From positions 42,904,001-42,968,000 of the forward strand of contig NC_043001.1 in assembly GCF_006345805.1 (NCBI RefSeq): 64,000 bases of DNA, in the 5' to 3' direction. Shown one piece after another: positions 1 through 64,000 of the stretch; position 1 is the stretch's first letter, and each line of letters starts with the position of its first letter. Made by a program: the position numbers and the translations under genes. The notes under the pieces were generated by a model. That model was not told the DNA's origin and searched no databases. It saw only the letters and a program-made list of their open reading frames with translations. Origin of the DNA: Octopus sinensis. Its lineage: Eukaryota.

Positions 1-800
1 TATAGGATGGTTGTAGATGGTGAAGGGTAAGTAAGATGAGAAAGATAGAGTTATATTTAGTTGGTGCTTAATTATTGCGGCTTTTTTTCAACAAATTTTA
101 TTCAACAAAAACAATAACAATATTTAACAAAAGCATCTTTAAATGATGGTCTGACCATCTGTCAAGCACACGGGAAGCAGTAATTGAAGTAGATGGTGAA
201 TATGGTCCGGAATAATCATTTGAAGATGTTTTGTTACAATAATTGCAATGAGGTGGCAGTGGAAAGTGCTACAGAGTAGCATGGTAGGCATTAATTGGGT
301 GAAAGGGAGTATGCATGAAATGGGAAGAGGAAGGGATTAGCATCAAGAGATGAAGAAAAGTGAGATACAGTGGAAATGAGATGGTGGGGGATATCTAAGC
401 CTATCCTACATTATAAAGGTGAGTATGGACAAAAGGTGTGAAGGAAAGGGAACAACAAAAGAGCAATAGATTATGGTGGAAAGGAATCCTGAGTAAGTCA
501 TTAAAGGAAAGAGAGGTATGGTGGTAGGCCAGAAATGGAGGGCAAGTGAAAAGGGGTGTTGAAGAAGCAGAGAAGTTGTGGGGAGAGGACAATGGGAGTA
601 ACCACATGTGGATTGTTGGCGATTTTTTCCCTCTGTCTTCCTTTTCTTTTGGCCTTTCCTCCATCTCCTGTTTCTGATGGAGAGCTTTGCTTGAAATGTA
701 AAACTACTTACCTTTCCTTCTCTGAGCTTCTAGTACCACATATGTATCACATCCTCGCATTGTTGTTTTTTCTTGTGTATTTCCTAATTTTTTTTTCGAT

Positions 801-803
<3 letters not shown>

Positions 804-851
<48 letters not shown>

Positions 852-1167
852 ATATATATATATATATGTGTGTGTGTATATATATATATATATATAATAT
901 ATATATATAATCTCTTTTTCTTTCTCTTCTCCCTATCTCTCTATAATTATATATATATATTATATATAGCAATTAAGGACAACTACTTAATAAGGAAAAC
1001 TTAACAAGAAATTGTCAGGTAGATAGCGTGAAAACCTCATAAGAGAAAAAATTTCGAAAATAATTATTTCTTATTGAACATATTAATTTATATATAAATT
1101 TATATAAATTAATATATTTATATATATATATAAATCTCTTTTTCTTTCTCTTCTCTCTACCTCTCTA

Positions 1168-1223
<56 letters not shown>

Positions 1224-1226
1224 ATA
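804..1226. repeat. (TA)n/(TG)n arrays with a ~50-bp direct repeat (909-960, 1133-1190)
   Basis: Directly visible. Repeat unit TCTCTTTTTCTTTCTCTTCTC..TA.CTCTCTATAATTATATA. Confidence 0.85.
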
Positions 1227-3132
1227 CTCTTTTGAGCAAGGCAGGATAAAATGTCATACTAGTAGTAGCAATACAATTCATTTCTTGATACTGCATGGAG
1301 TACAATTAATGCCAATATTGAATGTTCTTAAGAAAGCATGAACTTATAAAACTTTTGCTGTTAGAACTCTTTATTCAATGCTCTGACTATAAAATACCTC
1401 TGTTATCATATCACTGGATGATTTTTATTGACACTATTTAAAAAGTTCTAGTTTGGTTAAATGAAAGGAAAATGGCGAGAAATGTATAATATATGCACTT
1501 AATCCAGTTTGAAAAGGTCAGAACCATAAAAGAAGAAAAATTGCATTGATTTCTCAGCTTCTTCTTCCTTCAGAGGCGCCACTACTAGCATTTGGTATGA
1601 ATATAGTGAAATTATTACAATAAGGATGATAATTCATTAATGATGCTGCTTATACTATTCAGGAAAATATCATAAGAGATAATGATTATGAGTCTATACC
1701 AGATAGCAAGTTGTTTGGTAAGAACACATTATCTCTTCCTGCAGTAAGTAGAGGGAGTTATTAAATGAGGAAATGATAAGGATATTGATATATTGGGGTT
1801 TTATTGTGGATGTTAATTTAAGTGTTTGAATTTATATGACACCTGCTATATTATGTCACCTCATTGTACCATTTGTGTGTATATGTATTATTTATTTATT
1901 AACAGCTGTGTATATATTGCATGTTAGAAACCAAAAGGAGATCATTTGCATTATCTAAAGGTAGTTAAATTCTTCTTACCAACAGGACAATGTGCAGTGA
2001 ACAATATTTTAAAACTTACATCTACAATGATCTCAGATGTTGTCAACCTTAATTTATGGATTTATCACTATTTTTATTCTACTTATTAATCTGTATTATA
2101 GAACATGCACTAAGCAGTATTTAAAATCTCTATGATTTTATTAATTTTATGTTAAACATAGTTAGCAAAAGTTTTGCTTTGATTGCTGAAGCAGAGGTGG
2201 GGTGGTATTATTTATTATATATGAAAGTTATGGTTAGATGAAGTGTACGTCACTTTAAGTTGTCATCTGTTTATGTTTCATAAAATAGATAAAAATAAAA
2301 ATAGTCTCAAAATATTATTTTTATGTGATATGATATTTTGTTAACAAGATCAAATATTTAAAAATATGTATATGTTTTGGTTTTCTTCAAAGCATTGAGA
2401 AATTTGAAAATAGCTTTATTTTTTTAGGAGGCTTGAATGTAAATGAAACTATATAATAAAAACAGCTCATGAAATATTAAGTAAATATACTCCTTTTAAC
2501 AGGAAAAAGTGGATATAATCATCTTAAGAATTGAATTACTTATCTCCCATAGACAGATCTGATATGATAAACCATCACACCAAAACAACCATGACAGCTT
2601 TCAACCATTTAATTTGAAGCTTTTATCTGTACAAGTGAAAAGTGAATAAGTTTGTTTTGGTTTGGTTCAAAGCACTGAGAAATTTGAAACAAATGCCTTT
2701 TTTTTAGGAAGCCCATATGTTGAGCAGAAATATAATTTTGCTGTAGTTGCTGCAGCCACTTTTCTATTATTCACACTATAGCTGTATTAGAGAATTAAAG
2801 GATACTGAAAAAGATTTCACATTTGTTACTTGCTTTGCTTGCAACTCCACACGGCATCCACTCAACAAAATTCCTCCCAAACTCTCATTGCATATATCCT
2901 TTATTTCATATCACCATATGCACTCACAAGCCAAGGAAGAAAATGTTTCCAATCTCTTCAACTCAACAAGGTGGTTGGTACTGGTAGCATCTTTTCCTCA
3001 AACAGTACACTCTCTTTAGAAATCATTAAATATTTAAAAGATGCCTTTGCTGATGATGTCAGATTAAGAGCTGTCTCCTGTACTTGCTGGAAAGCTCAAA
3101 GTATTATTATAGCAGACTATAACTAACATCAT

Positions 3133-3467
3133 GGAGGTGCATGGTGTAGTGGTTAAAACATTGACTTCACAATCATTCGATAGTGAGTTTGATTCCTAGA
3201 CAGGGCTGTGTGTTGTGTACTTGATCAAGACACTTTATTTCACATTACTCCAGTTCACATAGCTGTAGAAATGAGTTGCAATATCACTGGTGCCAAGCTG
3301 TATCGACTTTTGCCTTTCCCTTGGATAACATTGGTGGTGTGGAGGGGGCGGCTTGTATGCATGAGTAACTGCTGGTCTTCCATAAACAACCTTGCCCAGA
3401 CTGCCTCAGAGGATAACTTTCTCGGTGCAATTCCATGGTCACTCATGACCAAAGGGGGTCGTTATCC
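3133..3467 (+). mobile_element. tRNA-derived SINE (family A)
   Basis: tRNA-like head with A and B boxes. High similarity along its whole length to 53331-53661. Confidence 0.85.
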
Positions 3468-3779
3468 TTTACCCTTTTAAATAACACCATCTAGGCCATG
3501 GCTAGCTAATGAGATTAAATTAATTTTTATGGAGACATATGATCGGAAATTTGGTGGATGAGAGGGGACAGTTGATTGTATCTACCCCAATACTCAACTA
3601 GTACCTTATTTTATTGACCTTTCTCTTTCTCTCCCCTTCCCCTATTATATTTGAATAGCTATGCAGATCTACAAGAAGTTGCATTCCCCCATCACCTCAC
3701 AGTTCAATCTCCTCATCCTCTAGTGTGAACCTGATTTCTTCCACCCCAAGGTTTGTAGTTCTGTAAGCTGCATGGCAAC

Positions 3780-3963
3780 CTTAATAGTGCAGGTGACATG
3801 AAAAAAGCCCCCAGTCCATGCTATAAAGTGGTTGGTGTTAGGAATGGCATCCAGTCATAGAAATCACACCAAAACAGACACTGCAGTCCTTGGACACATT
3901 GGATCCTGTCATACTATTCAACCCATACCAGCATAGAACATGGACATTAAATGATGATGATAA
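3780..3963 (+). mobile_element. RTE tail fragment
   Basis: GTGGTTGGTGTTAGGAATGGCATCC...GGACATTAAATGATGATGA. Confidence 0.7.
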
Positions 3964-4294
3964 TAAATTTGGAAAGATAAAAAGCAGAGTTGACCTTAGT
4001 GGAATTTGAAGCCAGAAGAAATTCCACCAGACATTTTGTCCAATGTTCTAATGATTCTGCCGTATCATGTTCCTACTGTTGTAAAACAGTTTGGAAATGA
4101 AGCTGAAAGTAGCAATATGGTATTAGTCATGGAATATTCATAAACCAGAAATATAGATTATAAAGTGAATTAAATTCTAAATAAAATATCTTATAAATGC
4201 ATCCAGGTTTTCTCACATTTGTGCAGCAGTAGCTTTTATTGTTAATCTAACAGCTTGTATTCTACTATTTCTTTTTATATTTTGATATTTATAG

Positions 4295-4401
4295 ACAATC
4301 AAAAGTGTCAACAGACATTTGAAGCAATGCAGAAAGCCAGAGAGAAAATGCAAAGAGAAAATGATGCAAAAACAGAACTTTATTTAGAACAGGTCAAAAA
4401 A
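4295..4401 (+). CDS. SELENOS: Selenoprotein S (VIMP) internal exon, coiled-coil/p97-binding region
   Basis: Acceptor ...tatttatAG (4293-4294) and donor GTAAGT (4402). 107 nt, phase 1 to 0, encoding (x)NQKCQQTFEAMQKAREKMQRENDAKTELYLEQVKK. Aligns without gaps to human [35 protein letters not shown] (EA..AR.KMQ.E..A). As I recall it, the human exon is also 107 nt with the same phases. Confidence 0.85.
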
Positions 4402-4839
4402 GTAAGTTGAAATTAATTACTCTCTTTTGTATTTTGTTATCCTCATTTTCAATTTGTCTTCTCTTACACAGAACCATTTAAAACAGATCCAATGAGACTA
4501 TTTTGCATTTTCTTAAAGAGATATTTTCCTGAATGCTTGCTTTCCATACCTCAAACCAATTCTTGTGTAGCAAAAGTCTTATTTTCTCTTTTGAGAACTC
4601 CAGTGATAAGGTGTGGTTGAAGACTCTTGTATTAGTTCTATATACATCTACAGCTGTAATACTTGGACACAAAGTCAGTGTTGTATTGTGGATTCATTGA
4701 GTGTCTGAGATCTTAAACATGCCCTCTCATCCAAGTGACCTAAGCTTGAGCCCAAATGGCTTTCTACTTACTTCAGTGACCATCTGTCTTCAATCAGAGC
4801 CATGTATATGCTTTCTCAACAACTTCTATGTTGTTCTTG

Positions 4840-5650
4840 ATGGCTCTTCTGCTGACTCCTGTAATGTTGAGGGTTCCATATGCATTATTCAGAGTACAAC
4901 CTGTGAATTCTTAACTGTCAACCTCCACTGGTAAACATCTTGTTCTCTATCCATTCTTGTGGAAGTCTTCTACCAACTTCTGGTGCTTAGTTCTCTTCAA
5001 CTCTTCTGCTTCCTCCACCCTTTCTTCCCAGGATATATTTAATTCTAATAGAATTTACTGCCTTGTCTCAGAAATCAAAATGATATCTAGTCTCAACAAG
5101 GTCTGGGTGAAATGTGCTAAAAATTATAGCTACTTCTCTAGGTTAATTTCCATTATCCAGTAATCTGATGGGGAAAGCAAACTACAAGAGCTGTTCTGAT
5201 TCTTTTCTTTAGCGAGTGTCCCTCCTTAACAAAGGCTATCTTACTGGCTGTAGTGCTGGTATTTTTGCTGATTGCCTCATCAATGAGCTTGACAACCTGA
5301 TTTTGTCTCCAGTGATAGCATAACTCATTCAGTGCCTCACAGCAGCTGTTTAGGATGTATTTAAAGGTCTCTGTCTTTGAACACTGGGTGCATGCATGGG
5401 AGTTTCGCTATGCCCCATGTTAATAAATTTGATGGGCTGGTGGGGAGGACATCATAGCCCATTCCCCTGGATTAAGAACTTGATTCTCTGTAGGTTCCAT
5501 TATCAGATGTCCTCCCAGGTGACATTCCACTTCATGGCCTGCACCCACTTCACTCAAAAACTCTGTTTCCACATTGCCACTACTTTACTTTTAGATCATG
5601 TTCGATATGTTGCTGATTACTGTCCTTGGAGAAGCAACATTTGTTAGTCG
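4840..5650 (-). mobile_element. HERO/NeSL-like non-LTR retrotransposon remnant (CCHC plus restriction-like endonuclease)
   Basis: Minus-strand remnants VTWEDI..RIKFLIQ, CTQCSKTETFKYILNSC...YHWRQNQVV and LRLDIILISETRQ.ILLELNISWEERVEEA...RCLPVEV, compared with the recalled consensus PDIV...LLELTVPWEER...PIEVG. Confidence 0.75.
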
Positions 5651-5984
5651 TTCTATAGAAGAAGTATTTCCTTTTGTCAGTTTGATATTTATTGGTTTTG
5701 AAGCTATATCCATGCAATCAGCTGCTGACAAGCACAGCTCATTTTAAAATATGTGAACAACTTTCATGTTTAAAAAAATAAATTTCTTTAGTATAGTCTT
5801 TTTTATACTGACATTGGTTTTGGTTATTGGGTGTCACTGAAATATGTTTTGTTAAAACAGTATGTGAAATTTGTTCTTAAACAGATAATTTTGAGCAGCT
5901 ACATTACTTATGTCTTTTCTTCATAAGATTTTAATTTAGAGCATACTCTGCAGCAGAAGTGTTAAGACTAATCCTTCTGGTAGT

Positions 5985-7053
5985 GTAAAGCACTCAGGGC
6001 AGTGCCACTTAGAAGCACCTGTATGGTGTCACGTAAAAGTGCCTGTGCAGTGACATGTAGAAGTGCCCATTTGATGCCATGTAAAAGCACCTGTGTGGTA
6101 CCACATAGAAGTGCCTGTGCAGTGCCATGTAAAAGCACCCATGTGATACCATGTAAATGCACCTGTGCAGTGCCGCGTAAAAGCACCCAGCACACTCTGT
6201 AAAGTGGTTGGCTTTAGGAAGGGTATCCAGCTGTAGAAACCATGCCAAATCAGACCAGAGTCTGGTGCAGCTCACTAGCTTACCAGGTCAGTTTTGGTAA
6301 CCACTTTACAGTATGACAGGTTTTTTTCAGTTTCCATCTACAAAATCCACTCACAAGGCTTTGGTCGGCCCAAGGCTATAGTAGAAGACCCTTGTCCAAG
6401 GTGTTACACAGTAGGACTGATCCCAGAACCATGTGGTTGTGAAGCAAGCTTCTTAACACACAGCCGACCCGGCAAGTAAAGTGAGATCACAGCCATAGCC
6501 GATACCAGTGTTGCATAACCAGCCAATTTAGAAGTACCCTTGAATTGTTGGGTGATACGCTACACTTGAGAAGACCTATTGAGTCCAAGTAAAAGCAAAA
6601 CCAAAATCAAAATGGAAATCGTAGTTGTGGTTGATACCAGTGCCACCTGACTGGCACCCAAGCTGGTGGTATATAATAAGCATCATTCAAGTGTGAGTTG
6701 ATACCAGTTCCGCTTGACTGGCTCCTCGTACTGGTAGCATTTAAAAAGCACCATCCGAACGTGGTCAATGCCGTGCCCCCCGACTGACTCCTGTGCCAGT
6801 GGAATGTAAAAAGCACCATCCAAACATGGTCAATGCCAGTGCTGCCTGACTGGCTCCTGTGCAGGTGGCAGATAAAGAGCGCCCACTACACTCTCGGAGT
6901 GGCTGGCTTTAGGAAGAGCATCCAGCTGTAGAAACCTTGCCAGATTAGACTGGAGCCTGGTGCTGCCAACTGGCTTGCTAGTCCCCAGTCAAACCGTCCA
7001 ACCCATACCAGCATGGAAAATGGACGTTAAATGATGATGATGATGATAATGAT
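5985..7053 (+). mobile_element. Two RTE 3'-UTR fragments interrupted by a SINE
   Basis: Repeated GTGCC..GTAAAAGCACC units, the conserved block GGAAGGGCATCCAGCTGTAGAAAC, and an (ATG)n tail at 7031-7053. Confidence 0.8.
6308..6465 (-). mobile_element. SINE family C head
   Basis: Shares CTACCAAATCCACTCACAAGGCTTTGGTCGGCC...GAACCCAGAACCATGTGG with 14600-14743. Further heads lie at ~9165-9308 (-), ~14860-15010 (+) and ~53725-53865 (+). Confidence 0.8.
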
Positions 7054-7594
7054 ATCATCATCATCATTATTTAACTTCCATCTTCCATGCATGCATGGGT
7101 AGGATGGTTGACAGGAGCCGGCTACTTAGAAAACCTACCCATGGCTACTGTGTCTGTTTTGGCAGGGATTTTACTGCTGGATGCTCTTCTTAACACCAAC
7201 CACGCTGCAGAGTGGACTCAGTGCTTTTCATGTGGAACTAGCACAGCTGAGGTTCATTTTGGTATGATTTTTACAGCTGATGCCCTTCCAAATGCCAACC
7301 ACATTACAGTGTGCATTGGATGCTTTTAATGTGGCACCAGCATTGGCATGGTAACCAAGTAACTCACAAGACAAGGAATTATGAGAGGGGCAGAGCATTT
7401 GAGGAGGGTAACTTGTATCAAAGGATGAAAAGTTAGAGTGTGAAAAAGAGATAGAGAGACAGAAGCAGGTGTCTTGCCATGACAGAGGGGGCATTAGAGG
7501 AAGTGATCCAGTATCAAATGATGAAAGGTTAGAGTGTAACAGGGAAAAGCAGAAAGAGGCATCTTGCTATAGAGGAGGTACATGGTTACCCAGT

Positions 7595-7627
<33 letters not shown>

Positions 7628-9140
7628 AAGACAGAGAGTGAGAGGTACAAAATAGGCCAGAAACAAGTGTGCTGATGTAAAGGAGATACTTGGTTACCTA
7701 GTCAGAGGAAAAACAAAAAGGGAGAGTGACCAAAAGGAAAGAGAGAGTATGAAACAGTAAAAGTGTAAGAGAGAGTAGAATAGAGATGGTGTAGTGTTAG
7801 AAAAATAGGTGTGGGTGCAGTGATACAGTAAGCAGGGCAGTGAGAGTAAGAAAGGGGATTGGAAAATAATCATAATTTATGAAGAGGAAATGTGAGGATG
7901 AGAAAGATGCAATTAGAAGAGTAGTTGTTGTACAATTTCTTAGGGTAGAGTGGGTGGGGCACAATTCTTCTAGCACTGCTTCATGGAAAGGTCTTCTCTA
8001 GAACTTCAAATTTCCAAACATCTCGGTCCACAGTCATTTCCTCCATGAGCCCCAACATCCTAAGATCAGTCCTCACCACTTCATCTCATGTCTCCCTGTG
8101 TCTCCCTCTTCCACAGGTACCATCCATTTTTAGCGATAGGCACTTCTGTATATAGCTGTCATCACTCATATGCATCACATGTCCAAACCAATGCATTCTC
8201 CTCTCCTACATACCATATTTAATCCCTCTTATGCTTAACTTTTCTCTTAACACAGTTGTGCTTTGTTGGTCATGCACACTGATGTTGCAAATCCAACAGA
8301 GCATACTACTTTCATTCTTCTGCAGCCTACACATGTCCTCCACAATCAGAGCCCATGTCTCACTGCCATGTAACATAACCTTTCTCACACAAGCATCATA
8401 CAATCTACCTTTCACTCTGTGTGTCCTTTTGCTGCCAACAGAGGTAGTAGTTCTCTGAACTTCCTCCACCCTATTCTTATTCTAGAAACAATACTTTCAG
8501 AGCATCCACCACCATTACTAATTCGGTCACCTAAATAGCAGAAACTATGTACTACCTCAAGAGATCCTCCTGGGCATTTGAGAGAGTTTAAGTCCCTTGT
8601 GCTCTTAGTACTTATGTTCCTGCACATCTGCCACATGAAAGTGACCATATCTGATAACCTTCCCACGATTCCATTGCATCTCTTATGCGTCCACAGCTTG
8701 CACTTGGTGCAGCAAATGGAATTACATCCCACTCCTTTCCTGAATATTGAACCGGGCCATTACCCAGCCAGAATGAAAGTCTTATCTCCTTTCTCACTAA
8801 TAACAACTTTAGTCATAGCTAAGTTGACTTTAAGGTCTGTTGATTCCAGGTTTTGCTTCCAAACCTGGAACTTCTCCAATTCTGCTTCAGATTCTGCAAT
8901 AAGAGCAAGATCATCAGCATATAGCAGTTCCCATGGGCATCCAGTTTTAAATTCACCTTACTGACAGCATTGCTGTACATGGCTTGAACTGCTCTAACAA
9001 GCCACTCCTCTACTCCTAGCTTCCTTAGAGACCACCAAAGAAACGAGCGGGGAATTCTGTTGAAAACTTTCTCCAGGTTGACGAAGGCAAAGTGCAATGG
9101 CTTAATTTTGACCAAATACTTTTATTACAACTGTCTCACT
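7054..9140 (-). mobile_element. RTE-clade LINE, 5'-truncated, long pyrimidine-rich 3'UTR and (ATG)n tail
   Basis: AFVNLEKVFNRIPR, GCPWELLYADDL, GRLYDACVRKVMLHGSETW, WFGH remnants. An internal deletion removes part of the RT. Confidence 0.9.
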
Positions 9141-10126
9141 ATATATATATATACATACACACAACAGGTTTCTTTCAGTTTCTGTTTACTTACATGGCTT
9201 TAATGGGCCTGAGACTATAGGAGAAGACATTTGCGCAAGGTGCCATGCAGTGCGACTGAACCAGAAATCATGTGGTTGGGAAGTTAACTTCTTACCACAC
9301 AGCCATAGAAATCTTGCAAATTCTTTTTGGATAATTATTGCTGAAACGTATCTAATAATGTTCAATATAATGTTCATTAAGTGAAATTCACCTATCAAAA
9401 TAGTATTTAATTTATCAGCTATATAGTTACATTAGTAACAATATAGGTGATAAATTTGCTAAATAAAAGAAAACAAATTCCTCTCTGTAACTATCTTACA
9501 AGTATGGTAACACTGTAGCTTATCTGATTATTCAACTCATTCTATTTTGGGAGCAAAACAATTAACTTTGAAAAAGTTGAATTTTACGAAGAGATTATCT
9601 ACTTCTTTAAGTATTAATAAGAAGAATACTAACGTAATGAAGATGTCATGTGAAAAGATGTAATATTTTTGTTGCTCATATGGTTTGTTTATTAATTAGT
9701 TCCTTCAACATTTTCTGTCTAGTTTGATTTTCTTATTCATGAAATATAATGATGATAGGGAAATTAGGTGCTATGATGATAATTTTGTTGATTTATTTCT
9801 AGTGAATATCTAATGCATTCTATTTTTACATTTTTCTTTTGCACTAGGTTAAACTATAACTTAGCCATTCTGTCTAAAATGGCTATGAAAATAACTATCT
9901 GACTGTACTTCTTTAATAAACTCACCTTATGAAATCTGATTTGATGCTTACTGAAATTGAAATCCTTTTTTAGCTTTATAGAAATATAATCATTGGAAAA
10001 TGATTTTTTTTCCCTAGAATTATGGGCATGATAATCTTCTATCAGTATTTGCTCATCAGGAAACCCAATAAAATGGCCAGTTACTTGCTGAAGTGTATGT
10101 TCTATCTGTTCCTTGTCCATTTAAAT

Positions 10127-10458
10127 CAGTGGTTCTCAACTGGGATCCATATGGCCCCTGAGGGTCCATAAAAGATTTTTGACAGTCCACAAAATAGTAA
10201 ATTGGGGATCCACTATAGTATTTTAAGGGTCCCTGAAAAACTTTTACTTTAGACTTATGTATTGGTATGTACTGCAAGATACAGCTAGGTTTCTTTCTGT
10301 AACATTTTATGTAGTTCAGTCTGCATAAGTTAATGTGTGAAAAACAAAATAAGAATTTTGAAAGAAGTTTCTGCAAAACTAGTTTTAAACATTGAATGGC
10401 TATGAAGGTCCATCAGAATGAAAGACGTCCATAAATAAAAAGTGGTTGAGAGCTCCTG
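10127..10458. mobile_element. hAT (Charlie-like) MITE
   Basis: Termini CAGTGGTTCTCAAC / GTTGAGAGCTCCTG. Perfect 8-bp TSD ATTTAAAT at 10119-10126 and 10459-10466. Confidence 0.85.
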
Positions 10459-10464
10459 ATTTAA

Positions 10465-11085
10465 ATTGGTGGCACCAACACCATTACCACCTCCAATGAA
10501 ACCATTACCAGCAGCACCAACACCACCAACGCCAACACCACTAGCACCAACACCACCAGTCCCAGCAACAGTGGTGGCAGCAAAGCCAACACCAATAGAC
10601 ATACCACTGCCAAAACCCAACCATGGAAATACATTGGCTGTTCCATGAATGTGTTCAAACAATGCCTCTCCAACCACAGATCCTCCTTCAGGATACTAGA
10701 AAGGAAATTTGTCATGTCATTAGCCAGCCATGTATGGCAGCTAATAGATAACAGGATTCCATACACAATATCATGGAGAATCCTAGAGAATCCAGGACCC
10801 TACATTAATGGGACCAACCACTGTAAATTATGCATAGCTGAACAGGCAAGGATCCTAAAGGACTCCCTCAACCCAGGGAACATCCTGAACTCAAGATCGG
10901 AGGTCTTTGGACCATGCTTGCATTTCAGGAAATTCCTGCTAGCCTATTGGAACCCACGAGATAGCAGGGCCACTGGCGATCGATAACCAAAGGGACACAA
11001 CCCACTTTGTTGATATCGGGGATATATTATAACTGCTTCAGATGATTCCCGTTTTTAAAGTTTTTTTTAAAAAATCGTATGGCTG
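10465..11085 (+). mobile_element. 5'-truncated Penelope-like element (GIY-YIG endonuclease C-terminus)
   Basis: Open frame 10465-10986: a T/N/S-rich tract, then WKYIGCSMNVFKQCLSNHRSSFR...LASHVWQL...YINGTNHCKLC...LNSRSEVFGPCLH, which is the Penelope GIY-YIG signature. Confidence 0.8.
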
Positions 11086-11224
11086 CATTATTTTTTTTTT
11101 TTACCCCAGCCAAGGAGGTTATGTTTTTGCTGGCATTGGTTTGGGAAATTTTCAGCATGCAGGCATATGAGTGGAAACGAGCTGCTTGGCAGAGGTCTGT
11201 ACCCTCTGAGTGCTTTTCTAGTTA

Positions 11225-11427
11225 TCTGTAATATTTAATCGAGCCATATCTGGCCCAAATATTCTACCTGTTTTATGTTCAAACTGGCCAGATCCTGTCT
11301 TTCACACTTACCCTACAATGTCATTTTGAATATATACAATCACATCATCAAAATCTCAATGCTACAAGATGATAAATGGTTAGTTGAAAATGTGAATTAG
11401 TATACATTACATTTAACTAAAGGGTTA
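11225..11427. mobile_element. TTAA-type MITE, left end degraded
   Basis: Right end AAAGGG-TTAA. Body GCCATATCTGGCCCAAATATTCTACCTG... resembles a short TTAA-flanked repeat I recall from octopus. Confidence 0.5.
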
Positions 11428-11990
11428 AATTTCCGGTTGGTAATTGTGGTTATTAAAATAATGACCTGCTACCTCAATGCTAAGAGGTGTAGTAGCCTAA
11501 ATGCGTATTTGTGTATTTGAAAGAGTGCTACAGACAGACACCTCCTTTTCTTCATTGGTGAAATTGACTTGGCAATCAAAACATGACTGTGTAAGAATAA
11601 AGTGATATTTATACATCCTAGTGCATTTTGCATGTGTATTACGTTACATTACATTGTGTGTGTGTTTATGTATAGATAGACAGATATATAATAAATTGTT
11701 ATATGCAGAGCAAAGAGTGAGAATCAAAACAATGACTAGTATATTCATTTTTAATATGTTCTGGCAGCTTTGAATGTGAATATACTTATCACTGTTGTTT
11801 TCATCACAAGAGAATAGCTTCTATGACAAATATATGTTCATAACTTGATTCATTAGTACAGGCGATTCTGAGACACCAGTCTTGTTTATGTTTTGGTGAA
11901 CAAACTGTTCACTGATCCATGCTGATAACTGCCAACCACTAATATACTGTTATATATATGGTGGACAGCAAGATTCAAAATGAGCACTTG

Positions 11991-12546
11991 CATCATCATT
12001 ATCATCGTACGTCTGTTGTCCTGCTGATGGGTTGGACTGATCAGAGTGGCAATCTGGAAGGCTGCACCAGACCCCAGTCTGATTTGGCATGGCTTTCTAC
12101 AGCTGGATGCCCTTCCTAATGTCAACCATTCCAAGAGTGTAATGGGTGCTTTTATGTGTCACTGGCATCGGTGCCATTTGCGTGAAACTCGTATCTGTCA
12201 TAACTGTAATTTTGTTCGGCTTGATTGGTCTTCTTCTCAAGTACGACGTAATGCCAAAGGTCTCAATCATTGCCTCTGTGAGGCCCAACACTCGAAAAGA
12301 ACTTAGCCACTTTGCCTCTGTGAGGCCCAACGCTTGAAAGGAACTCAACCACTTGGCCTCTGTGGGGCCCAACACTTTAAAGGAACTCAACTGCTTTGCC
12401 TCCATGAGGCCCAATGCTCAAAAGGAACTTGGCCACTTTGCCTCCGTGGGACCCAATGCTTGAAAGAAACTCAGCCACTTTGCCTCCGTGGGGCTCAATG
12501 CTTGAAAGGAACTCAGCCACTTTGCCTCTGTAAGACCCAACACTTA
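11991..12546 (-). mobile_element. Short RTE 3' fragment with a 42-bp tandem array at its 5' side
   Basis: (CAT)n tail at 11991, the conserved CTACAGCTGGATGCCCTTCCTAA block, and the ORF2 end LGLTEAM...LRRRP. Confidence 0.8.
12268..12546. repeat. 42-bp tandem repeat, ~7 copies
   Basis: Unit CACTTTGCCTCTGTGAGGCCCAACGCTTGAAAGGAACTCAAC with substitutions. Confidence 0.9.
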
Positions 12547-12714
12547 ATGTGTTCAAGTGTAGCCATATGGAATCACCTAGAAACTTTGTTGGAGTTTATG
12601 AGTCTGAGTATTTGTTATTTCAAGGGATTGCAACTGTTTGTTGCTTATAACTGGAGAGGATCAGTTGCAAGATATTCTTGGAAAGAAAGTAATTATTAGT
12701 ATCCATTTCAATTA

Positions 12715-13912
12715 CCGTAAAACCCCATGTAATTTATGCACTGCTTTTGCAAAAATAAGAATAAACTTTAGTGGGTGTGTAAATTACATGAATAGATTGT
12801 TTCCAGAATTTGTTTTTGAATTTTTTTTGTTGAAAAAAGATGTACTGGAAGTTGACTCATTTAATGTCAGAAAAGGTTTTACAGAAAAAAATAATGGCTT
12901 AAATATAATGAAGTTGAGTTTATTTATGCTGGATGGTATAATGCTTACTTTTTCTCTATAAATTTACTAAAACCATTAAATGGTTAACTACTTTTTGAAG
13001 TCTGACATTCATGCTAGTAAACACAGTCTGGGCCATATTTTACATTGCTTGGAGTTTCTACCTACCACAATGGAGCACTATTGACACATAATGATATGGA
13101 TATTCCTGATTGAAAAAAATGTAATGATATGGATAATCTTGATTATATGTTTTTATTTTTGTCTGTTTATTACTAGGCACAGTTTTAAGTTTGTTATACT
13201 GTTTACGCCAATTACAAACATTGGCTCTATTGTCATGTTTCCCCTTCACAGTAAATGATTCATAAATTCTGCCCATACTGACAATAGCAATAATAGCAAA
13301 TTTTAAAGTTTGCTTGACATTTTCTAAGTGTGAAAGGGATTAAAATTTCGATACTCCATACCAAAGGTTCTGACAAGAATAGGTGGAAAAGAATTCTGTT
13401 TACATAATCAGTTTGATCAGTCACCTTCCTCTGTCGGTTGAGTAAAGTGTAATCCAAGTTGATGTTTATTGGTAATTAAACTTAATTTGCAACACCTGTG
13501 TGTATTTCTCAGCTTTGTTTTGTTGGTAATTCTTATCAACAACTTTTCCTGTGATTGTGATTTGAGAAGACATACAACAGTATGCTAAAGTTTGAATGTA
13601 ATCTCTTGTAAGCAAGAAATGTAAAATAAAGTTTATTATAAATACAAACACTTTGTAATTTAATAGCTTTCAATGTGATACCTGTTAAACAGAAATTATT
13701 ATTTATTGAAAATTTAATAAAATCTAATCATAAGTAAGTGAAATTATGCTAAATATAACTCAACTGAAAACTTTTTTCCCCTGGCTATATTGGGAATTCT
13801 AAAAACTTTTGGGTGTGAATTTTATCTGAGCAGAAGCTTTTTTTAACAATTTTTATCCTGAAAATCACATGCATAAATTACACAGGCGTGCAAATTACAC
13901 GGGTTTTTACGG
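12715..13912. mobile_element. Non-autonomous Tc1/mariner-superfamily (Tc2/pogo-like) DNA transposon
   Basis: TA TSD (12713-14, 13913-14). TIRs CCGTAAAACCCCATGTAATTTATGCAC / GTGCAAATTACACGGGTTTTTACGG. No transposase visible. Confidence 0.75.
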
Positions 13913-14316
13913 TATGTTTTCGTGCAATTAGAGAAGCATTCATTCACATCCTCATAAAACATGAATGTCTTCTATTTTGTTTTTAATCAGAATGTAATAT
14001 ACCGATCCAATTTTTCATCATTTTATCAATTTTATTGATGAATTAGTTATATATCACTTATTCTATTAACTTTAGAGATATGACTGATTAAGCTGAGTTA
14101 TGTTGCTCCACTTGGTTCTAAAGCTGAAACTTTACAGAATTACAAACTAATTTGTCTGAAATTCTTATCTTATATATATATATATGTATGTATGTATATA
14201 TATATATATGTATGTATGTATATATATATATGTATGTATGTATGTATATATATATGGTTATATGTGTATATATATGTGCATATATATGTATATATATATG
14301 TGCATATATATGTGTC

Positions 14317-14347
<31 letters not shown>

Positions 14348-14561
14348 CTTTTACTCTCTTGACTTGTTTCAGTCATTTGACTGTGGCCATGCTGGAGCAT
14401 CGCCTTTAGTTGAGCAAATCAACCCCAGGACTTATTCTTTGTAAGCCTAGTACTTATTCTATTGGTCTCTTTTGCCGAACTGCTAAGTTACAGGGACGCA
14501 AACACACCAGCATCGGTTGTCAAGCGATGTTGGGGGGACAAACACAGACACACAAACATTT

Positions 14562-14592
<31 letters not shown>

Positions 14593-14743
14593 CATATATA
14601 CGACGGGCTTCTTTCAGTTTCCATCTACCAAATCCACTCACAAGGCTTTGGTCGGCCTGGGGCTATAGTAGAAGATACTGCGACTGAACCCAGAACCATG
14701 TGGTTTGTAAGCAAGCTACTTACCACACAGCCACTCCTACGCC
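14348..14743 (-). mobile_element. SINE family C (head, internal (TG)n microsatellite, tail)
   Basis: Head GGCGTAGGAGTGGCTGTGTGGTAAG; tail ...CCAGCATGGCCACAGTCAAATGACTGAAAC; (CA)n between them. Confidence 0.85.
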
Positions 14744-15131
14744 TATATATATATTCAATGATAGTTCTTTCTAAAATAAGTAATTTAATTTTGAATTTCT
14801 ATACCTATGAAAACAATTCAATTGCCAGGTTCATAAATAAAACATTTTATTGCATAATGCTCAGGCATAAGTGTTTGCTTTGCAACCAAATGGTTCTGGG
14901 GGTCGATCCCATTGTAGCACCTTGGGCAAGTGTGTTTTACAATACTCTCCAGTAGACCAATACCATTTGAATGGAATTTGGCAGTTGGAAACTGTGGAAG
15001 CTTGTTTTAGGCACACACACATACATGTGTGTGTGTATATATGTGTGTGTGTGTTTATGAGTTTGATGCAATAACATCCAATTATTAAAAACTGTTGTGT
15101 CAAAAAGTTAACTTTGTCACCTGATAAAATT

Positions 15132-15287
15132 ATCATCCTCATCATTTAACATCCGTTTTCCATGCTGGCATGGGTTGGATGGTTGGTTTGACAGGAGCTG
15201 GCTAGATAGAAGACTGCACCAAGTTTCACTGTCTGTTTTAGCATAGTTTTTATGGCTGGATGCTCTTTCTAACACTAACCACCCCAC
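15132..15287 (-). mobile_element. RTE tail fragment
   Basis: CATCATTTAACATCCGTTTTCCATGCTGGCATGGGTTGG...GCTGGATGC. Confidence 0.7.
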
Positions 15288-16529
15288 AAATTTCTGTATT
15301 GCTACTTGAACTTACCTTAGTTTTAATCTCATGAGAGGATTATTTTCTTTGAGTTTTCAATTAATTTTAAATATTGTAAGTCTTGCTTGCCAAAACTTTA
15401 AAACCTTGTAATCATTTGTTACAATATTTATGAAGTACTTCAGTAATAGTCTCATCTATGAGCTTGCCTCTTTAGAATACACTTTCTGGAAGAATGTGTT
15501 CTGCAGTACTTCAAAGTTGATTAGGATAAAACTACTGATGGAGATATTTGCTGAGTTTATATAATGAATCTTTTGTTATTCCTCACATAGCTCATTGAAG
15601 TTATTAGAAGCCAGCTATAAGTGTCTCAGTATGTGATGAGAGACTCTTAGCTGTTTGTCTTTCTAGATAGTTGTGTAGGGGAGGTATAAAAGTAAATAGT
15701 TTACAGCAGCTGTTTGAAAAGGTGTGATACAACTTAATATTTTCTCTGTTGATGTGCTCATATGTCAATATTGAACAGTTCATTGGTTTTGTTCACCTCA
15801 TTCTTTATAATCATCTTTTGACTGTGTACCATTCAATAGTTTCTGTGTATCAAACTAACATTGCCAGCTGTGTGATATGAATTGGGAAATAGCTGAATGG
15901 AATCAATCAAAAGCATTGCAAAGATCAACAGAAGAATTACAATAATTGTACTGTCTAAAGGTTTATAAGAAAACTTTTGCAGTGGTTCAAAATAGAAAAT
16001 ATTCAAAAGAAAATTCTAAAATCTAATACTCCAAAATATACTGATTTTCTTATCAATTTAATATTATTACTTTTTTGTGTGTGTGAATTTTACCTGTATC
16101 ACAGTACACATTTATAACCTACTAAAATATCTTATATCAAGATACACTGCAGGCTAAATCATTGTCTGACTATTTTAATTTATCTTATGATAATTCTAAT
16201 TTCTTAAGTATTTTGTATTAGTAGGTCCAATACTGAATGGGTGGAGAAAGTATTCAAAATCTATACATAATCTTTGATTTTAAAATTATTGCGAAATCAT
16301 GGACAATTGTTCTAGCACTATTTAATTTGGTATGTTTCTTTAAAACCACTCAGAATATAATCTCACCATTTCATTGATACTATGCTAGAGATTAACATAA
16401 CCATATTTCATGATTTACATAAATAATGTATGATAAAACTGTTTATTCAATGGATGCATTCATATTCATACAACTTGGATGAAGTCAGACAGAATATAAC
16501 AGGGAAGTAAAAAGAGAGTACTATATAAT

Positions 16530-18765
16530 ATTATAATATAATGAAATTGTTGTATACAGTGCTCAGGTGCACTACAACTCAAAAAACCCCCAAAATCTTG
16601 TGGGTATCTGCCAAGTCAGTTGCCAAATGTTGGAGCTTTAATGTGTCCATGCTCAGGGAAGCAAGGTGTTCAGAGTATGGTAGATGCCTGATGCTGGATA
16701 TTCATTTGGTTGCACATTTCTGAACAATTTCCAGGAGATTGATATGCCGAGCAAGATAGGGGTTCCAGACTGGTGATGCAAACTAAGTAAGGATGTACCA
16801 TAGTCATATACAGCTTTAAATAGATAACAGGAGACGGGCTGACAAAGATTTTACTGAGTGATCCTAAGACACCCTCAGCCTTCTTAACAATCTTAGAAAT
16901 GTGGTTTGTCCAGTGCAGATTGCTGTTTGCAATAATACCCAGGTCACACTCACAAGCAGACTTTTTAAGATTGTTGAGGGAGGGAGTATGTAAAAGCTGG
17001 GTTTTTCCTCCCAAAGTGCATGGTGATGCACTTGTCCACAGCTAGCTTGAGTTGCCAGTCAGTAATTCATTGCTGCATTGTGTCCCGGTCTGAATGCAAG
17101 GAAGATCTATAATGTACAGGATCTGTTCTTCTTATCTCAAGGTACAGCTTGATGTCTTCTGCATATTTCAACACTAACATTCTTCAAGTTTGCATCTATG
17201 TTGTTAGTATATGCAACAGACAGTATGGATCCAAGTATGGATCCTGTTGTCATTTCATACACCAGATGTCATCTTGTAGGGTGAAGAATGATGATCTAGA
17301 ACTGTGACTAACTCTTTTCAGCCAAGAATGAAGGACTTCAGCCAGTTATAGAGATCATTTTTCACACCCATTGCAAAGAGTTTTACCATGAGTTGTTTGT
17401 GTGGCATAGAATTGAAGGCTTTAGTAAAAGTCAAGATATATAACATCCACCCATGAGTGGCCATCAGTAATTTGGGTGATGTCCTCAAGAAGCTTGATGA
17501 GTTGGCTACAGCAGCTGGAGCTAGGGATAAATCCAAATAGTGGGGGTCAGATCAGCTAAGGCTGTGAGAGCTCCAGAAGTTCCAGAGTGTTCCTCTGACA
17601 TAGGACTCCATCAGCTTGGTGATGCAGCTAGTAAGGCTGACTGGATGATAGTTGACAGGTGATGTGTGATCACCCTTTTTGAACAGGGGAATAATACTGG
17701 CAATTTTCCACTGCTCTTGAATGACATAGTTATTAAGGCAGAATTGAAAGAAGAATGAAAACTGGTGCAATAGAAAGAACCCGCTATGTTTGAGAAGCAG
17801 ATAAGTAACACCATTCTCGAGGTGGTGTCAAAGCATTGTGGGTGTAAATTTAACAGTTGTTATAGAATTTTATGTCAGATTTGGTGAAGAAGGCACATTT
17901 GGATTTTCAGCAGTAAAAATGCCAACATAGCATTCAGCAATAAGTTCAGCACATTCTTTAGGATCATCAGTGATCCAACCTGTGTGGGGATTGTAAAGAG
18001 GGCCAACTAGAGAGTGAGGTTTCTACTTTGAACATATATATTTCCAGAACATTTTGCTGTTAGGGCTGGTTGCTATACATTGTTCAAACTCAAGCATTTC
18101 CTTTTTTGTCACTTGCTTAAGATGGTTGGATGATCTATTGTACTTTCTATTCTCATCTGTTCTATGTAGTCTACATTCCTGTTCAGCATCACAACAGTCT
18201 TTCCTGGCAAGTTGAACTGATGCAGTCTTCCAAGTTGCACTTTTGAGATTTTTAGAGCATTTGAGTGGTACTGATACTTCACTTGTAACCCAGATTGCAC
18301 TGAGGATGTTTTGAAACAGTATTGATGTCTCCAGAATCATAAAATTCAAACCAGTCTGGATGTTGTAACTCATCACAGTAACAGTTCCAGTCTGCTTTGT
18401 TCCAGCCAAAGTGAGTGGTTTGTAAGTGGTAGTGCTTCTTGTTTCTGCCCATAAGTGATAAATTGGCAATAATCATAGCATGATCAGAGTTACCTAAAGG
18501 TTTCATGGTTGTGTCACTGATAAGTTTCAGGAATGGTAATAAAGAGCAGGTCCAATGTGTTGTTACCTCTTGTGGAGAGGTGATCACTTGGGACCAGTTT
18601 GAATCCAGCACTATATCAAAAAAAATCATCTGCTCTTCATGGCCAATGAAAGCTTTCCCAATCAATTTCAGGGAAGTTCTTTAGTTTGTGTTAGTCATTG
18701 CTGAGGTCAATCTGGTGAGTTGTCTCCTAATTGGATTCTACATCTATCAAGTACTTTGAAGCAGT
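16530..18765 (-). mobile_element. CR1/L2-clade LINE fragment (endonuclease end plus RT)
   Basis: GNSDHAMI; WKIASIIPLFKKGD..SPVNYHPVSLTSCITKLMES; FTKAFNSMPH; DLGII..SNLHWTNHI. Multiple frameshifts and stops. Confidence 0.9.
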
Positions 18766-19421
18766 AGCTGCTTATACTGTAAAAATTTTCAGACTTTAGC
18801 TCATAAATCTAAGCAATCTATGTAAATAAATTTTGGTATATTTGCCTAATGTTTGTTTATAACATTATTCAAATAATTTCAGAGATAAAGATGTTGGGTA
18901 TTTTTGGAGTGATTTTGTCATAGCTTTGTTAATACATCACAACAGAGTGAAAACAGTGTTTGAGTTTAATGTGTGTGTGTGTGTAATGCAATGTAATGTG
19001 TACAATCTTTGTTGAACAAACTTAGCTTAATCATAAATTAATTAATACCTTAATTGAAAATATAAAGCATAAACATGTTTGTGTTTAAGAGGAACGTAGT
19101 GAAATGATTGTCTCTGCAAAGATGCGTTCTTTGAACAATCTTAATTTAATTAGAAATTAATTAATTCTTTAATTTGCAGATGAGAAACAGTTGATATAAT
19201 TATCTATAAATATTGCTTACTTATATGAGATAGAGAATTAAACATTTTTGCTCACTTTCAATTATCACTTTTCATTGGATTGAAAAGGAAAGTTTCTCAA
19301 CAGTTTTTTTCTTGTTAAGAGTTAAAGTTTATTCCGTGTAACCATTGGTAAACAGTACACGTTGAAACTTAATATAGATTTATTATTTTTTAACCTTTAT
19401 TTCAAAATTTTTACATACTTA

Positions 19422-20713
19422 CGAGGGACGTTCAATAAGTAATGCCTCTGACCCACTTGCAGTTGTTTGATCTAGCTGAAATTTTGCATGTGCAATTATT
19501 TATATCTCTATAGATTAAGTGGCAAATTACAGCTCTGAATTAATTGTGGTTTCTGATTTACAGGTGTTTGAACTGAGTCAAGTGTGAAATGGAGCCTGTT
19601 GAGTGTCGAGCAGTGATCCGGTTTTTGTATTTGAAAGGACGCACACCACGGGAGACTTTTGATGAAATGAAAGTAACTTATGGTGATGATGCCCCATCAT
19701 ATGACCTTGTAAAACGCTGGCATTGTGAATTCAAACATGGTCAGAACTCTGTGGAAACAGCTCCCAGATCTGGTCGCCCCCTTCTGCCATTGATGAGGCA
19801 TCTGTCCGTCAAGTTGAGGCTGCCATTTTGGAGGATCGACGCATAACTATTCGCCTAATAGCCCATGAGGTTAAGATTAGTACCGGATCTGTGGAAACTA
19901 TCATTCATGACCATTTGCATATGCAAAAGGTGTCTGCCAGATGGATTCCCAGGTTGCTCACACCTTTCCAGAAGCAAGAACGCGTCGAGTGCTCGAGGAT
20001 GAATTTGGAGATGTGCCAAGAAGATGAGTCAAAATTTTTCAAAAGACTGATTACACTGGATGAAACCTGGGTCCATCACTATGATCCAGAGACCAAAGCC
20101 CAGTCAATGCAGTGGAAGCACTGTGACTCACCTCCTCCAAAGAAGGCAAGGGTGCAGCCCTCCACAGGCAAGGTCATGCTCACAGTCTTCTGGGACCAGG
20201 ACGGAGTAGTGATGACAGATTTCCTGGCAAAGGATACCACAATTACAGGAGCCTATTATGCTTCACTTTTGAGGAAATTAAGAGAAGCTATCAAAATCAA
20301 GAAGGCGGGGCAAGATCAGCAAAGGCATCCTTCTCCTTCAAGACAATGCTCCGGTCCACAACTTGCGTGTTGCCAGATCAGAAGCACAGGCGTGCGGCTA
20401 TGAACTCCACCCCCATCCCCCTACTCTCCTGACCTTTCACCCTCTGATTTTCACCTCTTCCCAGCCATGAAGTTGTTTTTGAAAGGAAAGCGTTTCCCAG
20501 ATGATGCAGCCATGATTTCTGAAGTCACGTCGTGGTTGGAGGACCAAGCTGGGGTCTTCTACAAAAACGGTCTCCAGAGCTGCATCAAACAATGGGAGAA
20601 ATGCGTAACTCTGGGTGGTTCCTATGTAAAAAAAGTCTAATAACTGTGCCAAGTTTCGTTGCTCTACTGCTATGGGAAGTGGGTCAAGGGCATTACTTAT
20701 TGAACACCCCTCG
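19422..20713 (+). mobile_element. Full-length mariner (DD34D) with frameshifted transposase (19589-20640)
   Basis: TA target duplications (19420-21, 20714-15). ~38-bp TIRs CGAGGGACGTTCAATAAGTAATGCC... / ...GGGCATTACTTATTGAACACCCCTCG. Motifs WIPRLL, LDETW, QDNA and (Y)SPDLSPSDF with 34 residues between the 2nd and 3rd catalytic D. Three single-base indels near 19780, 20302 and 20420. Confidence 0.95.
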
Positions 20714-21582
20714 TATACAGTTTTCTTGAAAAATGTATTTAAAATCATGTATATGAGTAGTACTGGAGACTTGGTTACATAATTTATATCTACATCTGGA
20801 CCTTTCGTACACTTTGTACTGCCCTTTGCAGTCCCTCTTATCTATTTGGCACCTCTATTGTCTTCTCTTCTATTCACTATACCATTATAACCATTGTCAC
20901 AAGAGCAAACAAGGGAACATTAGTTATGCACATCTATGTCTCCCTAATATTGCTATATTTATCTCTCTACCCTACACTTAACTATCTCCCATCACAGTGC
21001 TTGAGTAATGAGTGATTGCTTGGGATTTGTTGCTATCTGATGTACCCTTCTGTTTATCCTCTTGTATTGTTAGACATGGTTCTGCCTCAGGTCACTTCTT
21101 TTCTGACATTTGTCACTGTCTTACGATACCCCTGCAGTTAGTGTCTCTTATATACTTTCTACCACTGTCTCTCTCTAATTTCTCCTTTCTCCTCCACACT
21201 GGCACTCCAGATGTTCTGTTTCTCCCATCATAGTCTCACCTCTTCTTCTCTCTCAACCTAGTTCATCTTCTACTGTCTCTTTTCTCCATTCAGTTGGTCA
21301 TATGCTGCAAATAATTTTACTAATGTTGATGCCATGATAAAATACACCAAATACATCCTGAAAAGTGATTGGTCAATGAGCAGAGGTAATGAAGGGTGAA
21401 GAGGACTGGTGAATTTTGTCCTATCAAAATTGCTAGTACCATGATAAAATGTATCCAGTACATTTTGTAAAGTGGTTGGTGTTAGGAAGGGTTTCTTGTT
21501 ATAGAACCCATGTAAAAATAGAACACATGAAAAGAAAATGGTATCTTCAGACATCTAGACTGACCCAGAGTGGGATGAGCTG

Positions 21583-22310
21583 TCATCATCATCATCATTT
21601 AACATCTGTTGTCCATGGTGGCATGGGTTGGACAGTTGGATGGGCTGGCTTGCTAGAAGGCTGCAGCAGACTCTAGTCAGATTTGGCATGGTTTTCTATA
21701 GCTGGATGTCCTTCCTAATGCCAACCACTCTGAGAGTGTATTGGGTGCTTTTATGTGCATCCGGCACAGGTGCCATTTGCATGACACTGGTGTACATTGA
21801 CGTGCCACTGGCATGGGTGCCAATTTGTGTGACACCATGACAGCGATTTTGCTTGGCTTGATAGGTCTTCTCCTCAAGCACGACATAATGCCAAAGGTCT
21901 TGGTCTTTGCCTCAGTGAGGCCCAATGTTCAAAAGATGCTCTTTACATGCCACCAGCATGGCTGCACTTTGCTTGACAGGTCCTCTCAAGCACAGCACAT
22001 CACCAAAGGTCTTGGTCACCTGTCGTTGCCTCTGCGAGGCTCAAAGTTTGAAGATCATGCTTCACCATCTTGTACCATGTCTTCCTGGGTCTACCTCTAC
22101 CACAGGTTCCTTCCACAGTTAGAGATTGGCACTTCTTTACACTGCTGTCCTCGCCCATATGCATCACATGATCATACCAGCACAGTTGTCTCTCTTGCAC
22201 ATCACATCTGATTCCTCTTATGCCCAACTTTTCTCTCAAGATGCTTACACTGTTGAACATGCACACTGACATTGCACATCCAGCGCCAGCATCGAGAAGA
22301 AATTTGTAAA
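21583..22310 (-). mobile_element. RTE 3' fragment
   Basis: LREKLGIRGI...WYDHV...GRGRPRKTW followed by the 3'UTR and (ATG)n tail. Confidence 0.85.
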
Positions 22311-22565
22311 ACACAGACAACAAATGATAATTATATACACTTTTGCTTGTTTCAGCTTCTCTCTTGTAGTACTGCTACTGAAAGTACTGCTTCAGTGCTG
22401 TTTGTAGGGGTGGGGGTATGTGGGTGAGTGTCTGTTTGCAAAATTTAATTGGCAGAAAGTTACAAATGTAGGTTAAAGGCCGAGATTTTTGTGCATGATA
22501 AGTGCCATGCATGAAGTTCTTGGTCCTTGACTTACATTAGTAATTTTCTGCCAATTACAAATATT

Positions 22566-22600
22566 AAATATATATATGTATATATGTGTATATATATATA

Positions 22601-22688
<88 letters not shown>

Positions 22689-22716
22689 TTATTTATTTAT
22701 TTATTTATTTATTTAT
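22566..22716. repeat. (TA)n plus (TTTA)n microsatellite
   Basis: Directly visible. Confidence 0.95.
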
Positions 22717-22954
22717 GGAAAAAAGAGTCAAGGTAGAAAACGCTAAAATAATTTTATAAAAAACATTTCATTTTTTATAAAATTATTTTAGCATTTTCTA
22801 CCTTGACTCTTTTTTCCATATATATCAACTCATGTGTTCCTTTTTAACCTTCTACACACACACATATATATATATGTGTGTGTGTAGAAGGTTATATATA
22901 TATATATACTTATTGACTTCTGTTCATCCTATTTGTTTTATCAAACCTATATTT

Positions 22955-25010
22955 ATCATCATCATTGATTAACATCCATCTTCCATGTATGCATGGGTAG
23001 GATGGTTGACAGGAGCTCGCCAGGTAGAAAAACTACCCTAAGCTACTGTGTCTGTTTTGGTAAGGATTTTATGACTGGATGCCCTTTCTAATACCAACCA
23101 CTCTGCAGATTGGATGCAGTGCTTTTTACGTGACACTAGCACAGTTGAGGTTAGTTTTTGCATGATTTTTACAGTTGGATGCCCTTCCAAACGCCAACCA
23201 CATTAGTGTGGACTAGATGTTTTTAACATGGCACCAGCACTGGCAGGTTAACCAAGTAACTTACAATACTAGGAATTATGAGAGGAGCTGGGGAATTTGA
23301 GGAGAGGAACTTGTGTCAGAGGGTGAAAGTTTAGTGTGACAAAGAGACAGAGAGACAGAAGCAGGTGTCTTGCAATAGCAGAGGGGACATTAGAGGAGGT
23401 GATCCAGTATCAGATGATAAAAGGTTAGAGTGTAACAGAGAAATAGAGGCAGAAAAGGGTGTCTTGCTATAGAGGAGGTACATGGTTACCCAGTGAGAGA
23501 AAGAGAGAGAGAGATACTTGGTTACCTAATCAGATGAAAAACAAGAGGAGGGAGAGTAGAAAACAGCAAAAGTGTAAGAAAGAGAACAAAAGAGCAGAAG
23601 AGGGATGGTGTAATGCTATCGTATACTCACAAGTAACAAGGATCTGCGCATAGAACCTGGGTAGAAAAATAGTGTGTGGGTGTTGTGGGTGGGGGAGCAG
23701 CAATACAGTGAGTTGGACAGTGAAGGTAAAAAAGGGGATTGGAAAACGATCATAGGTTAACTAAGTAACTTGCAAGACAAGGAATTATGAGAGGGGCAGG
23801 AGCATTTGAGGAGAACTTTTGTCAGAGGATGAAAGTTTAGTTTGACAAAGAGAGAGACTTAAACAAGTGTCTTGCTTAACTTTTCTCTCAACTTGCATAC
23901 TGATGCTGCGAGTCCAATGCAGTATATTACCTTCATTCCTCTCCAGTCTACACATGTCCTCCACAGTCGGAGTCCCTGTCTCACTACCATGTAACATAAC
24001 CTTTCTCGCACAAGCATCATACAACCTCCCTTTCACTCTGAGAGAGAGAGAGTTCTTTTGCTGCTAACAGAAATAGTGGTTATCTGAACTTCCTCCAGCC
24101 TAGGAAGAGGAAATGTGAGGAAGAGAAAGTTTAGAAGAGGAGTTGTAGTTCAGTTTCTTAGGGTAAAGTGGGTGAAAAGTGTGTTGTTACATGTGGTCGG
24201 GACACAACTCTTCTAGCACTCAGTTTCATGGACGGGTCTTCTCTAGAACTTCATATTGCCAAACATCTGGGTCCATTGTCATTTCATCTGTAAGCCCCAA
24301 CATCCTAAGATCGGTCCTCACCACTTCATTCCATGTCTTCCAAGGTCTTCCACTTCCACAGGTTTCATCCACTTTCAGTGACAGGCTCTTCTGTATACAA
24401 CTGTCTTCACTCACATGCATCACATGTCCAAACCAATGCATTCTCCTCTCCTGCATGCCACATTTAATCCCTCTTATGCTTAACTTTTCTCTCAACACAG
24501 TTGTGCTTTGTCGGTCATGCACACTGATGTTTAAAATCCAATGGAATATACTGCCTTCATTCCTCTCCAGTCTACACATGTCCTCCACAGTCAGACTCCT
24601 TGTCTCACTACCATGCAACATAGCTATTCTCACACAAGCATCATACAATCTCCCTTTCATTCTGAGAGAGAGTCCTTTTTGCTGCCAATAGGGGTAGTAG
24701 TTATCTGAATTTTCTTCGTCCTATTCTTATTCTAGAAACAATACTTTCAGAGCATCCACCACAGTTACTAATTTAGTCATGTAAATAGCAGAAACTATGT
24801 ACTACCTCAAGAGATCCTCCTAGGCATTTGAGAGAGTTTAAGTCCCTTGTGCTCTTAGTACTTATTGCTCCTGTGCATCTGCCACACACAAAAACAACCT
24901 TATCTGATAACCTACCATGATTCCATTGCATCTCTTATGTTGGTGCAGCAAATGGAATTATGTCCCACTCCTGTCCGACATAATGAGCTCTTTTTTATAT
25001 CTGCTTATGA
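22955..25010 (-). mobile_element. RTE-clade LINE, same subfamily as 7054-9140, with an internal rearrangement
   Basis: ORF 24226-24660 KGRLYDACVRIAMLHGSET...WFGHV...GRPWKTW. The 3'UTR is colinear with the 7054 copy. Extra block at ~23750-24110. Confidence 0.9.
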
Positions 25011-25033
25011 TATGCCATTGCATTATCTGTTTA

Positions 25034-25341
25034 TCTATAAGGCAAGATGTGTGTGAGTGTGTGTGTGTGTGTGTATGTGTACGTGATTGTAGTTTATGCA
25101 CATCCACAAATTAGCATGCATATCGCTCAAATTTTAGGAGGACATTCGTCAACATCCTATCTGGGTTTTGTCAACTTATTTTTTCCCGAGGCACCCACGA
25201 ATAGCAGTAAAATTCTATTTTCAGCCATAGCTTTTAGCCATAAAAAATATCAGCCATAGCTTTTTGACAGCGTCTAACAAAAAAAAGATAAAGAAAAGTG
25301 GAAGCGGGGCAGAGAGTTTCATGGGAAAGACAAAGTGAGAT

Positions 25342-25389
<48 letters not shown>

Positions 25390-25736
25390 ATGACATTCAT
25401 AAAAAATGAAATGTAAAATGTTTTGTTTTTTCTTAAACACAAGATATAGTGTTCAAATTCAGGATGTTTTTGAAAGACACTATATTTTATAATCATAGTA
25501 CATATACTTTCTCATACAACAATTACAATATATTTATTTTAAATCGTTCATCTTTCTCCCCCCCCCTCTCTCTCACACATATTACTTTGGGTGCGAAAGA
25601 GTTTTGTTTTTATTTTACGCCGAGTAAAAAAGTGTTTTGTTGAGAGTCAATATTACTTAGTTTGGTTTGAAATAAAGAACTTGATTAGCTTAATAATCGT
25701 AACTTAATCCCGGGCAAGGCCGGGTTATACTGCTAG
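25034..25736 (+). mobile_element. Non-autonomous Helitron
   Basis: 5' A|TCTATA (25033/25034). 3' hairpin CCCGG-GCAAGG-CCGGG (25709-25724) followed by CTAG|T (25733-25737). Internal (TG)n and (GA)n tracts. Confidence 0.75.
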
Positions 25737-26038
25737 TGTATTTCTATATAACTGTAACAAATTTATTTTGCAGGGCGTGATTGCCTTGTTTGTTTCTAAC
25801 ATATCCTTTATCTTCTGCATCCTGTATGCATGTTATTTCAATATATCACACAATCTGTGTTGAACTCAACAAGAGAAGCTCTTTGTTGTTAACAGAGACT
25901 TATTGGAAAAACTTGAACCAGAGGTTGTTAAATATTTTGTTCCATAATAATATATTGAAATCCTGTTTTTCATCATATGAAATGATCAGTTGTGTATGTA
26001 AATTGATATTTCTGTTTTGGTTATTATGTATCCTCCAG

Positions 26039-26101
26039 AGAGAAGAGAAAAAAAGACAAATGAAATTGGAAAACCTTGAAGGGAAATTGTCCAGCACTTC
26101 T
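26039..26101 (+). CDS. SELENOS: Selenoprotein S next internal exon
   Basis: Acceptor tcctccAG (26037-26038) and donor GTAAGT (26102). 63 nt, phase 0 to 0, in frame with the 4295-4401 exon. Encodes REEKKRQMKLENLEGKLSSTS, compared with human [21 protein letters not shown]. Confidence 0.75.
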
Positions 26102-28899
26102 GTAAGTTATATTTTATTTGTTAACAACATTTTTGTAACGGATAAAAATGATAAATAATTTTCTTTCGGAAAATCAAGAACTATAATGTAGTTTTTTGTT
26201 TCAGTTGTTTTTGAAAAATATACTTAAAATATCCCTTTGAAATGATACTCTGAACCTAACCAGTATAATTATATTTTTACAAGAAATTCAGATATTAAAA
26301 AAAGGTAATATCACTAGATTAAGTTCCCCAAACTATAAGCATGCTGGCTTTTCAATGATTTTGTTAACATATAAGCTGCAGTGTCATTACAACTAAAAAC
26401 CCCATATTCCAATGGAGTAAAGAGATGTAATTTTTGATTGGCAGAGATGTATATCATGTTGATTCAATGCTTGAATATGTTACATAAGCAGGCAAAAGTT
26501 TTGTCTATGTGCAGGTATATGAATAAATTCGTCTTATTTCTGTTGCAAACTGATCATACAGATCATTGATCTCAGGCATCATGTAACACCATACAATAAT
26601 GGTTCTTCTTTGTTGTTGTATTAATATTTAACCACCACTGACTTTCTCATAGTAATGTATTCCACACCCTGCATAAGTGACATGTAGTTTAGTTATTATA
26701 GAAATTTTTTCTCCTCAACCATCAACAGCATGGCAACCTCACATTGCTGTACTCTTTTTTAAAAAATATTTCAAATAATTTGCTGTGTTTGTTGTTATTT
26801 ATTGGTTCATCAGTCAAGTTTTTCCATTCATCGTTTCATCACCTGAGGAATCCTATGTTGCAAGAAACTTCTGAGCTTCAAATGAATATATATATATATA
26901 TATATATATAAATACACACACACACACAATTTTTCTTTTAAACAGATTGTATCAAAGACATGACAGCATTTCGATTTAGTCTTTATTAAGGACTCTTCCT
27001 ACAAGCTTGCTAGTCCTTTATGTTTAATTTTGAATGAATATGTTCCTAAGTTAATTAATATTTCTAGACCTACTAAGTCTAATCTTGTAAGTGAAATGAT
27101 GATAGTGGCAATTTTTGTTGCTATATTTTTATAGTAGACATCAAGTGATCATGACAGTGATGTAACTGAAAGAAAGGTTCTTCACTGAATTAACAGTTTG
27201 TTTAACTACTAATTCCATTTTATTTACCTAGTTTATTCTATGTGTTGCATTTGTGTATTGAATTTTAGTCTATATTTTGTTAGCTTCCACAACTAAGAAT
27301 TTTTATTGTTTTTGGTGGAATTCTTTATAAGTTGATAGTATTATCAGCTGATATTTTTCTGTCTAGCTTTGCTTTGCATTTTGTATGAAAATATATTACA
27401 AAGGCTCCTTGATATAGTCAACTGATGAGAAAGTTTTGTACTTGTGTGTTCAATGAAACAGTTTCAATTTTTATGTTTACATTGAAATTTGTATATTACA
27501 TTGGTTGCTTGAAGTGTGTTCTGTGGCTATTAGATTTGTGGGTGTTTTGTAATATATTCTTTGTGTTAGTTTCTGATTAGGTGTAATACATGTATATGTT
27601 GGGTGCACTTATATGAGAGAGAGAGAGATATATATATATGCGAAGAAGGAGAGAGAATTATTGATGACAAGGCTTTATTAGGTTGGGAAAACAAACATAT
27701 TTAGATGTAAGAAATATGTCATCAATAGCTGAAATACACATCATTTCTCATATTTCCCTTTCATTCCTTGCTAGCCCTAGGTCAGGCCTTAGTGAAAGGA
27801 TCCACTATCAAGGTCACTCATCTTGACCATCCCAAATTTCTGCATATTTATGACAACATTGTCCAATACTGTCCATCTTTGAAGATAGTAGGAAGTAATT
27901 TGAGTGAGTTTTGGCTGCTATTTGAAGTAGTTCAGCAACTTTACACACAATTCCTCTAAATTTACCTATCAAGTGTTGTTATATGTTAGGATTCTTCACA
28001 GATTGTGCAGTATTAAGCAGTTGAAATATATTTTCCCATTTAGGGTAGAATGTCAGTTTATATCAGCTTTTATTCATTTCAGCCATCTAGTGGTAAAAAA
28101 TATTATTTTACAAATGGATCCATCATTCATTTCCTCTATCAGTAAATCCCAGGAACATCTTTCATTGCTGGAACTTATAGCCTTATAATAATTACAGCTA
28201 AGTGGGGAGCTAACCTTCAGAGTCTGTGTATCTAGTCTTTTTTTTTCTAATTAGTTGAATATAAAAGCTAAATTACTTGGCTTTTTCTTTTTCCATGTAA
28301 CAAAGAAAATGTGTACAAAACCATTTTTTTAATGCTGACCCTTGTATTTAGTATCCTTCTATATATCATAATTCCCAAAAATATGATTTTTTTTGTGTTC
28401 CAGTAGTAAAAAGGCTCTGTCTGTCTCTTTATCAGTTTTGACACTGAAGGTCAAAAAAATAAACAAAGGAAGACAGAGAGAAAAACTAATTGATCTTATT
28501 GCTAGGCATGTTATTTACAGGGATTTTAAAAAATCATTCATTGTGATAGTACTAATTATATTGATAGTTAAAGACTGTGTTATACAGAGTAGAGTAATGG
28601 TTTCCACTGTTCATATTACCTGACATCATGTAAGTAAAACTCTTTAAGTTCCATGGATAAATGAGTAAACCACAAGAGAAAATCTCTTTTGAATGCAAGG
28701 AAAATATGTCCAATAACAGAAGCTGAGGAGTACCAAATGAATAATTACATGACAACTAGATTACATGTGAAATCTGCACTTTGCATGTGAAAGATTTCTT
28801 CACTTAGGATAAATCTTGCACACATAAGGTGTGAAAGGTACATGTTGACAGCAGTTGTAATTGCTAGCAGGTTGTGAGATGACAGGTATGTATTGATCT

Positions 28900-31560
28900 T
28901 ATTCTATTATTGACCTGATAAATACTAAAGAGAACCACTCGATGCCTCAGATTGAAACTCAAGGAGAATAACATTTGAAGTAGAATTTACAAAGACACAG
29001 AAACTTAGATGATATAAAGAACAGTGTAAAGATGTAGTTAGATACAACTTCAAGGTGAACTTAAAATACCATGGCAAACTGCTATTAATATGATGTATGA
29101 ACTGTGAAACTAGAAATTATGAAATAGCAGTTGCCAGACTAAGTATACATGGCCAAACAATTGACAACCACGAGATGACATAATATGAATAACCATAGAA
29201 ATTCAAACTCATACAACTATATTTAAATTGGTAAGCAGGTGTAGGTAAATGTAATCAATCTCCTTAGGCTTCAATGAATAAAAGCATACAGATAATGACA
29301 ATCAAACAGGCAATTTGTTGACAAATGAAAGACAACCTGATCAGCAGTTGGGATACACTGAGACAATAAAATGCTTGTAACAGAAAGTCAATACCAAAGG
29401 CACCTGTGACAAAAGAGTTGAAAAGGCCATGCAGAATGTCAATGAATCAATAATCAAAGATTATAGAATAAATGTCACGGATCTAAGCCATTTGATGTAT
29501 ACAACGAATATATAAATGGTAAATGAAAAATGACACATAGAAATGACAACAAAAGAAACACCAGTGATAAACTCCTAGCAGGCAAAATCAGAATAATGGA
29601 AATCACTAAAGTGAGAAAAGATCTTACTACACTCATACTAGAAACTGAAACAGAGAATACAAGTAAGGATATAAGACAAAGAAGAAGAAAAGAAAAAAGC
29701 TAAGAAAATCAGGCAATACCATAACGCAAACGAGATGACAAAAAGAACAGTAGTGTTAAAACAAAATATTAAACAAAAGAAAGGATACAAAGGTATGAGA
29801 AAAGGCTTTAATCTTTAGCCATTAGAAGATGTTTAAAGAAAGTGCATAGAGATTTTTTGGCCAGCTTAACCACCAGAACAATAAACATTACAAAGCACAC
29901 AATCAATGAATTATGGGAAAACATTTGCAAAGTAGCAGGCTTGATAAGAGTAATAAAAATAACATAGAAAGAAAACAGGAATGTGCATTCCTGTTTGGTT
30001 TTTAAACAAGAATGTACATCAGCAATGAAATATCACAAATGATGAAGTCTAATAGAGAGTGACACCAATTTTTGAAAGAAACCTGTCCCAGATCAGTTAA
30101 AAGGGTTTTAGTTCAACTATCAGTAATCCAGCCAGTGACATCATCAAGTGTATTCAGTAATCAGTTGATTGAAAATCTGGTTTGCTACAAGTGATATCAG
30201 CCTAGTGGAGGCACATGGCCTAGTGGTTAGAGCAGCAGACTCGTGGTCGAGGGATCGCGGGTTTGAATCTCAGACTGGGCGATGTGTGTGTTTATGAGCG
30301 AAACATCTAAGCTCTATGCGGCTCCGGCAGAAGGTAATGGCGAACTTCTGCTGACTCATTCGCCACAACTTTCTCTCACTCTTCCCTCCTGCATCTTGCA
30401 GCTCACCTGCGACGGACCAGCGTCCCGTCCAGGTGGGGAACCTATACGCCAAGAAACTGGGAAACCGGCCCTTATGAGCCAGGTATGGCTCGAGAAGGAA
30501 CAAACAACAACAAATATCAGCCTACTTCCCAAATACAGTGACATAACTAATGCCTAAAATTATAGAGTAATCACTTTTACAACCTACTTACAAAAAGAAC
30601 CTTTCAAGAAAAAATTGAAAGAATGTGAAAGAGACTTTGACTTAATCTATTCCAAGAGTAATATTAGTAACACTGACACATTCTAGCTTTTTCCTCTTTG
30701 TTATTGTGTCTAGCCTCAGCACCCCTGAGCCAGCAGCTCAATGAAACAAGAGTTATGAAGTTAATTAAAGAGAGAAGTGTGTCTGCTAAATTGGTTTCTT
30801 TTTTAACCATCACCATATTGTCTCCTTCAAATGTTAATTAAGATTTCAGTATATCAATCAATTTCCCATCAAATATTTTATTGATTTTTGAGTTGTTATC
30901 TTTGCTTTGTTTGGTTGAATTAAGCATTTTTCAATAGTGTTTATCTCTTCTCAATATGGGAACAATTTTGATTAGTGTACCTCATCAATACTTCAAAGCA
31001 AATGAAGTTTAGAATTAAAGAGAATATTTTTAGTCATGATAAACAATATTTTGTAAAACACCTTTCCTAGAGACCTTAATGCCAATTGAATAAACAAAAC
31101 AAAAGGCTGTAGAAGGGGAAGTGGGATGAAAGAACAATAGAAAGTCTTTTGGTTATATCCTTATTTTAAGCACTGGCTACTAGAAACTATGAAGCTGTTG
31201 GAATCACAAATTACTTCAAAATATAGTCTTAAGGAGAAATTTGATCAATCAAAGAACACATTGTTATCTTCTACTGACTAAACATAAATATATAAAAAAC
31301 ATGACAGACAGAACAATTAAAGATAACTATCCAGCTATCATTAAGAGCACAGATGTTAGAATGTTACTAAGTATACATGTATACCATCTGAAAGAAATAT
31401 ATTTGCCAAACCAGCATAAAAGACATTGTGTGGACAAATAACTGAAACCGCAAATAATAAAACAGCTGTGACTGTTATAATGAGAGTCTTGAATGCTATT
31501 AACAAAGAACCAACATTAGATGTTACAATAATCTTAACACTGTCTCAATTTTGAGATACA
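28900..31560 (+). mobile_element. Highly degraded R4/Dong-like non-LTR remnant
   Basis: Near 31080-31140: LMP...QKGCRRGSGMKEQ (RT motif EQKGCRRGSxGxKEQL). Strongly A-biased, coding-like sequence with many stops. Boundaries are uncertain. Confidence 0.4.
30207..30513 (+). mobile_element. tRNA-derived SINE (family B) with TSD
   Basis: A box TGGCCTAGTGG, B box GGTTTGAATC, (AAC)n tail. TSD ATATCAGCCTA(G/C)T at 30194-30206 and 30514-30526. Confidence 0.9.
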
Positions 31561-34060
31561 GAAGACAATATTTTCTAGCATTATATACATATTAAAATTA
31601 TAGCAGCTAAATTTTCCTTAAATCGCATTTTACTATCTTCAGAATGAGATCGCATTTTAGCATCTTCAGAATGAGAAAAGCACTCTGGAAAATGTCCTAC
31701 GAATTCCTATAAGAACAGGATGATCATGGTAGGAATACTTGTGATCATAGCTCTACTTAGGGCTGTTTATAGGATTAAGAACAAGAACAAAGCAACTAAA
31801 TTGTATGCATTCTAAATATTCATCTTCTGAATTCTTCTCACTTATAATGTCTTGACTCCATAATTATTATTCCTATTAGAAGTAATTTATGTACTTACCT
31901 TCAAAGCCTTATTCAACCATTCTGTTATTCATTCATGTGGGAGAGTTTTCCCATAGCAATGTAAGCCATCAAGTTTGCACAAAAAAACCCTCTTTTTCTT
32001 TGCTTACTCTACTGCCATTTCAGCAAGGCAAGAGGTATCAGGTATTTTCCTAAAGGTACAATGCTGTATCACTGATGGAGTAATAGCATTGATCACAAAA
32101 TATAAGATCACAAATTTGTAAAGGTAAGGTGTAATTGATTATAAATCTAGTATACTATTGATACTTATTTTATTAAATTCAAAGGGTGGGAAGGTATAGT
32201 AAACTCCAAACTTCACCAGGGACACAGTCCTTATCAGTGTTCAGAAAACAGAGCCTACTGTTTATGAATCAATCTTTTTCACTTGAGTACATTTACCCAT
32301 CAAGATATGCTATGGTAACTTATCATACTTCAGCATGGTTTTTCTTATACATAGTTTGAATCACTATGTTAAAGAATAATTAAAAATAACACAAGCATTT
32401 TGTTTGTATTGATAATTTTTTATAACTTTGACATTACTTGTTTAAATTTGTTGATTTTGGCAGTTTCAGATTTGAATAGGTGTTTTGATTGTTTTATGTT
32501 GATAAAATTTTTTCCATCTATATTAACTGCTGTAATTAAGGTATCATGACAAAGGAAAAACAAAATGTTGATGGCAAGGTTTACTTCCATGACTTTTGAA
32601 GTGTAGGCTCTCTAAATTTAACCATTATAATTGTTTGTTATGTATAACACTTGTACATAATGTAATTTATATAATGCCGTCCGAAAATGAATCACAATTT
32701 GTGTAATATCAGCTATACTATCACCTTTAGTACAATTGTGATTTATCTAATGATGACATGTGTGAAATTATCTTGAGGATCCATTATACATACGATTCAG
32801 CTTTTAAAATAACTGTCATGTATGCTAAACTACTGGTACATCACATTGCTAGTTTGATGAGAACTTAATCAGAGGCAATTAAGAATAGAAATTCTTTGAT
32901 TTGCAATTCCAATTAATTACAATTTATTTGTCTTTACTGAATTTTGACATAAGGATATCAAATGACTAGTAATTAATGTAAAATTGATATTTAATAATAA
33001 ACATTAAGGTGATATTTCAGTGTGGCCAATATTCAATTAATCAGAAGTTATTGTATGCTCTTCTTGATTATAAATTGGAACAACAGTTAAATCAGATGTT
33101 GAAGTTATGTAAGATAACACAAAGTCATATTTATTAAGCTATTCTGTTTTCATATCAATCTCAATAGATAGTGTTCTGTTAGGTATTTATCTTTATAATT
33201 TCTAAATGTACAAATGACAATGAACATGTCTAGAAAACAAAATGTACTCTGTTCATTAGTATTAAATAACTACTGTCATTCTTAATGCTACCATCCATTC
33301 ACGAGAACTTTCATCATTTCATTACCTTCATCATCAGCATCATGAGTGCTATCATCATGGTTGTTTTTGTCGTTGTCATTGTTGCTTGTCACTTTATTAT
33401 CATCAACATCATCCCCTCACCACCACCTTTGTCAATTTAACATCTGCTTTTTCAAGTAATTAATGAGAAAAGAGAGAGAGAAAGGTTCAGATACTGGTAG
33501 AGAGTTAGCAGTATATTAGCAAAAGATGCAGTGCATGAAACTTACAAAGCATCCAGGCAGATTGCAAAGAAAGAGGTAGCAAAGGTACAGGAGGAACATA
33601 AGTAAATTTTCAGAGAATGTATGGATTCATTGCAATTGGTGCACTGTATCTAACTTCTGCCTTCACTTTTCTGACAGGGTTCAATATTTCTCGGTGCTGA
33701 CACTTCAAACATATCATAGAAGACTTCCATTGGTATTACCCTTCATTCTGCTGTATGTCTCATTTTTAACTGGCTAAGGTGTCTCTCATGATCCATGTAA
33801 GTTCAATGAGCATAGTTTGGAGTCAAGTGAAGTTCATGTTAGTTCACAGTGAAGTCGGAAGGTGTCAGTTGGTTAGTTCACAAGGAGAATTGATTGTTGG
33901 TGTGTAAAGAGATTTGTTAGTTCATTATATTGTTTTTACTGTTGTCTGGTTATCTTATTTACTGTATGTAGCAACAATATATATATATATACACACATAC
34001 ACACACATGCACACACATACTAACACAAACACACACACACACATATATACATAAAAAAAA

Positions 34061-34299
34061 GTAAAGTTCCTTCCCTAGTTATATAGACTCATAGGGCTGG
34101 TTTCCATGGCATATATATTCCTCACCTGGATGTGACGCTAGTCTGTCTCAGGATTACTCATTTTTGCCAGCTGAGTGGACAGGAACAACATGAAATGAAA
34201 TGTTTTCCTCAGTAACACAACACATTGCCCGGTCCAGGAATCAAAACCTCAATCTTACGATAATGAGTCCATCATCTTAACCACTAAGCCATGCGTCTC
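34061..34299 (-). mobile_element. tRNA-derived SINE with a family-B-like tail
   Basis: Minus-strand head GAGACGCATGGCTTAGTGGTTAAG. The tail resembles the 30207 copy (…CCAGGTGAGGAA…GAAACCAGCCCTATGAG…GAAGGAAC). Confidence 0.75.
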
Positions 34300-34336
34300 T
34301 CTCTATACATACATGCACACACACGCACACACACAC

Positions 34337-34371
<35 letters not shown>

Positions 34372-34374
<3 letters not shown>

Positions 34375-35965
34375 TGACCTTATCTTCACGACTGGTGGTT
34401 TCATTGGACATATTGGGCAGCATCTGGGTGTCTTCCATGGTGTACATGGTGACCAGGGAATTGGTTCCTAAAATGAGGAGGGAATAAGGCTACTGGCGTT
34501 CTGTGGTGTGAATAACCTAATGATCTGCAACACTAACTTCAAGAAGACAGTCACTCACATAATAACCTACCAAATGGGTGACCACACCAGCCAGATTGAT
34601 TACAAAGTGAGATACCTGGTTGCTCATAAATGCAAAGGTCTTCTCCAATGAAGAATGTACCCCTCAGTATAGATTAGTAATTAGTAGCTTCAAGCTTGAA
34701 GGATTCCAAAAGCAGACCTCTCTGGAAAAGAAGGATTTGGAAGCTTAAGGATATTTTAAATTGTCAGAGATTTAGAGGCATCTTAATTGAAGCATTTCAT
34801 AGGGAGGAGGAATCAGACATGTAACCTAGAGGACAGCTGGAAGTTCCTACAGGACAACTTACTGAGTGTCACAAAACAAATCTATGGCTGGTGCAAAGTC
34901 CCAACCAGACCTAGGGTGATATGATGGTGGAACAGTGTAGTAGACAGAGCCATTAGAGTGAAGAAACTAGAAGAATGGTAGTAGCAGGAACTATATCAGA
35001 TAGCTAGATGACAGGTATACTTAGCCTGGGGAGAAGTAGAAAGGAAGAAGTCTGCCAATGTTTTGTGGTATGAGGACCAGAAGCTTGAGATGTTTTGGAT
35101 TGCAAGACAGTGTGTCAGAGAAAGCCATGATGTTGTAGAAGAGAAGTGTGTTCTCATGGATGATGGCTCACTTGCAGTTAGTGGTTCTATAAAGAAAGAG
35201 GCTTAGAAATGCCACTAGAAGGAGAGTCTGCCTAATGTGAACCCAAGAGAAGGACCAGTTATCTGAATCAAGTGTAGCTTAGTAGATAAAGCAATTAAGG
35301 ATATGAAGACAGGAAAAAAACCGCAGCCCATCAGGAATCACTGCTGAGATGCTTAAAATAACTGGCGGGGTGAGATATGGTTTGGTCACCCATATAGTTA
35401 ATCAGGTTGTCCATGAGGGAGTCGTGCCCAATGACTAGTGTAGCAGCATTATAGTCAGCTGCTACAAAGGTAAAGGTGACACTTTAGACAGAAATAACTT
35501 CAGAGGTATCAAACTACTGGACCAGGTGATGAAAGTTACAGAAACGGTCATAGCTCAATTAATTAGGAAGAGAGTGTATATGCAGTTTGGTTTTGTGCCA
35601 GGAAAAAGCATTACTGATGCTATCTTTCTGATGAGGCAACTACAGGAGAAGTATTTAGCCCAAAATAAACCTTTGTACCTGGCTTTTGTTGTCCTGGAGA
35701 AAGCTTTTGACTGGGTTCCCCACTTAATTATCTGGTGGGCAATGTGGAAGCTAGGGATAAATGAGTAGTTAATGAGAGATGTACAAGCCATGTACAAGAA
35801 TGCTGTAGTTAAGTGAAAGTTGGCAATGAGTATAACAAGGAACTTAGTGTACAGGTAGTTCACTAAGGATTGGTTCTCAGCCCCTCTTGCTTATCATAGT
35901 CCTCCAGGCCACAAAGAGGAAGTTAAGACTGGCTGCCCTTGGAAGCTCCCTTCTGCAGACAAATT
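34372..35965 (+). mobile_element. RTE-clade LINE fragment (APE endonuclease plus RT)
   Basis: CNTNFKK, QIDY, NNFRGIKLLDQVMKV, QFGFVPG, EKAFDWVP and GCPW remnants. Confidence 0.9.
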
Positions 35966-36219
35966 TATCCTCTTTCCTTTACTGGGACTATTTGTGATGC
36001 TCCTAGTTAATATCCAAATATAAACGCTTCATCCAAATGTAATTTAAGTATTAAAAATTTTTCTATCTAATGAATTTCTAATAGGAAATTCTTTACACGT
36101 CTGTCTAATATGTAAATCTTTGTAATTTCCATTAGCAAATGAAACACATGTAATGGCAAATAGCTAATACCAAAAAATTTTCTCCTGCCTGTTTTGTTAT
36201 GTGTGTGTATGTGTATTCT

Positions 36220-36253
<34 letters not shown>

Positions 36254-36256
36254 TAT

Positions 36257-36653
36257 GTAGGTACAGGTATGACTTTGTGGTAAGAAGCTTGCTTCCCAAC
36301 CACATGGTTCAGGGTTCAGTCCCACTGCATGGCACCTTGGGCAAGTGTCTTCTACTACAGCCTCAGGCCAACCAAAACCTTGTGAGTGAATTTGGTAGAC
36401 AGAAACTGAAAGAAGCATGTCATATATATGTGTGTGTGTGTCTCTTTATGTCTGTGTTTGTCCCCAACAACTGTTGTTGGTATGTTTATGTCTCCGTAAC
36501 TTAGCGGTTTGGCAAAAGAGGTTGATAGAATGAGCCCTAGATTTTAAAAAATAAGTTCTAGGGTTGATTGTTCTACTAAATCCCTTTAAGGCAGTGCTCC
36601 AGCATGGCCACAGTCAAATGTCTAAAACAAATGAAAGATAAAAAGATAAAAGA
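36257..36653 (+). mobile_element. SINE family C
   Basis: Same head-microsatellite-tail layout as 14348-14743. Confidence 0.85.
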
Positions 36654-36689
36654 TATATAGTTCACTGTTCTGTTAAGGTAAGATCAACA

Positions 36690-37010
36690 AAAAAGTACTC
36701 CATTCAGTGAGAGGGTGGTGTCTTCCAGTGTGCCAAAAGAAATTTGTCCATATGCTTGCATTTGCTGAACATTTTGGGTCTGGAATAGTGTGGTGGAATT
36801 CTTGGATTGAAAAAGAATGTGCAATATTTCAGTTATGCATAAGTTACATTTCTTAGACCCATTTACATATAGCATGGATTTCATTACAATTCTCTATAAG
36901 TGGTGTGTTGTTGGTCTTCAAACCCCATATGTGGCTAACCAACTTAGTGGCTTTACTTTTGTCAATGTGCTGGAAGGAAGACTTGTGTCTTTTGAAATTG
37001 CCTTTGCATA
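36690..37010 (-). mobile_element. Penelope-like GIY-YIG fragment
   Basis: Minus-strand remnants HKSSFQH..KATKLVSHIWGLK and YVNGSKKCNLCITE, with frameshifts. Confidence 0.75.
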
Positions 37011-38084
37011 AACTGATCTAATTTTTCTTTTCAGTTACGTTATCTTGAAGCATTACTGTGACTTCTGCCTCATAGATGACAGAGTTTATCATACATGCCT
37101 GATCAAATGGGTAAGCTTCAAGGTCTAGACAGTTACAACTAGGATTACACTCTTAATGATGCTTATGAGTGACGATGTTCCCCATATTGAGAAAGCAGCT
37201 ATATGACATTTTTATTGTGCATCTATTAAAAAAATCTTCCTGTATTTATGGTTTACTAGGAAATGCTTGTCTAAAAGAGACAAGAATTTCTTGTCTTTAT
37301 TAGCATTTAGAGTAGCGATGGGGGTCCATTTTTAAGCTTCATATTTTTACTTGAAGTTTTGTAATATATCTTATCTTTGAAACTTCTGTTAGCTAGAGTA
37401 TTGTTATAGTAGGGGGCTGCAACCTCCTTTTTTTTTCATTTTTTCTTGTGATTTTTAATGTACAAGTGTCCTGGTTTTCAGATAGAACTGTGCTCAGAGC
37501 CTGAGAATTGCTTGGAGACACAAAGTACATTATAAAAACCTGTCTAGCCTCATGTTTTCATTGTAACAAATTATTAGTAGCTCCTATCTTTATACAGTGT
37601 ACATTAAACAATGTACACACATACACACATACACAAATATTTACACTCCTCCACAAAAGCATGTCTGGCCATCAAATTCATTATCCAAAGCTAGGGAAAA
37701 TATTAACTCACTTCTTAGTCTTTCTATCACCACTTTCCAAAAAATATCTGCTTCAATAGGTTTTGTTTGGCTCATGCAAGCTTGTAAAAGTGGACATCCA
37801 GCCAATGATGGCAGTGATAATTATGTGTTTGTTATAAAAATAATATATATGTAATTTATATAAATTATATACATTATATAAATTACACTGGGTAACAGGG
37901 ATCTGTTGTCTGATGTTGGAGACATGTTTCCTACTAATTCTGGGGTGCTGATTTCAAAAATGAAATCCATTTTGCTCTATCACATTAAGATTTTCCACAA
38001 ACTTAGATATCTGTTTTTCAACATTTCTGGTATTGTTACCATATCTAAGGATAGATTTGACATCATCAAATGTGAACCCATGTA

Positions 38085-40388
38085 TGGAGCAGGCTGCAAA
38101 GAGAGAGACTTGGAGATGCCACTATGAAAGGTTGAAATGAAGAGAATGAATGGGAGAAAGAGAGTTTGGCCAAAGGTCAACCCAACAGAGGGACCAGCTA
38201 TCTGAATTGACAGTACCTTGATTGATAAAGCAATTAAGGGTAAGAAGACAAGGAAAGCCCCCTGCCCATCAGGAATCACCCCAGAGATGCTTCAAATATC
38301 TGGTGGTGTAGGCTATAGTCTAGTCACCCATATAGTCAGTCAGGTGATACATGAAGGAGTCATACCCAATGACTGGTGTAGCAGCACCATAGTCAACTGC
38401 TACAAAGGTAAAGGCGATGCATTAGATACAAATAATTACAGAGGTATTAAATTGTTGGATCAGGTGATGAAAGTCACAGATAGGGTCATAGCCCAACTAA
38501 TTAGGGGGAGAGTTAGTTTAGACAAGATGTAGTTTGGGTTAGTGCCAGGGAAAAGTACTATTGATGTTATATTTCTGATAAGACAGCTGCAGGAGAAATA
38601 CCTAGCCAAAGACAAACCTCTGTACTTGGCTTTCATTGACACCGATCCCTTATCTGGTGGTCAATGTGGAAACTAGGGATAGATGAGTGGTTATTGAGAG
38701 CTGTACAAGCCATGTACAGGGATGCTGTCAGTAAGTTGAAGGTTGGCAACAAGTATAGTGAAGAATTCCAGGTTGGGGTAGGGGTCCACCAAGGATCAGT
38801 CCTCAGCCCCCTCTTATTCATCATAGCCCTCTAGGCAATAACAGAGGAATTCAAGACAGGATGCACCTGGGAGCTCCTCTATGCTGATTACTTTGCTCTA
38901 ATAGCTGAATCGCTACCAGAACTAGAGGAGAAGTTTCAGGTGTGGAAGCAAGGATTAGAATTGAAGGGCCTTAGAGTCAACTTAGCTAAAACCAAAGTCT
39001 TAATAAGTAGGAAGGCAGGCAAATCCCAAATCCCTTCAGGTAGATGGCCTTGTTCAATCTGTAGAAAAGGATAGGTAGACACTCCTTAAGATGTATCCAG
39101 TGTAAGCTAAGGACACATAAGAGGTGCAGCAATATCAAAGGGAAGCTAACTGGGAAAATAATTTTTGTGTGTAGATGATGCACAGGGGCAATAAACACTG
39201 AAAATGTGCAGAAAACAGCTTCTGTCACATTGTAGCAGGAAAAAATAGAAGTAGTTGATAACTTCTGTTACCTAGGTTACCAAGTCAGTAGCTGGGGTGG
39301 ATGTTCTGAGAGCGTAGCTGCTAGAATAAGAATATCCTAAGCAAAGTTCAGAGCTCCTACATCTGCTGGTAACAAAAGCCTCTCGCTCAGAGTGAAAGGT
39401 AGATTTATGATGCATGTGTGTGAACAGCCATGCTACACAGCAGTGAAACATGGGCTGTGACTGCTGAAGACATGTGTAAGCAAGAAATGATGCTAGTATG
39501 CTCTGCTGGATGTGTAATGTCAGTGTGCATACATGACAGAGTGTAAGCGCCCTGATAGAAAAGTTGGACATAAGAAGCATCAGATGTGGTGTACAAGAGA
39601 GACAACTGTGCTGTTATGGTCATGTGTTGTGTATGGATGAGGACAGCTGTGTGAAAAAGTGTTGCATCCTAATAGTGGAGGGAACCTGTGGAAGAGGTAG
39701 ACCCAGGAATACATAGGATGAGGTGGGGAAGAATGACCTTTGAAAGTTGGGCCTCATGGAGGCAATGATAAGCAACCAAGACCTTTGGAGATATGCTGTG
39801 CTTGAGAAGACCCAGCTAGCCAAGTGAGATGTAGCCATGGCCTATGCCAGTATCGCATAACTGGCCCATTTAAGTGTACCCTTCAATCATTGAAGACCTG
39901 TTGAGTCAAGTGAAATTATTGTCATGGCTGATGCCAGTATTGCCTGACTGGCATGTAAAAAGCACCATTCATGCATGGTTGATGCCAGTCCCACCAGACT
40001 GACTCCCATGCCAGTGGCATGTAAAAAGCACCATATGAGTGTGGTCAATGCTGGTGTCGCCTGACTGTTCCTGTGTGGGTAGCACATAAAAAGTACCATT
40101 CGAGCGTGGTTGATGCCAGTGCCGCCTGATTGGCTTCCATACTGGTGGCACGTAAAAAGCACGATTCGACTTTGGTCGATGCCAGTATTCCTGACTGGTC
40201 TCTGTGCCAGTAGCACATAAAAAGCACCCACTACACTCTCAGAGTGGATGGCATTTGGAAAGGCATCCAGCTGTAGAAACATTGCTAGATCAGATTAGAG
40301 CCTGGTGCAGCCTTCTGGCTTGCCAGACCTCAGTTAAACCATCCAACCCAATCCAGCATGGAAAGCGGATGTTAAACTGATGATGATG
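38085..40388 (+). mobile_element. RTE-clade LINE, 5'-truncated, with complete 3' end
   Basis: KAPCPSGITPEML, NYRGIKLLDQVMKV, HQGSVLSPLLF and LLYADY (YADD mutated). 3'UTR with ~60-bp repeats and TGATGATG tail. Confidence 0.9.
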
Positions 40389-41394
40389 ATATATATTTCA
40401 TTCTTTTACTTGTTTCAATCATTTGACCACAGCCATGCTGGAGCACCGCCTTTAGTCAAACATATGTTTTATATATGCCTTATTTATGTATATAGCAAAC
40501 GAAAGGGGATCCAGGTATCCACACTAACCTCTCCATTATTTTGCTTGTTTTATGTGTGTGCATTTATTTATGCCTGCATGTATGTTCTTCTGCAACTCTA
40601 CCACAGAAGCTGCTATAAGAACAAGGTTAACGTATAAAAATCTTAGCTTAGTATATAAAGGGCCCAAATATAACCAATCCTAAATTCTAGTATTATAGTC
40701 CTAAGTACTTCAATAGATGTGTCTGTACACTGAATTCCTTACTGAAGTCACTACCAACGAAATCTAACTGCATCCTAAATTTTTTTCAAACCATTTATCT
40801 ATCACTAGTTTCTTTAACACTTAGACTGAGGGTGACTTTTGAAATACTTTTTCAAATTAAGAATACATAATAGAGTAGCTTCTTCTGGGATGAAATTCTC
40901 TCTTGATGTTGCATCACATAAAAACATGCTATTTATGATTCTGTGTCTTTGAATAAGCCCAAACAATATCTTGCCTTTGTTATTCCCATCCGGAATTAAC
41001 TTTGCTGAAGCTCTTTTTGTTACTTTCATGATTCAGTCCTTGAGTTTAACACTTGTGGAATTTCCTTCTCTCTGGTTCCTTTCCATTGCCTTTGTGGTAA
41101 TTACCATTCATGCTGTTATACCAGTCATTGGAAGTAGCTCCTTCCTGTACTACCTGATTAATCCTAGCAAACAAGATAGTTTCTCTAGTGTCACTGACCT
41201 CTTAAAAATAGCTATCAAGTCTTCCTCAAATCACACCATATCATCTTAAAAATTGGACACATTGGATATTTCATGTATACAAGGAAATACAGGATGGTTG
41301 TAGCTAAAATATTTTTGATTGTAAACCACTCAGATAAGCCTAATATTTAATAAATCACTTTGATAGCCTGATACTTAATAATGGTTTCCAATTT

Positions 41395-41580
41395 TGCCAC
41401 AAGGGCAACAATTTTGGAGGAGGGGATGAGTTGATTACATCAACCCCAGTGTTTAACTGGTATTTATTTTATCGACCTTGAAATGTAAGAGGGGCAAAAT
41501 GGCTCAGAATGTAAGAGGGGCAAAATGTCACTAAGTATTTTGCCCAGCATGCTAATGATTTTGCCAGCTCACCGCCTTAG
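41395..41580 (-). mobile_element. Degraded SINE (family D)
   Basis: Block GATTACATCAACCCCAGTGTTTAACTGGTATTTATTTTATCGACC. Related pieces at ~3540-3620, ~32100-32210 and ~59490-59575. Confidence 0.6.
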
Positions 41581-42257
41581 CCAAATACTTAATAAAAACT
41601 ACTTTCCATGTCTTTAGCTTCTTCTTACTATCTATCAATTGCTGGTTTCTGTGTTGGTTAGAAAAACAAATGAAAAATTGTTTCAAATATAACAAATAAA
41701 GTACATTGGATGAAATCTAAGATTTATCTTATAATTAAAATATAAATTATCCCTTGATTTCAAATTTTAAATATCAAATGAGTTAACTTTAACTTTTACT
41801 CATCTTTAATTCAAGAGAAATTAGACTTTCTCAACTTTACTCTCATATTATATACTATTTACTTTACTTAAATACTATTACATATTGTCTTTGTTTCTTC
41901 TTTCATAGACACTTTTGTTGAGATACTATGTCTTTAACAAGACTAAATTTCCTCATCAATTCTCTTAATGTCTATTTTTATTAATTTCAGCTACCCTTAC
42001 ATTTTACCCCAGTTTTTGTCAGATTTCAAAATAATTAAGTTTCTGCCACTACACATATTTTGTCATCAGTTTTTACCTCATTCTGTGAATTTTGTCTTTG
42101 AACAAAATATCTGATGCTCTGTATAATTTTTAGCTATTCTCAAAATAAACTTTAGTCTTGAAATTCAATTTGTACAAAGAATGAATCATACTTATTTTAC
42201 ATCATATGAACTTAGAGTGTGCTTCTCCTTTGAATCTGTGATTTATTGATGATGATG

Positions 42258-42260
42258 ATG

Positions 42261-42305
<45 letters not shown>

Positions 42306-42444
42306 TTATTATATAGAAGGAGCTTCTACAGGACTAGAACTGTTATTATATAGAAGGAGCTTCTACAATATAATAAATTAATTTTACTCTGCTATGTATT
42401 GAGTACCTTACTTACTGTGGTTAACCCCGAATCAACCCGGGACC

Positions 42445-42525
<81 letters not shown>

Positions 42526-42549
42526 GTATATATATGTGTGTGTGTGTAT

Positions 42550-42594
<45 letters not shown>

Positions 42595-42614
42595 ATATAT
42601 ATATATATATATAT
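42258..42614. repeat. Compound (TA)n/(TG)n microsatellite with an internal TATAGAAGGAGCTTCTACA duplication
   Basis: Directly visible. Confidence 0.9.
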
Positions 42615-43149
42615 GAACAAGAAGTTTGCAGCTGTTGAATGACTTCTATATGGTGTAGTTAGAAATATACTTTAGAGATTATTTGAAAAGTAACTGAACT
42701 CAGTTTCCATTATTTTGTGAGAAAAGTCTTTTGTTTTAAAATTCTATGCATACTTTTATCCAGACACTTTGCAGTCTTATGTACTAAAGCCTGATAAATT
42801 CTAAGTTAGATACTTGATTAAGGCACCTAATTTAGAGGTTATTTATTGTTTCATAAGTTCAGTTACTTTTCCAGTAACCTCTAAAGTATCTTTCTAACTA
42901 CACCACATGAAAGTCATTCAACAAAGTTCTTGTTCATATATATTGTCAGTAAATCACAAACCCAAAAGAGAAGCACACTCTAAGTTATAGAGCAGTAGAG
43001 TAATTAGATAAAGATAGTTATAGTTGGTCTATGAGTCATAGGCCATTGGCCATTAGGGTCTAAAAAGATGCTGTAAAGCTAAGCGCTTTATGGACATGAC
43101 ATCCAGGGTAACCCCATAGACCACCCATAACCATCTTTATCTAATTATA

Positions 43150-43312
43150 TATCATCATCATCATCAGTTAATGTCCATGTTCCATGCTAGCATGGGTGGG
43201 AAGGTATCACAAGAGCTGGCTGGGCCAAAACCTGCACCAGACTTCTTTGACTGTTTTGGCAGGGTTTTTACAGCTGGATGCCCTTCCTAACACCAATCAT
43301 TCAGCAGAGTGG
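43150..43312 (-). mobile_element. RTE tail fragment just downstream of NKY
   Basis: (CAT)n...CCATGCTAGCATGGG...CAGCTGGATGCCCTTCCTAACACCAA. Confidence 0.7.
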
Positions 43313-43397
43313 ACATATATATACATGTAACATATTTACATCAAGAAGGATTCTTACATTGGACAAAAATACAAAATTGTTACTTTCTCAAAATTGT

Positions 43398-43589
43398 TTT
43401 ATTATACTATCTTTGATGTGATCATATTTTCCAGCTTTTGTTATTAGAAATAAGTTTTATTACCATGTGTATTTGCTTTAAATTTTTTTCTGTTACATTT
43501 AATAATGATACTAATATAAAACTAAGAACATCACTATACACCCATAATAAGAATCAAACAAATTGCTTTAAAGATATTGTAAATTTATT
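43398..43589 (-). promoter_or_regulatory. Candidate polyadenylation signals for the NKY transcript
   Basis: AATAAA on the minus strand at 43584-43589, 43456-43461 and 43398-43403, downstream of the stop codon. The DNA is AT-rich, so chance occurrence is likely for some. Confidence 0.35.
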
Positions 43590-43700
43590 TCTATGTTAAA
43601 TCCAAAAAGTATGTGTCATTGTAAGAAACAAGAGAAATACAGAGTTATCCATTGTTGGCAGTTACTTAAAGATTCGTGTTATTCCAAGACGATTTCATAT

Positions 43701-44039
43701 TTAACCATATCTCAGAATGGTACTTCCACGATTTTCAGAACTTCTAGCATTGGAAGGCTCTGGGACAGGAACATAACCATGGGATGGCATCCATATCCAA
43801 TTTGGTTCTCTTTTGAGTCCTCTCTGGGTTCGTATATAATATGATGGCATTCGACCTTGATATCCACTTGGTGGTGCCATAAGTGCATTGTCTCGTGTTG
43901 CTACTGCAGCTCTGGTGATCAATGATAGTAAGTTCTTGTCAGAATTTTCATGATTCCCTTCCCAAATTTCTCCAGACAGTATCACTCCAATACAACAGAA
44001 GATGAAAATTATTAATTGGCTGCTGAAATACTGCTTCAT
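43701..44039 (-). CDS. NKY: NKY-2-type neuropeptide precursor (112 aa, single coding exon)
   Basis: ATG in AAC-ATG context. Hydrophobic signal peptide MKQYFSSQLIIFIFCCIGVILSG and one dibasic KR site. Predicted 34-aa peptide EPNWIWMPSHGYVPVPEPSNARSSENRGSTILRY followed by Gly-stop (amidation donor). The WIWMPxxGYVxVP and I-x-RY-amide motifs match annelid/mollusc NKY-2 as I recall it. Confidence 0.85.
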   Translation of the reverse strand: MKQYFSSQLIIFIFCCIGVILSGEIWEGNHENSDKNLLSLITRAAVATRDNALMAPPSGYQGRMPSYYIRTQRGLKREPNWIWMPSHGYVPVPEPSNARSSENRGSTILRYG

Positions 44040-44057
44040 GTTGTATTCTGATAAGAA

Positions 44058-44082
44058 CTGAAAATATCACAAGAAAAAAAAA
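44058..44082 (-). promoter_or_regulatory. 3' splice acceptor upstream of the NKY start codon
   Basis: Minus strand reads ...tttttttcttgtgatattttCAG then 18 nt of 5'UTR then ATG. This implies at least one upstream non-coding exon at higher coordinates. Confidence 0.6.
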
Positions 44083-45249
44083 TGTTATTAGTTTATTGGT
44101 TTTCATTAAATATTGTACTGTTATGTTTTAAACAAAACATTTCATTAGGAAAAATTGACTTCAGATATCATTTTCATGAGAGAATGAAAGAAAATGAAGA
44201 ATGGGAGAGAGCTATTACAGGTCTCTTAGTTGGGAAAGGGATCAAGAATAATTACAATGTCAATGTCTTGAGCAGAGATACATTTAGATGAATATACTGT
44301 AACTGGTGCTGTTAGTTCAGAGCAACAGAAAATTTAGCAATCGCCAGTTGTGTTGGAAGGAGGAGTAATTAAGACAATTTATTGTGTAGATTTAGTAATC
44401 TTTGATTGATCAGATATATGACACTAATAGTTGAAGGACTGTGCATGACTCATAGATCTATTGTTTCAGACGTTTTGCTTCTACCTTACTGCACACTTCA
44501 AAATACAGTGGGTAACTGTGTAACGGTATATACATGTGTACACTCTCCTCCACTGTCTAACCTACACCTGTATATCTGCAGATTTTAGTGTTGGCTAAAG
44601 TAATGAGGTAAGATGAACTCCATCAAAGCACAATTCAAGTTGTGCAAATGTGTAAAGGCTCCTTTATCAGCTTGGTTAAGAGGAGTTGTGTGTATTAAAC
44701 TCACCAACAATAATAATTTCAGGCACATGTGTATTGAGATCTTCTCAAAGCAGTTTAAGATATAATTGAACAAGTGTTAGGAGCTGAAGGGGTTCATAAG
44801 GTTGCAGAGAGAGCAGCATTTAGAGGAATGCTAATAACAGCTGATATAAATGTTGGTTGGTTGGTTGATAGATTTTTTCCAGTCATACTTTACATTGTAT
44901 ACAGAGATGGAGGGAGAGAGAGAGTAAAAGGGAGATACAAAGAGAGTTAACATAAGTTAAAGAGAAACATTGAAATTGACAAGCTCTGGTAGGGGTGGTA
45001 GTAAAGATGATAAAAGTTATGTTATCACCAAATATCTAACAAATGCATGTACACTCTCGCATACATGAAATCCTCTCTGTCTGTCTGTCTCTCTCTCTCA
45101 CACACACACAAATTTACATAGAGACATAATTGTAGTATAAGTTCAGGATAAATTTTGCAAAGAGTTTGTAGGGGCAGGTAAAGAAGCAGATTTACATAGC
45201 CATTTATATCGTCATCATTTTTATGTCTACTTCAACACACTTGCGGAAA

Positions 45250-46434
45250 TTTTATTCATCAAAGAAAGTATCATTACGATCAACACATTTTTTCTGAGTT
45301 ACAATTTTGTTTATTCCAGTAACATAAAAATCTGGAGTTCTTGAGCTGATGTGTACTATGAATGTTCTTTCAACATCAGTTTCATTTTTGAACTCCTCAC
45401 GCAGGAAACCATTAAGGCGCTTGAAAAAGTGGTAGTTGGTAGGAGAAAGGTGTGGGGAATAAGCTGGATGGGGAAAAACTTTGTAGCCAAGTTCCTCAAC
45501 TTTTGGAGCATCATTAGTGAAATGTGTGGTGGAGCATTGTCATGAAGAATGATTGACCCTTTTTTATTGGCCAGTCTGGGACGGAGGAGTAGCAGTTTTT
45601 CTTTTGTTTTGGCAATTTCATGGCAATATGTTTCTGCAATAATGGTTTTTCCTGGTTTTAAGAAGTTATAGTGGATGAGTCCAGCAGTACATCACCAAAC
45701 AGCCACCATTACCTTCTTTTTGAAGAGCTCGGGTTTAGGGAAGGTTTTCGGTGCTTCATTTTGGTCCAAGTACTGCAAAGAACATTTTTTATTGTACAGA
45801 ATCCACTTTTCATCACAGGTTACAATATGGTTGAGAAATGGAGAAAATGTAACAAGCAAATTTCAAATCTGCACATTTTCTGATTTTCATTCAAATCCTT
45901 GGTACCCATTTGTCAAACTTTTTTGATTTTCCAATTGCATACAAATGGTTGCAGGCAGTTTTCTGGCTAACTTGAAGTTCTTTTGCCAGTTCTTGAGTTT
46001 TACTTGGATATTTCTCAATGACAGTCTTTAATTGACTGTCATCAATGACAGATTGGTGTCCACTACGCTCATGATCTTCAAGGCTCAGGTCTCCATTGCA
46101 ATATCATTTAAGCCATTTTTGAGCTGACCACTCACTGGTCATTTCCTCACAAAACGTTTTGTTGATATTGTGAGCAGTTCCAGCTTCTTTACATCCTTTT
46201 TTGAAGGTGAATAGCAAAATTGCTCAAATATCGCACTTTGACAGTTCCATTTCATATTATTGTAACAATGGTGGAAAAAAAAATCAATGTTAATTTATTG
46301 ATGCATTTGGGCAAGTTTATATCTGTATTACCAGACAATTGCAAAAAGATGTTTTTAAAAAAATCAAAACTCTGCAAAAATCTGGTACAAATTCTTCACG
46401 GTTCATAATGTTGCTTAGTTTTTACTCAACCTGA
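45250..46434 (-). mobile_element. Degraded Hsmar1/cecropia-like mariner
   Basis: Minus-strand remnants IVTCDEKW and HPAYSPHLSPTNYHFFKRLNGFL. TIR-like TCAGGTTGAGTAAAAAC at 46434. The 3' region resembles the Hsmar1 end. Confidence 0.8.
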
Positions 46435-46722
46435 TATATAGATCACCCCTTAACATATGTATTGGGAAAATCAAACAATCCAAGCACACAATATAAAATT
46501 TTCATTCCAAAACTTTTGTGTCATTTTGTTTTTCTAAGATTTAAAAAATAAAAGTAGATAACTTTTAAGAACATCTTTCTTCAAATATCTGTTTGTCCAT
46601 CTATCCATATCATGTATATGATATGATTAGATATTCTATATATATATATGTACAGATATATAATATCTGTGTGTTGTGCATATATATATATAATTATATC
46701 TATATAATTATAAGTTAGAGTA

Positions 46723-47243
46723 CTGAGAAATAGCACCAACATGCTAGAAATAGACGTCAAAATGACTCTAAAACCACACGAGGCACTCCTTTAGCACTGG
46801 TAGAAAGCAAAGGAATGAATAAAAAACATTTAGCAAAGTCTTTTTAGAGGTTGATTCTAGATCAAACGATTCCTTATTTATGTATACATATTTTATATTT
46901 ATTCACTCTGATCATTATATTCACTGTGATGTAATTTTGATCAAAAATGCACATGATGAGATGAATAATTAGATTGGCCTCATATATATGTGTCAATATA
47001 TGTATATGTATGGTATGTATATATATTTGCATTTATGTACTATTTTGGTATATTCTACTGATAAAGGCAGAGTAATTTTCATTGCTAAACCAGAAATCGT
47101 TAGATCTAGAATTAACCTCTAAAAAGACTTCGCTAAATCTCTTTTTTTCATTCTTTCACTTTCTATCAGTGCTAAAGGAGAGCATTATGTGGTTTCAGAG
47201 TCATTTTGACATCTATTTCTAGCATGTTGGGGTTGTTTCACAG
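46723..47243. mobile_element. Long-TIR (fold-back) MITE
   Basis: ~150-bp imperfect inverted repeats (46723-~46870 and ~47094-47243), CTG...CAG ends, flanked by TA on both sides. Confidence 0.8.
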
Positions 47244-47310
47244 TAGCCACTGATAAGATTGTTCTTTTTATAATGATTTTATCTTTATTTATGTATATAT
47301 GTGTGTGTAT

Positions 47311-47347
<37 letters not shown>

Positions 47348-47429
47348 GTATTTTTTTTTTATATATAGTTTCAGCTCACGAGTTGTGGGCATGCTGGGGC
47401 ACCGCCATTTGGTGTTGCTACATAATTTT

Positions 47430-49075
47430 ACTTCACGAATACTTTTTAGGAATTGACATTTGGTCCATGAGGGAGCTTGATGCTGCTGCCCTCATCTGCA
47501 CCTCCTGCCGTGAAGTTGGCTCATCTGAGACACTTGACAGTAAGAGGTCCTGCTTTATTTTGAAGACACCTACATCCACCCCATGCAGGTCTCTCAGGTC
47601 CTTCAGGAGGATATTGAAGAGCTGTGGACCTCTGAAGCCCAGGCTATTGCAGTATCTTCTATATCTTGATGGCAAATTAGGAGTCCTTGGCACTATGCAG
47701 TGGTGCCCAGTTCTAGTATTTGTGTAACTCTCATTGCCAAAGTTTGGGACAAGTCCTTCCAGGATCTTCCAGATGTATATTATAGCATATCTTTCTTGCC
47801 TATGCTCTAAGGAATAGAGTCTTAATCTCTTGAGTCTTTCCTGGTAGCTTATATGCTGCATAGATGCTATCTTCTTCACGTAGCTTTGTGGGATTGTCTC
47901 AAGTTATAAGATTAATTTGTTACTAGTTGGTGACCATAGCTGAGAGCAGTAGTCAAAGTGGCTTAGGACAAGTGTCCTCCAGAGGTTTCCTGATTTCTCA
48001 TTTTAAAAGTTCTAACAATCCATCCAGTCAGCCACCTGCATTTCATTGCCAATTTAGCAACATGCACATGGAAGGATGCATCATTACTCATGTAAATGCC
48101 CAGGTCTCACACTGACTGTGCCTCTGGGATTGCAATCTCTCCAGATCCAGTGTATTTAATGGGTATTGCATTTAGTTTTGCATGCTGAAAGCACAAGGCT
48201 TGAAACTTTTCAGCATTGAAATGCATGCTATTCTTTTCAGCCCACTTGTATATTTTGTCCAGCTCACATTGCAGGTGCATAATGTCTTCAGGGTTCTGTA
48301 TTACCTGTGATACTTTTGTCAGGCAGCAAGTCATTTTCTTCAAGGAAGGCAATTAATTTCCTTCTGACTATTCGTTCCATAACCTTGCTGATGTGCGAGG
48401 TCAGAGAGATAGGTTTGTAGTTCTTGGCCTCCGCTCTGCTACCTTCTTTATGAATAGGACATATTTTACCCTCCTTCAGTTTTCTTAGAAGTTTGCCAGT
48501 TGCAAGGAAGCACTGAAAGAGGGACTACAGTGGTCTTGCTAGGACACGCTTACATACTTTTAGAAGGATTGCTGTGAATCCATCTGGGCCAGTAGCTGAG
48601 TTTAGGTTCATTTCATCTATAGCCCTTATTACATCATCTTCCTTTATATTGCTTCTGTTTTTATATCTACAGTAGTAAAAAAGTCAGTTGGATTGTTGAC
48701 TTGAAAGTGCCCAAGGGGTGGAGTGAAAATACTTTTGAATTGCTCATTTAGTATTTCACTTATCCTCATTGGGATTCCTGTGAGTGTACCATCTTTTTAG
48801 AGGAGTGGCTCTATCCTACAGTGCACTGAAGCTGTTTCTTTGGCAAACTTGTTGTAAGCTCTGAGGAAATCAAGAGTGCTGATATGGGATTGTATAAGAG
48901 CATAGAAGCGTGTAAACTCCTGCTTCTTTCGTTCTATCTGTGCTAATGTTCTGGTGTAACCATTGCTCTTCAGCACAGCTGTGATTATGTCGTTTGGGTT
49001 ATCTCCTTCAGCACAGTGCCAGGCTCTCTAAAAGAATGCCAATTCCTTGCTCCTCCAAGTTCTGGACATTTTTAT
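47430..49075 (-). mobile_element. CR1/L2-clade LINE fragment (RT to C-terminus)
   Basis: LQCELDKIYKWAEKNSMHFNAEKFQ; SYQERLKRLRLYSLEHRQERYAIIYIWKI; NYKPISLTSHISK near 48400. Confidence 0.9.
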
Positions 49076-49353
49076 GGATATTTTATTTATTTATCTATCT
49101 ATTTATTTTTAATAATTTAACAGTGTGATGGAGGGTAGTGAAGAATTAGAGAAAGAAAGTGTGTCTATATATTTAGAGAAATTGAGCAGCTGAGAGAAGA
49201 GTGTGAGAGAGAGAGAGAGAGAGAGAGATTGTTCATGTCTATATATTTAGGAATATTGAGAGGCTGAGAAAAGAAATATGGTGTGACAGAGAGAAGTGAA
49301 GAGACAGAGAAAGAGTCATGATGGAGAGATGTAAAGAGACAGTGAGAGAAAGA

Positions 49354-49360
<7 letters not shown>

Positions 49361-49400
<40 letters not shown>

Positions 49401-49424
49401 CACATACATACATACAAAGCACAT

Positions 49425-49484
<60 letters not shown>
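49361..49484. repeat. (TA)n/(CA)n microsatellite
   Basis: Directly visible. Confidence 0.95.
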
Positions 49485-49488
<4 letters not shown>

Positions 49489-50904
49489 TAGGGAGTTTGA
49501 GGTGCTGAGAGAAGGATGGTGTGATGGAGAAAAGTAAAGAAAAGGAGAAAGGGATAGTGTGTGTCTCTATGTATTTATAGAGAGGAAATAGAGAGAGAGA
49601 GAAAAAGAGAAAGCAGTAGAAGAGAGATTAAGGGTTTGAGAGAAGAATTATGGGATGATGGAGTGAAGTAAAGAGATAGAGAGAGAGAGAGAAGTTATGC
49701 AAACTCTTGAAAAGGATTCGACTTGGATAGGGAAAAATAAATAAAGGAACAAATAAATATATACCTATCTGTAACTACAGAAATTCTCTTAAATCAGGAG
49801 TAATGAAAGTTAAACCTCTCTACAATAATCAATAATCTAGTAAGTCAAACGCAAAACAGAGAAAAGACCTTATGTAGATTTAACCTTCTAATTTTCCCTA
49901 ATAATAGCCTTCAATAAAAGACAGAAAATACACAGAGATACTTATCTAGTTCTTCCAAAGAGATGGGTATTTCCAAGGCAGTGGAAGATTTTGAACTTCT
50001 TTTCAAGTTATGCTGATACCATGTGCTGCTCAATACATTTGTTTACATTTTGTATATTCGTAAGGGCTTTCCATTTTTCTGTTTTTCCCTTCTATATATT
50101 CCAGATGGTTTTTCATTAAATTTGTCTTGTTATGTTTTCACTCAAAAGTTATTAAGATAGTGGTTCTTTTTTTTTTTTTTCCCGATCGAAAATCACAGTT
50201 ATTTTAGAAATTTCGTAAAACCCACATGTTGTTACCTGCAATGTTTATAATTCGTACATTCGCAAAAGATACTTCCTGCTTAATATATTTCACTTTATAT
50301 TTCCTCAAGTGTATTCTTTATCATTCAGGAAGAGATTCAAGGCTTTCTTGGGTATCATTTATAATAGAATTCGCAGCTTTTCAGAAATTTTTTGATGATA
50401 TTCTAGGCGCTTAGAAACACACGTGTTGATCAGAGGCTGCAATATGTATGTATATATATTTATGTATATATGTATGTACATATGTATGTGTATATATGTA
50501 TATATATATACGTTTGTATATATGTATGTACATATATATATATATTATATATATATATATGTATGTATTTGTTTTACATTGTTGCATATTCATATGCAGC
50601 GATTTATGCCTTATTGGTACAATCTCATTAGGGCATATAAATATGACATTATTTGAAGAGGAATTTTCCCCTCAATTAGTTTGGATTAGACTTGCCATTA
50701 ATAGTAGTAATAGTAATAACAGCAGCAGCAGCAGTAGTAGTAGTAGTGGTAGTAAACTCTGAACATTCCACAAGATGTTTTTCTCAACTGTTTATTTGGG
50801 TGAAATTCAGTAGCATCAGCAGCAGTCATTGTTGAGGTCAGCAATTGTTCCTGGATAGGCTGGGAGGGGTTAATTATAGAATATTTATTTTTTGATTGAT
50901 TTAA

Positions 50905-52022
50905 CCCTTTCGTTAATATATTTCTGACCAAAATACACCCCTCATGAGTTTCAATTAAATTCTAAAATAATCATGAATCTAGGCTTGTTTCATTAAATAA
51001 CTGTAACTATTTTACTTATCAACATATTAATGTGATATTTGGAACATAATTAAAGAAAGGGTTCTTAATCAATTCTATTACATAACTTTTGTCTCAAAGT
51101 GACTTTAATTACAGGTAAATCCAGATAAATTGAGCAAAAGGTAAAAATATTAAAATTTTAAATTGAGCAAAAAGTAAAAATATTAAAATTTTGTTTAAAC
51201 ATCACCATGAGAAAATGAATCATCAGCTAATATTCAAATGGGTATGCAACAAAATTTTGATAAAGAAGAATTGTACACATCACTATATCATCAGTTGAAT
51301 TTAATGCACAACAGGTGTACCATAAAGGTGGAATAAACTGAAATATTGGAATCCACTGTAAATTTGACCGAACTAAAGAAATCGGTCAAAAAATAATATA
51401 CGGCCCTGGTTATGGTATGGAAATGATAAATTCCAGACTACATCGTTCCCTAGGCTATGCTGACTAACATTATTTTCCCTGTATAAAAACTAAATCCACG
51501 CAGTACCCAGTATTTACTTCACAAATTTACCGAAATTTGAACCCCCATTTTGTGTTTGTTTACAATCTGCGTAAGTTTGTTTCCGCATTGATCGCTTCAA
51601 ACAATAACTTCCAGACCACATCATACCCTAAGCCATGCTGACTAACATAAGTTTCCCTGTATAAAAACTAAATCCACAACAGTACCCAGTATTTGTTTCA
51701 CAAATTTTCCAATTCGGAATCAATGCTTGATAACATGAAACTCCTATCCATTTTCAAAGTTGAAGAAAAATCGATGCCGAAAAAAATGTGGAAAGAAATC
51801 TCCCAAAATTCAGGGAATTAAAATTACACGTCGATCGTTGTACAAAACTGTAGATTAACTGTTTACGAAGCATAATCACGTGTTTTCACGAATGTACTAA
51901 AGAGATTTGCTCTGATATTCTCATTTAAATATGAATAGGTAAATTCGTGCAGGTTTGGGCGGTTTGGTCACATTAACCAAAATTTTTTTCGGGCGGCTTT
52001 GGGCGGTTTGGTAATGAAAGGG
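50905..52022. mobile_element. Non-autonomous piggyBac-like element
   Basis: TTAA TSD (50901-04, 52023-26). TIRs CCCTTTCGTTA / TAATGAAAGGG. Contains internal direct repeats and no transposase ORF. Confidence 0.8.
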
Positions 52023-53055
52023 TTAACATACTTTATAGTCACAAGGCATATTGATGGATTTCAAAGTTGATTATATTATTTGAATTTTGTGAAGGTTATT
52101 AATAGTAGTAGTGAATAATTGCAAATCTGTATGAATCATGTGGTTATTAAAAGGAAGTATTCAGTTGTATTTTAAATTCTTCTAACTTATTATTTTTTAC
52201 TTTTATTGTTTTAAAGTCTTTTTAGGTTAAATTATATATAAAAGGTTGGCGAAGGTAAAGATCATGGACTGCACCCCTTTTGCGATTATTTTGTTTTCTT
52301 TTTTACAGGAACACACTATATCGAGGGCAGAGATTCTGAATCTGTAAAAAAATCTGTTTTTCAAAATTTAAATCCTCCCTTCGCCCCTCCCCTCATCCCA
52401 CCCCACTCACCTAAATTTCTAAAATTTTCACTTTTTAAAAAAAAATTTAGGGGCAAAATACATAGAAAAATATGGAGATTATGATTCTGAAAAAAAATAA
52501 ATTCTGTAAAATTTCAATTTTTCAAAAACAAAACAAAATGAAATAAGCAACCCCCGTCCCCTCCGCTCTATGACAAGAAGTAAAATTAAAATGCTTTCTC
52601 TACCAATGTTTCATGAACATGTTGTGGTTGAGGGTCTTTTGGAATTAAGAAAACATTGTTTGTGTAAGCAATTAAAACTTCTTTCTTATCTAGTGTTAAC
52701 TAATTTATTTTCTGAAGTAAATATCTGGTATAATTCCTCCAGACATAAATTGCATCTTTTGTCCCGAATCTTATAAGGTTTCACAGTACTAATATTTTTC
52801 CATACTTGATATTTTCATTCTTCAGCAACCATATGAGTTTACTAAGACCTGTTGAAAATTTTCTAGTATTATTTTAAAACAAACTTTCATGGCTTGCTAT
52901 TCTTTGTTTTATAAAGCATGAACTAGCACCTATATTGCAATATTTATTTCTATCAGTTATCACTACACATCTTGGCATTGTTCTGGCCTTACCCATGACC
53001 CTTTATGCAATATATACTACACAATGCATCACAGTAACTATTCCATTATAATGTC

Positions 53056-53059
<4 letters not shown>

Positions 53060-53129
<70 letters not shown>

Positions 53130-53253
53130 GTATGTACACACACACATATATAATATGTGTGCTTTTATGTGTGTGTGTGTATGTATCATCATCATCATTT
53201 ATTGTCTGCTTTCCATGCTGCCATGGGTTGGACTAATATAATATCTGTGTGTG

Positions 53254-53300
<47 letters not shown>

Positions 53301-53310
53301 ACACACACAC
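53060..53310. repeat. Compound (TA)n/(CA)n/(TG)n microsatellite
   Basis: Directly visible. Confidence 0.9.
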
Positions 53311-53330
53311 AATATGTATTAGTCTTATGT

Positions 53331-53661
53331 GAAGGCGCATGGCTCAGTGGTTAGAGCGTCGAGCTTACGATTGGGAGGTTTTGTGTTCGAATCCCCGACC
53401 TTGCTGCATGTTGTGTTCTTGAGCAAGACACTTTATTTCACGTTGCTGCAATTCCCTCAGCTGTAGAAATGAGTTGCGATGTCACAGGTGCCGAGCTGTA
53501 TCGGCCTTTGCCTTTCCTTTGGATAACACTGGTGGCGTGAAGAGAGGCCGGTATGCATGGGCGACTGCTGGTCTTCCATAAACAACCTTGTCCGGACTTG
53601 TGCCTGGGAGGGTAACTTTCTAGGTGCAATCCCATGGTCAGTCATGACCGAAGGGGGTCTC
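53331..53661 (+). mobile_element. tRNA-derived SINE (family A), well-preserved copy
   Basis: A box TGGCTCAGTGG, B box GTTCGAATCC; body shared with 3133-3467. Confidence 0.9.
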
Positions 53662-54027
53662 AGCAGATTAGTCTTATATATATATATATGTAATAAAATA
53701 TAGTCACATGCATTGCTGTGTGATTGATATGCTTGCTATTCAGCCACATGGTTGTGGGTTCAGTCCCTATCTGTAGCACCTCATGCAAGTGTCTTCTAAT
53801 ATAGCCCTGGGCCAACCAAATTCTTGTGAGCGGATTTGGTAGATGTAAATTGAAAGAAATCTGATATGTGTGTATGTGTCTATCCTTGTCTTGACACTGC
53901 ATGATAAATGAGTCATTGTCACACAAGTAATGTCATTTATTTTCAATATTCTTTGTAAACATGTTTGATTATGATGAAATATGACCTTGCTTGGAAACAG
54001 TTAAGAGATAGTAACAGGAAGGTCATC

Positions 54028-54074
<47 letters not shown>

Positions 54075-54093
54075 CACACACAAATATAATATA

Positions 54094-54445
54094 CAAGATC
54101 TGATATCAGTAAGTATCCGGACTAATGCATGCATAGTGAAACTGCTTGGCACAGATTGATCTTGAACTTTGCTGTGCATATGCGCTAAGTTTTAATTTTC
54201 TAGCTTACTTCCACTGTTTACAGCAATTCTTGGTAGGAAGGTGTGTAGCATGTAATCATTGCATTGACCATGACAGAAAAGTTGTCATGGTGATACCTGC
54301 TTGGAGGTCTACCACAAAGTTGCAGAAAATATATGGGGAGGAGTGTATGAACTGCATACAAGTGTATGAGTGGTTCAGACGTTTCCTAGATGGCCAGCAG
54401 AGTGTCAATATTGATGAACATTCTCGGAGGCCCACAACCAGCAGC
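54094..54445 (+). mobile_element. 5' fragment of a mariner (TIR plus N-terminal HTH)
   Basis: TA followed by TIR-like CAAGATCTGATATCAGTAAGTATCCGGACT. Translation KLQKIYGEECMNCIQVYEWFRRFLDGQQSVNIDEHSRRP is typical of the mariner N-terminus. Confidence 0.75.
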
Positions 54446-54474
54446 TGTGAGAAGAAATTATTGAATCACCATCC

Positions 54475-54511
<37 letters not shown>

Positions 54512-54769
54512 TATATATATATATATATACACACACATACGTATAAATATATATATATTTATATGTATATACACAAAATATATGTATATACATGGTGCAA
54601 TGGTTAGATTATTTTATATTTTGAATTTTTATATTTTTATATTTTTTATATTTTGAATTTTGCACATGCTCATTGTTTGTTTTTGATTTTGCCGACTACA
54701 CAGTATAGTAGGGTCAGTTCGGCACTGTCTATGAGAAAAACAGCACCATGATGCAATTCACTCTGCCAG

Positions 54770-55283
54770 GAATTTGGCAATGTGTTGTGCTTGAGAGGGC
54801 CCGTGAAGACAAGTGCGCCCATGCTGGTAGCACATAAAGAATATCTTTTGGGCCACATGGAATCAAAGCTGGCTCAGATCCTTTCAAGCATTGGGTCTGA
54901 TGGAAGCAAGGTGGCTGATTTCCTTTTGAGTGTTGGGCCTCATGGAGGCATTGACTAGGACTTTTGGCATTATGTCGTACTTGAGAAAAAGACCCATAAA
55001 GTCAAGAAAAGTCACAGTCATGGCAGATACCATTGTCACACAAATCGGCACCCATGCCAGTAGCATGTAAACATACCCCGGTGTAACACAAATGGCACCT
55101 GTGCCAGTGGTGCATAAAAGCACCCATTACACTCTCAGAGTGGTTGGTGTTAGGAAGTGTATCCAGCCCTAGAAAACCATGCCAAATCAAACTGGAGTCT
55201 GGTGCAGCCTTCCAGCATGCCAGCTGAATCAAACCATCCAACCCATGCCAGCATGGACAACAGACGTTAAATGATGATGATAT
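54770..55283 (+). mobile_element. RTE 3' fragment
   Basis: Same layout as 21583-22000 in the opposite orientation. Ends GACGTTAAATGATGATGAT. Confidence 0.8.
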
Positions 55284-58200
55284 TAATGTTCGTGTGTGTG
55301 ATGTGTGTTTATATTGATATAGTGTATATCATTTTAGTTTTGGGATACATCTTGTGGATGCTCTAGGATGCATCAACAGTGGTGTTTCTGGAGTTTTAGG
55401 GGTTTAGGTTATTTCACATCAGACCCTGCTCACCCAGTTGACCCAGCCTAAGCTTCTAACCCAGTAGCAATGAACCTCTGTTCTGCCTTCTTTATCTAGA
55501 GAGAGAGGGGGTGGGAAAGAGAGAGAAAGATGGAGAGACAGACACACACACACACACATGTACATAGATATATAAAGTGTATACATATGCATATTTGTGT
55601 GCATGAGTATTATTTAATGTAAATTAAATTTAATTTGTTGTAATATATATATATTCCCAATCCAGTATAAATATTCCTTACAAACATTATCCATTCATCC
55701 TAGCTACCTGCGTCCTAAATGCAGTAGATCCATAGTTTCTGCAATTTGATCTGATGAATGGAGATGTTGAGATGCAGAAAGTTGTAATTTTTGGTTGAAG
55801 AAAAGCATAAAATTCTTTTAGCTGGTATGAAAATTCTATTGATATACAAAATATAATCATAAAAGAAATGATGTTTAATGCAGTGATACATATGTACATA
55901 CATACACACACATACATATGTATGTACATGTATATGTATGTGTATGCGTATGTACAGTAGTGGAAATCAGTTGCCCAGTGGATGCCAGCATAAAGCTAAG
56001 GCTCTGTGTGAAAGAAAACACCTACACTGAACTATTGAGAGATTTACAGTTACTCCACCTAGCTTACAAGTTCAGTTTTATACCTGTAATTATTGAAGCC
56101 CTGAGACATGTAACTAACTGCCTAAGCACCAGTCTTGAGAAATTAGGTTTCTCAAAAGGAGAAAGCTAATTAGGAGATTACAAATTCAATCCATCAATGG
56201 AACTGTAAGAATTTGTAAAACTTTCCAGAAGTTTATTATTTAAGTATATATATGTGCATGTCTTCACATCTATATGCATGAGAATACATACATAAAACAA
56301 AACATGCAAATCTGCATATGTATTAACTCCAAATACTACCCACATGCTCATTAACATGCACAAATACATTGTTGATGTTGTTGAAATTCCGATGAATGAA
56401 CCTTAGATCTAGGTTAGAAACTGACTCTTTCTTGATTGGCAAGAAATCTTGAAATGAAACTGAATAATTACATAAATACATACATACATACACACCACAC
56501 ACACACACACACACACACAAACACATACATAAATACTTACATACATACAAATCTGATATATGCGAAGACATAGTAACATAAAAAAGTAAAATTTTGTTTG
56601 TGTCAACTATTGAAATAGTTGAATTTCTGTAGTTTATTCAAAAAGTTCTTTGGTTGAATCAATCAGTTCATCTCACTTCTAGTCTCTTCTTCGTATTCCT
56701 GTTACAAAGAAATTCTTCATATGCCCTGTTGGTTCTCGCTACAGTTGCATAAGGTGTTGAAGATAAAATAGGATGAAGTTGCTAAAAATAGGACACAAGT
56801 GAGTCCAAAATTTCTGTTTTTAGGATCATCATCATCATTTAACATCCACTTACAAACAATTCAGAAAGTTATTTTCTAAAATCTGTAATAACTTGGAAAT
56901 TTATTTCGTTTTGGAAGATATAAATTATCTTCAAGATTATTTAGTTGATGATTATTTCAGAATTTTCCTTCAATGTTCAGTGACAATATTTTTCTACACT
57001 ATACTACATACAAGGGTGAGTCACAAAAAAATGCAATTTTTATTTGCATTACTTTCTGGTTTACCCTTGTAAAATGTTGAAGGCTGTGTGCATAAACATT
57101 TAAAATGTGAAAACACATGTACAATAAAAAAAAAATTGTAATTTCAAGAAAAATATTAATCATTGCCATAAAATAGATGCTGTAATATATTTGAATACTT
57201 TATCCAGCTGATATTTTTGATGCTGCAGTAAATACCTTCAGCCCTTCAAACAAGCATATTTATTGCTCAAGATATCATAAATTAATGGGTTTTGTTGTAT
57301 AGAAAGCATTTTTAATGTATTACTGAATGCTGCAACTTTTACTAGAGCATTATGGAACTTTTCCAACTTTTAATCTCACCTTTTCTTTTTGTATTTACTC
57401 TATATTTTATTTATACTGTTTTCTAGTTATCTTTCCCGCCACATATCACACACATACAGGCTCATGCCACACATACATTCAAAACCACATACTTACTTGT
57501 ATGTAGATTTTTACTCTATACATCTATATTTTGGTAGGGATTGAAATGATAATTTTATTTCTAATGTAGTGTTGACATTTTAAACATTTGAAATAAAGGA
57601 CTTGATTTTAGTCCTACCTAAATGATATAAAGTCTCCATGAAAACAAATTTTTAAATAATTTTGACTCAACCTTCAGTGTTGAAGACATTAGTAAATGTC
57701 TGTTTATTGATGTATGACAATAATAGAAGTATCCATAGAGTTTAGTATCATTAGAAACAGAAGAGATACTATCGTGAAATAGGGACTAAAATTCACATAA
57801 TACAATAATACCTCAATATACGAGTTAATTTGTTCCCAGAGACTGCTTGTAAAGTGAAAACTTGTAAAACAGAGCAATCATTTCCCATAGTAGCAATGAA
57901 ATTTTATGCTGTCATTTTACTCCATCGCTATATGCAGCTGGGTAGATGCGTCAGAACCAGTGTTGCGACGTTTTGCAACATTGCTACATGCACAAAATGG
58001 TTGTTTAACCTTTTTATATTTATTATAAAATAAAACTCTTAAACCCAGGGTCTTGTAAAGCAGGTCCTCGTAAGGTGAGGTTTTACTGTACAAAACTTTT
58101 TTAAAAATAAATTAATTCACTACTTTGGCTTTAATAATCATCCTTAATCTGAAACTTATACATTTGAAACAAGAAGCAAAGTTTTAACAATTATCAAAAC

Positions 58201-59227
58201 TATTATCATAACATATGCAGAGATGCACAGCATAACAAGAATGCCTAGGATACTGTGTTCAAATCCTGCAATAAATTGTTTATCACAAAAGTTCATGTCA
58301 AATGTTAATCTGTGACTGAAAAAACATACATAAAAAGGCTTTCTAGAAAATATAATTACCTTATTCTGGCAGCTGCTGAGATGCTATTTAGCAAATGAAG
58401 CTGCCATTTATATAACCCTAACTGGTAGATGATACTACTTCAATAAAGATTGTTATATTTTACACACTGTATAGAGTAAACTACACCAATGTGATATGTT
58501 TACTATTTGCTGATCAGGCAGTTTTACAGCATATTCTATCAGGATCAGTGATTTGATTATTGAATTGGTAGATTATTATAGATGTTCTTTAGTAGGTGAG
58601 TTATATATTCAGTCATTCTACCCATATAATTGATCTAGTTATAATAGTGATATAATTGCTTAACTAAAGAATCCAAAATAACTGTCTCTTGTATTCTTAC
58701 TTTTTAACCAAGTTCTATTCATAATCTCATGATATCCATTCCATTCCAAGATTTGCAAAACCTCCTAATATTGACCATTGATATATCATCTTCAGTATTT
58801 CATGAAGTTAATTAGCAAATAAACCACATAGTCCATCTTATTGTGATTGTATATTCATTATTGTTAGAAGTATTCTATTTTCTATTTGTTTACATATGTT
58901 AGGGTATTTGTTGGTGTTTACACAAGAATACACACTTATTGATTCATGTGTAGAGGTATCAAATATTGAATAATTCAATTAAAGGATATCTTATAAGTGT
59001 TGCAGAATGTTGCATGTTAGTAATTACATTGTCAATATGTAATGGTGAATTAAATAACTATATTTGATGGTTAACCAATTCAATGATACGGTAATGTTCA
59101 TTATCCATTGATAAATCATTTACTGATATTAACTACAATCTACAATGTCACTTATCTGAAATAGCCTTATCTAATAATAAATGAGCATTATTGGGATTTT
59201 TTTCTACTATTTAGTCTTTAAAAAATA

Positions 59228-59447
59228 CAGTAATCCCATGACTATTGGGAGTATTCCATTCCAAATCCTCCTGTGATAGGTGAAAATCCATGAAGTAGAA
59301 ACAGTACTGTACTGTATATTTTTAAAAACTATTTTTATAATTTGTATATATTTATTTTATAAATGCAAGACAACACCATGGCGGAATCTACGTAAGCTTA
59401 AATAATAAATTGTGATAGGTGAACCGTGATATGATGAGGGATTACTG
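59228..59447. mobile_element. Tigger-like MITE
   Basis: TA TSD. TIRs CAGTAATCCC... / ...GGGATTACTG. 220 bp. Confidence 0.75.
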
Positions 59448-60092
59448 TATACCATCATTTTTATAAAAATATTTTATATATTATTTCTAGTTTAGGCACA
59501 AGGTCTGAAATTTGTGGAGAGGAGAATTTTTGATGCCATAAACACCAGTACTTGACTGGTACTATATTTTAATCAACTTATGTTTTAATCAATATATGGA
59601 AATTTAAAGCAAAATTCTTTGAATAAACTGTATATAGAAGCAGGAAGCTGGTAGATACTGTAGAATATTAGAATATTAGACTAATGCATTTTTGTGTTTA
59701 ATCATTTTTATATCAGAAATTAAGTTTTTATATTTCATCTATCTTTGATAGATGAGATAAGTGCCTGTGAAATATTGAAGTTGCTGTTGTTAATTAATCC
59801 TATGTCAATCCTGATCAAATACAGTTATGATTAAAAATGTTCCAGCATGACCATCCTGATTTTTTTACCCTGTTAATCTACTTTTAAGATATCCATTAAG
59901 ACAAATATATTCATATTTTCTAAATATGCTCTGATATGTTCTGTGTGGTAAGAAGCTTGCTTCCCAACCACATGGTTCCAGGTTCAGTTACACTGTGTGA
60001 CACCTTAAGGAAGTGTCTTCTACTATAGCCTTGGAATGACTAAAGCCTTCTGAGTGGATTTGGTAGACAGAAATACTGAAAGAAGCCCGTTT

Positions 60093-60160
60093 TATATATG
60101 TGTGTGTGTGTGTGTATGTGTGTGTATATATGTGTGTATACATATATATGTACATATATA

Positions 60161-60203
<43 letters not shown>

Positions 60204-60328
60204 GTGTATATATATATGTATATATGTATATATATATATATATGTGTGTGTATATATATATATGTGTATATATATATATGAGTGTCTATATATATAAATG
60301 TATATATGTGTGTGTGTATATGTATATA

Positions 60329-60359
<31 letters not shown>

Positions 60360-60391
60360 GGTGTGTGTGTGTGTGTGTGTGTGTATATTTA

Positions 60392-60427
<36 letters not shown>

Positions 60428-60436
60428 GTATATATG

Positions 60437-60467
<31 letters not shown>

Positions 60468-60590
60468 TATATATTATATATATATATATATATTATATAT
60501 GTATATATATATGTGTATATATGTGTCTGTATATATATATATGGTTATATATATATATATGTGTTGTATATATATATGTGTTGTATATAT

Positions 60591-60626
<36 letters not shown>

Positions 60627-60780
60627 GAAACTGACTTATTGGAAGTCCACCTGAAGATTGTCGATCAAGACAAGAAACGATGTAGTGGCGGTTTTTTTGA
60701 CTATTTATTAAAAGTTTATGTATTGATAAGTCTTTCCTTGTTTGTTTTGCAAAATAGTGGTTTTGTCTCTAATAATATTT

Positions 60781-60843
<63 letters not shown>

Positions 60844-60862
60844 ATATGTATATATATATATG

Positions 60863-60925
<63 letters not shown>

Positions 60926-61091
60926 GTGTATATATGTGTCTGTATATATATATATGTTTATATATATATATGTGTCTGTATATATATATGTGTATATATA
61001 ATATATGTGTATATGTATATATGTGTATATATATGTATATATATGTATATATATATGTGTATATATGTATATATGTGTATATATATATATA

Positions 61092-61123
<32 letters not shown>

Positions 61124-61198
61124 TTATATATATTTACATATATATATATTTACACACACACAAATATATATATATATATTTAAGTAAATATTTGTGTG
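60093..61198. repeat. ~1.1-kb compound (TA)n/(TG)n microsatellite split by a non-repetitive island (60625-60778)
   Basis: Directly visible. Confidence 0.95.
60647..60688 (+). ncRNA. Minimal type I hammerhead ribozyme motif (Penelope/retrozyme-like)
   Basis: Stem I CCAC(60647-50)/GTGG(60685-88); core CTGAAGA(60651-57); stem II TTGTC/GACAA with a 6-nt loop; GAAA(60674-77); minimal stem III C-G around GAT; cleavage triplet GTA(60682-84). Confidence 0.6.
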
Positions 61199-63601
61199 TG
61201 TGTTTGTCCTCCACCGTCACTTGACAACTGATATTGGTTTGGTAAGAGACCAATAGAATAAGTACTAGGCTTACAAAGGTCAATTTATTTGACTAAAGAT
61301 GGTGCTTCAGCATGGCTGCAGTCAAATGACTGAAACAAGTAAAAGAATAAAAGAATATAAAATTGTTCACTCTAAAGACACATGGTCTGCCTCATCGTTT
61401 ATGCCACTAGTGAGTTTGTGTAATGGAATGTACATATTTTAAATTTCCAAATGTATGTGTTGTTTATTTGAAGCAGGATATCAACTTTTATTGCACATTT
61501 TGTGCAATTTTATTTATTATCATGTTTATTGTAGTTATTCTAAATAAAATACTTAAAGTGATGTTATTGACAGACTCCCATATTAAATTCTCATCTTGGA
61601 AGGTATAAATAAATGTTATATATATATATTTATGATTTAAAGACTGAAAGGAAAGTTATTTCAGTCAGGGTTCAAAAAGTGTAAATCATTAGCCCAAATG
61701 GTCAGCAGTCCAGATCTTTTCATTGCTGTACTGTGTCTCTAGATAAAGAAAAGAAACTTAATTCTCTCTGGTACAATCCACCTGCTGTGTGTGGGCACTC
61801 TGGTGAGGTACAGTCCATTGTTCTAAATTGTATGAGAGCCATGTAATTGACTGCCAGTTCATTAGATTTCAGAAATGAGAATACATATTCTGGTATGTAT
61901 TGTTTTGTGAGGGGTAGGACTTATCAGGTTAACATGCTTTAAATATACATGTCTTATGGGAACGAACATTTATTTGGTTGAATAACATTTTTAATTAAAC
62001 CGTTGTTTTTAATTAAAGCATTGCAAAATTTACAGAGAGTATAAAGAAATAGTTTGCTGAAGATTTTAAAAGTATGATTTAAAGGCTATGCTGTACAATG
62101 AACAGAATGATGTCTCTCACTGCAACATCTGTGAGATAAAACAAGCACTACAATACACGTACAAGCAAACAAGAAATCAAAATACTTTACTTTTAGTTTC
62201 AGATTAAGCAGATATTACCTCATATATACATTAAATGTTGTTACATCACTGGATAAAATGTGAATACTTGTGGTCGATTGCTGTGGAAAAAGTCTTTGTT
62301 TTAACTGAAGTTGAGTTTGATAATAAATAAAAAGTAACTTACTGATTGAAGGTGGAGAGATTCAAAGATCAAACTGCAATAATTGTTACTTTTCTGTTGC
62401 AATATTGCAGCAACTTTCCTTTTTTCCCCTATATTATGTGGGAGCCTTTAATGAAAGTTTCAACATAGCTGATATTTATATACATCTGCATCAGCATACG
62501 CCTTCAGTATGGATTAGATCTATTATACCCGCCCCCTCTATAAGTCTTGCAGACATGTGGTGATATATTTCATTTTCTCTTCATTTGTCCCCACCTCTTG
62601 TGACTACTTGTGCAATGACAAATAAGTTAATTTCTTTTGAACAATATCCAGCAGCATTAACAGCAACATTTTCCAAGCTAGCCTTACCACAATGATAGAA
62701 ACAGTGCCAATCATACAATTCCCTCCTCTATACCTTCTGTCCCTCCTCTTTCTTTGGATGAAGCATCAATTTGCTCTTCTTTTTCTCCTCCTGCACATTT
62801 ATCTGTGATTTTTAATCTTCCTCCATCTTTCTCTCACTTCCCAAACACTTCCCACTTCTTACAATACATTCCTTCCTCATATTACTTCTACTCTATAAAT
62901 ATATAGATCATATGATTTTTACATCTTGTTTTTTTTTTCTTGACTCACAACTTGTAATTCTTGCAAAAGTTGCTCAGGGTCATTAAGATAAAAATGCGGG
63001 TTGTATTGTTTTTATGTGGTAACACACAATATGTTTATGTTAGGCACTTATATCCAAGCACCCTAAACTTAAATATTTAATTTTACATGCTTAACCTAAT
63101 ATATGTACTCAAATAATTGTTGATGCACACTTATACATCAATTTATACACCTACATTGCTTATATACACATAGAAACACATGTACATATCCACTAATATC
63201 TAATGAATTTTTATATAGCCACCTATCTGTATAAACATATGCTCCTGTTTTAAAAAAATTACTTAAGAAGCAATAGTAATAAAAATTAGCATACTTTTAT
63301 GTTTAATAGTATCTAATGATTTGATATATGCAATAATCTATCTGATACTGGTTTATAAGTATGTAACTATACAGTCTCCTTATTAGAAACTTGCAAATTT
63401 GAAAAGACACTCTAACAACATTTTTAAATAAAAGAAAAATACTCTTCCTTAAGACTAAAACAGTAATTTAAAATAAGATGCTCCCAATGGATTTATAAAA
63501 TTAAAGATACATTAATTTTCTGAGCATAGAAGCACACATTCATGTTCCCCTTGTACTAAAATGTTTCCCCATCCCTAGTTTAAAGTATGGGTAGTGTAAG
63601 T

Positions 63602-64000
63602 TCATCATCATCATCAACATTTAATGTCCGTTTTCCATGCTGGCATGGTTTGGATGGGAAGCCAGGAGGCTGCACCAGGCTTCAATTTGATCTGGCAATG
63701 TTTCTACAGCTGGATGCCCTTCTTAACACCAACCACTCCTAGAGTGTAGTGGGTACTTTTTATGTGCCACCGGCACAGGGGCCAGAGGGGGCTGGCATAG
63801 ACCATATTTGGATGGAGTCAGTTGGGGGATGGTGCTTTTTATGTGCCATCGGCATGGGGAGCCAGACAGGCAGTGCTGGTATCAGCCACAGCTACAACTT
63901 CCATTTAATTGTGGTTTGATTTGATTTTGATGTTGATGATGTACTTGACTCAATAGGTCTCCTCAAGCATGGCATGTCGCCCTACGATCCATAGGTACTT
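63602..64000 (-). mobile_element. RTE 3' fragment running off the window
   Basis: (CAT)n tail followed by TTTAATGTCCGTTTTCCATGCTGGCATGG and CTACAGCTGGATGCCCT. Confidence 0.8.

Follow-up and report, generated by a model that had tools for sequence, protein, structure and literature searches.

An NKY-2 neuropeptide gene very probably nested antisense within intron 4 of the selenoprotein S gene in octopods

Introduction

Nesting of one gene antisense within an intron of another is common in animal genomes. In the pair proposed here, as in other host-nested antisense pairs of animals, the guest would lie wholly within one host intron, on the opposite strand and with an unrelated function, and the guest (NKY-2) is equipped with a putative promoter and a poly(A) signal of its own. 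The pair differs from them in that the guest itself has an 18-kb intron, that the guest has been multiplied into an array in Octopus, with some or all copies in one intron, and that Octopus and Argonauta both retain the pair. Full-text literature searches found no paper on a SELENOS-NKY link and no description of the nest.

The host, selenoprotein S (SELENOS/VIMP; PF06936), is an ER-membrane ERAD selenoprotein. The octopod protein shares with this family the single N-terminal transmembrane segment, the coiled-coil and the Gly-rich tail with (Y/H)xPLxG. The human protein ends in GG-U-G-stop, and selenocysteine (Sec) is likewise penultimate in the GG-U-G-stop end of Argonauta. However, intron 4 appears to have grown to about 150 kb or more in Octopus (28 kb in Argonauta), and it hosts neuropeptide genes.

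The neuropeptide KY precursors of lophotrochozoans comprise NKY-1 and NKY-2, and the core of NKY-2 reads G[YF]WIWMPAQG (De Oliveira et al. 2019, PMC6425005). The NKY peptide synthesized for Crassostrea gigas is GGIWIWMPAQGYVSVPRDEVGGASNKGSSSNLLRY-NH2, ending ...NLLRY-NH2 (bioRxiv 10.1101/712687). Like the NKY-2 subgroup of these two reports, the octopus precursor has a predicted signal peptide, one long C-terminal peptide behind a basic site, a WIWMPxxGYV core and an LRY-Gly amidation end, the peptide being of 34 aa in octopus and 35 aa in oyster. However, where the consensus core is G[YF]WIWMPAQG, octopus has NWIWMPSHG; the peptide released at KR would begin with Glu and not with the name-giving Lys, and several tandem copies are present in octopus. 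No cephalopod NKY peptide or receptor data were found in the literature searched.

Results and Discussion

SELENOS exons 3 and 4

The window, that is, the whole 64,000-nt stretch of DNA analysed here, holds an internal piece of SELENOS on the plus strand, in which exons 3 and 4 are followed by the initial 38 kb of intron 4, a very long one. Exon 3 (4295..4401, +, 107 nt) encodes xNQKCQQTFEAMQKAREKMQRENDAKTELYLEQVKK between the flanks tttatag and gtaagt, and exon 4 (26039..26101, +, 63 nt) encodes REEKKRQMKLENLEGKLSSTS between the acceptor cctccag and the donor gtaagt. Both exons were 100% identical to two octopus SelS proteins, P0004 and P0012, exon 3 to aa 79-114 and exon 4 to aa 115-135. The first-pass annotation had placed a SELENOS exon with a donor site 17.6 kb upstream of the NKY-2 gene. 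Both the exon and its assignment to SELENOS were borne out, with the boundary at TCT/gtaagt in phase 0 and the last nucleotide at 26101, not 26102, at a distance of 17.6 kb from the NKY-2 stop codon. The ortholog in Argonauta hians is exon 4 at 34250-34312 of the locus sequence L005.

To the joined exon 3+4 peptide (56 aa), an exhaustive HMMER search returned one protein at 100% identity, P0004 (CAI9722528.1, O. vulgaris, annotated 'seleno S-like', 154 aa). A word-index protein search with the same peptide returned no match; since the exhaustive search succeeded, the null was taken as a tool miss, and negatives of the word-index search on short Lys/Glu-rich queries are unreliable. The O. sinensis protein P0012 (XP_029636185.1, 179 aa) is identical to window exons 3-4 over aa 79-135 and spans PF06936 positions 3-192. 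The PF06936 scores were 68.3 bits for P0012, 70.2 for the Argonauta model P0006 and 59.6 for P0004, at a Pfam cut-off of 29.8. In tblastn, a human SELENOS query had two weak, collinear matches on the plus strand of the window, in which human aa 80-107 aligned to exon 3 at E 0.014.

Moreover, a 300-bp public sequence (L007; GCA_016612955.1, JAENPV010000154.1) is spliced octopus SELENOS cDNA that runs from exon 1 through exon 3 and 2 nt into exon 4. Its positions 192-298 are identical to window exon 3 and confirm both boundaries of that exon. SELENOS is in this way represented by spliced cDNA over this part, and NKY-2 by gene models. The whole of L007 (1-300) sits in a Campylobacter fetus subsp. 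venerealis assembly, where it is annotated as a hypothetical protein, evidently through cross-contamination.

The NKY-2 precursor

On the minus strand, the ORF at 43701..44039 encodes a prepropeptide of 112 aa, with a signal peptide predicted at about aa 1-23, a KR site at 76-77 and a Gly-stop end. The length of the ORF alone proves little, because about 2 stop-free runs of 112 codons are expected in 64 kb, read in six frames, at 35% GC. The NKY-2 assignment was made from the core motif, the alignment with C. gigas NKY and the hydrophobic N-terminus. The window core PNWIWMPSHG matches the consensus at WIWMP and the final G, with A replaced by S and Q by H; the relative P0003 has WIWMPAQG exactly. 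The predicted octopus peptide was 47% identical to C. gigas NKY, with a pairwise E of 8e-10 (BLASTP). At the N-terminus, a hydrophobic core at residues 8-22 (11-residue Kyte-Doolittle mean up to 3.35) is followed by a polar stretch. The precursor reads ...LKR/EPNWIWMPSHGYVPVP...STILRYG-stop, in which Tyr followed by the Gly amidation signal is present at the C-terminus. The diagnostic Lys is found in octopus only within the K76-R77 site, and the peptide after dibasic cleavage would start with Glu. A search for a Pfam family for this protein found none.

Orthologs of the ORF were also found in two further octopuses, O. vulgaris and O. bimaculoides, and in Argonauta. At the amino acid level it is 96% identical to its O. 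vulgaris relative and 87% to that of Argonauta hians, and a relative encoded on an ENA contig has 61% identity. The Nei-Gojobori dN/dS was 0.157 in the comparison with Argonauta and 0.146 in that with the Octopus paralog, and values of about 0.15 point to purifying selection on the ORF. We therefore accept the 112-aa ORF, on sequence grounds, as an NKY-2 precursor, and the first-pass annotation of a 112-aa minus-strand NKY-2 prepropeptide stood in full. Removal of the signal peptide, prohormone-convertase cleavage after K76-R77 and amidation via the terminal Gly would be the expected processing steps. The product would be a 34-residue peptide, EPNWIWMPSHGYVPVPEPSNARSSENRGSTILRY-amide, cut from a precursor that closes with Gly-stop; it would end in RY-amide and carry the NKY-2 core WIWMPSHGYVPVP.

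Gene structure and putative promoter of NKY-2

The precursor appears to be encoded by a complete two-exon gene on the minus strand, inside SELENOS intron 4. Exon 2 (43565..44057, -) comprises an 18-nt 5'UTR segment, the whole CDS and the 3'UTR; its 3' end is approximate, and the poly(A) signal AATAAA is located at 43589-43584, about 110 nt past the stop codon. As the first-pass annotation had stated, a splice acceptor lies 18 nt before the ATG (ttttcag with a polypyrimidine tract, AG at 44059-44058). This acceptor sequence is common to Argonauta, the O. vulgaris copy encoding P0001 and a divergent O. vulgaris copy, and the O. vulgaris models P0001 and P0008 join ...LQS/FLS(E/K)YN-M at it. Intron 1 (44058..62342, -; junction ...HLQS/FLSEYNM in P0008) is 18.3 kb long in the window, 25.1 kb in O. 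vulgaris (GCA_951406725.2) and about 7.2 kb in Argonauta.

The non-coding exon 1 was placed at 62343..62450 (-). It matched aa 63-91 of P0008 (...SLIFESLHLQS/) at 100% in tblastn, and its donor, CA/GTAAGT at 62343, is kept in the four gene copies of alignment A1. Upstream of it, a conserved block at 62451..63321 (-) forms the putative NKY-2 promoter, with an invariant TATATAAA at 62482-62475, a GGGGGCGG box and an AAGTAG..ACAAGAGGTGGG element. In blastn, the region 62232-63321 was 76% identical over 1.17 kb to the upstream block of the P0001 copy, and in Argonauta it matched a block that precedes the gene by 7.2 kb, with 70% identity over 0.6 kb. A further copy of the promoter/exon 1 block lies upstream of the third, divergent O. 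vulgaris paralog. In the four-way alignment A1, the TATA element TATATAAA, the GGGGGCGG box and the further upstream element were all conserved. NKY-2 therefore probably has a TATA-box promoter of its own at ~62.45-63.3 kb. With the 5' end of exon 1 set ~25-30 nt downstream of the TATA box, we infer that transcription starts near 62450 and that exon 1 is non-coding. The additional N-terminal residues of P0001 (151 aa) and P0008 (209 aa) are then translated 5'UTR, and P0008 is additionally spliced from the coding exon of the upstream paralog. Within the O. sinensis SELENOS range, the annotation on record lists no NKY-2 gene.

Probable nesting of NKY-2 within SELENOS

The first-pass annotation had proposed that a SELENOS intron spans NKY-2, the two genes forming a sense-antisense nest. 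In the paper nautilus Argonauta hians, the annotated SelS gene (P0006, PF06936) overruns NKY-2 on the opposite strand. Mapping of P0006 placed SELENOS exons 1-6 at L005 10001-10093, 13914-14051, 29608-29715, 34250-34312, 62326-62388 and 64218-64298. The Argonauta NKY-2 lies at L005 44274-44612 (-), in the 28-kb intron 4, between the end of exon 4 (34312) and the start of exon 5 (62326). Since all six exons were mapped and NKY-2 is antisense in intron 4, the nest is directly visible in this species. The strand relation is the same in the window, where the SELENOS exons are on the plus strand and NKY-2 on the minus strand. The gene identities, the exon boundaries, the strand relations and the nesting in Argonauta are accordingly matters of direct observation, and the nesting in Octopus itself is supported through these relatives. 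Within 10 kb on either side of P0003 (L003), a more distant NKY-2 relative, no SELENOS exons were found.

The first-pass annotation had further held that SELENOS needs one or more C-terminal exons with a GGUG end. This agrees with Argonauta, where exons 5-6 complete the protein and exon 6 ends GGA TGA GGT TAA, that is, GG-Sec-Gly-stop, with the Sec codon penultimate. The tails of the 179-aa models are canonical, ...DGHRPLMGHGGGSTYRPPRRSNTRGG in P0012 (O. sinensis) and ...DGYHPLMGNSGGSSYRPQRRSNTGGG in P0006 (Argonauta), and P0012 stops at ...TRGG, as expected if UGA comes next. The peptides for locating exons 5 and 6 by tblastn are NSQEKSPEKPKPKNKNVSDG and HRPLMGHGGGSTYRPPRRSNTRGG. With the C-termini of P0006 and P0012 as tblastn queries, no match to exon 5 or 6 was found in the window, and hence none between exon 4 and NKY-2, which bears out the earlier statement that the window holds no later SelS-homologous exon; an identical 20-24-aa exon would score far over the thresholds used.

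The same exon 5/6 peptides found no match in the O. vulgaris SELENOS locus (L004), in OX597818.1 24,305,291-24,380,885 (L006, which reaches 45 kb past the window end) or in OX597818.1 24,221,734-24,276,354 (L001). Exon 4 of O. vulgaris lies at about 24,388,220 on OX597818.1, and the 83 kb downstream of it, NKY-2 included, hold no SELENOS exon 5 or 6. Therefore, intron 4 of O. vulgaris is at least 83 kb long and contains NKY-2. The sequence only brackets O. vulgaris exons 5-6, which would fall at 24.276-24.305 Mb or below 24.2217 Mb on OX597818.1. In O. sinensis, the gene range of P0012 is 225,257 bp and exons 1-4 span 67 kb, so that intron 4 would measure ~155 kb; its upstream ADH-like neighbour is common to O. 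vulgaris. Degenerate DNA patterns of SELENOS exons 3 and 4 had no match in L002, which is intron 4 sequence except at one edge, where it includes the final 39 nt of exon 4.

In the window, the first 37.9 kb of intron 4 (26102..64000, +) are rich in transposon remnants and continue beyond the window end. Judging by the 225-kb O. sinensis range, and by the 83 kb that follow exon 4 in O. vulgaris and hold neither exon 5 nor exon 6, the true exons 5 and 6 of the Octopus gene (...GHRPLMGHGGGSTYRPPRRSNTRGG-Sec-Gly) and the SECIS would be located past the window end. Taken together, the Argonauta exon map, the octopus guest position (exon 4 upstream, ending at 26101, with no exon 5 in the 83 kb downstream) and the 225-kb range make it very probable that the two-exon NKY-2 gene is nested antisense in SELENOS intron 4, with exons 5-6 and the SECIS beyond the window. 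The proposed nest thereby gained support from the relatives, being common to Octopus and Argonauta hians.

No SECIS was found in the window, either with the Rfam gathering scan, which gave no matches at all, or among the best 150 of the 161 matches of a permissive scan. This absence is expected if the SELENOS 3'UTR lies elsewhere. The SELENOS 3'UTR of Argonauta had no Rfam SECIS match. A hand scan of that 3'UTR gave a sole, weak SECIS-like candidate at L005 65462-65508, ~1.2 kb past the stop codon. It has ATGA, a 9-10-bp helix (a good upper helix), an AA motif and GA, with a poor lower helix, and the Rfam models miss it.

Two further SelS-like matches were examined. A motif scan picked up GGQCGS-stop-G-stop at 35746 (+), which was rejected because it lies inside a degenerate reverse-transcriptase ORF. 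A tblastn match to human SELENOS, KTYRGGGYN at 62548-62522 (-), was treated as chance because it is on the wrong strand and within the conserved NKY-2 promoter block.

Alternative readings of the locus

The annotation of O. vulgaris would allow the two genes to be convergent neighbours rather than nested. The terminal coding exon of CAI9722528.1 (P0004) lies at 41909..41968 (+; TLLLRYYVFNKTKFPHQFS-stop, 100% tblastn match), and if SELENOS ended there as a 154-aa Sec-less protein, NKY-2 would stand tail-to-tail 1.7 kb downstream, the distance from the end of this exon to the NKY-2 stop codon. In favour of this, 41909-41965 matches P0004 at 100%, the acceptor of the exon (ttcttctttcatag) is good and the exon compatible in phase, and an AATAAA follows about 180 nt past its stop. 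However, the 19 C-terminal residues of P0004 have no SelS similarity (its Pfam match covers profile positions 3-123 of 192), and this tail carries neither a G-rich stretch nor Sec. Furthermore, the exon has no blastn match in Argonauta and is absent from the 179-aa models of O. sinensis and Argonauta. The near-identical O. sinensis protein has a canonical C-terminus and a 225-kb gene range, and in Argonauta the canonical exons 5-6 lie past NKY-2. We consider the convergent arrangement highly improbable; at best, such a product would be a minor alternative isoform alongside the nested one. The exon is probably a prediction artefact, or at most marks a minor Sec-less isoform. The first-pass annotation had counted a SELENOS terminal exon within 26102-43700 as evidence against the nest; formally, the CAI9722528.1 annotation does place one there, but that exon is not SelS-like and is Sec-less, and the nested reading is retained.

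A different doubt concerns whether the window copy is the expressed one, as O. vulgaris has a tandem NKY-2-like array in one orientation, with two intact copies, one divergent copy and two fragments. The intact copies are the window type at OX597818.1 24,370,547-24,370,885 and the P0001/P0007 copy at 24,266,016-24,266,354 (L001 44283-44621). The divergent copy at 24,315,291 (L006 10001-10270) reads MKQYLSNQ...RRNGKEPKFTDPCFENFEVSHPFPHKKH-stop and has neither the WIWMP core nor the RYG end, and the fragments at 24,330,817 and 24,333,974 (L006 25527-25586 and 28684-28917) contain stop codons. A separate TATA/exon 1 block accompanies each intact copy and the divergent one. All copies in L006 fall within the exon-free 83 kb; whether the P0001 copy also lies inside intron 4 depends on the location of exons 5-6. 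Both intact types also occur in O. bimaculoides (P0009, P0010), and Argonauta has one copy at the fetched locus. Since dS is 0.13 between the two intact Octopus paralogs and 0.44 to Argonauta, the duplication is specific to the Octopus lineage.

The window copy could then be a silent duplicate, the expressed gene being the paralog ~105 kb away (P0001/P0007). In favour of this, the array includes at least two degenerate copies and a divergent one, the window copy is known from sequence alone, and its exact 112-aa product is not called as a gene on record. Nevertheless, the ORF is intact, its low dN/dS holds both against the paralog (0.146) and against Argonauta (0.157), and the copy has kept its acceptor, poly(A) signal and TATA/exon 1 block. 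Both paralog types are intact in O. bimaculoides (P0009, P0010) as well. The residues that distinguish the window copy from P0001 are I13, E24, G73, A97 and N102, and at two of the three positions differing between the Octopus types (E24, G73) it is the window copy, not the paralog, that equals the Argonauta gene. A silent window copy is therefore very unlikely.

Relation between host and guest

With NKY-2 nested in intron 4, the SELENOS primary transcript would run antisense across the whole NKY-2 gene. Overlap of mature exons is not evident, the nearest annotated plus-strand exon ending about 1.4-1.7 kb from the 3' end of NKY-2. The pair could be an old, selectively maintained arrangement of cephalopods or molluscs, in which transcription of SELENOS, a broadly expressed ER-stress gene, through the NKY-2 promoter tunes or silences NKY-2 outside particular neurons and Octopus-specific NKY-2 multiplication within the intron drove its growth from 28 to about 150 kb, but we regard this as unlikely. 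The sequence makes simple co-location, without sign of functional coupling, the most likely relation, and we infer that the two genes are regulated independently; transcriptional interference between them is possible but speculative. SELENOS/NKY-2 is an ordinary nested-gene case, and nothing here suggests a new mechanism. It offers a clean example, conserved across octopods, of a host intron that contains a neuropeptide gene with a separate putative promoter, with lineage-specific tandem expansion, and transcriptional interference in the very long introns of cephalopods could be studied on it.

Public annotation of the two genes

The main value of this analysis is in correcting the octopod annotation, as counts of the cephalopod selenoproteome and neuropeptidome made from the current models go wrong. 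Of the public octopod protein models, three are either truncated or continue through an intron. In the O. bimaculoides SelS (P0005, A0A0L8HY53), translation runs past the donor of exon 4 into intron sequence (window 26102-26160), and the O. vulgaris CAI9722528.1 ends in the non-homologous exon at window 41909-41968. On the NKY-2 side, CAI9722527.1 (209 aa) is a chimera in which the 5'UTR exon (window 62343-62429) links two NKY-2 copies, and CAI9722525.1 translates 5'UTR.

Repeats and other features of the window

Transposon remnants were noted at 19828-20403 (+), 24226-24660 (-), 35300-35960 (+), 47433-47879 (-) and 54146-54400 (+). They are mariner/Tc1-like transposase and LINE-type reverse-transcriptase fragments, one of which gave the false GS-TGA-G-stop at 35746. 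An interspersed repeat family of ~200-300 bp occurs on both strands (6795-7047, 40146-40390, 55093-55281, 63602-63815 and others), and numerous copies of it, 75-88% identical, are found in the O. vulgaris loci. Sub-threshold Rfam matches to mir-297, mir-466 and mir-3149 (regions 53240-53316 and 60094-60620) were discarded as (TA)n/(CA)n microsatellites. Against O. vulgaris OX597818.1, the window is 96-99.9% identical with multi-kb indels, as in NKY-2 intron 1 (window 44058-62342, 18.3 kb, vs L006 40150-65239, 25.1 kb). The window thus represents a different haplotype or individual, or the sister species O. sinensis. An Rfam MIR6024 match at 22717-22817 scored on both strands; the region is therefore a near-perfect palindromic hairpin, and it may be a MITE.
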